IMG/VR virus record: IMGVR_UViG_3300020042_001397
Location: 1 to 62,488 of that record
DNA: 62,488 nt
Source of the DNA: a virus
Lineage: Duplodnaviria; Caudoviricetes
Strand: one strand, 5' to 3'
Made by a program: the position numbers and the translations under genes. This document shows, one piece after another, positions 1-62,488 of the stretch. The notes beneath the pieces are model-generated. The model had not been told where the DNA came from, searched no databases, and worked only from the letters and a program-made list of their open reading frames with translations. The stretch's first letter is position 1. Each line of letters starts with the position of its first letter.

Positions 1-100
1 ATTGAGATTGATTCGCGTTTAAGAACCGGACTGGTTCGCATTTACTTAGACAGGTTTTGAAACACCAGCAAGACCCTGCCCATAACTCTCGCCAGAAAAT

Positions 101-117
101 CGGGTCACCGTGACCCG
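101..117. repeat. 17-bp palindrome CGGGTCAC-N-GTGACCCG, copy 1
   Basis: Perfect 8-bp inverted repeat with a 1-nt spacer, just past the stop of ORF 122-496; recurs at 587, 60559 and 62134. Confidence 0.9.
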
Positions 118-121
118 AAAA

Positions 122-496
122 TTACATCGCTGCCAGAAATTTCTTCTTCTGTGCCTTGGTCATCTTTGCGACGATCTTCATAGCTTCCTCGATCAAGTCG
201 ATCTCTTTCTTGCCACTAGATGCGCGCCGTGTAGTACCAGCAAGCATGAGTAGCACGTCGCGTTTCGTAGTCTTGGCTGCTTCGTACTTGGCGTGACTGC
301 TATCCATCATGACCTTGCCCGTTGATGACACCTTGAAAGCGCAGCCTGTCTTCGAGCACGCCCATTCGATGATGATCGGCGTGCAGTCCTCGATGGTCGT
401 GTAACCAGCCTTTTGCATACCCTCGATAAGTGCGACACGAGCGGATGCAAATTTATTCAATGCAGTAAATGCTGCTTGCTTGTTTGCTTTAGACAT
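122..496 (-). CDS. Early hypothetical protein, basic, 124 aa
   Basis: ORF with a GGAGA Shine-Dalgarno upstream of the ATG; TATAAT hexamer upstream (554-559, - strand). Confidence 0.8.
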   Translation of the reverse strand: MSKANKQAAFTALNKFASARVALIEGMQKAGYTTIEDCTPIIIEWACSKTGCAFKVSSTGKVMMDSSHAKYEAAKTTKRDVLLMLAGTTRRASSGKKEIDLIEEAMKIVAKMTKAQKKKFLAAM

Positions 497-586
497 TGTG
501 ATTCTCCTGTGAAATAGATTGTGCCGCAGGGCTTATTCCCTACTGACAAACCCATTATACGGTTAGCACCATTTGATCGACAGAAT

Positions 587-603
587 CGGGTCACTGTGAC
601 CCT
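587..603. repeat. 17-bp palindrome, copy 2 (CGGGTCACTGTGACCCT)
   Basis: Near-identical to 101-117; lies just upstream of the putative promoter of ORF 122-496. Confidence 0.85.
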
Positions 604-721
604 AAAATCGGGGTGAAATCGGGTATTTGCCGACCCCACCGTACCCCCATGCCCCCTTTTTGACGTGCCGCTTGGCCTCGCCACATAACACTGTTTCGTA
701 ACCGCACAGCACAATTCGTGT

Positions 722-765
722 TATCACATAGACAATGTAAGATTAAAGACGTATCACATAGACAA
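722..765. repeat. 14-bp direct repeat TATCACATAGACAA x2, 30-bp period
   Basis: Exact copies at 722-735 and 752-765 in the divergent intergenic region. Confidence 0.85.
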
Positions 766-858
766 AAGACCCACCCCCTTCATTATTTTTTAGTCTTGCG
801 CCATAAATTTTATAAAATTTTAAAAAATCATAGTTAGTAAAATAGCAACTACACAGAC

Positions 859-889
859 AAAAAAAATCCCGAGCCTTGTGAGCCCGGGA
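859..889 (-). terminator. Intrinsic terminator on the - strand
   Basis: - strand reads TCCCGGGC-TCACAAG-GCTCGGGA followed by T8. Confidence 0.8.
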
Positions 890-943
890 CTAAAGCTAGG
901 ATAAACCCAACTGAAGGAGAAGCAAATGCTTGCGCACTCGCTA
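859..943 (-). ncRNA. Candidate ~85-nt small RNA with an anti-RBS seed (GCAUUUGCUUCUCCUU)
   Basis: Bounded by a TTGCAA-17-TACACT promoter and an intrinsic terminator; seed is complementary to start regions at 46629, 48261 and 50314. Confidence 0.6.
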
Positions 944-949
944 AATTTA

Positions 950-978
950 AGTGTACAGTACGCCCACCGAGGTTGCAA
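950..978 (-). promoter_or_regulatory. sigma70-like promoter for the candidate sRNA
   Basis: -35 TTGCAA (978-973), 17-nt spacer, -10 TACACT (955-950). Confidence 0.65.
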
Positions 979-990
979 TAGGACCTGCGC

Positions 991-1614
991 ATGCTAGACC
1001 ATTTAATTGATTTTGAGCCGGAGGTGCTTCCAGCCCCAACGGAGTTTGTGCCACTTGAAAAGGTAGGCACGGCGGATGCTATTGACGCCAAAGTAAAAAC
1101 GTCCGAGTGGTTAAAAGGCTTGGGCGCGGTAGACGACGAAGACATTGCCGACGAGCTGGGCGCACAGGCGGCCCGTAAAGCGTTTACATCCGTGGTAGCC
1201 GGTGTTGCACCAGAAACAACCCACACCGCCTTGGCGCAAGTTAAGACCCCCGCTGCGGTTGCACACCTTGTTGGAATGCTAACGGCCTACGATTGGGCGT
1301 TTGTAGAGCAGGCCAAAGAACTACGTGGCTACGCGGTGGCCAAGCTGCTCGAAGAGACCAACAACCCCAGCGCTAATATACGGTTGAAAGCCTTGGGCTA
1401 TTTAGGCAAGGTCACAGAGGTTGGCCTGTTCACCGACAAGATCGAAGTCAAAAAGACCGAGATGTCCGACGCTGAGATCGAACAGCGCATTAAAGACAAG
1501 CTCAGTCGTTTTGCACAGATTGTTGAAATCACCGACGTAACGGACATCCGAGAGATCGAAGAACTTAACGCACCTGCCGCTGATGACGAAATCATTAACA
1601 CCAGCGGAGATTAA
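991..1614 (+). CDS. Probable terminase small subunit
   Basis: 207-aa ORF directly upstream of and overlapping terL; assignment is positional. Confidence 0.55.
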   Translation: MLDHLIDFEPEVLPAPTEFVPLEKVGTADAIDAKVKTSEWLKGLGAVDDEDIADELGAQAARKAFTSVVAGVAPETTHTALAQVKTPAAVAHLVGMLTAYDWAFVEQAKELRGYAVAKLLEETNNPSANIRLKALGYLGKVTEVGLFTDKIEVKKTEMSDAEIEQRIKDKLSRFAQIVEITDVTDIREIEELNAPAADDEIINTSGD

Positions 1615-3112
1615 AGCGTTGCAGGCCATCCTGCCCACGCTCTCGACCAAAGAAAAAGCCGAACTCCTAGCTGATCTGGAAGAACGCGCCACCCGCGCCG
1701 GTAAAGAAGTGGCCAAAGATACGATGCTTGGGTTTGCCCAGCACGTTTATCCGGGCTTTAAGATCGGGCCACACCACAAAAAGCTCTCGCGTATCTTCGA
1801 GGACGTGATTGCCGGCAAGAAAAAGCGGGTCATTATTAATATTGCGCCACGTATGGGCAAGTCTGAGTTCTCGTCTTACCTGTTCCCCGCATACTTTCTA
1901 GGCAAATTCCCCGAGAAGAAGATCATTATGGGCACCCACACTGCGGGTTTGTCCGAGGATTTTGGCCGTCGGGTGCGAAATCTAATCAATTCCGAGGAAT
2001 ACTATGACCTTTTTCCGGCGACAGCAGTGGCAGACGACCAAAAAGCAGCAGGAAAATGGTCTACATCCGCCGGTGGTCAGTACTACGCTGCTGGTGTTGG
2101 TGGTGCTCTTGCTGGTCGTGGTGCTGACTTGTTCGTTATTGATGATCCCCATTCCGAACAAGATGTAAAAACCAACAGCCGCCTTGCGTTTGACACGGCT
2201 TGGTCGTGGTTTCAGACGGGTCCACTGCAACGACTGATGCCGGGCGGTGCGATTATCGTCATTATGACCCGATGGAGCCTGCTAGACCTGACCGGACGCT
2301 TGATTGACTACCAGACGCGCAACCCCGAGGCCGAGCCGTGGGAGATTGTAGAGTTGCCGGCCATACTGAACCAAGATACCGAGAAAGAAAAGTCGTTATG
2401 GCCAGAACAATGGCCGTTGGCCACGCTTAAATCAACAAAAGCGGCGCTAGACCCACGATATTGGAACGCGCAGTACATGCAGCAGCCTACCTCAGACACA
2501 TCGGCCATCGTTTCAAGGAAACACTGGCGCGTCTGGGAGCCCGAGGACCCACCGAAGTGCGACTATATTATTCAGTCGTGGGACACGGCGTTCGAGACTA
2601 AGAATAATTCGGACTATTCGGCCTGTACGACGTGGGGTGTGTTTTACAATGAGGACGAGAACGATGCTGCGCAGATTATTTTGCTCGACGCGTTCAAAGA
2701 ACGGATGACGTTCCCTGACCTGAAGGCGGCTGCGTTTAAACACTGGAAGGAATGGGACCCGGATGCGTTCATTGTGGAGAAAAAGGCGGCAGGTGCGCCG
2801 CTCATCCAAGAGTTTAGGGCGATGGGCATACCTGTCCAAGAGTTTAGCCCGAGTCGCGGTAACGATAAGATGGTCAGGCTCAATGCTGTGGCCGATCTAT
2901 TTTCGTCTGGTACAGTTTGGGCACCGGATACGCGCTGGGCGCGGGAAGTGATCGAGGAGATGGCTGCCTTCCCCGTTGGCGAGCACGATGACTTTGTAGA
3001 CACGACCACCCAAGCACTGCTACGGTTCCGGCAGGGCGGGTTTATTTCTTTGAATACGGACGAGAAGGACGAGCAAATGTCCCGTCGTCCCCGAGTAGCG
3101 GCATACTATTAA
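1583..3112 (+). CDS. terL: Terminase large subunit
   Basis: Walker A APRMGKS, Walker B LFVIDD, RNase H-like nuclease motifs QSWDTA and HDDFVD. Confidence 0.96.
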   Translation: MTKSLTPAEIKALQAILPTLSTKEKAELLADLEERATRAGKEVAKDTMLGFAQHVYPGFKIGPHHKKLSRIFEDVIAGKKKRVIINIAPRMGKSEFSSYLFPAYFLGKFPEKKIIMGTHTAGLSEDFGRRVRNLINSEEYYDLFPATAVADDQKAAGKWSTSAGGQYYAAGVGGALAGRGADLFVIDDPHSEQDVKTNSRLAFDTAWSWFQTGPLQRLMPGGAIIVIMTRWSLLDLTGRLIDYQTRNPEAEPWEIVELPAILNQDTEKEKSLWPEQWPLATLKSTKAALDPRYWNAQYMQQPTSDTSAIVSRKHWRVWEPEDPPKCDYIIQSWDTAFETKNNSDYSACTTWGVFYNEDENDAAQIILLDAFKERMTFPDLKAAAFKHWKEWDPDAFIVEKKAAGAPLIQEFRAMGIPVQEFSPSRGNDKMVRLNAVADLFSSGTVWAPDTRWAREVIEEMAAFPVGEHDDFVDTTTQALLRFRQGGFISLNTDEKDEQMSRRPRVAAYY

Positions 3113-3121
3113 AGGCAGATC

Positions 3122-5629
3122 ATGGCAACTAATATAGACAAGGCGTTGTACCAGACCCCGATGGGCATCGACGCATTAGCAGCAGGTGAACCGGACTTGG
3201 AGATCGAGATCGTCGATCCTGAAGAAGTAACCATTGGCATCGACGGGATGGAGATCAGCCTGCGCCCAGAGCCGAAGACGGCAGAGAACTTTGATGCGAA
3301 CTTGGCCGAGTACATGGACGAGAGCGCCATGTCCAGTATGGCAGACGACCTTGAGTCGGACATCGACAACGATAAGAACAGCCGCAAGGAGTGGGAGAAG
3401 TCCTACACCGAGGGGCTAAAGCTCTTGGGCTTGCAGATGGAGGAGCGGACCGAGCCGTGGGCGGGTGCCTGCGGTGTGTTCCACCCGATGATTACCGAGG
3501 CGGTGGTGCGGTTTCAGGCTGAGACGATTACGGAGACGTTCCCGGCCCAAGGTCCGGTGCGCAGTAAGATTATTGGCCGCGACACGCCGGAGGTGATGGA
3601 GGCCGCAGCCCGTGTGCAGGAGGATATGAACTTTGAGCTGACCGAGGAGATGAAAGAGTTCCGCCCGGAGCACGAGCGCATGTTGTGGTCGCTGCCGGCC
3701 ACCGGGTCAGCGTTTAAGAAAGTTTATTTTGATCCCAGTTTGGGACGTCAGGTGTCGATGTTTGTGCCGGCCGAGGACATTCTGCTGCCCTACGGGACAA
3801 CGGACTTGGATACGTGCTATCGCGTCACGCACGTCATGCGCAAGACTAAAAACGACATTATTAAGTTACAGCAAGCGGGGTTCTACCGAGAGTTCGACCT
3901 GCCGGACCCACCACGCGAAGAAGACAACATTAAGAAAGCCAAGGACAAAGAGACTGGCTTTAGTGACTTAAACGACGAGCGTTACACCTTGCTTGAGTGC
4001 CACGTTGACTTGAACCTAGAAGGGTTCGAAGACGAAGTTGACGACGAAGAGACCGGCATCATGCTGCCGTATGTTGTTACTTTGATTAAAGGAACCAACG
4101 ATGTCCTGTCCATCAGACGTAACTGGAACGAAGACGACGAACTTAAACTCAAGCGTCAGCACTTCGTCCACTACCAGTATATCCCCGGGTTTGGCGCTTA
4201 TGGCTTTGGTCTATTCCACCTCATTGGCGGATTTGCCAAGTCGGCCACGTCGCTCATGCGCCAGTTGGTTGACGCAGGTACTCTTTCCAATTTGCCGGGC
4301 GGTCTTAAAGCGCGGGGTCTGCGTATTAAGGGCGACGACACGCCGATTAGTCCGGGGGAGTTCCGTGATGTAGACGTTGCGTCGGGCAATATCCGCGACA
4401 GTATTCTGCCGCTGCCATATAAAGAGCCAAGCCAAGTTTTGTATACGCTGTTGCAAAACATCGTAGAAGAAGGCCGTCGCTTCGCAGCTACCGCAGATAT
4501 GAACGTGTCGGATATGTCGGCACAGGCCCCGGTCGGTACGACCTTGGCACTGCTTGAGCGCCAGTTAAAAGTGATGACGGCTGTGCAGGCGCGTGTGCAC
4601 TTTGCGCTTAAACAAGAACTTAAGCTGCTTAAAAATATCATTCGGGACTACACAGACCCCGACTACACGTACGACCCTGAGTACGGCAACCGTAAAGCTA
4701 AGAAGGCTGACTACGACTTGGTGGACATTATTCCTGTGTCCGACCCAAATGCCGCCACCATGTCACAACGTGTGGTGCAGTACCAAGCGGTTATTCAAAT
4801 GGCGCAGATGGCACCGGACATCTACGACCTGCCACAACTACATCGCAACATGTTGAACGTGCTGGGGATTAAAGACGCGGAGAAACTCGTGCCACTACCG
4901 GACGATCAGAAGCCACGCGACCCTGTAACCGAAAACATGAACATCTTTAAGTGTGAGCCGGTCAAAGCGTTTGTGCACCAGAACCACGAGGCGCATATCG
5001 GCGTACATACTGCGGCTATGCAAGACCCGACAATTACACAACTGATCGGGCAGAATCCGAAAGCTCCGTTGATTCAAGCGGCCATGATGGCGCATATTGC
5101 CGAGCACGTTGGTTTTGCGTACCGCCAAAAGATCGAACAGCAGCTCGGTATTGCACTACCGCCGGAAGACGAAAAGCTTCCGCCAGAAGTAGAAGTTGCT
5201 TTGTCGCAGATGATGGCTCAAGCCGCACACCAAGTGCTGCAACAGAGTCAGGCGCAACAAGCACAAATGCAAGCGCAGCAACAAGCGCAAGACCCAGTAA
5301 TCCAGATGCAACAGCAAGATTTGCAACTGCGCCAAAAAGATTTGGAACTCAAAGAAATGAAAATGACGCTCGATGCAGCCGCACAAGCGGACAAGCTCGC
5401 CATCGAACGCGAACGTATGACAGGTACGTTGGAGCTTAATTCAATCAAGGTTGGTGCACAGATTGCAGAAAGTAAAGCTAAGACAGAAGCACAGCAAGAA
5501 CGTGATGGTGTCCGCATGGGTATTGATATTGCCAAGACCCAAGCGCAACAAAAACTGCAAGAAAAACAAACGGCTCTAAAACACATTGCCGCCTTTAAAC
5601 AAAATAACAAAGGACAACCACCTAAATGA
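3122..5629 (+). CDS. Portal protein (podovirus type, long Q-rich C-terminal coiled coil)
   Basis: 835 aa, follows terL; GSAFKKVYFD segment and Q-rich helical tail typical of P22-like portals. Confidence 0.88.
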   Translation: MATNIDKALYQTPMGIDALAAGEPDLEIEIVDPEEVTIGIDGMEISLRPEPKTAENFDANLAEYMDESAMSSMADDLESDIDNDKNSRKEWEKSYTEGLKLLGLQMEERTEPWAGACGVFHPMITEAVVRFQAETITETFPAQGPVRSKIIGRDTPEVMEAAARVQEDMNFELTEEMKEFRPEHERMLWSLPATGSAFKKVYFDPSLGRQVSMFVPAEDILLPYGTTDLDTCYRVTHVMRKTKNDIIKLQQAGFYREFDLPDPPREEDNIKKAKDKETGFSDLNDERYTLLECHVDLNLEGFEDEVDDEETGIMLPYVVTLIKGTNDVLSIRRNWNEDDELKLKRQHFVHYQYIPGFGAYGFGLFHLIGGFAKSATSLMRQLVDAGTLSNLPGGLKARGLRIKGDDTPISPGEFRDVDVASGNIRDSILPLPYKEPSQVLYTLLQNIVEEGRRFAATADMNVSDMSAQAPVGTTLALLERQLKVMTAVQARVHFALKQELKLLKNIIRDYTDPDYTYDPEYGNRKAKKADYDLVDIIPVSDPNAATMSQRVVQYQAVIQMAQMAPDIYDLPQLHRNMLNVLGIKDAEKLVPLPDDQKPRDPVTENMNIFKCEPVKAFVHQNHEAHIGVHTAAMQDPTITQLIGQNPKAPLIQAAMMAHIAEHVGFAYRQKIEQQLGIALPPEDEKLPPEVEVALSQMMAQAAHQVLQQSQAQQAQMQAQQQAQDPVIQMQQQDLQLRQKDLELKEMKMTLDAAAQADKLAIERERMTGTLELNSIKVGAQIAESKAKTEAQQERDGVRMGIDIAKTQAQQKLQEKQTALKHIAAFKQNNKGQPPK

Positions 5630-5820
5630 TCGAAAACTTCGCACGCGTATTGCGCGAACAAATACGCACCGACATGAACAACTACGCCGATGACTTGGCG
5701 GGGGGCACATGCCGCTCATTTGAAGAGTACCAAAAGCTATGCGGGGTAATTCAAGGTCTCGCCCTTGCAGAGCGTTATTTACTAGACCTTGCTGAAAAAG
5801 TGGAGAAGAGCGATGAGTGA
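5626..5820 (+). CDS. Small head-module hypothetical protein
   Basis: 64-aa ORF with ATGA overlap to the portal gene. Confidence 0.75.
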   Translation: MIENFARVLREQIRTDMNNYADDLAGGTCRSFEEYQKLCGVIQGLALAERYLLDLAEKVEKSDE

Positions 5821-6241
5821 CCTGTTACTGCCTCCGGGCATTGAAATGCCGGAGATGATTCAACCGAAAGACAAGCCCGACGAAGACATCCCGCTTGAGG
5901 ATCGTGCTAAGTCGTTACCTACTGCAACTGGTTGGAAAATTCTGTGCGTAGTGCCCGACGTGTCTAACACATACGACGACTCGGTAATTGTTAAAGCCGA
6001 TCCGTTCATGAAACAGGAAGAGCACTCAACGACCGTTTTGTTTGTGGTGGATGTTGGCCCTGATGCGTACAAAGACACGACCAAGTTCCCATCGGGTCCG
6101 TGGTGTAAGAAAGGTGACTTCGTGCTCGTTCGCGCTTATTCAGGCACCCGTTTTAAGATTTACAACAAAGAGTTTCGTCTGCTTAATGATGACCAAGTAG
6201 ATGCCGTAGTCCAAGACCCCCGCGGGATAACCCGCGCATAA
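5813..6241 (+). CDS. groES: GroES/Cpn10-like co-chaperonin
   Basis: VVDVGPDAY, KKGDFVL, YSGTRFK and FRLLNDDQVDAVV match the Cpn10 pattern; start moved to the ATG at 5813. Confidence 0.8.
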   Translation: MSDLLLPPGIEMPEMIQPKDKPDEDIPLEDRAKSLPTATGWKILCVVPDVSNTYDDSVIVKADPFMKQEEHSTTVLFVVDVGPDAYKDTTKFPSGPWCKKGDFVLVRAYSGTRFKIYNKEFRLLNDDQVDAVVQDPRGITRA

Positions 6242-6251
6242 GGAGCCATAA

Positions 6252-7199
6252 ATGCCAGATGATTACAAGTTCCCCGATGAACAAGAAGATAACAAAACAG
6301 TAACTGTTGCCGAAGATGAGGGCGATGTAGAGATTGAGATTATTGACGACACGCCTGAAAAAGACCGTGGTCGTAAGCCTTTGGATAAAGAAGTAGACGA
6401 TCCATCGGATGATGAGATTGAGAGCTATTCCGATAAGGTACAGACTCGCATTAAAGAATTGACACATGCGCGGCACGATGAGCGCCGTGTCAAAGAAGCT
6501 GTGTTACGAGAAAAGCAAGAACTAGAACGGCTGTCACAACACCTGATCGACGAGAATAAACGTCTCAAGCAGACGGTTAATTTTGGACAGGAAGCGTTCA
6601 TTTCTACGGCTAACAAAGAAGCCCAAGCCCAGCTTGACGCAGCACGACGCCAGTACAAGGATGCACAAGAGGCGTTTGACACGGACGGCATTATTGCCGC
6701 CCAAGAGGCCCTGACAGAAGCCAAGATGCGGCTGATGCAGGTGAAAAATTATAAGGCCACCCCTTTACAAGAAGATTATTCTGAGGTACAAGTACCACAA
6801 TCACAACCCCAACAGGTTGAACCGGACGAGAAATCGCTGCGCTGGCAGGCAAAAAACCAGTGGTTCGGGGCATCAGGGTTTGAAGAATACACCAGCTACG
6901 CTCTAGGGCTGCACCAAAAACTAGTCAACGGGGGCATTGACCCTCGCGGTGATGAATATTTCGACCAAATTAATGGTCGCATGAAGTCTAAATTCCCCGA
7001 ACTATTCGGTGAGAGTGAAGACAAAAAACCTAGTGAATCAGCCAGAAAACCGTCTACCGTTGTTGCGCCTGCTGCCCGTTCTACGAGCGCAGGGAAAATA
7101 CGCTTAACGGCAACGCAAGTTGCGTTGGCTAAAAAATTCGGACTAACCCCGCAGCAATATGCTGTGCAAGTAGCTAAATTGGAGACAAATAATGGCTGA
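6252..7199 (+). CDS. Probable capsid scaffolding protein
   Basis: Acidic N-terminus, coiled-coil core and short C-terminal helix; lies upstream of the capsid genes. Confidence 0.7.
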   Translation: MPDDYKFPDEQEDNKTVTVAEDEGDVEIEIIDDTPEKDRGRKPLDKEVDDPSDDEIESYSDKVQTRIKELTHARHDERRVKEAVLREKQELERLSQHLIDENKRLKQTVNFGQEAFISTANKEAQAQLDAARRQYKDAQEAFDTDGIIAAQEALTEAKMRLMQVKNYKATPLQEDYSEVQVPQSQPQQVEPDEKSLRWQAKNQWFGASGFEEYTSYALGLHQKLVNGGIDPRGDEYFDQINGRMKSKFPELFGESEDKKPSESARKPSTVVAPAARSTSAGKIRLTATQVALAKKFGLTPQQYAVQVAKLETNNG

Positions 7200-7629
7200 T
7201 AACCGCACCCCCCGTGACGTAGCAACACGCGAAAAAACAAGCAGGTATGTATATGTGCCGCCTAGCACGCTTCCTGATCCGACTCCAGAGCCGGGTTACA
7301 AGTTCCGTTGGGTAGCCACGCACATCTTAGGTAAGTCGGATGCGACTAATGTGTCTAAGAAAATGCGTGAAGGCTGGGAGCCGGTTAAAGCCGCTGACCA
7401 CGCCGAGCTTATGCTGCATGCAAACAGTAATGGTAATGTTGAAGTCGGCGGACTGATGCTTTGCAAAGCCCCTGTTGAGTTCGTAGATGCGCGTAATGCG
7501 TACTACCAGAACCAAGCGGAAATGCAGATGGAGTCTGTAGACAACAACCTAATGCGTCAAAGCGACCCGCGTATGCCGCTCTTTAGTGAACGGAAATCGT
7601 CAACGTCCTTTGGCAAAGGTGTTAAATAA
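7192..7629 (+). CDS. Head-module hypothetical protein
   Basis: 145-aa ORF with GGAG RBS between scaffold and capsid genes. Confidence 0.75.
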   Translation: MADNRTPRDVATREKTSRYVYVPPSTLPDPTPEPGYKFRWVATHILGKSDATNVSKKMREGWEPVKAADHAELMLHANSNGNVEVGGLMLCKAPVEFVDARNAYYQNQAEMQMESVDNNLMRQSDPRMPLFSERKSSTSFGKGVK

Positions 7630-7647
7630 TCTAATTGGAGCTTATAT

Positions 7648-8283
7648 ATGGCTTATCCTGTTATTGCAGCCCCTTACGGGCTGAAGCCGATCAATTTGAT
7701 CGGTGGTCAGGTTTTTGCCGGGGCAACCCGTCAACTACCTATCGCTACTACGTACACCACTGCTATCTATAATGGCGGCGTGGTTACTCTGGTAGCTGGT
7801 GGCACGATTGAGAACTCCCCACTTGCTGATGATGCTACGCCTCTGGCTGGTGTTGTTGGTGTGTTCTTGGGCTGTTCTTATATCAACCCAAGCACGAATC
7901 AACTGACGTTCTCGCAGTATTGGCCCGGTGTTTCTGGCGCTACTAATATTGTAGCTTTCATCGCTGATGATCCAGACCAACTGTATAAAGCAGTTAACGT
8001 TGCTGGTACTACGGTGAACAACACTTCGTCCGGCCTGTTGCCTGCCTATCTGGGGCAAACGATGGTTGGCAGCAATGCCCGCTTGGTGTTGAACACAGGT
8101 TCGTCAACTTCTGGCGATTCTAAAGTTGGTATCTACAGTGCTGCTGGTGCAACCACTGCTAGCCTGCCATTGCGAATCGTTGATGTGGTGCCTGACACCG
8201 CTAACTCGGCTGGTGCCTATGTTGAGTTCATCGTTAAGCTGAACTTTGGCTACCATTCGTACAATAACGCCGTCGGCATCTAA
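7648..8283 (+). CDS. Probable capsid decoration/cement protein
   Basis: 211 aa, rich in G/A/T/V, immediately upstream of the major capsid gene; GGAG RBS. Confidence 0.6.
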   Translation: MAYPVIAAPYGLKPINLIGGQVFAGATRQLPIATTYTTAIYNGGVVTLVAGGTIENSPLADDATPLAGVVGVFLGCSYINPSTNQLTFSQYWPGVSGATNIVAFIADDPDQLYKAVNVAGTTVNNTSSGLLPAYLGQTMVGSNARLVLNTGSSTSGDSKVGIYSAAGATTASLPLRIVDVVPDTANSAGAYVEFIVKLNFGYHSYNNAVGI

Positions 8284-8294
8284 GGAGCTAAATC

Positions 8295-9209
8295 ATGGCT
8301 ATTTCACGCGCACAACTACTTAAAGAACTGCTCCCGGGCTTGAATGCTTTGTTCGGCCTCGAGTACGCCCGTTACGGCGAAGAGCACAAGGAAATCTACG
8401 AAACCGAGACTTCCGAGCGTTCGTTCGAAGAAGAAACAAAGCTGTCGGGCTTCTCCGCCGCTCCTGTCAAAAACGAGGGTTCTGCCATCGCTTATGACAA
8501 TGCGCAGGAAGCATGGACTGCTCGCTTTAACCACGAAACCATCGCCTTGGGTTTCTCGATCACTGAAGAAGCGGTCGAAGATAACCTGTATGACAGCCTG
8601 TCGGCTCGTTATACCAAAGGTCTGGCTCGCGCTATGGCTTACACCAAGCAAGTTAAAGCAGCTAACGTCCTGAACAACGGCTTCACCAACACCGCTGCTT
8701 ATTACGGCGGTGACGGCGTGCCTCTGTTCTCGGCTTCGCACCCACTGGTTAACGGTGGCGTCAACAGCAACATTCCATCAACCGCAGCCGACTTGAACGA
8801 GACTTCCCTTGAAGCCGCCGTTATTCAAATCGCTGCATGGACTGATGAGCGTGGCCTGCTGATCGCTGCTAAACCACGTAAGCTGATCGTTCCACCAAGT
8901 TTGCAGTTCGTTGCAACGCGTCTGCTGGAAACCGAACTCCGTGTCGGTACCAATGACAACGATGTCAACGCTCTGAAAAACAATGGCTCGATCCCAGAAG
9001 GCTATACGATCAACCACTTCCTGACCGACACAAACGCATGGTTCCTGACCACTGACGTTCCAAACGGCATGAAGCACTTTGTTCGTATGCCAATGGCTAA
9101 CTCAATGGATGGAGACTTCGATACGGGCAACGTTCGCTACAAGGCTCGTGAGAGATACAGCTTCGGCTGGTCGGATCCGTTGGGTATGTACGGAAGCGTC
9201 GGCGCTTGA
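8295..9209 (+). CDS. Major capsid protein (Mu gpT-like, HK97 fold)
   Basis: 304 aa, strong codon bias, AAGGAG RBS, DGVPLFSASHP and KLIVPPSL motifs, downstream terminator. Confidence 0.9.
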   Translation: MAISRAQLLKELLPGLNALFGLEYARYGEEHKEIYETETSERSFEEETKLSGFSAAPVKNEGSAIAYDNAQEAWTARFNHETIALGFSITEEAVEDNLYDSLSARYTKGLARAMAYTKQVKAANVLNNGFTNTAAYYGGDGVPLFSASHPLVNGGVNSNIPSTAADLNETSLEAAVIQIAAWTDERGLLIAAKPRKLIVPPSLQFVATRLLETELRVGTNDNDVNALKNNGSIPEGYTINHFLTDTNAWFLTTDVPNGMKHFVRMPMANSMDGDFDTGNVRYKARERYSFGWSDPLGMYGSVGA

Positions 9210-9237
9210 CGCTAAGTCCTTGATTTATAAGGCAAAT

Positions 9238-9261
9238 GAGGGGGCTTCGGCCCCTTCTTTT
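9238..9261 (+). terminator. Intrinsic terminator after the capsid gene
   Basis: GAGGGGGC-TTCG-GCCCCTTC followed by a T-run; UUCG tetraloop. Confidence 0.85.
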
Positions 9262-9322
9262 ATTTGTGTTGTGTTATCTGTTAATCTAGTGTATTCTTAC
9301 CCTACACTACTTAGGAGAAGAT

Positions 9323-10036
9323 ATGGCGCGAGGAATTTATAAAATTATCAACGTAATTAATAACAAGTTTTATGTTGGAAGCGCGGAAGATTTTACTCGG
9401 CGCAAACGAGTTCATTGGTGGATGTTACGTCGTGGAACCCACGCAAATAAACACTTACAATCCGCTTGGGCGAAATATAAAGAACAGGCGTTTACATTTG
9501 TTATTGTTGAAGAATTAAGTGAAATGGCAGATATTCTTGCCGCAGAAAATGTTTGGTTAAAAGAACATGTTGGAAAAGAGTACTGTTACAACCTTGCGAC
9601 AGACGCTACAGCCCCTACCACAGGGTGGTTTGGTAAAAAAAATCCAATGTTTGGGAAGACATTTACGCACACGGAGGACGCTAAGGCCAGAATTGGAGCG
9701 GCGGCAAAACTAAGAATTCAAACAGAAGAAGAGAAAGTTAAGCGGCGCAAGTCAATGCAAAGGCATATTGTTCCGGCTTCGGTGAAAGCAAAAATATCGG
9801 CCACGTTATCTGGTGAGGGTAACTTCTGGTATGGCAAGCAGCGCCCAGATCACGCGGAAAAGGTGAGCAAAGCCGTTGTAGCTACAGACGCGGCGGGCAA
9901 TATCACAACCTATTCTAGTATCTTAGCCTTGCGGGAGGCGCTGAATATAAAGCCGCCGACAGCCAATCGGGCGCTCAAATCGGGCAAGGTTTTAACCCGT
10001 GGTCCATACAAGAATTGGTCGTTCAAATATGCTTGA
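9323..10036 (+). mobile_element. Free-standing GIY-YIG homing endonuclease with NUMOD3-like repeats
   Basis: GIYKIIN..NNKFYVGS, catalytic R and E, NPMFGK..HTEDAKARI repeats; AT-richer than its neighbours. Confidence 0.92.
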
Positions 10037-10061
10037 CGCGCATCTCGGCGCATAGTATAAG
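10033..10061 (+). promoter_or_regulatory. sigma70-like promoter
   Basis: TTGACG (10033-10038), 17-nt spacer, TATAAG (10056-10061). Confidence 0.7.
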
Positions 10062-10070
10062 ATACCTAAT

Positions 10071-10145
10071 ACCGGGGTATTCCGGTGCTTGCGAACAGCC
10101 CCCGGCTGACGAACATGCAGATCGCTTGCACTTAACTCGCATGTT
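10071..10145 (+). ncRNA. Pseudoknotted structured RNA candidate (possibly the Mu-gpT-DE motif)
   Basis: Interleaved pairings CCGGGG/CCCCGG, GTGCttGCGA/TCGCttGCAC and AACATGC/GCATGTT; abuts the RBS of ORF 10160. Confidence 0.55.
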
Positions 10146-10159
10146 GAGGACAATCTATC

Positions 10160-10639
10160 ATGGCAGTTTCTACTACCCAGAGTATTTGGCGTTCGGGCGG
10201 CGGCGATCAAACTCGCACCGCATATTGTGGCACTGGCCTAATGACCGCCCAATGGTACGTCGCTGATATTGCTACGCAAACCGGCAACGTCAAAAATGCA
10301 GCTAGCGGCCAAAACGTAATTCTTCCAGCAGGCGCTGTTATCACAGCCGTTACTACGCAAGTGGCTTCGACCACGGCCGGTACGCTGGACTTCGGCTTTA
10401 CGCTGTATACCACCGGCACAGCAACTCCTGCTGGTCTGGTCAATGAGCAGCCTACGACTCGTACACAAACCTCGCTGGCCACAGCTACCCTGCCGGGCGC
10501 TTCGCTTGGCATTCCAATGTCCACGACTGAGTTGGTCTATCTGACCGCAGCTACGGGCGCGTCGGCTGGTACTGGTCCTTGCTCCGGCACGATCACGTAC
10601 TATGTGACTGATCCTTACGTTGGTATGCAGAACGTCTAA
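10160..10639 (+). CDS. Virion structural protein (hypothetical)
   Basis: 159 aa, T/A/G-rich, LPAGAVI motif common in phage head accessory proteins; GAGGA RBS. Confidence 0.7.
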   Translation: MAVSTTQSIWRSGGGDQTRTAYCGTGLMTAQWYVADIATQTGNVKNAASGQNVILPAGAVITAVTTQVASTTAGTLDFGFTLYTTGTATPAGLVNEQPTTRTQTSLATATLPGASLGIPMSTTELVYLTAATGASAGTGPCSGTITYYVTDPYVGMQNV

Positions 10640-10645
10640 TAATCT

Positions 10646-10665
10646 GGGGGCTTCGGCCCCCGTTT
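10646..10665 (+). terminator. Hairpin / weak intrinsic terminator
   Basis: GGGGGC-TTCG-GCCCCC, the same core as the 9238 hairpin, with only a short T tail. Confidence 0.65.
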
Positions 10666-10684
10666 AACCATTCAGGAGATTATT

Positions 10685-10972
10685 ATGATGCAAACAGACG
10701 TTGAGTCAGCGCACACAAACGTTAGTGCGGCGTTGCATGCAGGGCGAACACGCTTGAAAGGCGTAGTTTTCACAGTGTCAGGGGGCAGCCCCGTTGACCA
10801 CATTATGTTTTACGACAATGCTTCAGCCGCAAGTGGCACTGTACGTTTGGAGCTAGATACTAATCATTCGGGCGGTCTTAGCGTAGCTATACCCGGTGAA
10901 GGAATCTTGTTTTCGAACGGCATATATTGCGATATTGGCGACGCATCATCCGTAACGGTGTTCTATGGCTAA
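10685..10972 (+). CDS. Hypothetical structural protein
   Basis: 95-aa ORF, AGGAG RBS, IPGEGILF motif. Confidence 0.75.
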   Translation: MMQTDVESAHTNVSAALHAGRTRLKGVVFTVSGGSPVDHIMFYDNASAASGTVRLELDTNHSGGLSVAIPGEGILFSNGIYCDIGDASSVTVFYG

Positions 10973-11219
10973 GAAAACCCCATCCCTTGCTGTCGGTCGT
11001 GGTGAAAAGCTACCCGTTAAGCAGGGGGCGGGGTTGACTGCCAAAGGTCGTGCCAAGTACAACGCAGCAACGGGATCGAATCTGAAGGCTCCACAGCCAG
11101 AAGGCGGTCCACGTAAGAAATCATTCTGCGCTCGCATGAGCGGCATGCCCGGTCCGATGAAGGACGAGAAGGGCCAACCGACACGCAAAGCGGCGTCACT
11201 AAAGAGATGGAAGTGTTAG
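10965..11219 (+). CDS. Small basic hypothetical protein
   Basis: 84 aa, Lys-rich, SFCARM...SLKRWKC; overlaps the upstream stop. Confidence 0.75.
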   Translation: MAKKTPSLAVGRGEKLPVKQGAGLTAKGRAKYNAATGSNLKAPQPEGGPRKKSFCARMSGMPGPMKDEKGQPTRKAASLKRWKC

Positions 11220-11411
11220 ATGACTGAGCACCACGAAACCGCAAAAAACATAGCTGATGCGTTGTCCATTCTGACAGTAATCGGCACGCTAATTGATATG
11301 CTGCCATCTCTCGCTGCTTTGATTTCAATCGTATGGTCGGTAATCCGCATCTACGAAACCAAAACTGTACAAGATTGGTTAGGTAAGCAAGGGGCGGACG
11401 ATGCCAGCTAA
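11220..11411 (+). CDS. Small membrane protein
   Basis: 63 aa with a long hydrophobic stretch. Confidence 0.7.
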   Translation: MTEHHETAKNIADALSILTVIGTLIDMLPSLAALISIVWSVIRIYETKTVQDWLGKQGADDAS

Positions 11412-11691
11412 GTCAGCAAAGCAAGAACGGTTCATGCAAGCCGTGGCGCATAATCCTAAATTTGCAAAGAAGGTGGGCGTGCCCACTAGTGTAGGTAAAG
11501 AGTTTACTAAATCTGGAGATACTAAAATGGCAAAAGTTAAGAGCGCACCCGGTGCAACCCCAATGGGCAAAGTTAAAACTGCGGCTCCTAGCCGTGACGG
11601 TATTGCTGTTAAAGGCAAAACCAAAGGCAAGCAGATCGTTATGGCCGGCAATAAGATGTGCGGCGGCGGTATGGCTAAGGGCAAAAAGTAA
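11401..11691 (+). CDS. Small basic protein
   Basis: 96 aa, Lys-rich; ends MCGGGMAKGKK. Confidence 0.75.
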   Translation: MPAKSAKQERFMQAVAHNPKFAKKVGVPTSVGKEFTKSGDTKMAKVKSAPGATPMGKVKTAAPSRDGIAVKGKTKGKQIVMAGNKMCGGGMAKGKK

Positions 11692-11939
11692 TGATGTCCT
11701 CTCGCGGAATGGGCGACATCGCTCCGTCCAAAATGCCCGGCGGGAAGAAGAAAGCCCGCCGTGACGACACCGACTTTACGCAGTATGCGAAGGGCGGTGC
11801 TGTATGGGACAAGCCAAACCCAAAAAAGAAATCCACGCCTTTAAGCCCTGCCAAAAAATCGGCAGCTAAGGCGGCAGCTAAAGCTGCTGGTAGGCCGTAT
11901 CCGAACCTGATTGACAACATGCGTATGGCGAAAAAATGA
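11691..11939 (+). CDS. Small basic protein
   Basis: 82 aa with YAKGG and GRPYPNLIDNM; TAATG coupling. Confidence 0.75.
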   Translation: MMSSRGMGDIAPSKMPGGKKKARRDDTDFTQYAKGGAVWDKPNPKKKSTPLSPAKKSAAKAAAKAAGRPYPNLIDNMRMAKK

Positions 11940-12883
11940 CGACCTCTGGAGCCACAACTTTTAATATCGACCTGAATGAAGCGGTTGAAGAAGCGTTTGA
12001 GCGTTGTGGCTCGGAGATGCGTACGGGCTACCACTTGCGCACGGCCAGACGCTCCCTTAATCTGCTGTTTGCAGACTGGGCTAATCGCGGCGTTAACATG
12101 TGGACGTTTGAGCAGAACACGATTGTACTGAACCAAGGACAGCCGACTTATGCACTTCCTGACGATACTGTTGATATTCTGGACCATGTTATTCGGACCA
12201 ATGCAAACGTCGCTAGTAACCAATCCGACCTCACCATAACGCGTATTAGCGTATCTACCTACGCCACGATCCCCAACAAGTTAACGCAAGGCCGGCCTAT
12301 TCAGGTATGGATTCAGCGCTTGACCGGCGGAACGTCTGCTTTAGTGGGTACGGTACAGGCCGCTATTAGCGCAACGGACACGACCATTCCTGTGACTTCT
12401 TTAACGGGCGTGCCGACTGCGGGGTTCATTAAGATTGGCACGGAGCTAATCGGGTACAACGAGACGGCGGCCGCAACGGATACTACCCCGGCGTACTTAT
12501 ACAACTGTGTGCGTGGGCAAGATAGCACTACAGCCGCCGCGCATAGCGCAGGAGCCGCGTTATCGCTGGTGCAGAAACAGAGCATCACGGTATGGCCAAC
12601 CCCAGACAGCGCTTCTACATATCAGTTTGTGTACTGGCGCATGCGCCGTATTCAAGACGCCGGCACCGGCGGAGCTTACACAATGGACGTGCCGTTCCGT
12701 TTCGTGCCGTGTTTGGTTGCGGGGTTGACGTACTACTTGTCCTTAAAGATTCCAGAAGCGGCTAGCCGTATTGATATGCTCAAGGCCATGTACGACGAGG
12801 CTTGGACGACAGCCGCCGCAGAAGATCAAGACCGTGCCGCAGTTCGGTTCGTGCCACGGCAGATGTTTATTGGCGGTGCGTAA
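11936..12883 (+). CDS. Head-tail adaptor / tail tubular A-like protein
   Basis: EEAFERCG..RTARRSLNLLFADWANRG, VWPTPD and DVPFRF motifs; position after the head genes. Confidence 0.65.
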   Translation: MTTSGATTFNIDLNEAVEEAFERCGSEMRTGYHLRTARRSLNLLFADWANRGVNMWTFEQNTIVLNQGQPTYALPDDTVDILDHVIRTNANVASNQSDLTITRISVSTYATIPNKLTQGRPIQVWIQRLTGGTSALVGTVQAAISATDTTIPVTSLTGVPTAGFIKIGTELIGYNETAAATDTTPAYLYNCVRGQDSTTAAAHSAGAALSLVQKQSITVWPTPDSASTYQFVYWRMRRIQDAGTGGAYTMDVPFRFVPCLVAGLTYYLSLKIPEAASRIDMLKAMYDEAWTTAAAEDQDRAAVRFVPRQMFIGGA

Positions 12884-13311
12884 TGGGCAATAAGTTTGCT
12901 TCAGGCAAGAACTCGATTGCCGAGTGTGATCGGTGCGGGTTCCGCTTCAAGCTGACGGTGCTGCGTAAAGAGATTATCAAGACAAAGACGTATAACTTAT
13001 TGGTGTGCCCTACGTGCTGGGACCCAGATCAGCCACAGTTGTCTTTGGGCATGTACCCAGTTAGTGACCCACAAGGTGTTCGTGACCCACGGCCAGACCT
13101 GAGTTATTATCAGGCAGGATATACCGGACTACAGCTAACGCAGACACCGGGCACTTCCGAAGACGCTAATGGCGATCCTAGCGGCGGTAGCAGGGTGTTT
13201 CAGTGGGGGTGGGGGCCTGTAGGCGGGGCGAGTTCTAACGATGATGGGCTGACACCTAACTATTTGGTATCGCCCGGTCTGGTAAGCAACGTAACGATTA
13301 CGACTACATAG
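12883..13311 (+). CDS. Hypothetical protein with a CxxC...CxxC zinc ribbon
   Basis: CDRCG and CPTCWD; start moved to the coupled ATG at 12883. Confidence 0.75.
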   Translation: MGNKFASGKNSIAECDRCGFRFKLTVLRKEIIKTKTYNLLVCPTCWDPDQPQLSLGMYPVSDPQGVRDPRPDLSYYQAGYTGLQLTQTPGTSEDANGDPSGGSRVFQWGWGPVGGASSNDDGLTPNYLVSPGLVSNVTITTT

Positions 13312-13320
13312 GAGTCTAAA

Positions 13321-13479
13321 ATGGACAACATGAAAAAAGTGGCTAAGGCCGAAGTTAAGGTTCACGAAAAGAAGATGCACGGCATGAAAAAGGGCGGCGT
13401 TGCCAGCATCGACATGAAAAAAATGGGACGTAATGTAGCCCGCGCAATGAACCAAAAATCTGGTTCGAGAGGCCGATAA
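13321..13479 (+). CDS. Small basic protein, 52 aa (not in the ORF track)
   Basis: AGGAG RBS; MDNMKKVAKAEVKVHEKKMHGMKKGGVAS...; TAATG coupling to the next gene. Confidence 0.75.
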   Translation: MDNMKKVAKAEVKVHEKKMHGMKKGGVASIDMKKMGRNVARAMNQKSGSRGR

Positions 13480-13748
13480 TGGCCAAGTTCTCACAAAAGC
13501 TAATGGGCAAAGAAGTCGGCTCGGCTGCTGTGTATGCAAAGCCGCACTCAATGACCGGAGGTCCTATGAAGATGAAGAAACCCGCTGATCCGAATACGCT
13601 TACCACTAAGCAGATGACCAACAGAACGGTATCCCCGCGTGTAAGCATGGGCGACCCTGCCGCAGATGACGTTAAAAAAGACGGCATCAAAATGCGTGGT
13701 ACTGGCGCAGCAACTAAGGGCGTAATGTCCCGTGGACCAATGGCATAA
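13479..13748 (+). CDS. Small basic protein
   Basis: 89 aa ending MRGTGAATKG..SRGPMA. Confidence 0.75.
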   Translation: MAKFSQKLMGKEVGSAAVYAKPHSMTGGPMKMKKPADPNTLTTKQMTNRTVSPRVSMGDPAADDVKKDGIKMRGTGAATKGVMSRGPMA

Positions 13749-13750
13749 GC

Positions 13751-14446
13751 ATGAACTACGCGCAGCTTTCGTCAGCTATCAAGGGGTATTGCGAGAACGA
13801 CTTCCCGGCAACGGTAGGATCGTTTACGTCTACTGACCAGATAGACACGTTTATTAAGCAGGCGGAACAGCGTATTTATAACTCTGTTCAGCTTCCGCCA
13901 TTGCGCAAAAACATTATTGGTTCGGCCACAATCAATAATAAATACATGGCTGCACCAGATGACTTTTTATCGGTGTATTCAATTGCGGTAATCAGCGGGT
14001 ACGGGACTGCCAGCGAAGACTACACATTCCTATTAAACAAGGATGTAAACTTTATTCGTGAGTCATACCCAAATCCGGGTATCACGGGCAAGCCTTCGTA
14101 CTACGCTATTTTTGGGCCGTACGTAACTAACTCTGTAATTACTGACGAGCTAAGTTTTATTCTGGGACCTACGCCAGACGCAAGCTATTTTATAGAGTTA
14201 CATTATTACTACTACCCTGAGAGCATTGTTACTGCCGGTACGACGTGGCTCGGGGATAACTTTGATTCCGCGCTGCTGTATGGCGCACTTATGGAGGCTG
14301 CGGCTTTTCTTAAGTCTGAGCCTGACATATTACAGAATTACACAGCCCGGTATGGCGACGCATTAGCTATGCTGAAACGTCTGGGTGACGGTCTGGAGCG
14401 CAGCGATGCTTACCGCTCTGGCCAAGCTAGGGTACAAGTCACATGA
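13751..14446 (+). CDS. Head-tail connector/adaptor-like protein
   Basis: FIKQAEQRI, GPTPD and ALLYGALMEAA motifs typical of podoviral adaptor proteins. Confidence 0.65.
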   Translation: MNYAQLSSAIKGYCENDFPATVGSFTSTDQIDTFIKQAEQRIYNSVQLPPLRKNIIGSATINNKYMAAPDDFLSVYSIAVISGYGTASEDYTFLLNKDVNFIRESYPNPGITGKPSYYAIFGPYVTNSVITDELSFILGPTPDASYFIELHYYYYPESIVTAGTTWLGDNFDSALLYGALMEAAAFLKSEPDILQNYTARYGDALAMLKRLGDGLERSDAYRSGQARVQVT

Positions 14447-14862
14447 TCCAGCAAGGACTAACAACAAGTTTTAAGCAGCAGATTCTGTTGGGTCAGCACG
14501 ACCTAGATACAGATTCTCTGTACATTGCACTTTATACGGCACTTGCATCTTTAGGCCCAGATACGACGGAGTATTCGGCAGCAACTCCGGGGCAAATTAC
14601 TGGGACAGGGTACACGGCAGGTGGTATTCTACTAACTAATGTGTCCGTCAATGTTTCTGGGTTAATCGCGTATGTTAATTTTGATAATCCAGTATGGAAC
14701 CCAGGAGTTTTTACGGCTCGCGGGGCTTTGATTTATAACTCAAGTAAGAGTAATAAATCTATTGCGGTTTTAGATTTTGGTTCGGATAAGACATCGACCA
14801 ATACGTTTACAATAACTTTGCCAGCTAACACAGCGTCCTCGGCGCTAATTCGCATAACTTAA
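14443..14862 (+). CDS. Tail-associated structural protein
   Basis: IALYT, GTGYTAGG and ARGALIYN...LDFG motifs. Confidence 0.7.
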   Translation: MIQQGLTTSFKQQILLGQHDLDTDSLYIALYTALASLGPDTTEYSAATPGQITGTGYTAGGILLTNVSVNVSGLIAYVNFDNPVWNPGVFTARGALIYNSSKSNKSIAVLDFGSDKTSTNTFTITLPANTASSALIRIT

Positions 14863-14871
14863 GGAGTTACT

Positions 14872-15438
14872 ATGTTTGATTCAAAGACAAAAGCTATGGA
14901 TATTGTCTCCGCCGACGTTACAAAAAACGCTGGCAGTGATGATCGTATTAAACTTGGTGGTGTTTACCACGTAGAGTGCTTTGATGCAGAAGGCAATTCT
15001 AAGTGGGCTGAAGGCTTCCACAATCTGGTAGTTAACGTTGGTCTGAAAGATTTGAATGACAAATACTTTTCGGGCTCTTCTTATACTGCCGCTTGGTATC
15101 TTGGTCTCGTTAACTCTAGCGCTACATTTGCTGCTGGCGATACGATGTCATCGCACGCTGGTTGGACAGAGAACGTTAGCTACACGCAAGCTGCTCGCCC
15201 TACTTTGGCATTCGGTGGCTCTACCACTGCTGATCCTTCGGTGATTACTGCTTCGTCGGTTACGTTTACGATCAATGCTTCGGCTACTATCGGCGGTGCG
15301 TTTGTCTCTACTTCAGCTACTAAGAGCGGCACAGCAGGTATCCTGTTCTCAGAAGGCAACTTTACCGGCGGTAACCGTGCCGTTATCAGTGGCGATACAC
15401 TTAATGTAACGTACAGCTTCTCTGCTGACGCTGCGTAA
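14872..15438 (+). CDS. Tail-associated structural protein
   Basis: NLVVNVG and GDTLNVTY motifs; AAGGAG RBS. Confidence 0.7.
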   Translation: MFDSKTKAMDIVSADVTKNAGSDDRIKLGGVYHVECFDAEGNSKWAEGFHNLVVNVGLKDLNDKYFSGSSYTAAWYLGLVNSSATFAAGDTMSSHAGWTENVSYTQAARPTLAFGGSTTADPSVITASSVTFTINASATIGGAFVSTSATKSGTAGILFSEGNFTGGNRAVISGDTLNVTYSFSADAA

Positions 15439-15449
15439 TAGGGGGCTAC

Positions 15450-15626
15450 ATGGCTAATTTTACTAAGGGTCAAACCGTAAAGGTTAATACCGTGGTTCCA
15501 TCAGGCCCAGTTGAGGCTTATCGCATGGATGAGGATGGTGTTATCTACTGTCTTATTTCGTGGGTTGATGAGAATGGGGCCGCGCAAAATCGCTGGTTTA
15601 GAGAAGACATATTGGTTGCTGGTTAA
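15450..15626 (+). CDS. Small YodC/DUF2158-like protein, 58 aa (not in the ORF track)
   Basis: MANFTKGQTVKV..PSGPV...CLISW....RWFREDIL; GGGGG RBS. Confidence 0.65.
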   Translation: MANFTKGQTVKVNTVVPSGPVEAYRMDEDGVIYCLISWVDENGAAQNRWFREDILVAG

Positions 15627-15646
15627 AAAGCTAAAAGGCGTAACGC

Positions 15647-16711
15647 ATGTTTGGTATCTCATCTTTTGCCGAAACGCCTTTTGCTTCACTAAGCGGAGCT
15701 ACGTATAACGCTGATGTTGCTGAAGCTATATTAGTTTCAGAAACTGGAGACGGCTTTGTTACGTATGCTTCCGCAGTTAGTGAGCAAGTATTACTTACGG
15801 CTGTTCAAGACTCGTTAGCTGACTTTGTTGACTCTATAACAGAGGCCGTTGTACTAGAGGCCGCGCAGATTGCGTTAGCTGATTTTATTGATAGCCTTTC
15901 AGATTTAATCACAGCAACAGCTACGCAAGATGGTAGCGTGGTACTTTCTGGGGTAATCTCAGAATCCGCTACGCTGCTTGATGAACAGAACACAGATAAC
16001 GCTTTTAACTCTTTTGTTAATGAGTCTATTACTGGTACTGATGCACTTTTCTCTGTAGGTGATTTTTTAGCGGCTATTTCAGAATCTTCAGTTCTTGCAG
16101 ATTCACAAGCAGCTTTAGCAGACCTTATAGCCGCTCTGTCGGATGCTGTAACTTTAACGGATTCCCAAGCAGGCACTTTACTGTTTAGCGGAAATATTTC
16201 TGAGTCCATTACTGCAACAGATGTCACTAATGGTAGCGGCGGCGCTGAGACAATCAATGAGAGCGCATCGTTTGTTGATGACCAATACAACGTCAATGAG
16301 CAATTCGTAAACGTAGATGAGTTTGTACTACTGCAAGATAACTTAGAGCAGACATCAGAACTAAACAACAACGTAGACGAGGCTGTTGTAGTTAGCTCGG
16401 ATCAGAGTGGTGGGTTCCCATACAATGTAACTGTAGACGAGTTTGCAGCAATAACAGGCGTAGTAGATGCTGGCGGTATATATTTGATTATCGCTGAGTC
16501 TATAGCTGCCGTAGATAGTGCTACAACAATTGCTACTTTGATTTCTAATGTAAGTGAAACAGCTAGCTTGAACGGGATTAATAATTCTTCTGCAATATTT
16601 AATTCTTCTCGCTCAGAAAGAATAGCGTTTACAAGTGAGTTTACCCCGTTCTTTAAATTCGAGCCGATAGATACAACGCAGGTGCCGAATTGGAACACGA
16701 TTAACATGTAA
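15647..16711 (+). CDS. Acidic repetitive structural protein
   Basis: 354 aa, almost no basic residues, roughly 19-aa repeats of the ISES..L.D type. Confidence 0.75.
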   Translation: MFGISSFAETPFASLSGATYNADVAEAILVSETGDGFVTYASAVSEQVLLTAVQDSLADFVDSITEAVVLEAAQIALADFIDSLSDLITATATQDGSVVLSGVISESATLLDEQNTDNAFNSFVNESITGTDALFSVGDFLAAISESSVLADSQAALADLIAALSDAVTLTDSQAGTLLFSGNISESITATDVTNGSGGAETINESASFVDDQYNVNEQFVNVDEFVLLQDNLEQTSELNNNVDEAVVVSSDQSGGFPYNVTVDEFAAITGVVDAGGIYLIIAESIAAVDSATTIATLISNVSETASLNGINNSSAIFNSSRSERIAFTSEFTPFFKFEPIDTTQVPNWNTINM

Positions 16712-16720
16712 GGAATTATC

Positions 16721-17683
16721 ATGGCATTAGTTCTAGCTGATCGCGTAAAAGAAACAAGCTCGTTTACAGGGACTACATCCCCTATTACGCTGCTGGGAGC
16801 TGCTACTGGGTTTCAATCTTTTGCGGCAGTAGGAAATGGCAATACGACGTTCTACTCAATTACCAATCCGGGGACTAATGAATGGGAAGTTGGCGTTGGG
16901 ACGTACACAGCTTCCGGCACCACACTATCCCGCACCATTATTCTTTCGTCGTCTAATAGCAACTTAATTGTTACGTTTAGTGCTGGCTCTAAAGAAGTAT
17001 TTGTAACGTACCCAGCAGAAAAGTCAGTTAACCAAGATGTAAGTGGTAACGTTACCATCCCCGGTACGACCTACACGAACGCGCTCAATTGCAGTAATGG
17101 CGCTACATTTACTGGTACTGGCAGTAGGTTCCAAGCGGACTTTTATAATGGCACGGTTACGGATCGGTACGCATTCCAATCTAGTTTAGTAAACACAGCA
17201 ACGGGTATTTACGCTTTACCTAATGGCACATCGCAAGCTGCATCATGGCAGGCTACAAATAATAGCGATCCTACTAACGCAGGTAAGATTCTTATTGCAG
17301 CAACAGCAACAGCCGCAGAAGTTGTGTCAGGGATTAATGGCAGCGGTACATATCTACCACTAACCTTTACGGCTAACGGTGGAGAAGTAGGTAGGTTTAA
17401 TAACAGCACCGGATACTTTGGCCTTAACACTACTACACCGGGCAGCCAGCTTGATGTTAAAGGAACGCTCCGTTTATCTGGCGCTACAAGTGGATATGTT
17501 GGCTTGGCTCCTGCCGCAGTAGCAGGGTCTGTAACTTATACGTTACCAAGTGCTGACGGTACAGTTGGGCAAGTGCTTTCAACTAATGGTGGTGGTACGC
17601 TATCATGGGCTACTGCGGGAGGTGGTGGTGGCGGTGTAACAAAAGCTGCTGCTATAGCATACACAATGACTTTAGGATTCTAG
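16721..17683 (+). CDS. Tail fibre-related protein
   Basis: LADRVKET..EWEVGVG N-terminal module; TYTLPSADG..GQVLSTNG..LSW fibre motif. Confidence 0.75.
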   Translation: MALVLADRVKETSSFTGTTSPITLLGAATGFQSFAAVGNGNTTFYSITNPGTNEWEVGVGTYTASGTTLSRTIILSSSNSNLIVTFSAGSKEVFVTYPAEKSVNQDVSGNVTIPGTTYTNALNCSNGATFTGTGSRFQADFYNGTVTDRYAFQSSLVNTATGIYALPNGTSQAASWQATNNSDPTNAGKILIAATATAAEVVSGINGSGTYLPLTFTANGGEVGRFNNSTGYFGLNTTTPGSQLDVKGTLRLSGATSGYVGLAPAAVAGSVTYTLPSADGTVGQVLSTNGGGTLSWATAGGGGGGVTKAAAIAYTMTLGF

Positions 17684-17692
17684 GAGTAACTT

Positions 17693-18094
17693 ATGGCTAA
17701 CCCCAATATTGCAGCCCTTACAAGCATATACGGCAATACCGCGTATGTAATTCCAAGTGCTACTACAGTAAGCGTTGCATGGACTTATAACGGCACAACA
17801 GCACTAACAGGATTGACGCCAGCAGCAGGTACTGTAAATAAAATTACAGGAATTACGGTATCTAACGTAACGGCTTCTGCTGCAACAATTACAATTGGTG
17901 TGTCAAATAATCCTACCTACGCAAGTGGTACGGCTTACTATATTGCTTATCAGATTACTGTGCCGGCAGGAGCTACGTTGATCGTAACGGATAAGACAAC
18001 AGGTTTTTATGTAACTGAGAACCAATCTGTTGGCGTTATTGTTGGGACAGCTAGTGCGCTGAACGTCATTGCTACTTTTGAAGTGATTACCTAA
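17693..18094 (+). CDS. Tail-associated structural protein
   Basis: 133 aa, beta-rich, AGGAG RBS. Confidence 0.7.
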   Translation: MANPNIAALTSIYGNTAYVIPSATTVSVAWTYNGTTALTGLTPAAGTVNKITGITVSNVTASAATITIGVSNNPTYASGTAYYIAYQITVPAGATLIVTDKTTGFYVTENQSVGVIVGTASALNVIATFEVIT

Positions 18095-18095
18095 T

Positions 18096-20189
18096 ATGAG
18101 CTTGAGATACCTTGGGGGATATGTATCCTCGGCATACAATCCGTTGGCGGCTAATGTAGGCCCCGGAACTAATGTTGCCCAAACTCAGGGTATGTTTACA
18201 ACTCAAGCTGCTTTTGAATCAGTTGCATCTAATCAATGGTGTACTGATCCAAATTTTAAGCAGACTACGTTACTACTACAAGCAGATAACGCTGCTAACG
18301 CTGCTCAGAACAATACGTTTTTAGATAGCAGCACAAACAATTTTACGATTACTAGAACCGGCAATACTACGCAAGGATCATTTAGTCCGTTTAGTTCGCA
18401 GCCCGGATATTGGTCAGGATACTTTGGTGGTACGGGTTATTACGCAACTACGCCATTTCAATCTTTACCGACCACAACATCGACGTTTACTATTGAAGCG
18501 TGGATATATCAAACAGCCTATCCTGTTGCACAAGGCTCGCCTGTACAGCCTTCATTAGTCGGAGATCAAAACCCTACCGGAGCAGGCGCTAATTGGATGT
18601 TTGGGGTTCTTTCTACTGGGCTGCTAAGTTTTTGGTGGAACGATACTGGAGTAAAAGCTTGTGTCGGCAACACAGTTACGCCTTTAAATGCGTGGGTTCA
18701 TGTTGCGGTATCTGTGTCTTCTAATGCAATTAAGCTATTTGTTAATGGCGTTCTTCAAACATTAACTGGCAATACCACGTTAGGAAATAGAGGGTCAGAC
18801 CAAGGACGGACAACAATAGGACAGTATGCAGGTACAAACTCATACATATATGCGTATGTATCTAACCTTCGTATTGTTACTGGCACAGCGTTATATTCAA
18901 CTACGTTTACACCATCTACTACGCCGCTAACAGCTATTTCTGGAACAACATTTTTAACACTGCAAAATAATAATACATTTAAAGATGCTAGTACCAATAA
19001 CAGGACCATAACACCAACACTTGCAGCAGGGCAGCCATTTTCCCCTGCGCCTCCGCAGTACGCTTACACACCAACAGTCACAGGCGGCAGTGGATATTTT
19101 GATGGTAGTGATAGTTTAAGTGCCCTTAGTTCAGCCAACTTAGCACCCGGATCAATTTTTACGTTTGAAACGTGGGCATATTTTACTTCCGCACCGAACG
19201 GGTGGGGGTTTTATGAAATAAGCACCAATACCGCTTTTCAGTGCGGATTTAATGGCACGACAGAATGGGGCGTAGCATCTCGGGCTACAGCATGGCGTTT
19301 AACAACAACCACACTACCTATTATTAATCAATGGAACCATATAGTTGTTAGCCGTGGCGGTACTGGGACTAATCAAACTAGCTTATTTTTAAATGGGGTT
19401 CGTGTAGCCAATGGAACAGTATCGGATGCGTTTACTTCTACAGGCTCATGTCAAATAGGGACCTCAATTATTGGATACCTTTCAAATTTGCGGCTAGTAC
19501 AAGGCGTCGATGTGTATGGTTATACGAACACAACAATTGCAGTTCCAACGGCTCCAGTAACCGCAGTAACAAGTACGCAGTTGCTTCTTAACTCCACCAA
19601 CGCTGGGATTGTAGATAACTCATTAAAAAATGTTTCTGAAACTGTTGGTAATGCCCAAGTAAGTACAAGCGTTAAGAAGTTTGGCTCTGGATCAATGGCA
19701 TTTGACGGCACGGGAGATTGGTTACTTTTGCCAAATAGCCCAGCATTGCAGATGGGACTTGGGGATTTTACTGTTGAAGGCTGGGTTTATTTAAACGCTA
19801 CTGGTACTGCGCGGGGATTGGTTAGTAAGGGAACCGCAACAACAGGGTGGTCTATATACATTGCAAGTACAAATGTTTTGCAAGCAACTTATTCAGCTAC
19901 CACCATTACAGGCACGACACCACTTGTATCAAATACTTGGTATCATTTTGCGATGGTTCGGGCTGGCTCTGCTGTTGGCAATATAAAAATATACCTAAAC
20001 GGGGTATTGCAGGCTTCGAGCGCAACAGCAATTACTACGGACTTTATCCAAACAAATCCGCTTTATGTTGGCGCAAACAGAGTGGCTGGCGAACCTATGC
20101 TTGGGTACATGGACGACGTTAGAATTACAAAAGTTGCGCGGTACGTAGATTCATTTACCCCACCACAAATCGCATTTGCACGGCAATAG
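18096..20189 (+). CDS. LamG/concanavalin A-like multi-domain fibre / receptor-binding protein
   Basis: Three FTxExW...W.H.....LF/YxNG...SNLR/DDVRI modules. Confidence 0.85.
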   Translation: MSLRYLGGYVSSAYNPLAANVGPGTNVAQTQGMFTTQAAFESVASNQWCTDPNFKQTTLLLQADNAANAAQNNTFLDSSTNNFTITRTGNTTQGSFSPFSSQPGYWSGYFGGTGYYATTPFQSLPTTTSTFTIEAWIYQTAYPVAQGSPVQPSLVGDQNPTGAGANWMFGVLSTGLLSFWWNDTGVKACVGNTVTPLNAWVHVAVSVSSNAIKLFVNGVLQTLTGNTTLGNRGSDQGRTTIGQYAGTNSYIYAYVSNLRIVTGTALYSTTFTPSTTPLTAISGTTFLTLQNNNTFKDASTNNRTITPTLAAGQPFSPAPPQYAYTPTVTGGSGYFDGSDSLSALSSANLAPGSIFTFETWAYFTSAPNGWGFYEISTNTAFQCGFNGTTEWGVASRATAWRLTTTTLPIINQWNHIVVSRGGTGTNQTSLFLNGVRVANGTVSDAFTSTGSCQIGTSIIGYLSNLRLVQGVDVYGYTNTTIAVPTAPVTAVTSTQLLLNSTNAGIVDNSLKNVSETVGNAQVSTSVKKFGSGSMAFDGTGDWLLLPNSPALQMGLGDFTVEGWVYLNATGTARGLVSKGTATTGWSIYIASTNVLQATYSATTITGTTPLVSNTWYHFAMVRAGSAVGNIKIYLNGVLQASSATAITTDFIQTNPLYVGANRVAGEPMLGYMDDVRITKVARYVDSFTPPQIAFARQ

Positions 20190-20197
20190 GATAAACA

Positions 20198-22939
20198 ATG
20201 AGCGATAAATATCCGGGTAATCTTATTACTGGCCCATCTAGCGGTTACTCTGTTTATTTTAACGGGGTGAATAGCTACTTAACGTTTACAAAAAATTTGG
20301 AGTTAACAACAGATTTTACTATTGAGTTTTGGCTTTATTTAACTGCGCAACCAACCCAAGGTTTTTATTTTATGGGGTCAGTTATTGGCCCTTATATAGC
20401 AACAGAAGCATTAAAAATGCTTGTTGGGCAAAGTGGTGCATGGTTAATTAATCCTGCGCTTCCAATGCCGTATTTAAATAGATGGAACCATATTGCTTTG
20501 GTGCGTGCTAGCAATGTAATGCGCCTTTATATAAACGGTGTTTCATCCGGTCCATATACCACATCACAAAGCTTTACTGGCTCCCAAACGTTTGGTATTG
20601 GCGCAGAGAACTCTGGTGCTAGTGTTATTAATAAAGAATTTTATATGAGTAGCTTGCGGGTATCTAACATTGCTAGATACAGCGGCACAAGCACAACATC
20701 GTCTAATTTTGGATACCCATCACTTCCACTTGCCAACGACGTTAATACTAAATTTTTAGGTTTGCAGACGGCTACACTAATAGATCAAAGCGCAAGTCCA
20801 GTTACCATTACCGCTAATGGGGCTGCTATTGTTAGTAATTTTTATCTGCCATCATATAACCCAGCACAGCTTAATCCAGCATTAGGCGCTGCCGTACCCG
20901 GTGTATGGACACTAGACGAAGCCGCATACTATACGCAGACTAAATCATGGCCTGTATATGATCCAAGCTTTAAAGGCACTACGTTGCTGCTGCATGGCAC
21001 AGGTACAAACGGCGCACAGAACAATACGTTTTTAGATTCGTCAGCTAATAACTTTACGATCACTAGAGCAGGCAATACTACGCAAGGCTCGCTTAGTCCG
21101 TTTAGCCAAACGGGTTGGTCAGTTAATTTTAATAGAGGAACATTAACAACTACCCTAACTGGCAAATCTGCCGGAACGGGTTCTGTAACTTACGAATTGT
21201 TTTTTTATTCATCGTTAAGAGATGCTGCGGTTAGTGCCCAATCTGCGTTATTTAATTCTAGGGGAGCTGGTACTGGTGGTGATGGAATTGATTGCACCGT
21301 ACTTAGCACGGGAGATATTCGAATTACAACTTCTGGCTCTGTCTTATTCCAATCAGTTATAAATATTTCAACAACTGATATTTGGTATCATTTAGCTATT
21401 GTTAGAAATGGGACAACAAATTGGGCTGTTTACCTTAATGGGGTTTCTATTGGAACGTTTAGTTCCGCTATTAATTTATCGTCTGTAAATTTATATTTAG
21501 GCACTGTTGGTGGAAGTTCGCAAGATTGGCTTAAAGGTTATATAAGTAATTTTAGGTACACAATGGCAGCGGTTTATACAAGCAACTTTACGCCACCAAC
21601 TGCGCCATTAACGGTAATTGCAAACACAGAATTTTTAAGTTGTTTAACAAATCAATTTAAAGATATTTCTGCTAATAATTTTACTATAACACCCGCTGCG
21701 GTTAATGGAACATTACCATCAATTCAACCATTCTCCCCATTTGCACCGGCAGTTGCCTACACACCATCGGCAATTGGCGGTAGCGGGTATTTTGACGGCA
21801 CTAGCGATTATCTTCAAATTACTGGTACAGCAGCATTAGTACCAGATAGTGTGTTTACTTTTGAAGCATGGATTTATTTTGGCGCAATAGTAAGCAATGA
21901 GATTATTTATTCGTCTCTTACTACGGGCCAACTATTAATTGGATTCAACACAACAACGTCATGGGGTATTGGTGCAAGAGCAGGTGCTTTTCTTTTAACA
22001 TCAACAACACTACCTGTTGCAAATCAGTGGAATCACATAGTTGCTTGTAGGGGCGGTACTGGGACAAATCAGGCTAGCTTATTTTTAAACGGCGTGCGTG
22101 TTGCTAACGGAACTGTATCTAATGCTTTTAATACTACGGCCAATTATCAAGTTGGTTATGATGGTGGTAGTCCCACATGGAGTGGTTACATATCTGGTTT
22201 GAGATTAGTAAAAGCGGATGTATACGGTTACACAAACACAACCATTACCGTTCCGACGGCACCGCCAACTGCAATTGCTAATACAGCGTTACTTATTAAT
22301 TTTACCAACGCAGGTATTTTAGACAGCACAGCTAAAAATGTTGGTGAAACTATTAATAGCGCCCAGATAAGTACAGCGGTGAGGAGATACGGTCCTAGTA
22401 GTATGTTATTTGATGGCACTAGCGATTATGTTGTGTTCCCATCAAGCACCAATTTTGAATTGGTTGCCGACTTTACTATGGAGTGCTGGATATATCCGAC
22501 CACTATTACGGGTTCAGAGCGTGGTGTTTTTGGTATTGGCACAACCGATCCAAACAGTAATTTAGTTCGCATACAGGCATCTTCGTCTAAACTTCAATTC
22601 TGGCTTGGCGGATCAAATAGTGGTGGCCCCGGCACTGGAACAAAGACGGGTATTATTACTTGCACAACTGCACTAGTTTTAAATACTTGGTATCACGTTG
22701 CATTGGTTCGCAGCGGGTCAGGTACAAACAATGTTAAGTTGTATCTAAACGGTGTGTTAGATGGTCAGGGGACGGGCACTTACGTGATAACTGCAAATCC
22801 TTGTTCTATTGGTAGCGGCTATCCCGGAACAAGCATTGAAACATTTTTTGGGTATATTTCAGATTTTCGGGTTACCAAAAACGTTGCTAGATATTTGGCA
22901 AACTTCACGCCACCAACATCGCAATTGCAAGATCAATAA
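20198..22939 (+). CDS. LamG/concanavalin A-like multi-domain fibre / receptor-binding protein
   Basis: Four LamG-type modules; paralogue of 18096-20189. Confidence 0.85.
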   Translation: MSDKYPGNLITGPSSGYSVYFNGVNSYLTFTKNLELTTDFTIEFWLYLTAQPTQGFYFMGSVIGPYIATEALKMLVGQSGAWLINPALPMPYLNRWNHIALVRASNVMRLYINGVSSGPYTTSQSFTGSQTFGIGAENSGASVINKEFYMSSLRVSNIARYSGTSTTSSNFGYPSLPLANDVNTKFLGLQTATLIDQSASPVTITANGAAIVSNFYLPSYNPAQLNPALGAAVPGVWTLDEAAYYTQTKSWPVYDPSFKGTTLLLHGTGTNGAQNNTFLDSSANNFTITRAGNTTQGSLSPFSQTGWSVNFNRGTLTTTLTGKSAGTGSVTYELFFYSSLRDAAVSAQSALFNSRGAGTGGDGIDCTVLSTGDIRITTSGSVLFQSVINISTTDIWYHLAIVRNGTTNWAVYLNGVSIGTFSSAINLSSVNLYLGTVGGSSQDWLKGYISNFRYTMAAVYTSNFTPPTAPLTVIANTEFLSCLTNQFKDISANNFTITPAAVNGTLPSIQPFSPFAPAVAYTPSAIGGSGYFDGTSDYLQITGTAALVPDSVFTFEAWIYFGAIVSNEIIYSSLTTGQLLIGFNTTTSWGIGARAGAFLLTSTTLPVANQWNHIVACRGGTGTNQASLFLNGVRVANGTVSNAFNTTANYQVGYDGGSPTWSGYISGLRLVKADVYGYTNTTITVPTAPPTAIANTALLINFTNAGILDSTAKNVGETINSAQISTAVRRYGPSSMLFDGTSDYVVFPSSTNFELVADFTMECWIYPTTITGSERGVFGIGTTDPNSNLVRIQASSSKLQFWLGGSNSGGPGTGTKTGIITCTTALVLNTWYHVALVRSGSGTNNVKLYLNGVLDGQGTGTYVITANPCSIGSGYPGTSIETFFGYISDFRVTKNVARYLANFTPPTSQLQDQ

Positions 22940-22948
22940 GGATAAATT

Positions 22949-25129
22949 ATGTCTAGTACATACAGCAGCTTAAAAATTGAACTGATTGGTACTGGCGAAC
23001 AAGCCGGCTTTTGGGGTGCTACTACCAATACCAATCTAGGTACAGCCTTAGAAGAAGCCATTGTAGGTCGTGCAGAAGTTGCGTTTACTACTGATGCTGA
23101 CCTTACTCTGACGCTGACTGATTCTAATTCTACGCAGATTGCTCGGCACTTTATCCTTAATGTAACTGGCACGCTTACAGCAACGCGGAGCTTAACGGTT
23201 CCGGCAATTGATAAGCCGTACATCATTGAGAACAACACGACGCAAATAATCATTGTTAAGACAAGTGGTGGCGTAGGTGTGCCTGTTCCGAATGGCAAGA
23301 AAATGTTTCTGTACGCCTATAACAACGGCGCTACTAACAATGTAGTCGAAGCATTTAACTACGTATCAGCTTTATATGCAGGCACACTAACCCTTACATC
23401 CCCGCTTCCTATTGCATCTGGCGGTACAGGTTCTGCTGTAACTGCATACTGTTCGTTGGTAACTAATGTTACTGGGACCTTGCCAATTGCTAATGGTGGT
23501 ACAGGACAAGTCACAGCCAACGCTGCGGTGAACGCGCTGCTACCAGTACAAGCTGGCAATAATGGTTTGTTCTTAACCACAAATGGTACGGATACTGCAT
23601 GGGCTGCGGCATCAGGCGGTGGTGGTGGTGGCGTTTCTTCAGTTAATGCGTCCGGTGGTACAACGGGGATGACCTTCACAGGCGGCCCAATTCTTAGTGC
23701 TGGTACGCTGACAATGGGTGGGACGCTTACGGTAGCTAATGGTGGTACTGGGGCAACAACGCATTCTGTAAACGGCCTGCTTACAGGCAATGGCACTAGT
23801 GCAGTAAATACTATTGCTCCGGGTACAAACGGGCAGGTGCTTACTTCTAACGGTACAAACTGGTACGCAGCGGCTTTTACCGCAGGCAATGTTACTGGCC
23901 CACTGTCCTCCACCAACTTAGCTATTCCAACTTTTTCTGGTGCAAGCGGAACAATCCTTTTAAATAATTCTGGCGCTACTATTTCTGGTGGCACGATTAC
24001 AGCGGTTGCGTTTGCAGGTGATGGCGCTTCGATTACCGGACTTTCTACTGGCAATATTTCTAGTGGCACTTTGCCCATTGCTCGTGGAGGCACTAACAGT
24101 ACAGCAACCCCAACAAACGGAGGCGCTGTATATGGGACGGGATCAGCTTATGCGGTTACCGCTGCCGGTACTTCTGGGCAAGTATTAACATCTAACGGTA
24201 CTGCTGCTCCTACATGGCAGACGCCTTCTGCCAGTACAATTTCTATTTCTGCCGGCAACGGCATGACGTTCACAACCATCACTGGGTCTGGCTCAGTTAC
24301 GATGGGAACACCCACTACACTGACTTCGGCAACAACTAATGCCGTATCTGTTGGAACTCACGCACATGCTGTAACAGGAATACCAACTACTTATACATGG
24401 ACGGCTGGAACAACGGCAGGACCTACTGGTGCTTTAACTGGATCAGGGTCATCGTCAGTCTCTTATGCGGCTATTCCAAGTGCATCGGCAACAGCATCCG
24501 GCATTATTACTACAGGTGCGCAGACGCTTGCGGGCACCAAGACATTCAATAGTATTCTTGCTGCTTCGTATAACTTCAGTACAACAAGCTCAATTTATCT
24601 GTCTGGCTCGACGGTTAACCTAGATATTGCCAGCGTTGGTATTACAGATTGGACTTCAGCAGCCTTTGCCCCAGCAGCGGATAATGTTCGCACTCTTGGT
24701 ACGGCGGCTTCACGATGGACAACTGTATATGCAACGACGGGTACGATCAATACTTCTGATGCAAACACCAAGCAAGACATCGCTGATCTGGATGCAGCCG
24801 AGCTTCGTGTAGCTACAAACTTAAAAGGAATGATTAAGAAGTTCCGCTTTAAGGATGCTGTTGCAGAAAAAGGTAGTGCTGCTCGAATCCACGTTGGTGT
24901 AATTGCTCAAGATGTACAGGCTGCGTTTGTGGCTGAAGGTCTTAACCCAGCAGAATATGGCATGTTCTGTTCGGATACATGGTGGGAGAGAGAAGAAACC
25001 ACTGTTGTTAACGATGTTACACGCACCAGAATCGTTGCACATGATACGTTTGTAGAAGGTGGTACGGAGCGCACACGGCTTGGTATTCGTTACGAAGAAC
25101 TGTTCGCCTTTATTATTGCTGCTTTATAA
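22949..25129 (+). CDS. Tail fibre with C-terminal intramolecular chaperone (peptidase S74)
   Basis: LPIANGGTG and GQVLTSNG repeats; TSDANTKQDI, GVIAQDV and GIRYEEL. Confidence 0.88.
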   Translation: MSSTYSSLKIELIGTGEQAGFWGATTNTNLGTALEEAIVGRAEVAFTTDADLTLTLTDSNSTQIARHFILNVTGTLTATRSLTVPAIDKPYIIENNTTQIIIVKTSGGVGVPVPNGKKMFLYAYNNGATNNVVEAFNYVSALYAGTLTLTSPLPIASGGTGSAVTAYCSLVTNVTGTLPIANGGTGQVTANAAVNALLPVQAGNNGLFLTTNGTDTAWAAASGGGGGGVSSVNASGGTTGMTFTGGPILSAGTLTMGGTLTVANGGTGATTHSVNGLLTGNGTSAVNTIAPGTNGQVLTSNGTNWYAAAFTAGNVTGPLSSTNLAIPTFSGASGTILLNNSGATISGGTITAVAFAGDGASITGLSTGNISSGTLPIARGGTNSTATPTNGGAVYGTGSAYAVTAAGTSGQVLTSNGTAAPTWQTPSASTISISAGNGMTFTTITGSGSVTMGTPTTLTSATTNAVSVGTHAHAVTGIPTTYTWTAGTTAGPTGALTGSGSSSVSYAAIPSASATASGIITTGAQTLAGTKTFNSILAASYNFSTTSSIYLSGSTVNLDIASVGITDWTSAAFAPAADNVRTLGTAASRWTTVYATTGTINTSDANTKQDIADLDAAELRVATNLKGMIKKFRFKDAVAEKGSAARIHVGVIAQDVQAAFVAEGLNPAEYGMFCSDTWWEREETTVVNDVTRTRIVAHDTFVEGGTERTRLGIRYEELFAFIIAAL

Positions 25130-25138
25130 AGATTATGT

Positions 25139-25672
25139 ATGGACCCAATAACAATCGGTGCGGCATTTGCAGTAGCCAAAGCGGCTGTTGCTGGGGTTAA
25201 GGAAGCTATTGCGCTTGGTAAAGAAGTGCAGGAGTGCTATCACGACATTAGTGCTTTCTTTACAGCGCAAGGTGAGATTCAAGCTGCGGTAGTCCAGCAG
25301 GAGCATGACCAGAAACTAGGTAAGGCGGTACAGAAAGATGCTACTGCCGAGGCACTTGACGCTATGTTTGCGTCGCGCCAGATGTACAAGATGGAAGTGG
25401 AATTACGTGAAGCGTTAATTTACGGATCTGGTAGTGAGTCTGGTTTATATGAAGAGATGTGCCAGCGGCGGGATGCCATTATTCAAGATCGCAAGAATAT
25501 CCTTGAGGATGAAGCTAGGCAGATTCGGCTAAAAGCATACGCAGTTAAACGTAAAAAAGAAGAGCGTATTCAGAATATTCAAGAGTGGCTAGCGGTCGTG
25601 GTTGGTGTGTCGATTAGCAGCTTTATTATGTACTGCATCTGGTGGATGTTTAAACACGGGGGTGACGAATAA
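25139..25672 (+). CDS. Hypothetical protein with a C-terminal transmembrane helix
   Basis: MDPITI start, coiled coil, hydrophobic C-terminus. Confidence 0.75.
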   Translation: MDPITIGAAFAVAKAAVAGVKEAIALGKEVQECYHDISAFFTAQGEIQAAVVQQEHDQKLGKAVQKDATAEALDAMFASRQMYKMEVELREALIYGSGSESGLYEEMCQRRDAIIQDRKNILEDEARQIRLKAYAVKRKKEERIQNIQEWLAVVVGVSISSFIMYCIWWMFKHGGDE

Positions 25673-26157
25673 TGATGACCTTATTAACAACGCTAATCTC
25701 ATTTTTAAGTGGCGGCCTACCTAAGTTACTAGACTTCTTCCAAGACAAGCAGGACAAGAAGCACGAACTGGCAATGGCTCAGATTCAGGTGCAAGCGCAG
25801 ATGGAGATGCAGAAGGCTGGCTTCCAAGCGCAGGAGCATATCGAGGAAATACGTACTGATCAGATCAGTATTCAGACCCAGGCGGCTGAACGGGAATCCT
25901 TATATGCCCATGATATTGAGATCGGTAAAGGCGCATCCCAGTGGGTGATTAATGCCCGTGCAATGGTGCGGCCTACTATTACGTATGGCTTGTTCTTCCT
26001 ACTGGTAGCTGTTGATATTGCTGGTGTCTGGTACGCATGGACAATGAACGCTTCTTTCCACGACATGATGCAGTTGGTTTGGGATGACGATACGCAGACC
26101 ATTTGGGCGTCTGTTATTAGCTTTTGGTTCGGGACACAAGCATTTAGTAAGAAATGA
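25672..26157 (+). CDS. Probable holin (3TM/GTA-type)
   Basis: WV....VRP.ITY, two C-terminal hydrophobic segments, FWFG; upstream of the lysozyme. Confidence 0.65.
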   Translation: MMTLLTTLISFLSGGLPKLLDFFQDKQDKKHELAMAQIQVQAQMEMQKAGFQAQEHIEEIRTDQISIQTQAAERESLYAHDIEIGKGASQWVINARAMVRPTITYGLFFLLVAVDIAGVWYAWTMNASFHDMMQLVWDDDTQTIWASVISFWFGTQAFSKK

Positions 26158-26336
26158 TACGCTTACTAATATTGGTTTTGCTGTGTATTTTTGTGGTGCT
26201 CCATATGGCTGGGTGCGTAGATAAGCATTCAGATTGTGTAGAAACAGCGCAACGAGAGTATTCAAATGCCCATCCAGAAACAACTTATAGCCAGCTAATA
26301 TTAAAAAGAAAAGACTTTGAGCGTCGGTGCCCATAA
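26154..26336 (+). CDS. Small putative lipoprotein
   Basis: Hydrophobic signal followed by MAGC (lipobox-like); coupled at both ends. Confidence 0.55.
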   Translation: MIRLLILVLLCIFVVLHMAGCVDKHSDCVETAQREYSNAHPETTYSQLILKRKDFERRCP

Positions 26337-26830
26337 TGAACTTTACCGCTCTGCACGAACTTAAGTACCACGAAGGAGTAAGGAAGAAGCCTTACTTGGA
26401 TAGCGTACTGTTATGGACTACAGGGGTTGGGCATCTAATAGCGCCAAAAGAACACCTAAAAATGACGCTTACCCAACGCAAAGAAGCTAAAGCTGCGGGC
26501 TTATTAAAGTGTCCGGCAGAGTGGGATAGGGGGCTAACGAATGCCGAAGTGGATGAGATTCTTAAAGCAGACCTTGCTCGGTTTGAACGAGGTGTTCTAC
26601 GTCTGTGCCCTAGTGGGCTTACTCAAGGCAGGTACAATGCACTTGTCAGTTTTGCATTCAATGCTGGGTTAGGTAGATTGCAAAGTTCATCAATCCGCAC
26701 TAAGCATAACCGTGGGGATTTTGATGGCGCTAGTGATGCTTTTCTGCTATACAGAATGGCAGGTGGCATAGTCCAAAAGGGGCTAGAAACCCGCCGTAAA
26801 GATGAACGTGCAATGTACCTAAGTGGGTAA
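26336..26830 (+). CDS. Endolysin, GH24 lysozyme
   Basis: E-x8-D-x5-T triad (HEGVRKKPYLDSVLLWT), ALVSFAFNAG, GLETRRKDE; start at the coupled ATG 26336. Confidence 0.93.
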   Translation: MNFTALHELKYHEGVRKKPYLDSVLLWTTGVGHLIAPKEHLKMTLTQRKEAKAAGLLKCPAEWDRGLTNAEVDEILKADLARFERGVLRLCPSGLTQGRYNALVSFAFNAGLGRLQSSSIRTKHNRGDFDGASDAFLLYRMAGGIVQKGLETRRKDERAMYLSG

Positions 26831-26833
26831 ACA

Positions 26834-28696
26834 ATGGCATTTCAAAAATTAAACTTTAAGCCCGGAGTAAACCGAGACCAAACTAACTACAGTAATGAAG
26901 GTGGTTGGTATGAGTGCGACAAAATCCGGTTCCGTTCAGGCAAACCACAAAAGATTGGTGGCTGGCTTAAGTATTCTACTAGCGCACTTATTGGTGTGTG
27001 TCGGCAGATGTTTGGCTGGATTACCTCGTATAACGATAACTTCCTTGCTCTCGGGACTAACGCTAAAGTCTATATTGAGGCCGGCACAACCCTATACGAC
27101 ATCACGCCTATTCGGGCTACATTTTCTTCCCCTGCTACGGATAACTGCCTAGCCACAACAAATGGTTCGTTGATAGTTACCGCTACTATTGCTGCACACG
27201 GCGCTAATGCTGGTGATTATGTAATCTTTAGTGGGTCTAATGCAGTGGGCGGTATTGCTGCTACCACTATAAATACAATCCATTTAATCATTGATGTAAC
27301 GGTAAATACGTTTACCTTTGCTGTAGCTACAGCCGCTACCTCAACCGTTGCTGCCGGTGGTGGCACAGGCATATTTGCGAAGTTCCAAATTCATGTAGGG
27401 TACGAAGCCTCCGCGTTTGGTTATGGCTGGGGCACGGACGGGTGGGGCATTAATGGCTGGGGCTTAGGTTCTAATCAACCAATTGCGGTTAATCAGACTG
27501 ATTGGTGGTTTGATAACTTTGACAATGATCTGGTAATGAATATCCGAAATGGCGCTATTTATTATTGGACGCGTGGTTCTGGTACTAGCCCAGCATCGGC
27601 GTTAGATACGCCAGCAATTCTTTTGTCCGCGTTAACTGGGGCTGCAAATGTGCCTGAGTTGGCTATGCAGGTTTTAAACTCCCAGAATGATAAGCACTTA
27701 ATTGCTTTCGGTGCCACGCCATATTATGCAACGGGGCCAGTACCCCAGTTTGACCCAATGCTTATCCGTTGGGCTAGTCAAGATGAACCTGCTAATTGGC
27801 GGCCACTGTCTAGTAACTCTGCTGGCTTTGTTCGCGCAACTAACGGCTCAAAGATTGTTCGGGCTATGCGGACTCGGCAGGAAATTCTTGTTTGGACGGA
27901 TACCGCGTTATATTCAATGCAGTATTTGGGCACAACAGATGTGTTTAGTTTGCAAGAATTGGGCTCCAATACGTCAATTATTGGGCCACGCGCCGTAGCT
28001 ACAGCTAACAATCTTACCTTCTGGATGGGGCAAGATAAGTTCTATGTGTATAGCGGCAGAGTAGATACCTTACCTTGTACGCTCCGTAACCATGTATTCC
28101 TTAATCTGAACTATGACCAGATTGACCAAATTATTTCTGGTACTAACGAGGGATACCATGAAGTATGGTGGTTCTATCCTACAGCTAATAGCAATACAAT
28201 TAACGCCTACGTTATCTACAATTACTTTGAGCAGGTTTGGTACTACGGGACGATGGATCGCACGGCTTGGTTAGATAGCCCATTGCGCCAGTACCCACAA
28301 GCAGTCGGTGCTAATTACATACTGAACCACGAGCAAGGTACCAATAATGATACGCTTCCAATGTCGGCATACATAACGTCTTCTGACTTTGATATTGAAG
28401 ACGGCGAACATTTTATGCTGGTAAAGCGGATTATTCCCGACATTGATTTTGGTGGGTCTACCGCAGATGCCCCTACAGTTGCTATTACATTAACCCCGCA
28501 TAACTATCCCGGTGCTGCTTATGAGATAGTTGCGCCAAAAAGTGTGGTAGAAACGTCATCAAATGTCTATACTGAGCAAGTATTTATACGGGTTAGAGCG
28601 CGCCAAATGGGGTTTAAAATAGAGTCAGATGCGCTGAATACTCAATGGCAGCTTGGCACCCCGCGTTTAGATGCTCGTGCAGACGGTAAGAGATAA
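26834..28696 (+). CDS. Tail tubular B / DNA stabilisation (nozzle-like) protein
   Basis: 620 aa, beta-rich; DPMLIRW, EVWWFYP and RARQ...DGKR; sits before the ejection proteins. Confidence 0.7.
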   Translation: MAFQKLNFKPGVNRDQTNYSNEGGWYECDKIRFRSGKPQKIGGWLKYSTSALIGVCRQMFGWITSYNDNFLALGTNAKVYIEAGTTLYDITPIRATFSSPATDNCLATTNGSLIVTATIAAHGANAGDYVIFSGSNAVGGIAATTINTIHLIIDVTVNTFTFAVATAATSTVAAGGGTGIFAKFQIHVGYEASAFGYGWGTDGWGINGWGLGSNQPIAVNQTDWWFDNFDNDLVMNIRNGAIYYWTRGSGTSPASALDTPAILLSALTGAANVPELAMQVLNSQNDKHLIAFGATPYYATGPVPQFDPMLIRWASQDEPANWRPLSSNSAGFVRATNGSKIVRAMRTRQEILVWTDTALYSMQYLGTTDVFSLQELGSNTSIIGPRAVATANNLTFWMGQDKFYVYSGRVDTLPCTLRNHVFLNLNYDQIDQIISGTNEGYHEVWWFYPTANSNTINAYVIYNYFEQVWYYGTMDRTAWLDSPLRQYPQAVGANYILNHEQGTNNDTLPMSAYITSSDFDIEDGEHFMLVKRIIPDIDFGGSTADAPTVAITLTPHNYPGAAYEIVAPKSVVETSSNVYTEQVFIRVRARQMGFKIESDALNTQWQLGTPRLDARADGKR

Positions 28697-28698
28697 TT

Positions 28699-28962
28699 AT
28701 GGGGCTTAAAAGATTTACATCCCCCGCTCTACCACTTGCTCCACAGGCATATGACAGGGAGTATTTGGATCAATTAGTACGGGTGCTTAACCTGTATTTT
28801 AAGCAGCTTGATTCTAGTTCTGGAATAGTTGTGGATAACTTATCTCTTAGTGTTAGGGAAGGGTCGGTAACAATACCAACTCAAGTTGACCTAGCAAATT
28901 TGCGTGTGGGTGATGTTTATATGGATACCACAGCAGGCAACGTATTAAAGGTGAAAACATGA
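28699..28962 (+). CDS. Hypothetical tail-associated protein
   Basis: 87 aa, PALPLAP..Y...QLVRVLNLYF. Confidence 0.7.
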   Translation: MGLKRFTSPALPLAPQAYDREYLDQLVRVLNLYFKQLDSSSGIVVDNLSLSVREGSVTIPTQVDLANLRVGDVYMDTTAGNVLKVKT

Positions 28963-31883
28963 ACGGACTAGGCACACTACAAAACTACGTTACTGGCGGC
29001 CAAGTTACTCAAGCTTATAAAGAACTTTTAGGCCGGTTCCCGGATGCTGGTGGGCTTCAGTTTTACACCAATCCTAATCTTAGTTTAGCCGATCTAAAAG
29101 CACAGTTAGCTGGGTCCGAAGAAGGCCGGGCTTTTTTAGCTGCTCAAGCACCAACAGGTTCTGCCACTGCAATGCAGGGTAAAACTACCGCCGCACCCGG
29201 AACAGGTGGATCAGGCACCCCGCCACTAACTGTTGCTGATCTTTATACAAGATACCTTGGGCGTGAAGCTGATGAAGGTGGGTTAGCATCGTGGACAAAA
29301 CAGTTTGGAAATGAAGTAGATGCGAACGAACTTGCTAAGTTTCTTGGCGCGGCTTCTACCAAGACCGAGATGGCAAACATTCCATTGCAGCAATTAAACA
29401 CAAGCACAAATACAGGCGCTACAGGCGCTAATACAAATACCGGCGGAACCCCAGCGCTTACAGTTGCTGATCTTTATACAAAATACCTTGGGCGTGAGGC
29501 TGATGCGGGTGGATTGGCGTCGTGGACAAAACAGTTTGGTAATGAAGTAGATGCTACAGAGCTTGCTAAGTTTCTTAACTCAGCTTCTACTAAAAAAGAA
29601 ATAGCTTCTAAAACTAGCACTACTGATTCTGGCGCAAACACCAACACCAATACCAATACCAATACCAACACTGGCGATACTGATATAGCTACCAATGTAA
29701 GTGATGTAGTAATTAATCCATCCCCTGAAGTTTCAGGGGACTACACCGGGTACACTGGCGCGGCTAAAGCGCGTGCGGATATTCAAAGCACATTTAAAAG
29801 TTATCTTGGCAGAGACCCGACTGAAAATGATATTGGGTTTTACCTTAATCAATTAACTAGCGGCGGAAAAACGCTTGCGCAACTACAGTCCGATATTAGC
29901 GGAACGCCAGAAGCAAAAAGCTGGTACGCAGCACAAAATCCAACTACAACGGACACAGGTGGAATAACTACCAATACAGGTGGAGCAACAACGCAAACTA
30001 CTACTTCACCAAAAACATTAAGCAGAGATCAGATCAATCAACTGTACCTTCAGACACTTGGTCGTGCAGGTGATACGGGTGGGTTAGATTATTACCAAGG
30101 CCAAAACGTAACAAGGGATCAATTGGTTAACAGTATGTTAGGTAGCCAAGAGTACCGTGTGCCTACTGGCATTCAAGGAATTGCCCCACGTAGAGAAGCT
30201 GCAACGCTTCAAGGGCCTACAGACTTCGGTACGCCTGCATATATGGGCGGTGCGCCAATGACCCCTGTTACTGCAAAAGATTTAGGTACGAACTTCGCCG
30301 TGCCCGAAGATTATGCCGCAGTGTTTACACCAGAAACAACATACACAACACAAGACCCGATGCTAACAGAAGCGCCTGCTAGTACAGAAACTGCGGAGCC
30401 TCTTGCGGGTGGTGGATATATTGGCGAGAACCAAGACTATGCAGAGTACATGGCCGGTCAGGCCGAAGGTGGTTCAGTAAATATGGCTCGCGGTGGAAGT
30501 GTGCCCCAAGCACACGGCCTGCATGGACTTGCACAAAACATAGCCAGTAAAGGTCGTGGAGAAGACTCCATGCTGGTGCACATGACGCCCGAAGAAGTTG
30601 GTGGGCTGCGGTCTTTAGCGCTTGCACAGGGGCATGACATGCCTATCAATCCGCGTACGGGGTTGCCAGAAGCAGGGTGGTTTAGCAGCCTGTTTAAAAA
30701 CATCATGAAGGTTGTGCCGTTTGTTCTGCCTTTTACGGGTATCGGAACACTGGCTTCCGCAGGGTTGTCTGGATTAGCAGGCGCTACAAGTGGCGGTGGG
30801 TTTAATCTTAAAAAAGGTTTGATGTCGGGCATTATGAGTTATGGCATCGGCAGTTTAGCGGAAGCCGCCAAAGGCGCAAGTGCCGCAGCAAATGCAGGGA
30901 CTACCGCAACACAAGCAGCAAAGTCTTTAGTTGACCCGTCACAAATTGGTCAAGGATATGGTTCAATTGCTAAAGATTATATTGCGGCTAATACTGCCCC
31001 ATTAGCAATTCAAGGTGCCGGCAGTGCTGCTAAAGCGGGTATGGATGCTACCTATCAAGGTGGGTCTCAGGCTGCCATGGAAGCTAGTAAAACAGCTGCC
31101 ACTAATGCGGCGCAAAGTGGTATTGCCGGTGGGTATCAAGCGGCAGCGCCCGCCATTAACGCATTAGCAGGGCAGGCTTCAGCAGCAATACAACCCGCGG
31201 CAAGTGCTGCGTCACAGGCAATAGCAAACCCTAATCTAATTAACAGAGGGGTAGCGGCAGCATCTGACTTCGGTGGTAGAACGCTAGACGCAACCAGAAA
31301 TATAGGAACATCCGCCTATAATTTAGCGACTGATCCTGCGGCACGAAAAACGTTTGCGGAAACAATGGCAAGAAATGCTGCTGAAGGGCCGAACTTAGGA
31401 TTGCAAAACGCAATGACAGCTAGTGTAATAGGCGGTACGGGCGTTGCAGCAATAGACGCGGAAGAAAAATTTGCAAAAGAAGCGGCGGATATTAAGGCTG
31501 CTGAAGATGATAAAAACGAGCGCATGCGTCAGCGCGTTTATGAGATTATGCGCGGTAACCCGCTGCCACAAAACTACTCTATGGCCGGTGGTGGTTTAAC
31601 TGCGCTGGCTAGGGGCGGCAGTAGTACAGTCCCCCGTATGTTAGATGGTCCCGGCGATGGCATGAGTGACAGCATCCCCGCTATGATTGGTAATAAACAA
31701 CCAGCAAAATTGGCAGACGGTGAGTTTGTTATTCCTGCTGATGTTGTTTCCCATTTAGGTAACGGGTCGTCTAAGGCCGGCTCAAAACAACTTTACGCAA
31801 TGATGGATCGAATTCGCAAGGCTCGTACTGGTAAAGCATCACAAGCGCCGCAAGTTCGTGCTACTAAACTAATGCCCGTATAA
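28959..31883 (+). CDS. Probable internal virion/ejection protein with DUF4214-like repeats
   Basis: Five Y..LGR..D.GGL-type repeats, INPRTGLPE, C-terminal GPGDGMSDSIPA..LADGEFV. Confidence 0.7.
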   Translation: MNGLGTLQNYVTGGQVTQAYKELLGRFPDAGGLQFYTNPNLSLADLKAQLAGSEEGRAFLAAQAPTGSATAMQGKTTAAPGTGGSGTPPLTVADLYTRYLGREADEGGLASWTKQFGNEVDANELAKFLGAASTKTEMANIPLQQLNTSTNTGATGANTNTGGTPALTVADLYTKYLGREADAGGLASWTKQFGNEVDATELAKFLNSASTKKEIASKTSTTDSGANTNTNTNTNTNTGDTDIATNVSDVVINPSPEVSGDYTGYTGAAKARADIQSTFKSYLGRDPTENDIGFYLNQLTSGGKTLAQLQSDISGTPEAKSWYAAQNPTTTDTGGITTNTGGATTQTTTSPKTLSRDQINQLYLQTLGRAGDTGGLDYYQGQNVTRDQLVNSMLGSQEYRVPTGIQGIAPRREAATLQGPTDFGTPAYMGGAPMTPVTAKDLGTNFAVPEDYAAVFTPETTYTTQDPMLTEAPASTETAEPLAGGGYIGENQDYAEYMAGQAEGGSVNMARGGSVPQAHGLHGLAQNIASKGRGEDSMLVHMTPEEVGGLRSLALAQGHDMPINPRTGLPEAGWFSSLFKNIMKVVPFVLPFTGIGTLASAGLSGLAGATSGGGFNLKKGLMSGIMSYGIGSLAEAAKGASAAANAGTTATQAAKSLVDPSQIGQGYGSIAKDYIAANTAPLAIQGAGSAAKAGMDATYQGGSQAAMEASKTAATNAAQSGIAGGYQAAAPAINALAGQASAAIQPAASAASQAIANPNLINRGVAAASDFGGRTLDATRNIGTSAYNLATDPAARKTFAETMARNAAEGPNLGLQNAMTASVIGGTGVAAIDAEEKFAKEAADIKAAEDDKNERMRQRVYEIMRGNPLPQNYSMAGGGLTALARGGSSTVPRMLDGPGDGMSDSIPAMIGNKQPAKLADGEFVIPADVVSHLGNGSSKAGSKQLYAMMDRIRKARTGKASQAPQVRATKLMPV
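29226..29592 (+). repeat. Intragenic duplication of ~135 bp
   Basis: About 29226-29360 and 29457-29592 are near-identical, both encoding LTVADLYT.YLGREAD.GGLASWTKQFGNEVDA. Confidence 0.85.
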
Positions 31884-31892
31884 GGAAAGATC

Positions 31893-32861
31893 ATGGCAAC
31901 TTCTACAGTAACCACAGCAGGGGACATTCCTGATTGGATGCAGTCTTTTTATACCGGAACGCCAGCAGCGGGTGGTCAGCCTGCTATTCCGGGGCTACTT
32001 AATCGCGCTTACGCGGAGTCAGCTAAAGACTATTCAGCAGCCCATCCGGGACTAGAAGCGTCTGGCCTTGCGGGGCTTGGTGGTGTAGCAGGTATGTCTC
32101 AAGGGCAAACAATGGTAGGCCAAGAGTTGTTTGGCATGCAGACTCCGGGACAGTTCGGGTTAGGTACGCAAGCAGGCCAGAGCGCGGCTGGTACGTACGG
32201 CGGGTTGATGGGGCTACAAGGCCCCGGTGCGTTTACATCACAAGTCGCCCAGCAATACATGTCGCCATACCAGCAAAACGTAACTGACATTGCACAACGT
32301 AATGCTATTGCAGAAGCACAGAAAGCGCAGCTTAGTACTAACCTAGCTGCCGGTCGGCAAGGTACTTATGGCGGTGCGCGTCAGGCTTTGTTGCAAGGTG
32401 GCCGTGAAGCTGGCCTCCGCACTTCGTTGAGTGATATTGGCATCAAAGGGCTGCAAGACGCCTACCTTAATGCGCAGTCTCAGTTTGAACGTGATCGTGC
32501 TGCTGAGTTAGGACAGAATCAATTACGTCTGAACGCTGCGCAGGGTATGACTAGCCAAGCTGGCGTGTTTGGTAATCTTGGCACTGCACAACAAGCTGCG
32601 GACATTGATCGCTTGAAGACTACCGGCGCTTACGGCGATCTGCAACGCGGAATCCAACAGCAACAAATGGATGCAGAAGCCAAGTACCGGACAGATAAAG
32701 ATTTGTTTGGTAAGCAACAGATTGGCTACATGTCTGACATTTTACGTGGTGTTCCTAGTACGGATACTACACAAACAACCACTACACCACCGCCTAGCTT
32801 TGCTTCTCAGTTAGGGGGCCTTGGTCTGACCGGGTTGAGCTTGTACAACATAATGAAATAG
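31893..32861 (+). CDS. Probable ejection protein
   Basis: G/Q/A-rich, YMSPYQQNV and YGGARQAL, Gly-rich hydrophobic C-terminus. Confidence 0.7.
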   Translation: MATSTVTTAGDIPDWMQSFYTGTPAAGGQPAIPGLLNRAYAESAKDYSAAHPGLEASGLAGLGGVAGMSQGQTMVGQELFGMQTPGQFGLGTQAGQSAAGTYGGLMGLQGPGAFTSQVAQQYMSPYQQNVTDIAQRNAIAEAQKAQLSTNLAAGRQGTYGGARQALLQGGREAGLRTSLSDIGIKGLQDAYLNAQSQFERDRAAELGQNQLRLNAAQGMTSQAGVFGNLGTAQQAADIDRLKTTGAYGDLQRGIQQQQMDAEAKYRTDKDLFGKQQIGYMSDILRGVPSTDTTQTTTTPPPSFASQLGGLGLTGLSLYNIMK

Positions 32862-32876
32862 GCATAAGGACTCACC

Positions 32877-35279
32877 ATGATTAACACTAATCAGATCGCC
32901 ACGCAGTTAGCGCGCATGCCGGATCAGGCATTGCAACAGTTTGCGTTTATGCACAAAGACGACCCTTATAGCCTAGCAATGGCGCTGTCCGAGAGCAACC
33001 GCCGTAAAGAGATGCGCATGGGTGCGCAAGCAGTCGGTGGTCAACCGCAGCCTAAAGTTGTAGATCAGGCTATTCAAGAAATGGCACCGCCGCAAGTCAG
33101 CCGTCAGCTACCGGAAGAACAAGGCATCGGCGCTTTACCTGTGCCTAATATGCAGCGTATGGCGGATGGCGGTATTGTTGGATACGCTGGCGGTAAAGAA
33201 GTTAAGGCAGAAGACCCGCTTGCCCAGTACGAGCCAATGATTCGCGCAGAAGCTAAACGGCAAGGTATCGACCCTGAAGTGGCTATGCGTTTATTCCGTC
33301 AAGAATCTGGGGGAAATAAAAGCATCGTGTCGTCAAAAGGCGCGACAGGGCTTGGGCAGTTAATGGCCGCTGCTGCGGAAGAAATGGGCATAAAGCCAGA
33401 AGAACGCACAGACCCCGCTAAGAATATTCAAGCGTCTATCGGGTACTTTAAAAAGCAGCTTAATCGGTTTGGTACGTACGATAAAGCTGCCGCTGCGTAT
33501 AACTGGGGTCCGGGCAATTTAGAAAAGCATATTGCCAAGAGCATTAAAAAGAACCAAGATTTCCGGGTAGGCTTACCAAGAGAAACCGCTAACTATTTGA
33601 CCAGTGTAGTACCTGTGCCCTCCGCTCGTGCAGACGATGGTACTGCTGCGTCTTCTAAAAATAAACCTCCAGTAGTAGCTTCGCAACCCGCAACAACACC
33701 GCTAGGCGGCAGGGACGTTCCCGGCTCACCAGAAGCTATTGCGTATCAAGAACAGCTTAAAGCACAACGCGGTCCTGAGAAAAGCTATTTAAGGCAACGC
33801 GGCGAAGAGTTGTTAGGCGCGCCAGAAGCACTACTGTCTTTAGGATCAGGTGCGGCAGCTGTCATGGGTGCCGGCCAAGTACGTGCAGGCATTGATCGGT
33901 TGTTAGGCGGCAAAATGTCGGTAAACGAAGGTGTTGACCGGATGACGTTCTCCCCTCGTTCAGACGTAGGAAAAGAATCTTTAAGCCAAGCACATCGTGC
34001 GCTAGAAGATTTTAAAATCCCGCCGTTTATTCCCGGTGTTACTACTTCACGTTCTCGTCCGCGTTCTCCAGAAGCTGTTCGCGCTGCCGAAGCCGCGGCA
34101 CAAAAAGCCGCTATTGCTACCGCTAAAGCCGATGCGGCACAAGCCAGCGCCGCTAGAAGATCAGGCCCCGCGCAAGGGGAGTTGTTTACAAAAGAACAGG
34201 CTCCTATTCCTAAGAAGCCTGCTGCTAAAACACCCTTAAACGAAGCGATGCAGAAAGCCGTAGAAGACAATCGTCGTGCGGAACAGATGTCTTTATTTAC
34301 CGAAGCCGAGGCACCTGTGCCGTCTGCCCTAGACCGCGTGCTTAAAAAACGCGATCCTGCATTAGAAGCCGCGCAATCTGCCGCAGAAAAAAGGGCGCGT
34401 GGGGCGGAAGATGTTCGCAGCGCACGGGAAGCAGTGGAGAAACGCCAACAACTAGAAGCTAACAGAGAAGCGCTTAAAGCTAAAGAACGCGCCAAAAAAG
34501 CACAAGACGAAGCAGGCGCTAAAGACACGGAAGTTGTAAAAGAAAACATACTAGACGATATAGATAGACGTTACGATACGGAACAAGCTGCTCGCGTTGC
34601 TAGAGTACGTAGCGTTCTTCCGACCGCAGTGAGAGGTGCAAACGTTGAGCCTACTTATCCGGGCGTTACGTCGCAAGGGCCTTGGGAAGAAGACTTTACT
34701 GCACCAGAGACTAACTACCAGCCAGAAGCACCGGCAACCGCAGAAGTGCCGATTGAAGAACGCAGCCGCATGGAGCCAAAAGCGGAAGCCAAGAAAGGTT
34801 TTGGCTTCTCTGACGAAGATTTGCTGATGCTCGGCTTAACCATGATGTCCGGCGAATCTCCGTACGCCACACAAAACATAGGTAAAGCAGGTATTGCTAC
34901 CTTGAGCGCAAAGAAAGAACGTGAAAAATATGCTGCGGAACAGGCGCAGCGCGATATTATGGGTCAGTACTATAAGACAATGACGAGCACGTTGGGTACA
35001 AGTCCTGAAGAGCGCATGATAGAGCGGATGCAAAAAGACCCTAGCTACGCTGCGGCCATAGAAAAGTACCAAAGTGCTAAGTGGGCACCTAGAACGGAAA
35101 CCACCGAGCGCGATTTTATGAAACAATACGAGGCATTAACCAAAGCAAACCCGACATTTGGCATAGATAATCCTGATGCCGCGGTGTGGGTACAAAACCA
35201 AATGAGAACACGCGGGCTTACTGCGGGTGCAACGCCTAGCTTTACGTCCAGTTCTGCCAAATTTTTAGGATACGAATAA
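32877..35279 (+). CDS. Ejection protein with SLT lytic transglycosylase domain
   Basis: QESGG, GATGLGQLM and AAYNWGPG motifs. Confidence 0.85.
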   Translation: MINTNQIATQLARMPDQALQQFAFMHKDDPYSLAMALSESNRRKEMRMGAQAVGGQPQPKVVDQAIQEMAPPQVSRQLPEEQGIGALPVPNMQRMADGGIVGYAGGKEVKAEDPLAQYEPMIRAEAKRQGIDPEVAMRLFRQESGGNKSIVSSKGATGLGQLMAAAAEEMGIKPEERTDPAKNIQASIGYFKKQLNRFGTYDKAAAAYNWGPGNLEKHIAKSIKKNQDFRVGLPRETANYLTSVVPVPSARADDGTAASSKNKPPVVASQPATTPLGGRDVPGSPEAIAYQEQLKAQRGPEKSYLRQRGEELLGAPEALLSLGSGAAAVMGAGQVRAGIDRLLGGKMSVNEGVDRMTFSPRSDVGKESLSQAHRALEDFKIPPFIPGVTTSRSRPRSPEAVRAAEAAAQKAAIATAKADAAQASAARRSGPAQGELFTKEQAPIPKKPAAKTPLNEAMQKAVEDNRRAEQMSLFTEAEAPVPSALDRVLKKRDPALEAAQSAAEKRARGAEDVRSAREAVEKRQQLEANREALKAKERAKKAQDEAGAKDTEVVKENILDDIDRRYDTEQAARVARVRSVLPTAVRGANVEPTYPGVTSQGPWEEDFTAPETNYQPEAPATAEVPIEERSRMEPKAEAKKGFGFSDEDLLMLGLTMMSGESPYATQNIGKAGIATLSAKKEREKYAAEQAQRDIMGQYYKTMTSTLGTSPEERMIERMQKDPSYAAAIEKYQSAKWAPRTETTERDFMKQYEALTKANPTFGIDNPDAAVWVQNQMRTRGLTAGATPSFTSSSAKFLGYE

Positions 35280-38200
35280 TGCCTATTGCCCGCTTCCAGA
35301 TGCCTGACGGCCGGATAGCTCGCTTCGAAGTACCAGAAGGGACTACGCCAGAACAAGCGCAAGCAATGATAGAGCAGGCAATGGCGGGGGTGCAGCAGGC
35401 GGCTCCTGCACGTAAAAAGGGATTTGGCGCTGCGGTAAGTCAAGGCTTAGAGTCGTTGCTGTCTAGTGGGCAGACCGCATTAGGCGCTTTAACAAGCACG
35501 CCCGAGGAAGAAGTTGCAGCCGCAGCACTACGCCGTAGTCAAGAACGTTCCGGTAAGTACGCAGAACAAACCGGGCTAGACTTACTTAAAAAAGTGTACG
35601 AAGAAAAAGGGCTTGTTGGCGGCGCTAAAGAAGTAGTACGACAAGTTCCTTTAGCTATTGCAGAACAAGCTCCTAATCTAGCGGCTATGTTTGGCGGTGC
35701 TCGTCTTGGCGCTATGGCTGGTTCGGTTGCGGGACCCGGCGGTGCCGTTATTGGCGGTATTGGTGGTGCGTTAATTCCTTCGGCAGTACAGCAGTTTGGT
35801 ACCAACGTAGAACGCAGAGCCGCCGAAGGTTTGCCTGCGGACTTTAAAACTTCCGCCGCTACGGCCGTACCGCAAGCTGGGTTGGACGTTGCTGGCACAT
35901 TGATTCCGTTTGGCGGCAAACTTGTCACTAAGCTGACGGGCATCCCGATGGGTGCGTTATTTGGTAAAACTGCCGCACAAGCAGAAAAGATTGCTAACGA
36001 GCGTTTGTTGGCCACGCTGGCTAAAGGTACTGCCACGGGCATGGCCGCCGAGATTCCTACAGAGATTGCCCAGCAGATGTTAGAGCGTGCGCAAGCTGGC
36101 CTGTCGTTGGCTTCGCCAGATGCGTTGGAAGAGTATGGCCGTACGGCATACCAAGTCGGGCTGTTAGGTCCTTTGGGTGCAGTAGGTCGTGTGTCTGAAA
36201 AGATGGGCGCTCAGGAAGATATTCTTCAACGCCAGAAGGATGCGCAAGCTGCCACCGTCGCAGCCCTTGCTAGTGCACCAGCGCCAGAAGTAGCTCCCGA
36301 ACCAGCACCAGCCGAAGTAGCCCCATTACCGGCCGAAGCAGCACCTGCTGCTGAACCTTTGCCAACAGCCCTTGCACCGCTTACGCCTAAGACTGCACCT
36401 GCGGCTCCTGTTGAGTTAGCGCCTGCTGTTGAGCCTGTGTACACACCGCCTGCTGGGGACTTACCTAGCTTGATGGACCAGCACCGCACAATGGCGTTGA
36501 AGCTTGACCCGTTCGAGACACAACTGCAAGCGGCCGCTACTAAAGGTGATACCGCTGCCATCAATGCCCTCCTCCCACAGTACAACGAGCTCAAGACACA
36601 AGTTCAGCAGCTCGGTACGCACATTGAGAAGTTGGGTGGTACGACCGTTGACGCTGCCACATTCGAGACTACTTCCGCAGCAACCGTAACGGATATTGAT
36701 AAAAAAATTGCCGCTGCACAAAAGAAACTGGCTGAAGCTGGTGCGCTTGGTGACTTCGAAGCTATGCCGAAGCTGGGTACCAAATTAGATACGCTTAAAG
36801 CGGAGCGAGACAAACTAACTGCGGATATTGAGTCTCGGCGTAGTGTGTTAGCCGAGCAGCAAAAGGGTCTGACGCAGCGTGGTGAGACACGCCCACTGTT
36901 TACAGAAGCCGAAGCACCGGAACCAACGCGTGAGCAACAACAGAAGTACGCTGAGTCTCGCGGAGAAGTCTTTGCGGAGAAGCCCGAACAAGCTGCCACT
37001 ACAGAAGTTACTATTGCGCCTGAAAAAGAAACAGCCCCTACAGGTATGTACGACCTGTTCGGCGACTTCAATCTGCTGAACACGGCAATCAATGATCGTA
37101 ACCCACAGGTGCTGGCTAACATGCACCGTGCTCGTCAACGCGCAGATCAAAAAGCCTTGGAAGCAAGAAAGCCTACGCGTACACCGCGTGAGCAGGTAGC
37201 AGAACTGTTAGGCCCTCAGATTGGCAAAATTATTCGTCGTGAGCGTAACTACGATGTGCGCGAGATTGAGACGGGTGAGCGTAAGGGGCAGGAGGTTTAT
37301 GTCAGTGATGATATAGCCGCAGAGATTACACGTTTGCGTGATGTTGTTGAGAAACCTGTTGGTAACGCCAAGCGGTCTTTGTTGCAGCAACTGCATGATG
37401 AGTTTGATTTGCTGGAAAAACGTGACACTGCGTTACAAGAAGCTATTGCTGCCGGTGCATCAGAAGCTAAACTCACTACGTTGCGTAACCAAGTAGCTAC
37501 AGCCCAAACACGATACGAAAAGAAACTAGCGCGTGTTGCGCCGTACCGTGCGAAGCTTGACGCTCAACTAGCCAAGCTATACAAAGAAACAGAAATACAA
37601 ACGCCGCGTCAAAAAGAAGCGGAACTGCAAGCTTTGGGTACGTCTGCGCGTGCACTGTCACGCGAAGCAAAGCAAGCTAAGAAATCTACCAAGGCTGAGT
37701 TAGGTCTTAAAGCACAAGCGGAACTAGACGCCGTTCTTGACGATGTTGTGCGCGAAGTTGGCTACAAGACAGAAGAGTATCAAAAGCTGGTAGGACCGGC
37801 ACAAAAGAAACTCAACGATAAAGTAGAGCTACTTAAAAAGTTTGTTGATACTAGCGTAGCTAAACTCGAAGCCTTAAAAGCAGAAAAAGGCGAGGACTCG
37901 AAAAAGTACAACACCGCCGTTACTAATTTTATCAAGCAGAAAAAAGATCGCACTCAAGTTGTAGATGCTTTTGCTAAGAGCGTGGCCGCAGACCTTGAAG
38001 CTAAAGCCAGAGCTATTGGTGCAGCCAGCCCTGCCCTTGCCGAAGCGCAAGAAAAAGCCAAGAAAGAATTCGCAAAACGCGAGAAGCCCGTAGCCGAGGC
38101 GCAAGAGCCTGTGTACCAACGCGGCACGCAAGCCACTCGTAAGATAGCTAAGTTAAGTGAGATACGTACAGAATCCCCAGAAAGTCGCGCTGAGACTGCG

Positions 38201-41200
38201 CGGGGACAAGAACGGTTTGAAAGCGGTTTAAGCGAACAAAAAGGTTCGGCGTATGATTACGCGCAACGCCAAGAAGCGTTAGACCGTACGCGTAAGGCAC
38301 GGGAAGCCAAAGCTGCTAAAGGTACTGCCATGCAGGTGGCGATGACTAAGGCTGCACAAGAAAAAGTACTGAAAGAAGTAGCAAACCAAGACGTTGAAGA
38401 AAAGCGGTTTGCTATTGGTTCGGAAACAGAAAGTAAAGACTTGAGCAACGAGCAGGTCAAGCTGTTGGAAGATAACAAGCTGCAAGATGCGTACAAGTCA
38501 ATTTCCGAAGACGACACAAACCAACCGTTAAACCGTGCTGTGTCTTTGGCGTTGGAAGTTTTTGCGGACAATACCACCGTTAAGCTACACGACAAGTTGT
38601 ACGCTCCTGACGGACAAGAAGTGTTGGGCATGGCGACCAGCCGCGTAGTGGACTTGAGCCGTAACGGTGGACTGACGCAAGAAGTGTTGTTGCATGAAGG
38701 CACACACGCAGCAGTTGAGCGTGTCATCCAGATGGCGCAAGACGACATTACGTTGCTGAGTAAAGAGCAGCAGGCTGCGTACCGTGAACTGGAAGCGCTG
38801 TACAACTCGGCCAAGAAAGACCCGTCGATTACTAGCGCAAACGCTAAGAGTAACATTTCTGAGTTTGCTGCCGAAGTGCTGTCGAACGAGAATTTACAGA
38901 AACAACTTAAGCAGAAGAAGTGGCGCACGTCGGATGCGTTCCGTGGATTCGTTAGCATCATCTTAAAAATGATTGGTGTTACTAACGTCGATAACATGCT
39001 GGACGCATCAGTGTCCGCTGTAGAAGCGTTGATGATTTCTACTAGCTCCGCGCAGCCAGTAACGGAACAAGTACGCGCCAAACCTAAAGAAGATGTGGAC
39101 GTTGGCGTTTACGAAAAAACAAAAGGTGACTTTGGATTTAAGTCTAAGACAGAGCCGGTAACTGTTGCGTCTTCGTTTGTTGCGTCCAAGCCGTCCTTTA
39201 AAGACGAGCTTATGGGTAACGTCATGGGCTTAACAGGGCGTGTGCAGTTTGTTGACCAGTACGCTGCGCTGTCTGCTGCGTTCAAACAAGGCGTTGCTGC
39301 TGAACAAATCTCGTCGCTCGAAGCCGAACAAGCTGAGTTCTATTTACGTTTTGGCCAACAGACCAGCCAGTTTGCGGGTCAGGCGCTGACCAACGGACCA
39401 GTAGAGTTACGCAAAGCCGAAGGTGGTGGGTACATCTACGCAAGCAAGCCCGGCGCTAACATGGTGCAGGTAGCCGAAGCAGTCAGTAAAGCTAACGTAG
39501 GCAACGACACGCAGACCGAAGCAATGTTCACCGCCTATCTGGCAGGTAAGCGTGCGGAAGTTGTGGGTTGGGATAAGCTGAACTTTGATAATCCGAAGCT
39601 GGCGCAAAAAGAATACAACGACGTATTAAATATTCTTAAAGCAGATAAGCAAGCAGACGCTGCCTTTAAGGAAGCTGCCGACATTTATCAGCAGTACAAC
39701 AACGGCCAGCTTGATCTACTAGTGCAGACCGGATACATGTCTGAGAAGCTGGCGGCCGATCTCAAGAAGACGCCATATGTTCCGTTCTATCGCGCTAACC
39801 GTGACGGCAACGTGGAGCTAGTGATTGATAAAGAAAATATCGTCACGCTCTCCAACATCAAGGATGAGCCACAGCTTAAAGCGTTAGTCGGGGACAACAC
39901 GCAGATTCAGCCGGTCTTTACTAGCGCTGTGCAAAACACGTTCATGATAACTAACATGGCGTTGCGCAACCAGATGATGAAAGACTCGTCGTTCTTGCTG
40001 AAGAAGATGGGTATTGCCAGCACGCTTAGTAAAGGCCCCGGCCCGGGCGGTCCTGATACTGTACGCTTTAAGATCAAGGGCGAAGATCACTTTGTGGTAA
40101 TCGACACCGACATGTACGGCATCCCTGCCGACCTTATCATCAAGGGCATGGAAGGTATTAAGACTACGCTACCTGCGGTGTTCAAGCTGATGGGCATACC
40201 GGCTGACGTACTGCGTAAGTTTGTTACCCGTAACCCGGCGTATGCGATCAAGCAGGCGTTCCGTGACCCGTTGACTGCGTGGATGACTACAGGTACTGAC
40301 GGTGTGCCTGTGCTCAACTCGTTTAAAGAACTGAGTAAGATGATGGCCGGCCGCAGCGAAGAACAAGCTAAGTTGATGGCCTCGGGCGCGATCAGCAGCA
40401 ACGTGTTTAGCGGTGACGAGCGCGACATGTCGAAGTTCCTGAAAGACTTGTCGGTAGGCAAGATGGGTTGGGACAAAACGATGGCCAAGCTTGACGCCTT
40501 CGCTATGCAAGGTGATGCAGCTACGCGTGCGGTTGTGTACAAGGACTCGCTCAATAAGGGAATGTCCGAGATGCAGGCGCTCTTGCGTACGCTTGAGTCA
40601 ATGAACTTTAGCCGCCGGGGACTCTCCCCTAGCATGCAGGTACTATCAACAATTATCCCGTTCTTTAATGCACAGATTCAGGGTCTCGACGTTTTGTATC
40701 GCGCATTCACTAACCAGATGCCGCATAGCGAACAGCTAAAGATTAGGCAGAAAATGTTGGTGCGCGGCCTGATGTTAGCCGCCGGTACGATGGCCTACGC
40801 TGCGATGATGCAGGATGATGAAGCCTACAAACGCGCCAAGCCTGAAGAACGTCTGGCCAACTGGTTTGTGTACATCCCGGGCGTGGATGAGCCGATGCGT
40901 GTACCTATTCCGTTCGAGATGGGGTACTTGTTTAAGGCGTTGCCGGAAGCAATATTCAATATGGCGGCTGATGATGAGCGCTCATCTGACATCACTAAGG
41001 GTATGGGCAAATTGCTGGCGCTGTCCAACCCGTTCGCGTTGCCGCAAGCAGTTAAGCCGTTGACTGAAGTGGTGCTGGGCAGGTCGTTCTTTAGTGGGGA
41101 TATTGAGTCGTCGCGGGAGCAACAGACTATGCTGCCGACCGAACGCTACAGAGATTCGACCACCGAGTTTGCCAAGCTGCTCGGTAGTGCTACGGGGGAC

Positions 41201-41704
41201 GCTGGCTTAACGCCAATTAAGATTGACTACTTGATGCGTGGGTACATGGGCGGCTTGGGTCTTGCGCTGGTGTCGCTGGCCAATCCTATCCTGAACATGG
41301 AAGGCAAAGCAGAAGTTGCCGACCCGACTAAGAAGATCAGCAAGATGCCGTTCATTGGCGGTATGTTCCAGCCTATCGAGGGACGCGGTACGTTAGACGC
41401 AGCCTATGAGCGTATGCAGGAAATACAGCAAACAAAGGGTTCGTTTAACAAGCTGATCGAAGAAGGCAAGAAGGACGAAGCTAAAGCCTTTGCTCTCGAG
41501 AACATCGACAAAATATCTGGGGCGTCGATGTCTGGCAGTGTGCAGAAGCAGCTAGGCGAGTTGGCCAAGTATCGGCGTCAGATCATTGCATCCCCGCGCT
41601 TAACTACCGAGCAGAAGGATACGTTGCTGGAGAAGCTAGATTCCGCACAGGTTAAGATAGCGCGGAACTTTATAACTGTAACCGATAGAACCACACGCCA
41701 ATAA
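35279..41704 (+). CDS. Large internal virion / polyvalent protein (zincin motif, LPD38-like C-terminus)
   Basis: 2141 aa; LLHEGTH...EFAAE zincin-like motif; IPFFNAQIQG and RVPIPFEMGY C-terminal region. Confidence 0.75.
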   Translation: MPIARFQMPDGRIARFEVPEGTTPEQAQAMIEQAMAGVQQAAPARKKGFGAAVSQGLESLLSSGQTALGALTSTPEEEVAAAALRRSQERSGKYAEQTGLDLLKKVYEEKGLVGGAKEVVRQVPLAIAEQAPNLAAMFGGARLGAMAGSVAGPGGAVIGGIGGALIPSAVQQFGTNVERRAAEGLPADFKTSAATAVPQAGLDVAGTLIPFGGKLVTKLTGIPMGALFGKTAAQAEKIANERLLATLAKGTATGMAAEIPTEIAQQMLERAQAGLSLASPDALEEYGRTAYQVGLLGPLGAVGRVSEKMGAQEDILQRQKDAQAATVAALASAPAPEVAPEPAPAEVAPLPAEAAPAAEPLPTALAPLTPKTAPAAPVELAPAVEPVYTPPAGDLPSLMDQHRTMALKLDPFETQLQAAATKGDTAAINALLPQYNELKTQVQQLGTHIEKLGGTTVDAATFETTSAATVTDIDKKIAAAQKKLAEAGALGDFEAMPKLGTKLDTLKAERDKLTADIESRRSVLAEQQKGLTQRGETRPLFTEAEAPEPTREQQQKYAESRGEVFAEKPEQAATTEVTIAPEKETAPTGMYDLFGDFNLLNTAINDRNPQVLANMHRARQRADQKALEARKPTRTPREQVAELLGPQIGKIIRRERNYDVREIETGERKGQEVYVSDDIAAEITRLRDVVEKPVGNAKRSLLQQLHDEFDLLEKRDTALQEAIAAGASEAKLTTLRNQVATAQTRYEKKLARVAPYRAKLDAQLAKLYKETEIQTPRQKEAELQALGTSARALSREAKQAKKSTKAELGLKAQAELDAVLDDVVREVGYKTEEYQKLVGPAQKKLNDKVELLKKFVDTSVAKLEALKAEKGEDSKKYNTAVTNFIKQKKDRTQVVDAFAKSVAADLEAKARAIGAASPALAEAQEKAKKEFAKREKPVAEAQEPVYQRGTQATRKIAKLSEIRTESPESRAETARGQERFESGLSEQKGSAYDYAQRQEALDRTRKAREAKAAKGTAMQVAMTKAAQEKVLKEVANQDVEEKRFAIGSETESKDLSNEQVKLLEDNKLQDAYKSISEDDTNQPLNRAVSLALEVFADNTTVKLHDKLYAPDGQEVLGMATSRVVDLSRNGGLTQEVLLHEGTHAAVERVIQMAQDDITLLSKEQQAAYRELEALYNSAKKDPSITSANAKSNISEFAAEVLSNENLQKQLKQKKWRTSDAFRGFVSIILKMIGVTNVDNMLDASVSAVEALMISTSSAQPVTEQVRAKPKEDVDVGVYEKTKGDFGFKSKTEPVTVASSFVASKPSFKDELMGNVMGLTGRVQFVDQYAALSAAFKQGVAAEQISSLEAEQAEFYLRFGQQTSQFAGQALTNGPVELRKAEGGGYIYASKPGANMVQVAEAVSKANVGNDTQTEAMFTAYLAGKRAEVVGWDKLNFDNPKLAQKEYNDVLNILKADKQADAAFKEAADIYQQYNNGQLDLLVQTGYMSEKLAADLKKTPYVPFYRANRDGNVELVIDKENIVTLSNIKDEPQLKALVGDNTQIQPVFTSAVQNTFMITNMALRNQMMKDSSFLLKKMGIASTLSKGPGPGGPDTVRFKIKGEDHFVVIDTDMYGIPADLIIKGMEGIKTTLPAVFKLMGIPADVLRKFVTRNPAYAIKQAFRDPLTAWMTTGTDGVPVLNSFKELSKMMAGRSEEQAKLMASGAISSNVFSGDERDMSKFLKDLSVGKMGWDKTMAKLDAFAMQGDAATRAVVYKDSLNKGMSEMQALLRTLESMNFSRRGLSPSMQVLSTIIPFFNAQIQGLDVLYRAFTNQMPHSEQLKIRQKMLVRGLMLAAGTMAYAAMMQDDEAYKRAKPEERLANWFVYIPGVDEPMRVPIPFEMGYLFKALPEAIFNMAADDERSSDITKGMGKLLALSNPFALPQAVKPLTEVVLGRSFFSGDIESSREQQTMLPTERYRDSTTEFAKLLGSATGDAGLTPIKIDYLMRGYMGGLGLALVSLANPILNMEGKAEVADPTKKISKMPFIGGMFQPIEGRGTLDAAYERMQEIQQTKGSFNKLIEEGKKDEAKAFALENIDKISGASMSGSVQKQLGELAKYRRQIIASPRLTTEQKDTLLEKLDSAQVKIARNFITVTDRTTRQ

Positions 41705-41867
41705 GACCCTTGCTAACGCCCGCCACTGCGCGGGCGTTATGCACATCAAGCCGCATAGCTTGAATCAACCCTTCTTGCCTAACGGTTTGGGTATCAAGGC
41801 AGGGGACAAAGAACCCCTGCCCTTTCTTCAGCTTATTCCACGGATAGTGTACTTGCAAGCTCGTCAT
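41670..41867 (-). CDS. Small hypothetical protein
   Basis: YPW..LKKGQGFFVPC; last gene of the - strand arm, 3' end overlaps the giant + strand gene. Confidence 0.7.
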   Translation of the reverse strand: MTSLQVHYPWNKLKKGQGFFVPCLDTQTVRQEGLIQAMRLDVHNARAVAGVSKGLIGVWFYRLQL

Positions 41868-44736
41868 CTTCTACCTTGCGCGTTATCTTAATCACTGGCA
41901 CACGCATCTGTGGTCCTTTCGTCTTGGCCATCATGTCCTTCTTGGGTAGGTACGTGACCATGAACAGCGCTTCTAGTTGCCGTTTAAAGTCAGAATAACC
42001 GAAGCTCATGGATGAACAGAACGATTTAAGCAGCCGCTCCTCGATGTAGTAGTCGATGTGGTCTGGCACTACGCCGTGCTCCACCCGCCCCATAACATGC
42101 GAACGTGTAGTCGATGCGTCGATAGCTCCACCGTTGCCCATCTCGGCCAGTATGCCGCCTGATGCGCCGAACTTAACTACGATGAAGTTGCCGTAGAACT
42201 CGCGTGTAAATGAGTTTAGTATGTCCTCTGCGCTGCGGCTGCTGGACTTGATGTTGCTACGCATGTAGCCAACTGTCTTTTTAAAGTACGACAAGATAGC
42301 TTCGAGCGGGAAGTCCACCACACCGGCATGCGCCGAGTTCATAACGATACCTACCGCCATACATGCGCCGATACCTGCCATCCAGAAACGCTCGTCATTC
42401 GTAGCAGCGAAATCCTTGTACGTGTTTCGGACAACCTCTGGCACCATCGTTTTTAAGAACGATACATTCTTGGCCATGTAGTCAGCCAACAGGTGACCGG
42501 CAACCGCATAGTTGCGCGCTAGGGACTTGATGATCTCGATCTCGTGCGGCTCCCACGACAGGTCTTGGTCCATGATGAACTCTAAGAGACGGCGCAGTTC
42601 ACCTTCTGACGCATGCTTACGGCCGCCGGTCAGGTAGTCCACAACGTGTGTGTTCGACGACATAATCGCTACCGTCATCCACGTAGATAAGTTCATCCGT
42701 TCCTTGTTGGAGCCGGACTCCATACGCTCTTTACCACGGCCTTCTGTCATGTCGAGCAGGAACGCAGGGAACCATTCGAAATCTGCCCGGTTCTTGCTGG
42801 TGATCTCGTCAGTAATCAACGGGAAGCTATTGAGCAGACCAAGGCGCTGCTGCATGGCAACGGGAGATGTGCCCTTACCTGTGCGGTAGTGAACCGGATG
42901 ACCCCAGACAGAAGCCGCACCTTCGAGCGCTAATGATTTACCTGTGCCTGATTCGGTTGAGCCGCAGTGATACGTCATGCCGTAGATACCTGTGAAGCGC
43001 ATGAGCGGCGCAGAAGCGCCAGCCAGAATGATGGCCAGATGCCCGTACAACTTCTTACGTATCAGTAGGTTGATGAACTCACGCCATGCCTCGATGCTGC
43101 CGGTAGGCTGCGAGTTGGACACGATATTCTCAAGCCCCGGCATCGGCACTTCCACCGGCAGACCAGTTGAATATATCTTGCCAGCAAACACGAACGTGTC
43201 GTTGTCTTGCCAGCCGCAGTTAGATGGTACGCGCAGCGGTGCTTTTTCTGTGCTCATTTTTTCCACGCAAGCCCTAATGTAATCGAACAGGTTCTTGTCA
43301 TTGCCAGAACCAAAAGCAGCAATAATGTTTTGTTGTGCTAAGTGCTTAACTGTTTCGTCCTTACTGACTACTGCCTTCTGTGGCAGCGTCACGGTCTGAG
43401 CGCCATCCTTACGCAACGCCAGCATGTGTATCGTGTGTTCGCCAGCATTGTTCAAGATGTCCACAGGGAACAGGTCGTATGGCAGCAACTGAATCTGACG
43501 CGTGATCTTCTTGCCCTCTGCGTCTTCATCTTGGCGCTCCATGAATATGCCGCCGTGTGTACCGTACGCATAACCGCGTGGTGACTCAGGGCGTAACACC
43601 TTGCGTACTTCCTCGGATGTCGGGGACGCAATGACCTCAACTACTTTCTCCGATGTATCGACCGTCGTTACACGCCCGAGTGCTAACGGATTAGTAATCT
43701 TGCCCCAGTGCTTGCACGATGTGCACACGCCGGGATTCTCGCTGTCGAACTTAACGCATGGGTACGGGCCCTTGATCTCAGCTAACTTAGTACGCATCCG
43801 ATCTTCTGTGTACGGGTGCAACTCTGTGAGCCAGACAACAGCGCGGTCACCATCGGAACACTTCTGCGCCAAGCTCATCATCCCGCGCCACAACGGCTCC
43901 ATCCCATCTTCGGTTGCGTTCTCTACGTAGTACTGTAGTTGTGCGCAGCCACGCCCTTCTTGCGTCTCTTTGTAAATCTTGCCGAACTCGGTCGCAGTAT
44001 TCTCGAACAACTTAACTGCCGTAGTGGTAGCAGCAGTCGGTCGAGTGCCGGGTAACGTGAGGCTTGTGCTCGGCGTAGCTTTAACCGCTAACGGCGTACT
44101 GGTCAGCATGCTGGCAATATGCTTGGCCATCGTCTCAAAATCAAACGTATCGCCTTCAGCAACAATCTTTACCGGCCGTGGCTTGTCGTACTTCTTCTTA
44201 AAGTTAGTCGTGCTAGGTATGCGTAATACCCGCGCTGCATCGGCTGTCACCGTGTAGTCAATGACCAGACGTTGCTGTGCACACAAACGCTTTAGGTTCT
44301 CGGCTGCTGGTTTCCAATCAGCAATCTCTACGTCTTGCTCAAACGGCCAGTAGCAATGCAGCCCACCACCGGACGAGATGACGTAAGGCGAACCAAACAA
44401 GTCCAGACCTGTCTCAGCTAAGAAGCCAGCCAATGCAGTAGCCGCCGCCTTACGCGTAGCGTAGCCGTCCATGTCGATAAAGAAAGAACGAATGTAGCGA
44501 GCGTTAGCTGCGATGCGCCGATCCTTGTTGCCCTTCATCAAAGCAACCTTCTCATCGAAGGAAGCCAAGCCGAAGTAAACGTCGCACTCGTTGCTAACCC
44601 AAGTGTCTACCGTCGGGTAAAATTCGGCCACATCTTCTACAAAGACATGATCTTTCTTCTTAGTTAATTCTGCCGCGCAGTAATATCCGTGACCCGGAGA
44701 CGGCAAAACAACCGCTAGAAATTCAAGCGGAGTCAT
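41833..44736 (-). CDS. DNA primase-helicase (AEP/RepB-like primase, Cys cluster, DUF927-like region, P-loop)
   Basis: FFIDMD, SSGGGLHCYW, DAARVLRIP; Walker A ESGTGKS and ITDE. Confidence 0.85.
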   Translation of the reverse strand: MTPLEFLAVVLPSPGHGYYCAAELTKKKDHVFVEDVAEFYPTVDTWVSNECDVYFGLASFDEKVALMKGNKDRRIAANARYIRSFFIDMDGYATRKAAATALAGFLAETGLDLFGSPYVISSGGGLHCYWPFEQDVEIADWKPAAENLKRLCAQQRLVIDYTVTADAARVLRIPSTTNFKKKYDKPRPVKIVAEGDTFDFETMAKHIASMLTSTPLAVKATPSTSLTLPGTRPTAATTTAVKLFENTATEFGKIYKETQEGRGCAQLQYYVENATEDGMEPLWRGMMSLAQKCSDGDRAVVWLTELHPYTEDRMRTKLAEIKGPYPCVKFDSENPGVCTSCKHWGKITNPLALGRVTTVDTSEKVVEVIASPTSEEVRKVLRPESPRGYAYGTHGGIFMERQDEDAEGKKITRQIQLLPYDLFPVDILNNAGEHTIHMLALRKDGAQTVTLPQKAVVSKDETVKHLAQQNIIAAFGSGNDKNLFDYIRACVEKMSTEKAPLRVPSNCGWQDNDTFVFAGKIYSTGLPVEVPMPGLENIVSNSQPTGSIEAWREFINLLIRKKLYGHLAIILAGASAPLMRFTGIYGMTYHCGSTESGTGKSLALEGAASVWGHPVHYRTGKGTSPVAMQQRLGLLNSFPLITDEITSKNRADFEWFPAFLLDMTEGRGKERMESGSNKERMNLSTWMTVAIMSSNTHVVDYLTGGRKHASEGELRRLLEFIMDQDLSWEPHEIEIIKSLARNYAVAGHLLADYMAKNVSFLKTMVPEVVRNTYKDFAATNDERFWMAGIGACMAVGIVMNSAHAGVVDFPLEAILSYFKKTVGYMRSNIKSSSRSAEDILNSFTREFYGNFIVVKFGASGGILAEMGNGGAIDASTTRSHVMGRVEHGVVPDHIDYYIEERLLKSFCSSMSFGYSDFKRQLEALFMVTYLPKKDMMAKTKGPQMRVPVIKITRKVEDDELASTLSVE

Positions 44737-44754
44737 AAAATCCTCGGGGTTAAG

Positions 44755-44937
44755 TTACTCGAACAGTTCTAACTGTGTATCGCAAAGCGGTGGGTAGATA
44801 GCGCCAATAGAACGTGCATACCGATTCAGAAGTTCAAGCTGGAAGGAAGTAGGCAGCCCACGCTGATGGTCCCACTCGGTCTCGCACAGACGGATGAACT
44901 CTTGTTTCGTTAAGGCTTGAGGTTGTATTCCTGACAT
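44755..44937 (-). CDS. Small protein ending in QLELF
   Basis: GGAG RBS before MSGIQP; C-terminus DTQLELFE. Confidence 0.7.
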   Translation of the reverse strand: MSGIQPQALTKQEFIRLCETEWDHQRGLPTSFQLELLNRYARSIGAIYPPLCDTQLELFE

Positions 44938-45188
44938 ATCTTTCTCCATGCTTCGTCAGCCGTCTTAGCGTGCTGCATTATTTTTAAAAGAAGTTCCACG
45001 CGATCTTGGTACGCTACGAAAACGTCCTTGCCTGCAAACCAGTTGTAAACAGTCTGTCGGGTAACGCCTAACGCATACGCAATCTTGGTCACGGGGAAAT
45101 TAAGATGCACTGCCCAACGCCCTAGCCGGTTGCCCGGCGTCTTAGGGGATGCGGCAACAAGATCAATAATTCGTTGTGAGTAGGCCAT
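44910..45188 (-). CDS. Cro-like HTH DNA-binding protein
   Basis: VTKIAYALGVTRQTVYNWF helix-turn-helix. Confidence 0.8.
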   Translation of the reverse strand: MAYSQRIIDLVAASPKTPGNRLGRWAVHLNFPVTKIAYALGVTRQTVYNWFAGKDVFVAYQDRVELLLKIMQHAKTADEAWRKICQEYNLKP

Positions 45189-45205
45189 TATGTTTTATGT
45201 TAGGT

Positions 45206-45243
45206 GGGGTACTCGCTGCACCTTTCGGCATCCGCTTTCCCCC
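45206..45243 (-). ncRNA. Candidate cis-regulatory hairpin with a loop E / sarcin-ricin-type motif
   Basis: GGGG-GAAA-GC..CC-GAAA-GG..GC-GAGUA-CCCC in an intergenic 5' UTR. Confidence 0.5.
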
Positions 45244-45250
45244 GTGAGAG

Positions 45251-46210
45251 TTACTCGTCGTCCCAGTCGGCTACGATGTCGGCAAGGTTGCCTTTCTTGG
45301 CTGGTACGGCGGACGCTTTAGAAGCTGGCTTGCGAACTTCTGGCTCCTCGTCGTCAGCAGTTTCTTCTACTGGCGCGGCTTTAGCTTTCGGTGCAGCCTT
45401 GGCTTTCGGTGCTGGTGCATCTTCTTCGTCGGCCACCACAGGGGCTTTACCCGGTAACGCTAACGCAGGCTTACTCTTAACACCATCCATCTGTGCCACA
45501 GTCATCACGACTGCGCGGCTGGCATCGGCAGAGTCAGCTTGGTTCTTAACAATATCGTACTCGGCATCGGTCAACCAACGCATAGGCTGGAAGTGCAGCT
45601 TCGGTGACTCGGCCTTAGTATCAAAGCGCATACGGGTGACGATCTGCTCTGGATTGATCGGTGGGTTCTGCAATGCCAGATAGCGAGCGTATGCTTGCAG
45701 TGGGCGCTTGTCGCCTTCTTCCTTACCGAACACAGACGTAGCTGGCAGGGTCAACTGCAACACATCGCCGGTAGGATTGTTCTCAAGCACCACGGCCAGA
45801 CGTTGTTGATAACGGCATGCGCGGCTATTGCCTTGGCCTGAACCAGCAATGTTCTGTGGGCACGACATGCAGGTTTCAGCTTGCTTGCCGGTAGCGGTAG
45901 CGTCTGGGCGCTCGCCATCATTCGACCAGCAGTCAGGACCAGAGATAGCCTCGGCATCATACGACTTAGCGTAGAACACGCGGCTGACTTTGGAAGCAGC
46001 CTTAACAATAATAACGTCAAGGTGGCGCTCATCAACGGTCGCCAGTTCTTTACCGCCAGCGATCAGACGGAACACACCGCCCTTAATCGAGATACGCTTG
46101 ACGCTGTTGCCTACACCACCGCCGGTCAGGGCGCGTGCTGTATCGGAGAGTTCGTTGTTGCGAGCGAAGGCGGGTACCGACGCTGGATTGAAAGCCATAA
46201 TATTGGACAT
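45251..46210 (-). CDS. Probable single-stranded DNA-binding protein
   Basis: Cys cluster (DCWS, CMSC, RAC), A/K/P linker and acidic aromatic tail ADWDDE; lies within the replication module. Confidence 0.6.
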   Translation of the reverse strand: MSNIMAFNPASVPAFARNNELSDTARALTGGGVGNSVKRISIKGGVFRLIAGGKELATVDERHLDVIIVKAASKVSRVFYAKSYDAEAISGPDCWSNDGERPDATATGKQAETCMSCPQNIAGSGQGNSRACRYQQRLAVVLENNPTGDVLQLTLPATSVFGKEEGDKRPLQAYARYLALQNPPINPEQIVTRMRFDTKAESPKLHFQPMRWLTDAEYDIVKNQADSADASRAVVMTVAQMDGVKSKPALALPGKAPVVADEEDAPAPKAKAAPKAKAAPVEETADDEEPEVRKPASKASAVPAKKGNLADIVADWDDE

Positions 46211-46220
46211 AGTATTTATC

Positions 46221-46631
46221 TCACTTAGTGGTGGTTGGTTTTGTTACGCGGATGTCGAACTCCGTAGTGGAGTTCAGTCCGGGGGGCACAAGCCCGGGGT
46301 TTTCTTGCAAGAAGTTGTGCATGTTGGTCTGTGCGATGCGCTTCTCTAACAGATCGACGACATCGTTGGCCACAATAAACTTCTTAAAAGAATCCCAGTC
46401 TTGCGTGTTGTACCGTGTCTTTGTTGCCAGCGACACAGTTCCAAAATCTGTACGTACGGACGAAACGCCTAACGCCTTCATCTGGTCTTTCATTGCGAAC
46501 TTAACTTGCTCTTGCATAGCCTTCAGTTCTTCTAGCTTGGTGTCGTACTCTTGCGTGAGTAAATCGACCTTTGCTTTGATCTTCCGGTACACCTTGGCAA
46601 GCTGATCTAACGGCACTATTTCATCAGTCAT
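46221..46631 (-). CDS. Replication-module hypothetical protein
   Basis: Coiled coil followed by DWDSFKKFI...LLEKRI; AGGAGAAGCAAATG RBS. Confidence 0.8.
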   Translation of the reverse strand: MTDEIVPLDQLAKVYRKIKAKVDLLTQEYDTKLEELKAMQEQVKFAMKDQMKALGVSSVRTDFGTVSLATKTRYNTQDWDSFKKFIVANDVVDLLEKRIAQTNMHNFLQENPGLVPPGLNSTTEFDIRVTKPTTTK

Positions 46632-46654
46632 TTGCTTCTCCTAATTATTTTGTG

Positions 46655-46670
46655 TGTCAAGGATTAGACA
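46655..46670. promoter_or_regulatory. Putative operator TGTCAA-N4-TAGACA
   Basis: Imperfect inverted repeat just downstream of a TTGCAA-16-TAGTAT promoter-like site; 14/16 identical to 57989-58004. Confidence 0.5.
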
Positions 46671-46704
46671 TACTACATAGATTTTTTACGATTGCAAACC
46701 CCTT

Positions 46705-48264
46705 TTATAAATTAATTTCTGCTTCAAACATGCTAGTTAGCAAAGCGTTATCAGCTACCTTGCCCTCCAGCGCCTTAAACATTTTCTTTTCGATAGGACT
46801 ACCTTGGATGTGAATGACCGTCACCTTGTCGGAGTTCTGCCCCTTGCGATCAGCACGAGCGATGCACTGGATATACTGCTCAACAGACATCAATGGACCA
46901 AAGAACACCACTGTGTCAGCCGCAGTCAACGTGATGCCATGCGCCGATGCTTGGGGCTGCATAACTAAAACACGCGGGTTAGGCTCAGACTGAAAGCGTC
47001 GGATGGTGTCAGCGCGTTTGCTCGGTGAGATGTCGCCGTGTATGCACTCGGTCTCGATATTCTTTTTTAACAAGTGCGCATGGATAGCGTCGATGGTGCT
47101 GCGAAATAAAGCAAAGATAATTACCTTGCGGCTAGTCTCTTCCAAAATTTCTTCAAGCACACCGAGCCGTGGTGCTGCGTCGAACTCCACTACTTCCTTG
47201 TCATCTGTGTATGCTGCGCCGCAAGATATTTGCAATAGCTTTGATACGGCAGCCGCTGCGTTGATGGCGGTAATTGTTTCGCCAGCAGCTTGCATGACCA
47301 TGCGTTCTTTCAGCAGGTTGTAGTACTTGGCTTGCTGCGGAGTCAACGGTACCTCGCGCACCATCGTCAGCACTGGTGGCAGATCAAGACACTCAGCCTT
47401 AGTGAACCGGATGGCTGGCTGTAGTGCATCGAACACTAGCTGCGGTGCTGTCGGCTTCGGAGCCCACTTAAACTGTGTGACCTTGTTCATCACTGAGTCA
47501 CGCCAGCCTGTAAAGAACTTCGGCACGCCATCAGGATTAACCAGCTTGGCCAGACCGTATGCGTCAGCAGGTGACTGCGATGCAGGTGTGCCCGTCATCA
47601 TCCAGAGATGTGTCTTAGCGTTGAGGATGTACTTGAGCGCCTTCCACCGGCGGGTGGTCATCGTCTTGTATGCGTTGGCCTCATCGACGATCACTAGGTC
47701 GAACCTGCCATCGTTAACGATCTCGTCTGCGATTAAGTTGAGCCCGTCATAGTTAGCGATGACAAACTCATAGTCTTGCTGCACCATCTCGATACGACGA
47801 CTAGCTTGAGTATGGTGCGCCACGATGGCCGAGCGATGAATGATACTGTTGTTCAAGTCACCTAGCCACGCGCTCTGCATGATCGACAAGGGGCACAGAA
47901 TAAGACAACGACGCACATCCCCACGCTGCATCAAATAGTCAGCAGCCCATAGCGCGGAGAGTGTCTTGCCTGTACCGGGCTCGGAGAATACAAACGCTTT
48001 CTTGTGCATCGTTAAGAACGCAGCGGTGTCGATCTGATGCGCCATCGGTTTGTACTTACCCGGCCAGTTATAGCGTGTGAGGATAGGCGACGGGACATCT
48101 TTAACACCGAGGTTCTTTAGTACGCGGCACTCATCTAGTCCGAAGTAAACAGCGATCTCATACGTGCCATCTTCTTCGGACATGATCTTGTGCTTCGGGA
48201 TGATGCTGTACTTCTGTGGGTTGCGAGTGCGAAACAGCAACGCCTTGTTATCAATGATCTGCAT
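46705..48264 (-). CDS. SNF2-family (SF2) helicase
   Basis: EPGTGKT, IVDEAN, MTGTP, HGITLT and QCIARADRKGQ motifs. Confidence 0.92.
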   Translation of the reverse strand: MQIIDNKALLFRTRNPQKYSIIPKHKIMSEEDGTYEIAVYFGLDECRVLKNLGVKDVPSPILTRYNWPGKYKPMAHQIDTAAFLTMHKKAFVFSEPGTGKTLSALWAADYLMQRGDVRRCLILCPLSIMQSAWLGDLNNSIIHRSAIVAHHTQASRRIEMVQQDYEFVIANYDGLNLIADEIVNDGRFDLVIVDEANAYKTMTTRRWKALKYILNAKTHLWMMTGTPASQSPADAYGLAKLVNPDGVPKFFTGWRDSVMNKVTQFKWAPKPTAPQLVFDALQPAIRFTKAECLDLPPVLTMVREVPLTPQQAKYYNLLKERMVMQAAGETITAINAAAAVSKLLQISCGAAYTDDKEVVEFDAAPRLGVLEEILEETSRKVIIFALFRSTIDAIHAHLLKKNIETECIHGDISPSKRADTIRRFQSEPNPRVLVMQPQASAHGITLTAADTVVFFGPLMSVEQYIQCIARADRKGQNSDKVTVIHIQGSPIEKKMFKALEGKVADNALLTSMFEAEINL

Positions 48265-48402
48265 TTACTTCTCCTGTTTTTTGGCGGCTTCTTGTCCGGC
48301 CTTAAATGCTGCATCCCATACAAACTTAGCAGCGTTAGGTCCGAGTACTCTGCGCTCTACAATCGTCAAGGACTTCCACCACTCTTGAAACTCTTTACTC
48401 AT
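48265..48402 (-). CDS. Small hypothetical protein, 45 aa (not in the ORF track)
   Basis: MSKEFQEWWKSL...AWD-like (FVWDAAFKAG); ATGA coupling. Confidence 0.65.
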   Translation of the reverse strand: MSKEFQEWWKSLTIVERRVLGPNAAKFVWDAAFKAGQEAAKKQEK

Positions 48403-48635
48403 TTATTATCTCCACGGTTTGCTTTGACGCTGCGCATGCGCAAGTTACCTTTGGTTGATGTGCCACCGCTGCGCAGTGGTGTGATGTGGTCTACGTCTTT
48501 ACCGTCGCCCTTGGTAGCAGCGCCGGTCTTTTCCATAATGCGCCTAGCCTTAACTCTCTCTGCGCGTTTCTTAACTTGCTCGGGTTTGCCGTGGTATTCG
48601 GCATACTCTTTTTTATAGTCTCGTTTGTTTGTCAT
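48399..48635 (-). CDS. Small HNH endonuclease
   Basis: DVDHITPL..GG....NLR......NR. Confidence 0.82.
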   Translation of the reverse strand: MTNKRDYKKEYAEYHGKPEQVKKRAERVKARRIMEKTGAATKGDGKDVDHITPLRSGGTSTKGNLRMRSVKANRGDNK

Positions 48636-48642
48636 GTCGTGC

Positions 48643-48840
48643 CTACCTTATGTAGTGGGGTGAGATTGTCTGTACTGCATATGGTTTGTTGTAGTGCCTT
48701 GTATCCGGGTCATTTGGATGAAACGGCGTAAACTGTTTTAACGCCTCGCTGCCGCTGTTAGCCACCACAACAGTTACTTTAATTGGCAATCGGTTACGCC
48801 ATTCTTTACGCGGTGTGTGAATACACAAGTAAGAAAACAT
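48643..48840 (-). CDS. Hypothetical protein
   Basis: 65-aa ORF filling the gap between the two nucleases; AGGAG upstream. Confidence 0.55.
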   Translation of the reverse strand: MFSYLCIHTPRKEWRNRLPIKVTVVVANSGSEALKQFTPFHPNDPDTRHYNKPYAVQTISPHYIR

Positions 48841-48842
48841 AG

Positions 48843-49508
48843 CTAACTCCTTGGGTGATGTTCACAGGTTACAACTGGGCACCACGGGCATAGGGGTGAT
48901 GGTTTAGGATTCCACACGCCTGTCTCATGCGCCTGCTCGATACGTGCTATGCGTTGACGGTACTCCCACCATGCAGCAGGTGCTTCGTCTACGGACATGC
49001 TGATCTTCACCATGTCGTTCTTAACTACAAACAACAGCGCTGCATTAACTTTCCGAATGTGTGGGAAGTGTGCGAACACCATGAGCGCCATTAACTTTAG
49101 CTGCTCGCGGTCAGGGTACTTGTTGTTCCCTGTCTTGTAGTCCACCACCCACGCTGTCAGATTGTCGTCGTCAACGATAAGTAAATCTGCGATACCTCTG
49201 ACCCACACTTCAGGTCCGACCCAACCGCACGGTGCGAGGTCTGTTGTTAACGCCATCTGGTACTCGCACATCTTGCGTCCGGGCTTTTTCTTTAAAGCAT
49301 CGAGCGTTGTTTGTATGTAGCTGAACTGCTCCGGCAACGGCACGTCGTCCTTGATGTGATCTTCCGCAGCCTTGTGTAGCTGTGTGCCGTAGCGTGTTGC
49401 TTCTGTTTCGGTGAACGTGTACTTCTTTAAGACCCTGACTTCTTGATACTTGCGAGAGCAACTCTCGTAATCTTTTAGTGCGCTGTGTGACCAGACAACT
49501 TTAGCCAT
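48843..49508 (-). CDS. PD-(D/E)XK exonuclease (RecB/Cas4-like)
   Basis: WSHSAL..YESC, GTQLH, RGIAD, VDYKTG, QL..., C-terminal CPWCPVVTC. Confidence 0.9.
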   Translation of the reverse strand: MAKVVWSHSALKDYESCSRKYQEVRVLKKYTFTETEATRYGTQLHKAAEDHIKDDVPLPEQFSYIQTTLDALKKKPGRKMCEYQMALTTDLAPCGWVGPEVWVRGIADLLIVDDDNLTAWVVDYKTGNNKYPDREQLKLMALMVFAHFPHIRKVNAALLFVVKNDMVKISMSVDEAPAAWWEYRQRIARIEQAHETGVWNPKPSPLCPWCPVVTCEHHPRS

Positions 49509-49749
49509 TAGAGGGCTCCATTTTTTCGCAGCAACGAATGACTGCCATACCTATGTGTCCCATGTAACCACCGCAAAGGGAACTCTCACTTCGTGTGTAG
49601 CAAGAAATTTCTCCTTTGTGTGGGCAATCTTCCGCATGCAAGGGGAGTGCGCCGTCTGTACAACCGGGATACGGTTTAATCGCTACCGCCCTAAACCGCA
49701 GGAGTTCTACTTGGCCTGAATCTTCGTTGTAGTATGTTTCGGTAATCAT
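49501..49749 (-). CDS. Cys-rich hypothetical protein
   Basis: 82 aa with six Cys; TAATG coupling. Confidence 0.6.
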   Translation of the reverse strand: MITETYYNEDSGQVELLRFRAVAIKPYPGCTDGALPLHAEDCPHKGEISCYTRSESSLCGGYMGHIGMAVIRCCEKMEPSNG

Positions 49750-50075
49750 TATTTAAACCTCGCTGAGTCTATCGCTTTGGATAGGCGGTTAGCAAACTCG
49801 GTAACAAACTGCTCATCGGCATTGAGTCTGTCACGCCCCATGTCGAACAGTATTGCGTGCGTTACTTCGTGCCAGAACGAATCTCTGATGTCGCACTCTT
49901 TGTATGGCTTGCCTGTGATGTTGCTGCGCTTGCCTACTTTAATCTGTTGCTCTGGGTAGTATGTCTTGCCCATGTGTCTGCGCTCAAGCATAGCCTCGAC
50001 AACTTCTACCGAGTACCACTTGCGCCCTACCCTGATGCGGGTAGGTAACGCTGGTTCTTTTTTAAGGTTTGGCAT
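49749..50075 (-). CDS. Small zincin-like (HExxH) protein
   Basis: SFWHEVTHAIL...DEQFV. Confidence 0.7.
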   Translation of the reverse strand: MPNLKKEPALPTRIRVGRKWYSVEVVEAMLERRHMGKTYYPEQQIKVGKRSNITGKPYKECDIRDSFWHEVTHAILFDMGRDRLNADEQFVTEFANRLSKAIDSARFK

Positions 50076-50316
50076 CGAGAGTCTCCATTAGTTTAGTCAG
50101 CTTAATTTCTAAGAACGTAATAACACCGCGCTGTTCATGCAGTTGTATTTGCTGCCTCTTGTTAGCTTCAACGGCTTTCGTAAACTCCGTGTCTAGATGT
50201 CTGTATTTCATACTTACGGTGTTGTACTGCTCAACAAGCGTTGAGTTGTTTGCTGCGCACACTTTGTATTTTGCATTGAGTGCGGTGTATAGTTTTTTAT
50301 AGTCTTTTACAGCCAT
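50062..50316 (-). CDS. Coiled-coil hypothetical protein
   Basis: 84 aa; AAGGAGAAGCAAATG RBS. Confidence 0.7.
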   Translation of the reverse strand: MAVKDYKKLYTALNAKYKVCAANNSTLVEQYNTVSMKYRHLDTEFTKAVEANKRQQIQLHEQRGVITFLEIKLTKLMETLDAKP

Positions 50317-50326
50317 TTGCTTCTCC

Positions 50327-52297
50327 TTAGTTTTTAGCTAGTCCGTACCTACGGTGTGCGCCACCGTCAGCGTTCAGCGGGATGCCCGGCATATACCGTG
50401 GCTCCATAGTCATCTGCGCCAAGACCCAAGTCTTAGCTTCATCTACTTCGGCGTCTGGCACTACCACCAACTGTTCATCATGGACTGTGCCTACTACTGG
50501 GTATCTCGCCGCAGTACGTAGCATGCCGTCAGTCATAACGATACGCGCAACACCCTGTGTCACGTTGTTGGTTACTTTTCCTGCATAGAGTTTGGTAGCG
50601 TCTGGCCCGTACACCCACTGGCTCTTACCCGACTCTTTATCTTTCACTAATCTAAGATCAGGATACAACAACTTCATGCCGTTGGGTAGCTCAATCTCAT
50701 TCTTGCGAAAAACCAAACATTTGTACGTGAACTCCTCGCCGCCGAACAGTGACTTACCGATAAGCTGGTCGCACATACTCCAGAAGCTAACTACTGGGTG
50801 GGCAGTGGCGCGGTAGATGTCGATGATCTTCTTGGCCGTCACGCAGTGCACCAGTAACTCCTTGGCGGTACAGGTGTGGGGTATGTCCTCCATCTTGAGC
50901 ACGTTGTCGTCCCAGTTAAGGAACCGCTCTAAGTACGCGCCGTCTACGCCTAGCTGCTTGGCATCTCCCTTACCGTAGCGTAGCGGTGGTGCACCCAGAA
51001 ACCCGACCAACAACTGCGACGCGAACGATGCCCAGCCGAGCCCATAACCTGCGCCTAGTAGTGCTGACTTGGCTGACTGCCGGTGAATAGGGTGGCTGTC
51101 TTTAGTGAGACCGGGTATGTTAAACATCTGTGCCCCGAAGGCAGCATACGGGTCGCCTCCGGCTCTGAAGATGTCCAGCATTTCATCGTAGTCCGACAGC
51201 CACGCCAGTACACGCGGTTCGATCTGGCTCAAGTCCCCAACGACGAGTTGGTGTCCTTCGGGGGCCATGATTGCCTTCCGTAGAAACGATCCACGCTTGA
51301 GGTTCTGCATGTTGATGGCGCTACCTTTAGCGGCTGACCATCGTCCCGACTTGGCTCCGTAATATGAAAGCGGTACGGGGAGGGTGCCTCGCCCACTGAT
51401 GTCCAAGAAGCGTTGCGCCCGTGTTCGCTCGGTGGTTGATTTAACTGCGAGTCGTGCTTCACACAGTAGTGCCACGTCCTCTCGTTCACCGTTAAGCAGC
51501 GCTTGAAACAACGCGTCGTTCTTTGCCAGAGCGAGAGCTTCTTTGCCCGTCGTCTTACTCGTCTTGTAAGGAACTGCGCATCCCATGCTAGCCAAGATAG
51601 CCGCAAACTTAGGGTTACTCGCCAGTGCTGCATCGTCCACACCAAGCCTCGCCAATAGTGCTTCACGTTTTTCCTTTTCGTCTTTGATTGCTGCGTCCAG
51701 TAACGGGGCGTCCAACAGCAGCGTTGGGCGAGTGAACATCTTTAATGTCATGTCGATTAAGCGTAGCTCCTTGGCAGGGTAGCCTTGTATCAAGCGTGAG
51801 AATATCTCCTCGCACAAGAACACATCGTGCTTGCAGTAGTCGGCTAGCTCTTGCTCGATCTCCGGCGTTAGCTCGGTTAGTCCGTCAGTGCTGTGTACTG
51901 CTTGGCCTTTAGGTGGTAGCCCGAAGTCCTGCGCTAACTTCATCAACGAGTTACCGACCTCGACACCACGAAGCGCACGAGCCATAGATAGAGAATCAAA
52001 TATAAAAACAGGATGGGCGTTATACACCCACTCAAGAATAGCAACGTCGAACTGAGCGTTGTGCGCAAGCACCGCCGTATTCTCCCAGTCGAAGGAGTTG
52101 AATATGCGCGGTAGTTCCTCGTAGCTGTACCATTGGGTGATCTTCTCACTGCCATATTCGTGCATGCAGCAGCCAAACGCTTTGAATCGCGGGTCACGTA
52201 TATACTCCTCAGTAGTCATCTTGCTTAGTGTGTAGTCTGATTTTGCCCATCGTGTTTCAAAGTCGATGGTGACTATTCTTTTATATGGTGCGCTCAA
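50327..52297 (-). CDS. polA: Family A DNA polymerase with 3'-5' exonuclease
   Basis: Exo motifs IDFET, AHNAQFD, YCKHD; Pol motifs DLSQIEPR, RQSAKSALLGAGYG, TVHDE. Confidence 0.93.
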   Translation of the reverse strand: MSAPYKRIVTIDFETRWAKSDYTLSKMTTEEYIRDPRFKAFGCCMHEYGSEKITQWYSYEELPRIFNSFDWENTAVLAHNAQFDVAILEWVYNAHPVFIFDSLSMARALRGVEVGNSLMKLAQDFGLPPKGQAVHSTDGLTELTPEIEQELADYCKHDVFLCEEIFSRLIQGYPAKELRLIDMTLKMFTRPTLLLDAPLLDAAIKDEKEKREALLARLGVDDAALASNPKFAAILASMGCAVPYKTSKTTGKEALALAKNDALFQALLNGEREDVALLCEARLAVKSTTERTRAQRFLDISGRGTLPVPLSYYGAKSGRWSAAKGSAINMQNLKRGSFLRKAIMAPEGHQLVVGDLSQIEPRVLAWLSDYDEMLDIFRAGGDPYAAFGAQMFNIPGLTKDSHPIHRQSAKSALLGAGYGLGWASFASQLLVGFLGAPPLRYGKGDAKQLGVDGAYLERFLNWDDNVLKMEDIPHTCTAKELLVHCVTAKKIIDIYRATAHPVVSFWSMCDQLIGKSLFGGEEFTYKCLVFRKNEIELPNGMKLLYPDLRLVKDKESGKSQWVYGPDATKLYAGKVTNNVTQGVARIVMTDGMLRTAARYPVVGTVHDEQLVVVPDAEVDEAKTWVLAQMTMEPRYMPGIPLNADGGAHRRYGLAKN

Positions 52298-52575
52298 TTA
52301 AACTTCTCCTTTTCTGGTGCATCTACTACATTCAAAGCAAGCATACAAGCACGCGCAGCGTCAACGAGTCGTGCTGCGTCCATGTCGGTGCAGTTAATCA
52401 TAATTACTTCTGTGACTTTGCTATCGACAGGGGCATACATAATTACTGCTTGCCCGTCTTCATCTCCGTAACAACTAACCAGCGTAGCTAAAACAAATTG
52501 CAGATGTCCTCTAGCGTCTTCATCTAGTTCCGCAATGCGTAAGGCTAGGTCGAACGGGTCGTGTGCAGTTGGCAT
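52294..52575 (-). CDS. Hypothetical protein
   Basis: 93-aa ORF overlapping its neighbours. Confidence 0.7.
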   Translation of the reverse strand: MPTAHDPFDLALRIAELDEDARGHLQFVLATLVSCYGDEDGQAVIMYAPVDSKVTEVIMINCTDMDAARLVDAARACMLALNVVDAPEKEKFN

Positions 52576-52847
52576 AATAGTTCTCGCAGTTCATCAAGAT
52601 TGTTTTCGTTAGCCACAAAGGTAAAGCCACCAGCCTTGCGTATGTTATCAAGCTCTCTGTCTTGTAACGCAGTCGTTTTATTCTTACCTGCTTTGCACTC
52701 GATTGCAATGAACAAACCGAGCGAGCAACCAATAATGTCGGGTATACCTGAACGACCGAAGCCGCCCATCACAGGAAAGAAATAGTACGCGTCCATCTCC
52801 TTCAACATCTTTACTACGCTGGCCTTAACCTTGGCCTCTGGCGTCAT
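52545..52847 (-). CDS. VRR-NUC nuclease (Holliday junction resolvase-like)
   Basis: TPEAKV, GIPDII, AIECKA, TALQ. Confidence 0.88.
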   Translation of the reverse strand: MTPEAKVKASVVKMLKEMDAYYFFPVMGGFGRSGIPDIIGCSLGLFIAIECKAGKNKTTALQDRELDNIRKAGGFTFVANENNLDELRELLCQLHTTRST

Positions 52848-53179
52848 GTCTGTGCACCATGCAGTACGTTGGTCAGTGCCATCATTTTCTTTTTGTTGCG
52901 ATACCGTTCAGTGCGTTCAGCATCGGTCATGCGGTGGCGGGGTTTATCTTTGCCCTTACCGAACTTATATATCTGCGTGCAGTCACGCCCCTTCACGTCC
53001 TTCTCCCACCCGCACACATGCACTAGCTTGTACTTATTAAAGCACCGCATCAAGCGCTGCGCTGTCACTAGGTGTATACCTGTCTCCTCGACCAGATCGT
53101 GCGTAGTGCAGGGCTCGGTGGTCAGCATCACAAAGATGCGTGCGTACATGTTCTGGTTTAGCTTTCGTTGTTCAGCCAT
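52844..53179 (-). CDS. Putative winged-HTH protein
   Basis: TTHDLVEETGIHLVTAQRLM; start moved to MAEQ (AAGGAG RBS). Confidence 0.6.
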   Translation of the reverse strand: MAEQRKLNQNMYARIFVMLTTEPCTTHDLVEETGIHLVTAQRLMRCFNKYKLVHVCGWEKDVKGRDCTQIYKFGKGKDKPRHRMTDAERTERYRNKKKMMALTNVLHGAQT

Positions 53180-53339
53180 TGTTGTTCTCCTTGGGTGTGC
53201 ATGTGTGTGCGTCGGCGGGGTTAGGCTTACCGCAGCGTGGGCATGTCGAGCCAAATATTTTATCGAAGTTCTCGCGGAACTTGTCTGTTATTTCTTTAGT
53301 CTTAATAGCGTCGCCTGTTATGTCGTTATGCGTCGTCAT
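53172..53339 (-). CDS. Small protein with CxxC...HxC motif, 55 aa (not in the ORF track)
   Basis: MTTHNDITGDAIKTK...FDKIFGSTCPRCGK...HTC; AAGGA RBS. Confidence 0.65.
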   Translation of the reverse strand: MTTHNDITGDAIKTKEITDKFRENFDKIFGSTCPRCGKPNPADAHTCTPKENNNG

Positions 53340-53380
53340 CCTTTTTCCTTACAATTAATTTATTATGCTTTACAATAAAT

Positions 53381-53452
53381 GTACTAGGTTGTCCCTTGGT
53401 CTGGCGGCCTAGTGGTCACAGGGAAACCGGCCTGAAGCTAGGCCGTTAGTAC
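53381..53452. ncRNA. Highly structured intergenic element, candidate sRNA
   Basis: GTACTA/TAGTAC closure, CGGCCTAG/CTAGGCCG, GGTTgTCCCT/AGGGAAACC; + strand CTTACA-17-TACAAT upstream. Confidence 0.45.
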
Positions 53453-53455
53453 CCG

Positions 53456-53641
53456 TCATAGGTTGTAGTCTGTACTTGCACCTTCGATGGTGACGCGCCA
53501 AACAAGAAAGTTGTGTTCCTTGCCGCGCTCCTGTAGCCACGCACAGAACTCTTTAACAAGCATGTCAGTCGGCAGTGGTGTGAACGATGCTACCTTTGCT
53601 GTGAATTGAATGTCTTCCGTTACTGCGTGTACTCTACTCAT
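53456..53641 (-). CDS. Hypothetical protein
   Basis: Start at MSRVH, using the repeat-borne AAGGAGAAG RBS. Confidence 0.65.
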   Translation of the reverse strand: MSRVHAVTEDIQFTAKVASFTPLPTDMLVKEFCAWLQERGKEHNFLVWRVTIEGASTDYNL

Positions 53642-53916
53642 GTGTTCTTCTCCTTTAGCTTGGCTTCGATGGCTCGAACTGTGTCCACCCAACCCGGTGG
53701 TAGTCTGACCGCTCCCGGCAACAGTGACATAACTTCCTCATCCGTCAGCCCTACCCATTCTTTCTGAACTACACTTAAAAGATATTCAATGCACTCCGCC
53801 GCATGTTCTGCTCGGTTTGCGCGTGTCTTATCTCTAAGTTGCTCGGCATATGATTTGCAGTATTCAACACCCCAGTTCGGGTACATACCAAACGTGGTCA
53901 TTTCTGGATCGCTCAT
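53638..53916 (-). CDS. Modular small protein (EWVGLTD...IEAKLKEKN family)
   Basis: Shares its C-terminal module with 54312, 54689 and 55002. Confidence 0.75.
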   Translation of the reverse strand: MSDPEMTTFGMYPNWGVEYCKSYAEQLRDKTRANRAEHAAECIEYLLSVVQKEWVGLTDEEVMSLLPGAVRLPPGWVDTVRAIEAKLKEKNT

Positions 53917-54113
53917 GTCGGCTTCCTTTCCCCTGTTTCAAACGCCTCTCTATTGTCTGCGCTGTTGTGCGTAACTAAGTTCAACTCCTCGTCAACTCTT
54001 GGGTTGCACCAACACGTTGCTTCTCCTACATGCTCCCGAAGATCGTTTAACGGAACCACATGAGTTGAAGCCCCGTTCTTCTGCATTATGTTTGTCCATA
54101 CTTGCCACGTCAT
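53913..54113 (-). CDS. Hypothetical protein (HVVP.ND..EH...CWC.P...HNS.D)
   Basis: 66 aa; His/Cys pattern suggests metal binding. Confidence 0.7.
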   Translation of the reverse strand: MTWQVWTNIMQKNGASTHVVPLNDLREHVGEATCWCNPRVDEELNLVTHNSADNREAFETGERKPT

Positions 54114-54319
54114 GTGTTCTTCTCCTTTGTTTTATCTAGCATTGCACGTAGCTTGCCTTCAAAGTCTGAGGATCTCGCAGGCCACAGAAACTTGCGCTGG
54201 TCGATTGTCATGTCATTCCCATACATCATCGCTTTAACAAGTTTTGGTGTCATCGCTGTGTACTGCTTAGGGTTCGGTTGATCTGGGCAGATCGTTATTG
54301 TGTACGGTAATTTAGCCAT
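54110..54319 (-). CDS. Hypothetical protein
   Basis: 69 aa ending KEKNT. Confidence 0.7.
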   Translation of the reverse strand: MAKLPYTITICPDQPNPKQYTAMTPKLVKAMMYGNDMTIDQRKFLWPARSSDFEGKLRAMLDKTKEKNT

Positions 54320-54692
54320 TGTTCTTCTCCTTTAGCTTGGCTTCGATGTCGTCATAAAATTCTCTTCCAGATAACCCGCCATGAAAATGAAACTCTGCTA
54401 TCTCTTCAAGTTCGTCTGTTGTTAATCCTACCCATTCGCGCTGTGGTGGGGCGGTGTAGAGTGGTATGCAGTCCGTTTTGTCGCTTACTAAAACTGGGCG
54501 CTGCTTAACAACCAAATCGCCACAATCAATCAATGGAGTGCCATCAAGTTCTGTCAACATCCACGCCACCGGCTTCGGTTCAGGCTGCGCTAGTGCTGCG
54601 CGTAGTGCTTCGATTGCTTTATCGCTTTCATCGGTTCGCCAATTTCCCTGCAACGCATCCAACGCCTCTTGCATCAAGTCTCTGTCAGTCAT
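54312..54692 (-). CDS. Modular small protein
   Basis: ALDAL..AIEALRA.LAQPE, PVAW, PLYTAPPQREWVGLT, IEAKLKEKN modules. Confidence 0.75.
   Translation of the reverse strand: MTDRDLMQEALDALQGNWRTDESDKAIEALRAALAQPEPKPVAWMLTELDGTPLIDCGDLVVKQRPVLVSDKTDCIPLYTAPPQREWVGLTTDELEEIAEFHFHGGLSGREFYDDIEAKLKEKNNG
54598..54667. repeat. 70-bp exact direct repeat (second copy at 55333-55402)
   Basis: Identical DNA encoding ALDALQGNWRTDESDKAIEALRA in two genes. Confidence 0.92.
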
Positions 54693-55009
54693 CCGTTCTT
54701 CTCCTTTAGCTTGGCTTCTAATATTCGGTACATACCCAAAGTATTAATCCCACCCATTGTTTGAACTTTAAGTTCAAAATGCAAAGCATGAAGCTCATCA
54801 TCAGTCAGCCCTACCCATTCGCGCTGTGGCGGGGCGGTGTAAAGTGGCTTAAATTTATCCTGCGGCAGGTCAGTCAAGTGGTCTACATAGCACCACATAT
54901 TTCTATCGTGGAATCGCCACGCCACCGGTTCCGGTTCAGGCTTCACGTTCTCACGCTCGCACCCTGATTTCTTGCAGAACCCGCCGCAACTTGAACATTG
55001 TCTATCCAT
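54689..55009 (-). CDS. Modular small protein
   Basis: N-terminal CSSCGGFC module plus PVAW, PLYTAPPQREWVGLTD and EAKLKEKN. Confidence 0.75.
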   Translation of the reverse strand: MDRQCSSCGGFCKKSGCERENVKPEPEPVAWRFHDRNMWCYVDHLTDLPQDKFKPLYTAPPQREWVGLTDDELHALHFELKVQTMGGINTLGMYRILEAKLKEKNG

Positions 55010-55430
55010 TGTTCTTCTCCTTTAGCTTGGCTTCGATGTCATGGGCATAATCTAAAGTATTAAAAAAATAGTTCGTAACGCGTTTTTCTGCCATCAATTC
55101 ATATTCATTATCAGTCAGCCCAACCCATTCGCGCTTTGGCGGCGCTACAATTTCCGACGAATCACGTATTGAATCTATAATAACTTTGTTAATGCCCACC
55201 GGCTCCTGCTCTGGCTGCGCTAGTCGAGCTTCGAGTTCCTCAATCCGCTTTGCCATGCGCTGCTGCTCTTCAACCATGACTGCCATTGCGTCCCAATCTG
55301 GATTAAAGTCGTTCTCAGGCTGCGCTAGTCTGGCGCGTAGTGCTTCGATTGCTTTATCGCTTTCATCGGTTCGCCAATTTCCCTGCAACGCATCCAACGC
55401 CTGCTGCAATAGTTCTCTGTCGTTATTCAT
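55002..55430 (-). CDS. Modular small protein
   Basis: Same N-module as 54312 and the same C-module; start at the coupled ATG 55430. Confidence 0.75.
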   Translation of the reverse strand: MNNDRELLQQALDALQGNWRTDESDKAIEALRARLAQPENDFNPDWDAMAVMVEEQQRMAKRIEELEARLAQPEQEPVGINKVIIDSIRDSSEIVAPPKREWVGLTDNEYELMAEKRVTNYFFNTLDYAHDIEAKLKEKNNG

Positions 55431-55564
55431 CAATGCACCTCAAACCATTTAGTAGGTTTGTTTTCCACCCAAAACGGGTTTACGCGAAACGTAACCCACG
55501 GACGATCAGGCCCAATTTGTAAATGCCGCGCACCAAAGCGCCAATTAATCCACAGGCTGCTCAT
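55430..55564 (-). CDS. Trp-rich small protein, 44 aa (not in the ORF track)
   Basis: MSSLWINWRFGARHLQIG...; GGAGG RBS; coupled at both ends. Confidence 0.6.
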   Translation of the reverse strand: MSSLWINWRFGARHLQIGPDRPWVTFRVNPFWVENKPTKWFEVH

Positions 55565-55593
55565 TCTTTCCCCTCCGATTGGTTGTTATTCAT
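55561..55593 (-). CDS. 10-codon minigene MNNNQSEGKE
   Basis: ATGA overlaps at both ends link 55590-55820 to 55430-55564. Confidence 0.45.
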   Translation of the reverse strand: MNNNQSEGKE

Positions 55594-55820
55594 ACCTGCC
55601 CCCTTGCGCGGATTTCCCTTGCACACCTTTTTGCATCTAACCACCCATAGTCATACATCAGTTCACATACCTCAGCACACGCCTCGCGCTCTGCTGCTGC
55701 GACTAACTCTGCAAAGCGTTCAAGCAAATCTAAAAGCGATCCGCTTGTATAAGTCATACCCAATGAGTTCGACTCAAATCCAGCCTCCCGCGCCATGCGG
55801 ATAATGTCATCTCGTGTCAT
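55590..55820 (-). CDS. Hypothetical protein (AEREACA family)
   Basis: MTRDDIIRMAREAGF...AEREACAEVCE...IRARG. Confidence 0.75.
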   Translation of the reverse strand: MTRDDIIRMAREAGFESNSLGMTYTSGSLLDLLERFAELVAAAEREACAEVCELMYDYGWLDAKRCAREIRARGQV

Positions 55821-56026
55821 TTCTTGTCCCTCCCGTAGATAGCCAGTGCACAGTTAGCTGCGCCGATCTGTGCGTCTTTGTTGTGGCCATACTCTGCTTC
55901 GTGTTCACAACAATCAGCGCAAGCGACGCGCTCTGCCCCACGTACTAACCTTGCGAACACATAGTCCTGCTCTGTTGCTGGCCTGTTGTATATCTTCTCT
56001 ACAAATATATCTATCTCGTCTTTCAT
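55817..56026 (-). CDS. Hypothetical protein (AEREACA-like)
   Basis: AERVACADCCE...CALAI; start moved to the coupled ATG. Confidence 0.7.
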   Translation of the reverse strand: MKDEIDIFVEKIYNRPATEQDYVFARLVRGAERVACADCCEHEAEYGHNKDAQIGAANCALAIYGRDKK

Positions 56027-56463
56027 TTGGTTACCTTCCACTGATTGCTGCGTTTCTGTCCTTCGTACTGTTCCCGCAAGACGCCCGCAAACTTTCGATT
56101 AGTGTTGGACTCGCGCTGTAGCTTAGACCGTTCGTTATCCCATCTCCTGTCGGCTCTGTTTATGTCTAGCTTGGTCATCCAGTTCAGCGTAGCTACATCC
56201 TGCGATCTCTCTGTGTCCCACAACCTGTCTGCCAGTGTCCGCATGTATCTACCGACCATCTCTTGCACACGCTCCGGCCAGTACACACTTTTAGGACATC
56301 GTTTCAAGGCATGTTTCTGTAGGTCTATGCCCCACGGTGCGAGCCAATTACCTAGCTCCGTCATTCTCTTGTTTTCACGGAAGGTTTTAATCAACATCGC
56401 ATCGTATGCACGCTGCATCTCAGGCGTAACAGGCAGCCTCTCTACGGTAGGTTCGTCGCTCAT
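56023..56463 (-). CDS. Hypothetical protein
   Basis: 146 aa, AAGGAG RBS, coupled. Confidence 0.7.
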   Translation of the reverse strand: MSDEPTVERLPVTPEMQRAYDAMLIKTFRENKRMTELGNWLAPWGIDLQKHALKRCPKSVYWPERVQEMVGRYMRTLADRLWDTERSQDVATLNWMTKLDINRADRRWDNERSKLQRESNTNRKFAGVLREQYEGQKRSNQWKVTK

Positions 56464-56699
56464 TTGCTCATCTCCTTGATCTTGGCCACGGGGATATTTG
56501 TTTGCTCATGTATAGCGATGACTAGTGAAGGCGGGATACGCACAAGACCGTTTCGTATCTTGCTTATCATTGGTCTACGTGCGCTCAGGATGTGCGCTAA
56601 CTGGGCATCGGTCTTCAGGTTGTACATCTCGCGGATGTAGTCAAACAACTTGTGCGGTTTCTGTATCGTCCACCGCCCTGTAGTATCTTTGCTTTTCAT
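56460..56699 (-). CDS. HTH DNA-binding protein
   Basis: KTDAQLAHIL...PMISKIRNG; start moved to MKSKD. Confidence 0.72.
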   Translation of the reverse strand: MKSKDTTGRWTIQKPHKLFDYIREMYNLKTDAQLAHILSARRPMISKIRNGLVRIPPSLVIAIHEQTNIPVAKIKEMSK

Positions 56700-56869
56700 T
56701 TCGATCTCTCCTTCAGCATGGCATCTGCAAACAGATACGCTTCGCGTGAATAGTCGGCAGTCATCTGCTCTGGTGTCTCCCACCCTCGGCTAGTCAACCA
56801 GCTACCACTGGCCAGCATCCCACTTAGTGCTTGCATCGCAAACACATCACGCAGTTCTTTATCTTCCAT
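56696..56869 (-). CDS. Small phage protein, 57 aa (not in the ORF track)
   Basis: LRDVFAMQALSGMLA...AYLFADAMLKER, a common phage early-gene pattern. Confidence 0.75.
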   Translation of the reverse strand: MEDKELRDVFAMQALSGMLASGSWLTSRGWETPEQMTADYSREAYLFADAMLKERSK

Positions 56870-57074
56870 TCTTACCCCCGCACATATGTTTCTTGGCAGC
56901 CTTTAAATCAGCGTCAAAGAACCACGCTATGCACTGCTTCTCAAGGCTAGCTTCAGGCACAGGGGTAATGATCGCAGCGGCAGCAAGCGCTTGTGTAGTC
57001 CCTTCGATCTTACCTACCTTGAACGCAAACCCCACACCGAGAACTATCCCTATGATATAGATCATGTCTTTCAT
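56859..57074 (-). CDS. Small membrane-anchored protein
   Basis: N-terminal hydrophobic helix; GAGG RBS. Confidence 0.7.
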   Translation of the reverse strand: MKDMIYIIGIVLGVGFAFKVGKIEGTTQALAAAAIITPVPEASLEKQCIAWFFDADLKAAKKHMCGGKNGR

Positions 57075-57715
57075 ACCGCCTCCCCGAGCATGACCTTGAG
57101 TTTCTTGTACAGGGCGATGGCTTGGAACACACTGAGCCGCTTCAGTATCAGGTCGATGTCGTCGTCGAGCATGGTGGTGGCCGTAGCAGGGGCAGGTACA
57201 GGGTTAATCACAGGCCGACTCTTGGGCGTAGCTTGCGGGGGTAACGCGGCAATGCCTGCTGCCTTGGCTATCTTCTTGGCGGTTGCCTTGTTTGCTATGC
57301 GTGCCTTCTTGATGTTGTAGGGTCTGTACTCAGGCACGATGGTTTTATACACACCGCCCGTGTTGGACACCTGCCCTACCACCACTAGTTGCGAGAGCAG
57401 CGTGCTCACCGTCGATTCACGGAACCCCTGCTTAGTCATGACCCTAAGTACGTCAGCGCGGGTAGTGCCGCCCTTGTCCCGCAGGTAGTTGAACACGGTA
57501 AGGGTAACGGGTGAATTTGTTGATGTTTTAATATCGGTGAACTTCTGTGTTGCTGGCGGCTCGTAGGGCATGGTCTTCTCCTTTGTTGTTGGCTCAGTGT
57601 CATCCCACTGAGCGATGATTTGTTTTACTGCTGCGGCTGTTGCGGGTGGTGTTTGGTGCATTTGATTTGCTTTCCTTTGAAGCGCTTCTTTGAGCGCTGT
57701 TTTTATGTCGGGCAT
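57071..57715 (-). CDS. Putative winged-helix protein
   Basis: VFNYLRDKGGTTRADV...STVSTLLSQL; AAGGAGG RBS. Confidence 0.65.
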   Translation of the reverse strand: MPDIKTALKEALQRKANQMHQTPPATAAAVKQIIAQWDDTEPTTKEKTMPYEPPATQKFTDIKTSTNSPVTLTVFNYLRDKGGTTRADVLRVMTKQGFRESTVSTLLSQLVVVGQVSNTGGVYKTIVPEYRPYNIKKARIANKATAKKIAKAAGIAALPPQATPKSRPVINPVPAPATATTMLDDDIDLILKRLSVFQAIALYKKLKVMLGEAV

Positions 57716-57724
57716 GACCCCTCC

Positions 57725-57946
57725 TTAAAAGATAAGTACTGCCAGTGCCAGCGCAGCCGCTATGTACACTACAACGTCGAACCACGGGAACGAGCGCGGC
57801 GGTAGTAGCTCGTCACCTGCGCCTAACAGCATATCTTGCAGGTACATATCGTCACGGGACAAGGACTGTTTCGGTTGCTCGTAAAACAACCCTATTTTCA
57901 CTTTCCCCGTGTCATACGGTGTGGATTTGTTAATATTTTGATTCAT
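57725..57946 (-). CDS. Small protein with a C-terminal TM helix
   Basis: PYDTGKVKIG; AAGGAGG RBS before MNQN. Confidence 0.72.
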   Translation of the reverse strand: MNQNINKSTPYDTGKVKIGLFYEQPKQSLSRDDMYLQDMLLGAGDELLPPRSFPWFDVVVYIAAALALAVLIF

Positions 57947-57965
57947 AATTTCCTCCTTAAACTGT

Positions 57966-58004
57966 AAAATAATCCAATAACTACCCCTTGTCAAGCATTT
58001 GACA
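57966..58004 (-). promoter_or_regulatory. sigma70 promoter TTGACA-17-TATTTT overlapped by a TGTCAA-N4-TTGACA operator
   Basis: Perfect -35 at 57994-57989; inverted repeat at 57989-58004. Confidence 0.6.
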
Positions 58005-58082
58005 CTCCTCATTTGAAGAATAAAATACACGCTGCCGCTATGCACAGCACCGCTACTATGCTCACCCAATCATCGCAGTCCA

Positions 58083-58184
58083 TCATATAACTCCCGACAA
58101 GACCAGCCATAAAAACAACAGCGCAGGTACTACTGCTGCGCCGACCAAGATAACCACGAACGCTCGCCTACTAAGTTCATCCAT
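58083..58184 (-). CDS. 33-aa hydrophobic peptide (not in the ORF track)
   Basis: MDELSRRAFVVILVGAAVVPALLFLWLVLSGVI; GGAG RBS, TAATG coupling. Confidence 0.55.
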   Translation of the reverse strand: MDELSRRAFVVILVGAAVVPALLFLWLVLSGVI

Positions 58185-58912
58185 TATTTATACTCCGAGA
58201 ACAGACCGTTCCATGTCGTAGGCACATAGTCTGTGGGTTTAAGTTCTTTAATCATGCGGATCGCTGTCTGCATGCGCTTGATGCGTTTCTCTCTGACATC
58301 GGTTGCCTCGACGCTGTGCTTGACCAACTCGATCTGTAGCTGCCGTTCTGTGCGGTCGAGCAACTTGCGCTGCGCGGCTGTGCGCCCTTGACTATCAACA
58401 TTCTTATCAGGGCGTAGGGTGCGGGGGAACGGAACCTTGCGCTTAGTCTTGGGCTGGTGCGGTATCTCGGCAAACATCTCCGTGATGGTGTGCTTCTTGT
58501 CCGCGCTCACCCAATCAGTCCAGTGACCGCCATTGTTGGGCAGCCCCCGTTCCTTGGCTATCTGGCTAGGGGTGTACTGCAACCCCACGCGCTGCTTCTC
58601 CATCTTGAGCGCGAGGTTGGCCATCAAGCTAATGTACGCCTCGAACGCAGCGATGCGCTCTGGTGTCGGGTGTTTGTTTACGTAGGCCAGCCCGACCTTG
58701 GCGTTACTCATCTCGTATTTGAGATGTACCAGTAGCTCACCCCATAAGCGCTTGTGTGTCGCCTCCTTAATCTTAGCTATGCGGTTGCTGTTCTTTTGAG
58801 CCCGTATGCTGTTACGCACAGCGAGCCTGTCCGCATTACGCAAGAAGAACGTCTTATTGAGCACGCTATCTATCTTGCGCTGCGGTGACACGAGCAGGTA
58901 CTTGTACGTCAT
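58184..58912 (-). CDS. Basic hypothetical protein
   Basis: 242 aa, HWTDWV motif, AGGAGG RBS. Confidence 0.75.
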   Translation of the reverse strand: MTYKYLLVSPQRKIDSVLNKTFFLRNADRLAVRNSIRAQKNSNRIAKIKEATHKRLWGELLVHLKYEMSNAKVGLAYVNKHPTPERIAAFEAYISLMANLALKMEKQRVGLQYTPSQIAKERGLPNNGGHWTDWVSADKKHTITEMFAEIPHQPKTKRKVPFPRTLRPDKNVDSQGRTAAQRKLLDRTERQLQIELVKHSVEATDVREKRIKRMQTAIRMIKELKPTDYVPTTWNGLFSEYK

Positions 58913-59103
58913 GTCAGCGACCCCTCCTGTACCCAGAGCATTGCGTTGGTGATTATGTCGGCCATGTCAGCTACGTGTTCTTCTATCCACTCAGCAGGGT
59001 ATTGCTCGAATGGCTCCCAAGGTGTGTAGTCGTCCCCATCAGCATAAAAGTGCATCTCTGCGATGGCGCGTGCGTATTCTTTCATCTCGTCTTTGGTTCT
59101 CAT
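58909..59103 (-). CDS. Acidic hypothetical protein
   Basis: Start moved to MRTKDE (GGAG RBS). Confidence 0.65.
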   Translation of the reverse strand: MRTKDEMKEYARAIAEMHFYADGDDYTPWEPFEQYPAEWIEEHVADMADIITNAMLWVQEGSLT

Positions 59104-59104
59104 G

Positions 59105-59317
59105 TCACATCTCCAGTTTCTCAAGGCTGTTATATACGTTGTCCACTACATCAGCGAACCGAGCGCATGCTTCTTCTCGGGTCAGTCCGTCCGCAAAAAA
59201 TCCACTCGTCGCCGTATGCGCGAACACATACATAACTTGGTGTGGGGTAAGTCCCGAGTCAATAGCATCGGCCAGTATCTTGCGGGACATCTGTTTCATT
59301 CCATCAACTTGATCCAT
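59105..59317 (-). CDS. Hypothetical protein
   Basis: 70 aa, AAGGAG RBS. Confidence 0.7.
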   Translation of the reverse strand: MDQVDGMKQMSRKILADAIDSGLTPHQVMYVFAHTATSGFFADGLTREEACARFADVVDNVYNSLEKLEM

Positions 59318-59318
59318 G

Positions 59319-59516
59319 TCACATCTCCTTTACTGAAACTTGTTTAACTTCTACGTCGTTGACGATCTCACAACCTGCCCCACTGCTTGTGTCAGTGAGG
59401 TGCTCAATGGCCGCTGCCTGAGCAAGCGCATCGGCTTCGTTCTCCGCTTCAATCGTGCGCCATACGCTTACTTCGCACAAAACTAAATGCTTCACCATGT
59501 ATTTTTTCATTGTCAT
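59319..59516 (-). CDS. Hypothetical protein (IEAENEADAL family)
   Basis: Start moved to MTMKKY (AAGGAG RBS). Confidence 0.7.
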   Translation of the reverse strand: MTMKKYMVKHLVLCEVSVWRTIEAENEADALAQAAAIEHLTDTSSGAGCEIVNDVEVKQVSVKEM

Positions 59517-59535
59517 TCTCCTTAGTGGTTGTGGT

Positions 59536-60693
59536 TTACTGCTCTTGGTACACTGCGTCAAACACATTGAGCAGCAGGTCGTCAGTGTCCGCAAACTCGA
59601 ACGCTTCTGCCATCTCAATGATCGTGTCAATCTTGCGGGTAGTTAACCGCTTACTGCTCATCATGCGTCGCGCTAACTGCGGGTCGTCAGGGTATGCAGC
59701 GGCCGCCGCTAGGTCAAGCAACTCATCTTTGAACCCATAGCGTGCGTCATACAGCGCCTCGTACACAAGGTCGGTCTCTGGGTCGGCATAGCTGCGCCAT
59801 GTGCTGTCTGTCTTGTGCTCAACGCCGGTAACGGATGTCAGGCCGTACCCCTTGTTCCACCAGTCGGTGTCATAGCTGTCCCACTTGTTGTCAGGGTCGG
59901 GTATCGTCGGGTCACGGTCGGTCGGCAGTGCGTCCCAGTGCACCTTGAGCACCGCGTCAGCTAGTTTCTGAATGTGCAGGATGTCGAGACACTCGCGGTC
60001 GGTGTGCTCATGCAGGTAGCCCACGCTGATGTTCGTACACTCTGGTATCAGGTTAGTGAATTCTGCTGTGTCGGTGTACACGCCGCTGTCGTCACGGGCA
60101 TACATCATGTCAAGGTCGTCGGTGTTCAACGCGTCAGCTAGTGCGTCACCGAACAGGTCTGAGCAGCAGCGACCCCATCCTTGGTGCGTTATCACGCTGT
60201 CGTTACCCCTGCGGTCGAACGCTATGGCGCGGTCGAATGTACCGAGCAGCCCTGCATAGTTGTCAGCCAGAAACTTAGCACCGATGCCCCCCTTCTCCTC
60301 ACCCTGCGTGAAGATATAGTATGCGGGTACACCGCCGTGTAGCAAGTGCATGAGCATGGCGCAGCCAGCACCGTCGTCAGCGCCTAGCTGTGCGCCATCA
60401 GCGTGCCAGTGGGTTGCCGTTTTACGGATACGATTCTTGCCTTCGGTGCGGTGCACTGTGTCAACGTGTGCGACGAACAAGGTCTTGTGGTCTGGCGTGG
60501 TGCGGGTGTCGATGTGTAGGTTGCCCACGGCATCGGTGAAAAAGCTAGGTTGAATTTTAGGGTCACGGTGACCCGTTTTGTTGGCGTTGTCCTTGAGCCA
60601 GCGTGTGAAGTCAGCCGTTGTCTTTGTGGCATGGGGTCGTGCCGTGGACAGCGCACGCTGCAAGGTCTTGTACAGAATAGTTTGCTTGTTCAT
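59536..60693 (-). CDS. Zn-dependent exopeptidase-fold protein (M28/M20-like)
   Basis: AHVDTVH, LGADDGAG, GEEKG, AFDRRG and NISVGYLHEH motifs. Confidence 0.82.
   Translation of the reverse strand: MNKQTILYKTLQRALSTARPHATKTTADFTRWLKDNANKTGHRDPKIQPSFFTDAVGNLHIDTRTTPDHKTLFVAHVDTVHRTEGKNRIRKTATHWHADGAQLGADDGAGCAMLMHLLHGGVPAYYIFTQGEEKGGIGAKFLADNYAGLLGTFDRAIAFDRRGNDSVITHQGWGRCCSDLFGDALADALNTDDLDMMYARDDSGVYTDTAEFTNLIPECTNISVGYLHEHTDRECLDILHIQKLADAVLKVHWDALPTDRDPTIPDPDNKWDSYDTDWWNKGYGLTSVTGVEHKTDSTWRSYADPETDLVYEALYDARYGFKDELLDLAAAAAYPDDPQLARRMMSSKRLTTRKIDTIIEMAEAFEFADTDDLLLNVFDAVYQEQ
60559..60575. repeat. 17-bp palindrome, copy 3 (inside the peptidase gene)
   Basis: AGGGTCACGGTGACCCG. Confidence 0.85.
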
Positions 60694-60695
60694 TA

Positions 60696-62108
60696 TTATT
60701 CTCCTTCGGTTGTTGGTTCGGTCGTTGCGTAGTCCGCTGCGTAGTCAGGGTGCACTGACGTGCCGCATGGTGTTTCGTATGGGGTAACTACGTCGGTCAG
60801 GTAGTAGTTGTCACTGTGAGCACAGCGCCATACGTCGTCGATGTGCGCCCAGTCACCGTCGTGTAGCTCGACGCAGTTATCAAGCAACTCATACTCGCAA
60901 CTGAACTCGCAGTACACAATCGCGTCGCTGTCGCTGCTGTACCACTCACACTCACGGGTAAGATACACAGCGTCGTCGGTGTGCTCATATTCATCGGTGT
61001 CAATACACAGCACGATATTGTTGTCGGCTAGGTAACGGTCGTGGTAGTACTCCTGTTGCGACGAAACGTACACCACATCGTCGCTGGGTATGTAGTACTG
61101 GTTGCCGTGCCGTGTGTAAGCGTAGGTAAAGTGCTCGTCGCGGCAATATTCACAGATATGATCGTCACCGTTCGACCCTGCCCAGTGACCGTCACCCTCG
61201 TCGAAGTTGTCGCCGCAGTTAGCACACTCGCAGTCGCCTGAAACGTCGGTCGGTCTGCCGTCCTGTCGGTCAAACTCGTACTCGCCCTCGCTGCAGATCG
61301 TCATCCTGTTGTGTTGCTTATGCACCGTCACATGCTTGTCCATCCCGTCAAGGTATGGTGCTAGGAATGAATCGCCACACTCGATGTAGCGCATCACTGC
61401 ACCCTCCCATCCGTCCCGCTTTTGTATGCCCTGCCCCTTCAGCCATGCTTCGAGCAGGTCATCGCGTTGACTGTACGAATTAGGGTCGTCGGCCTTGTTG
61501 TAAGAGCGCACGAAGTAAGACGCGTCTTCCGTAGCATCAGCGTCGGTGTAGATCAATGCCCTTGCTCGGTATACCGTGCCTTCCATACGCACTGCCATCG
61601 ACCAGCCCAGTGCGGGGTCATACGCTTGGTAGGGGTGATCGCTGTCGTCGCGGTGCTTGAAGGTCATGCACGACTTTGCCCCGTTCTTAATAGCATCCAA
61701 CATTTCCGGCATGGTGTTGAGTATCTTGCAGGTAGCACCCGAATACAGTGCTGCGATCTCCCGAATCATGTGGTCAGGCAGGTCGAAGTGCCGCGCCAAG
61801 TATTTACCTATGGTTGTGATGGTCTGACGGTCAGCGATACCAGCGCGGTCATCTCTTGTGTAGGCCAAGCGGGTTGAGTCTGACTCGCTGATGTATGGGT
61901 ACTCAAGGACTAGCTGATGCCAATCGTGGGGCGGTGCTAGGTCGATGGCTTGGAAAACGGCGGGGTGAATGTCATGCTTGTTGCTCATCGTAACGTGCCA
62001 GCCACGTTGATGTTCGCGTGGGTAGTCGCCGAAGTACACATGGCGGATAGCTTGGACACCCTCGCGGATGTTTTTAATCATGGCATGGCGATTGTATGCG
62101 TCTTGCAT
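60696..62108 (-). CDS. Early protein with an SCM...RAL...PYLD domain and acidic Cys/His-rich repeats
   Basis: Start moved to MQDAY (AAGGAGAAG RBS); CANC, CEYC and repeated D..V.C....Y units. Confidence 0.8.
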   Translation of the reverse strand: MQDAYNRHAMIKNIREGVQAIRHVYFGDYPREHQRGWHVTMSNKHDIHPAVFQAIDLAPPHDWHQLVLEYPYISESDSTRLAYTRDDRAGIADRQTITTIGKYLARHFDLPDHMIREIAALYSGATCKILNTMPEMLDAIKNGAKSCMTFKHRDDSDHPYQAYDPALGWSMAVRMEGTVYRARALIYTDADATEDASYFVRSYNKADDPNSYSQRDDLLEAWLKGQGIQKRDGWEGAVMRYIECGDSFLAPYLDGMDKHVTVHKQHNRMTICSEGEYEFDRQDGRPTDVSGDCECANCGDNFDEGDGHWAGSNGDDHICEYCRDEHFTYAYTRHGNQYYIPSDDVVYVSSQQEYYHDRYLADNNIVLCIDTDEYEHTDDAVYLTRECEWYSSDSDAIVYCEFSCEYELLDNCVELHDGDWAHIDDVWRCAHSDNYYLTDVVTPYETPCGTSVHPDYAADYATTEPTTEGE

Positions 62109-62133
62109 TTTTACTTCTCCTTGTGTGAAATAT

Positions 62134-62150
62134 CGGGTCACCGTGACCCG
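62134..62150. repeat. 17-bp palindrome, copy 4
   Basis: CGGGTCACCGTGACCCG, about 25 bp upstream of the 62108 start codon. Confidence 0.9.
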
Positions 62151-62189
62151 TATTTTGTTTTAGTCTTACGATTGTACTGCTTTTGGGAA

Positions 62190-62488
62190 AAAGTGTCCAC
62201 TGATTAAAGAAAACCGGACAGTCATCTGGACACCGAATAAGCTATGACTGGCGCGGGTAGTACGAGAAACGGTGTGCTGAACTATCTATTTTGGAGAGCT
62301 ACAAAAGGAAAGTGTCCAAACAAAAGAACATGAACATACCTATACGGACACTACCCCATATATATAAGTATTTTTAAAAAGATATATAAATATACCCAGA
62401 AATCCGGATACCCACGCCCAGCTTGGGTTATAAGTGTCCGCTTGAGTGTCCAAAAATCTTTAATCACTGGATACCTTGGACAAACTTT
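62190..62488. other. Putative replication origin / terminal regulatory region
   Basis: About ten GTGTCC/GGAYAC-like boxes in both orientations, a long imperfect inverted repeat, and an AT tract at 62358-62394. Confidence 0.45.

Follow-up and report, generated by a model that had tools for sequence, protein, structure and literature searches.

A conserved, structured minus-strand RNA gene upstream of terS in a clade of environmental phages, and its candidate pairing with early-gene start sites

The sar RNA of phage P22 has its own promoter and intrinsic terminator and blocks translation by pairing with a ribosome-binding site. It is encoded opposite a single target, ant, to which it is fully complementary. 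The OOP RNA of phage lambda, a short transcript that ends in a terminator, comes from a promoter of the constitutive type within an intergenic regulatory stretch and is cis-antisense to the cII message. In phage T4 the agent is a protein: RegB is an endoribonuclease that recognizes the GGAG of ribosome sites in early messages, and with it the phage shuts off its own early messages. The c4 RNA of P1 and P7 uses sequences that a defined fold keeps exposed to bind around a ribosome-binding site, and belongs to a temperate-phage immunity circuit that acts on one operon, ant (see PMC12197685). In the passages of that review considered here, the phage small RNAs derive from temperate phages or prophages and regulate either single targets or genes of the host (PMC12197685).

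Here we consider a predicted small RNA gene in a stretch of phage DNA of 62,488 nucleotides, referred to below as the window. It shares features with each of these systems and departs from each of them. Unlike sar, it lies opposite an ORF that is not conserved, and its candidate targets are found at several genes 45-50 kb away. Unlike OOP, it is overlapped by no conserved sense-strand target. The likeness to c4 lies in the exposed sequences of a defined fold; however, the RNA described here is free-standing between the replication and structural modules, has a generic anti-Shine-Dalgarno (anti-SD) core and has several candidate targets. Its proposed function is similar to that of RegB, although RegB is a protein nuclease, whereas here RNA would pair with RNA without known cleavage. 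Our literature search returned no description of this RNA, nor of small RNAs in HTVC023P-type phages. The unit, its parts and the features on the opposite strand are as follows, in window coordinates.

859..942, minus strand: predicted small RNA of about 84 nt, its start placed near 942 from the position of the -10 hexamer and its end at the end of the U run, 859
950..978, minus strand: putative sigma-70-like small-RNA promoter, with -35 TTGCAA (978-973), a 17-nt spacer and -10 TACACT (955-950)
921..942, minus strand: first hairpin (SL1), a 9-bp stem (942-934 with 929-921) and GCAA tetraloop (933-930), in the minimum free energy (MFE) fold and the family folds
913..920, minus strand: single-stranded anti-SD stretch UCUCCUUC, unpaired in the MFE fold
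894..912, minus strand: second hairpin (SL2), a 7-bp stem (912-906 with 900-894), in the MFE fold and the family folds
859..891, minus strand: intrinsic terminator, an 11-bp stem (891-881 with 875-865), a loop of 5 and U8 (866-859)
930..959, plus strand: putative terS/late-operon promoter, with TTGCGC (930-935), an 18-nt spacer and TACAGT (954-959), read from sequence only
926..997, plus strand: 23-codon ORF, present in the ORF list and judged non-coding

From its 5' end, the RNA is predicted to consist of a hairpin with a GCAA loop, the single-stranded UCUCCUU, a second hairpin and the terminator. The unit sits between divergent early (minus) and late (plus) modules, upstream of the early genes and pointing the same way as these. 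About 360 nt, including further promoter-like sequence, lie between the terminator and the first early gene (496..122). Just past the small RNA in the minus-strand direction, AT-rich palindromes are present at 807-832. A pair of exact 14-nt direct repeats at 722-735 and 752-765 occurs nowhere else in the window. No tRNA genes were found in the window.

IMG/VR holds at least 598 terL relatives of this phage, of which 80 were examined, giving 65 distinct regions upstream of terS. The small-RNA unit is found at the same place in 64 of these 65, and the TerS proteins of the relatives that carry it share 49-68% identity, save for two near-identical contigs. Because alignment with MAFFT and RNAalifold misaligned the variable stems (with 19 sequences, SL1 was recovered, and SL2 and the terminator in part), the structure was given by hand and the sequences were realigned with a covariance model. 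This model finds one match per source in 65 of the 81 sources searched, always on the strand opposite terL, and a single match in the window (71 bits, E 1.7e-13). In an alignment that was fitted to the model's structure, and whose pair counts therefore lean towards the model, 91.1% of 1252 cells are paired as compared to 70.2% in shuffles, with none of 500 shuffles reaching 91.1%; the figure drops to 41-49% when partners are slid. Double changes are present in 22 of the 25 pairs of the covariance structure. They are spread over all of its helices: 8 of 9 pairs in helices 1 and 2, which make up SL1 (97.5% and 85.9% paired), 6 of 6 in helix 3, or SL2 (95.9% paired), and 8 of 10 in helix 4, the terminator.

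The wobble pairs reveal which strand carries the fold. G-U cells number 246 and A-C cells only 14 (91.1% paired when read as minus strand, 72.5% as plus), and the fold therefore works only as a minus-strand RNA. Many of the SL1 pairs are G-U, and SL2 of the window, with two G-U pairs, pairs solely as minus-strand RNA. The minus strand of the window reaches an MFE of -36.6 kcal/mol (z -5.41; 0 of 200 shuffles equally stable), while the plus strand reaches -17.5 kcal/mol (z -0.51). Each of the 55 distinct sequences is more stable when folded as the minus strand (mean -36.0 against -26.5 kcal/mol for the plus strand; Wilcoxon p 1e-10). A first-pass annotation of this DNA had proposed a delimited minus-strand unit of about 85 nt, and on these counts the unit is indeed conserved, structured and strand-specific. 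We are highly confident that 942..859 of the minus strand is a real structured RNA gene. The comparison of sequences supports its conservation, its fold, its strand and the complementarity described below. If correct, this is a structured RNA family outside Rfam that almost all examined phages of a large environmental clade carry, and the covariance model can be used to annotate it in metagenomes.

In the whole window, no Rfam family reaches its gathering score. The best of the weak likenesses (minus strand, 852-924) are all to bacterial anti-SD RNAs, at 19.7-23.6 bits versus cut-offs of 39-50: the Betaproteobacteria toxic sRNA RF02278 at 859-922 (19.7 bits, E 0.89, gathering score 50), mmgR/suhB RF00519 at 852-924 (23.6 bits, E 0.068, gathering score 41) and anti-hemB RF02837 (21.8 bits, E 0.05, gathering score 49.5). 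Together with NsiR1 (RF02399), these families share with the small RNA an exposed C/U-rich anti-SD motif, flanking hairpins and an intrinsic terminator; however, they are bacterial, whereas the RNA described here is encoded by a phage. A blastn search of 500-1700 against a phage collection gave no match. The covariance model also had no match in the whole records of Phage DSL-LC04 and Pelagibacter phage HTVC027P, the cultured terL relatives (about 50% identity), in which the gene order upstream of terL is different. In cellular genome contigs the pattern GCAAGNNNTTGCTTCTCCTT occurs in 63 stretches, which by our estimate is about chance for 17 fixed bases, and none of the 63 fits the covariance model.

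The terminator scan lists the hairpin at 891-865 of the minus strand, with 6 G-C among its 11 pairs and with the first two U of the 866-859 run inside its stem, in agreement with the hairpin and U8 terminator that had been placed at 889-859. A T run follows the hairpin in 55 of 55 distinct sequences. Hfq-dependent small RNAs carry a U-rich stretch before the terminator hairpin and a 3' U tail. Here, UUU directly precedes the terminator stem in most alignment rows and the 3' T run is present in all, and by analogy the end module (second hairpin, terminator hairpin and U tail) resembles Hfq-binding ends.

The stretch UCUCCUUC is part of a near-invariant core, UUGCUUCUCCUU, that is identical in 49 of 53 distinct alignment rows, and the folds of 47 of 55 distinct relatives leave all of CUCC unpaired. 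The constraint extends into SL1, where UUGCU of the 3' arm is invariant while its pairing partner varies through wobble pairs. The first-pass annotation had drawn a longer seed. Its UCUCCUU(C) portion (920-913) is single-stranded as proposed, but its 5' half, GCAUUUGCU (929-921), is the 3' arm of SL1 and is paired in that hairpin. With half of the long seed buried, SL1 must open for a long duplex to form.

With its exposed UCUCCUU, the RNA is complementary to the ribosome-binding sites of more than one mRNA: matching sites of 14-15 nt coincide with three start codons in the window, and three other genomes have one to three such sites each. In the window, the 16-mer AAGGAGAAGCAAATGC (914-929, plus strand) recurs with at most two mismatches at 46628-46643, 48261-48276 and 50313-50328, all on the minus strand. 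These four matches compare with 0.11 expected, and none of 100 shuffles reaches four. The three distant sites coincide exactly with the start codons of three ORFs on the minus strand (136, 519 and 84 codons), so that the predicted targets, with a cassette that matches the core, are the following.

46629..46642, minus strand: ribosome site and AUG of the DUF7307 gene (136 aa), 14/14 with small-RNA 929-916, net cofold gain -11.9 kcal/mol
48261..48275, minus strand: ribosome site and AUG of the SNF2-type helicase gene (519 aa), 15 pairs with one G-U, net cofold gain -13.6 kcal/mol, the best among 73 start sites
50314..50328, minus strand: ribosome site and AUG of an ORF (84 aa) that closely follows the DNA polymerase gene, 15/15, net cofold gain -12.8 kcal/mol
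53647..55022, minus strand: small early-gene cassette with AAGGAGAAG(AAC) before each gene, 9-nt core matches at 55022, 54706, 54332, 54127 and 53655

The complementarity to the initiation regions of ORF 46631, the helicase and ORF 50316 is therefore as the first-pass annotation had claimed. It had also pointed to core matches in the 53.6-55 kb cassette and ahead of ORF 62108, and both are among the sites found: AAGGAGAAG occurs ten times in the window, and apart from one plus-strand copy (914) all of these precede start codons on the minus strand. Of the 20 copies of the shorter AGGAGAA, the minus strand has 18 and the plus strand two. As it is a generic minus-strand ribosome site, a core match is to be expected for any antisense copy, and the unusual part of the small-RNA match is only its extension through the spacer and the AUG. 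Net cofold energies are lower at early than at late start sites (Mann-Whitney p 0.0027).

Such extended sites were also counted genome by genome. With one mismatch allowed, 14-nt sites in the early-gene sense number three in G000, three in G002, two in G005 and one in G010, with the ATG always at the same offset; in the late-gene sense, there are none besides the RNA gene itself. Over six genomes, an A follows GGAG at 71 of 110 early but 11 of 63 late start sites (Fisher p 2e-9), as counted on gene calls from a crude ORF picker that misses genes of fewer than 50 codons; the 14-nt site counts and the cofold energies draw on these gene calls too. Where the seed differs, the start sites may differ with it. 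The early flanks of L023 and L043, both with the seed CUUUCUCC, hold eight GGAGAAAG[CT] and no GGAGAAGC sites, compared to 14 and 15, respectively, at 37 CUUCUCC loci (Fisher p 0.012), and two sites of L023 match its variant seed at 14/14. Between L014 (seed U) and L017 (seed C), an orthologous start site has A and G, respectively. Moreover, CGU replaces CAU in several seeds, a change that keeps G-U pairing to the AUG and destroys the ATG of the plus strand. Own-seed matches total 21 versus 10.0 +/- 3.4 for permuted seeds, a figure reached in 5 of 5000 permutations, and kinship among the genomes inflates this test and the Fisher tests alike.

Other genomes speak against pairing in trans. G001 (seed CUAUCUCC) and G003 (seed CUCCUCC), both 98-99% complete, have no 14-nt site for their own seeds. 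In the largest seed class or subclade, UCAUUGCUUCUCC (the UCAUUGC class, 20 of 65 model hits), the 53-kb G004 has one own 13-nt match with at most one mismatch and none at 14 nt, and eight flanks of 2.6-4.3 kb have no own 13-nt match. Loci with the standard seed also hold GGAGAAAG start sites. Furthermore, start sites in the clade are stereotyped among themselves, so an antisense copy of one would match others without having any function. Co-variation of seed and target, which had been suggested as a check, is thus seen in L023/L043, in L014/L017 and in the permutations, but not in G001, G003 or the UCAUUGCUUCUCC class. The same divide runs through the trans-acting anti-RBS silencer of the first-pass annotation, which gains from the 14-nt complements lying only at early start sites and from the exposed anti-SD stretch, and loses from those same genomes and that class.

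With evidence on both sides, and judging from sequence comparison, we regard it as an even question whether the small RNA serves mainly to pair in trans with early start sites of the phage itself. As its exposed stretch can pair with ribosome sites of the phage's replication genes, it probably turns these genes down. The transcript itself, the repression of its targets and the timing are what we infer. In the proposed mechanism, the putative sigma-70-type promoter (978-950) would make the small RNA and the intrinsic terminator (891-859) would end it. The exposed heptamer UCUCCUU would then nucleate pairing with ribosome sites of the AAGGAGAA type, which are proposed to mark the early and replication genes on the minus strand. 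At sites that continue with GCAA(A)UG, the duplex could spread into the weak, G-U-rich 5' hairpin and cover the start codon. Such a duplex would block 30S binding and lead to less translation of the DUF7307 protein, the SNF2 helicase and the 84-aa ORF, while genes with 8-9-nt matches would be repressed more weakly. For this account as a whole, an anti-RBS small RNA of about 84 nt that lowers early-gene translation, we find it the best explanation with as much confidence as doubt.

A further step is more tentative, and here we lean slightly towards doubt. The RNA may be a class-specific translational off-switch in an abundant clade of uncultured phages, by which one RNA reads an early-gene code, AAGGAGAA (often ...GCAAAUG), that is absent from late genes, with its synthesis coupled to the late promoter. 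Under this off-switch reading, a palindromic -10 common to both promoters would couple RNA synthesis and the start of late (terS) transcription at one RNA-polymerase site. If true, one small RNA may regulate a whole temporal class of phage genes through a common ribosome-site code, as an RNA counterpart of T4 RegB. This would give a reason for the different ribosome-site flavours of early and late genes in one phage, and a model for post-transcriptional timing of gene expression in phages without a cultured host.

It could also be that the RNA is real but acts chiefly on host mRNAs or on translation at large, with the phage matches being by-products of an inverted start-site copy. The exposed UCUCCUU would pair with any strong AAGGAGA site, only the 7-8-nt core is single-stranded, and this core is kept where extended phage matches are missing (G004, L075-type flanks). 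The bacterial anti-SD character of all the sub-threshold Rfam likenesses points in the same direction. However, constraint beyond the core, into the invariant UUGCU of SL1 with its varying partner, is not what this explanation leads one to expect, nor are the co-variation of seed and start site in L023, L043 and L014/L017 and the difference between early and late start sites at the discriminating position. We therefore consider it unlikely.

The promoter region itself brings in an explanation at the level of DNA. The small-RNA promoter matches the consensus at 8 of 12 positions by manual count and is missing from the promoter scan because the threshold of that scan was 9/12; direct reading bears out the coordinates and spacer of the minus-strand TTGCAA-17-TACACT (978-950). 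Of the 65 distinct relatives, 64 have TAnAnT as its -10, and the -35 exactly 17 nt upstream of this begins with TTG in 55 of the 64 (the remainder being shifted by one base). In all but one of 55 sequences, the SL1 stem begins exactly 7 nt past the -10 hexamer. On the plus strand, TTGC(G/A)(C), a spacer of 17 or 18 nt and a TAnAnT -10 are found in 64 of 65 distinct relatives. The putative terS and small-RNA promoters have a palindromic -10 region in common, in which the hexamers overlap by 2 nt; elsewhere in the window this motif is not above chance (2 matches versus 5.6 expected). In relatives, a near-consensus TTGACA...TATAAT promoter, read by eye, lies directly after the terminator. All of this would fit divergent overlapping promoters, where RNA polymerase at the minus-strand one excludes the terS/late one, and a terminator that stops transcription before the early promoter region, with the RNA functionless in trans. 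We find this improbable, as it leaves three compensated hairpins, an invariant 12-nt core and an exposed anti-SD stretch unexplained.

The promoter immediately past the terminator in relatives counts against a leader with an attenuator, in which transcription would stop at 891-859 and a factor would permit read-through into the early gene 496..122 and beyond. Although the unit is co-oriented with the early genes and upstream of them, the roughly 360 nt before the first of these include promoter-like sequence, and single-sequence folds give no alternative antiterminator fold, so we hold this explanation to be very improbable.

On the plus strand, AAGGAGAAGCAAATG could be the ribosome site of a leader ORF, 926-997, translationally coupled to terS, an alternative that the first-pass annotation had raised. 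The ORF exists, its site is strong and its stop overlaps the terS ATG (ATGCTAG); in 40 of 65 relatives a start codon lies 3-10 nt beyond GGAG, and in five of the 40 the frame enters terS. However, the other 25 have no start codon, and ORFs at this position span 1 to >36 codons and occupy all three frames with respect to terS, which leaves no conserved peptide. In addition, the plus strand lacks a fold (z -0.51), the 246 G-U cells would become mismatches, and we know of no plus-strand role for the A run before the hairpin. A conserved 23-codon uORF was therefore rejected, and there is very little to recommend the coupled leader. An RNA of the sar cis-antisense type was also considered and set aside, the opposite-strand ORF being absent or shifted in frame or length in relatives.

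For lambda oop RNA, an origin-associated role has been discussed. That the transcript here acts as such a primer or activator, next to iteron-like repeats (the unique 14-nt direct repeats) and the AT-rich palindromes, is hardly credible, for the anti-SD core and the start-codon matches would be left unexplained.

The region also has counterparts in sequencing runs, of which five were found to share words with it (best share 0.27). Four of the five were compared with the region. They consist of contigs without strand, ends or level, and DNA carry-over is possible, so that their cover speaks neither for nor against the transcript. In run X3 a 174-nt contig covers 832-1001, in run X2 a 151-nt contig covers 884-963, and in run X1 a 312-nt contig starts from 953, with thin cover of 805-938.

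The IMG/VR record, of linear class and 62,488 bases with an estimated completeness of 97%, is split into two modules of opposite polarity. The genes that define them are as follows.

From 991, plus strand, TerS-like gene without a family hit
1583, plus strand, terL
3122, plus strand, portal
35279-41704, plus strand, 2141-codon ORF, the last of the plus-strand module
62141..41833, continuing with 496..122, minus strand, the minus-strand genes
52297, minus strand, family-A DNA polymerase
48264, minus strand, SNF2-type helicase
46631, minus strand, DUF7307 protein
44736, minus strand, DUF927 primase/helicase

With late and structural genes on the plus strand and early and replication genes on the minus strand, the small-RNA unit upstream of terS sits in a divergent intermodule region. 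The closest cultured phages by TerL, at only about 50% identity, are the Pelagibacter phages HTVC027P and HTVC023P and Phage DSL-LC04.

The first-pass annotation had described a minus-strand transcription unit here, carrying a stretch complementary to early-gene start sites. Re-reading the sequence, we found every element in its place, and that observation is confirmed. The terminator (891-865, minus strand) was recovered in a scan as 11 pairs with a loop of 5 followed by a run of T. The candidate minus-strand promoter TTGCAA-17-TACACT is present but agrees with consensus at 8 of 12 positions by our own count, and is absent from the scan list since the threshold there was 9. The 16-mer of 914-929 recurs on the minus strand at 46628-46643, 48261-48276 and 50313-50328, with a start codon under all three distant copies; four matches compare with 0.11 expected, a number reached in 0 of 100 shuffles. 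Its AGGAGAA core, however, is nothing more than the ribosome site commonly used by minus-strand genes: of 20 occurrences, 18 lie on that strand before start codons.

A search for TerL relatives in IMG/VR returned at least 598 stretches, of which the best 80 were kept. Seventy loci extended for 200 nt or more upstream of terS and gave 65 distinct upstream regions, the window included, whose TerS proteins are 49-68% identical to that of the window, two near-identical contigs apart. The arrangement is common to 64 of the 65. On the minus strand it runs TTGnnn, 17 nt, TAnAnT, a stem 7 nt on, the motif UUGCUUCUCCUU, a second hairpin, a G+C-rich hairpin and a run of U; only one relative (L061) lacks the unit and has unrelated sequence in its place. 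When 55 distinct sequences were folded singly, with no alignment, 51 formed at least three hairpins, 54 began their first stem at the predicted first nucleotide and 47 left CUCC wholly unpaired. A covariance model made from 19 sequences found exactly one match per source in 65 of the 81 sources searched, every one on the strand opposite to terL. In the 62-kb window its match was the only one, and two relatives (G002 and G003) likewise had a single copy each; a third (G001) had one copy plus a 13-bit match (E 0.27) that we take for noise. In an alignment of 53 distinct rows and 25 pairs, the paired share of pair cells is 91.1%, compared with 70.2% in shuffles (the observed value being reached by 0 of 500) and 41-49% with slid partners, and 22 of the 25 pairs show changes on both sides; because this alignment was made to fit the model, the independent check is provided by the sequences folded singly. 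The unit thus very probably represents a real small-RNA family, not filed before, that belongs to a large clade of uncultured phages.

Within the limits of what comparison can show, the RNA is established as a product of the minus strand. Each of the 55 distinct sequences folds more stably in the minus-strand sense (means -36.0 vs -26.5 kcal/mol; Wilcoxon p 1e-10), and for the window the values are -36.6 kcal/mol (z -5.41, 0 of 200 shuffles equally stable) on the minus strand and -17.5 kcal/mol (z -0.51) on the plus. The alignment holds 246 G-U cells and only 14 A-C cells, so that on a plus-strand reading the paired share falls from 91.1% to 72.5%. What is a run of A before a hairpin on the plus strand is, on the minus strand, a run of U after one, an intrinsic terminator. 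Part of the region was also present in five sequencing runs; the four that were aligned to it consist of contigs, which give neither strand nor transcript ends, and the RNA libraries may include DNA, so they speak neither for nor against transcription of the unit. The window folds into the following parts.

942-921, minus strand, SL1 (first hairpin), a 9-bp stem closed by GCAA
920-913, minus strand, single-stranded stretch UCUCCUUC
912-894, minus strand, SL2 (second hairpin)
891-865, minus strand, terminator stem, with the U run to 859

This fold divides the 16-nt seed (929-914) that had been proposed as a whole: the UCUCCUU portion is indeed exposed, while the GCAUUUGCU half is the 3' arm of SL1 and is paired. 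The 12-nt core UUGCUUCUCCUU is identical in 49 of the 53 distinct rows, and the 5' arm of SL1 varies (GGUGA, GGCGA, AGCGA, GGCAA and others), pairing being kept largely by G-U. An invariant core opposite a variable arm implies a sequence constraint on the 3' arm beyond the needs of the fold, and a weak stem. Such a pattern fits a seed in which the exposed heptamer would nucleate pairing with a target and SL1 would then be invaded. Given that an anti-Shine-Dalgarno heptamer is exposed, the RNA most likely acts by translational masking. In several relatives (L022, L031, L036/L037, L038, L044 and L050) SL2 reads GAGG...CCUC(C), which places a second CCUCC motif in its 3' arm.

The same bases had alternatively been read as a 23-codon plus-strand uORF (926..997). 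A start codon does lie 3-10 nt past GGAG in 40 of the 65 relatives; it is missing in the other 25, the ORF at this position varies from 1 to more than 36 codons and occurs in every frame with respect to terS, and the 65 share no conserved peptide, on which grounds the coding reading is rejected. In several relatives the ATG of the window is replaced by ACG on the plus strand; the RNA then reads CGU and can still pair with AUG by means of one G-U pair. In L024, L060, L070, L077 and L078, the seed-complement ORF is in the terS frame with no stop and could extend the N-terminus of TerS.

The phage's own early and replication genes are plausible main targets of the small RNA, at about an even chance, with partial co-variation for this and clear exceptions against it. 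Ten related contigs were fetched whole and scanned for 14-nt complements of their own seeds (at most one mismatch). Early-gene-sense sites numbered three in G000, three in G002, two in G005 and one in G010, every one with ATG at the same offset, and no late-gene-sense site was found in the scanned contigs except the RNA gene itself. Gene calls were crude and missed ORFs under 50 codons, and four GGAGAAGCAAATG sites in G006 were visible by motif search only. Across six genomes (G000-G005), A follows GGAG at 71 of 110 early but 11 of 63 late start sites (Fisher p 2e-9), early-strand sites favouring GGAGAA and late-strand ones GGAG then C or T; the flavour of the ribosome site therefore differs between modules, and the exposed UUCUCCUU matches the early flavour AAGGAGAA. 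With intramolecular structure counted, the three originally proposed sites gain 11.9-13.6 kcal/mol, and pairing energy is better at early than at late sites (Mann-Whitney p 0.0027).

Variant seeds point partly the same way. Two loci (L023 and L043) have the seed CUUUCUCC, and their early flanks (about 4.2 kb) hold eight GGAGAAAG(C/T) start sites and no GGAGAAGC, compared with 14 and 15 in the 37 CUUCUCC loci (Fisher p 0.012); in L023, two sites also match its own variant seed perfectly over 14 nt. Between L014 (seed ...GUUUCUCC) and its close relative L017 (...GCUUCUCC), one orthologous start site has A versus G. Own-seed matches over 37 loci sum to 21 against 10.0 +/- 3.4 when permuted (21 reached in 5 of 5000), although these tests overstate independence because the genomes are related. 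Against this, no 14-nt site in the near-complete genomes G001 and G003 matches the variant seed that each carries. In the most frequent seed class, UCAUUGCUUCUCC, the 53-kb G004 shows a single own match of 13 nt and none of 14 nt, and eight short flanks show none; GGAGAAAG sites are present in standard-seed loci as well. Moreover, start sites of the clade are stereotyped among themselves, so an inverted copy of one would resemble the others without any function. At 53647-55022 (minus strand), a 22-nt junction AGCCAAGCTAAAGGAGAAGAAC precedes four small early genes (53655, 54332, 54706, 55022), and a fifth site at 54127 (minus strand) shares just AAGGAGAAGAAC; these genes seem to form a cassette array whose start sites are stereotyped.

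Across the whole window, no Rfam family scored as high as its gathering cut-off. At 852-924 the minus strand weakly resembles mmgR, anti-hemB, NsiR1 and a betaproteobacterial toxic sRNA (19.7-23.6 bits against cut-offs of 39-50), a likeness of kind, not membership; mmgR, anti-hemB and the toxic sRNA have anti-Shine-Dalgarno-type motifs. The covariance model gave no match in DSL-LC04 or HTVC027P, two of the cultured relatives, none of 63 pattern matches in cellular genomes fitted it, and the literature searched held no prior description of the small RNA. In proposed function the nearest phage system would be T4 RegB, which is a nuclease. In mechanism the nearest would be P22 sar, which masks a ribosome site, and P1/P7 c4. 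The latter also masks a ribosome site, according to a review (PMC12197685). Each of these RNAs serves a single operon of a temperate phage.

The unit shares its DNA with a putative plus-strand promoter, TTGC(G/A)(C), 17 or 18 nt and a TAnAnT -10, in 64 of the 65 relatives, the -10 being TACACT in 48 of those 64. Its -35 element coincides with the DNA that encodes the SL1 loop (GCGCAA), and the -10 hexamers of the two strands share 2 nt within a palindrome (AGTGTACACT in most relatives), an arrangement which suggests that RNA polymerase could hold just one of the two promoters at once. With a plus-strand start near 966, we infer, the terS leader would be about 25 nt. In relatives, a palindrome of the kind formed by the back-to-back TTGACA hexamers at 57966-58026 in the window (below) stands straight after the small-RNA terminator (TGTCAAACGTTGGACA in most, TTTGACA in some).

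Further motifs lie nearby and elsewhere in the window. Exact 14-nt direct repeats TATCACATAGACAA occur at 722-735 and 752-765, 30 nt apart and beside AT-rich palindromes (807-832); they are unique in the window (2 matches vs 0.21 expected) and, placed as they are between the first early gene and the RNA gene, may serve as iterons or operators. The palindrome GGGTCAC-N-GTGACCC is found three times (101-117, 587-602 and 60560-60574), with AATCGGG words around the first two, and may be an operator or terminator motif; the copy at 118-100 (minus strand), just after a 124-aa gene, scored as terminator-like. Strong promoter-like sites in divergent orientation occur at 57966-58026, where two TTGACA hexamers stand back to back (TGTCAAATGCTTGACA; plus 11/12, minus 10/12).
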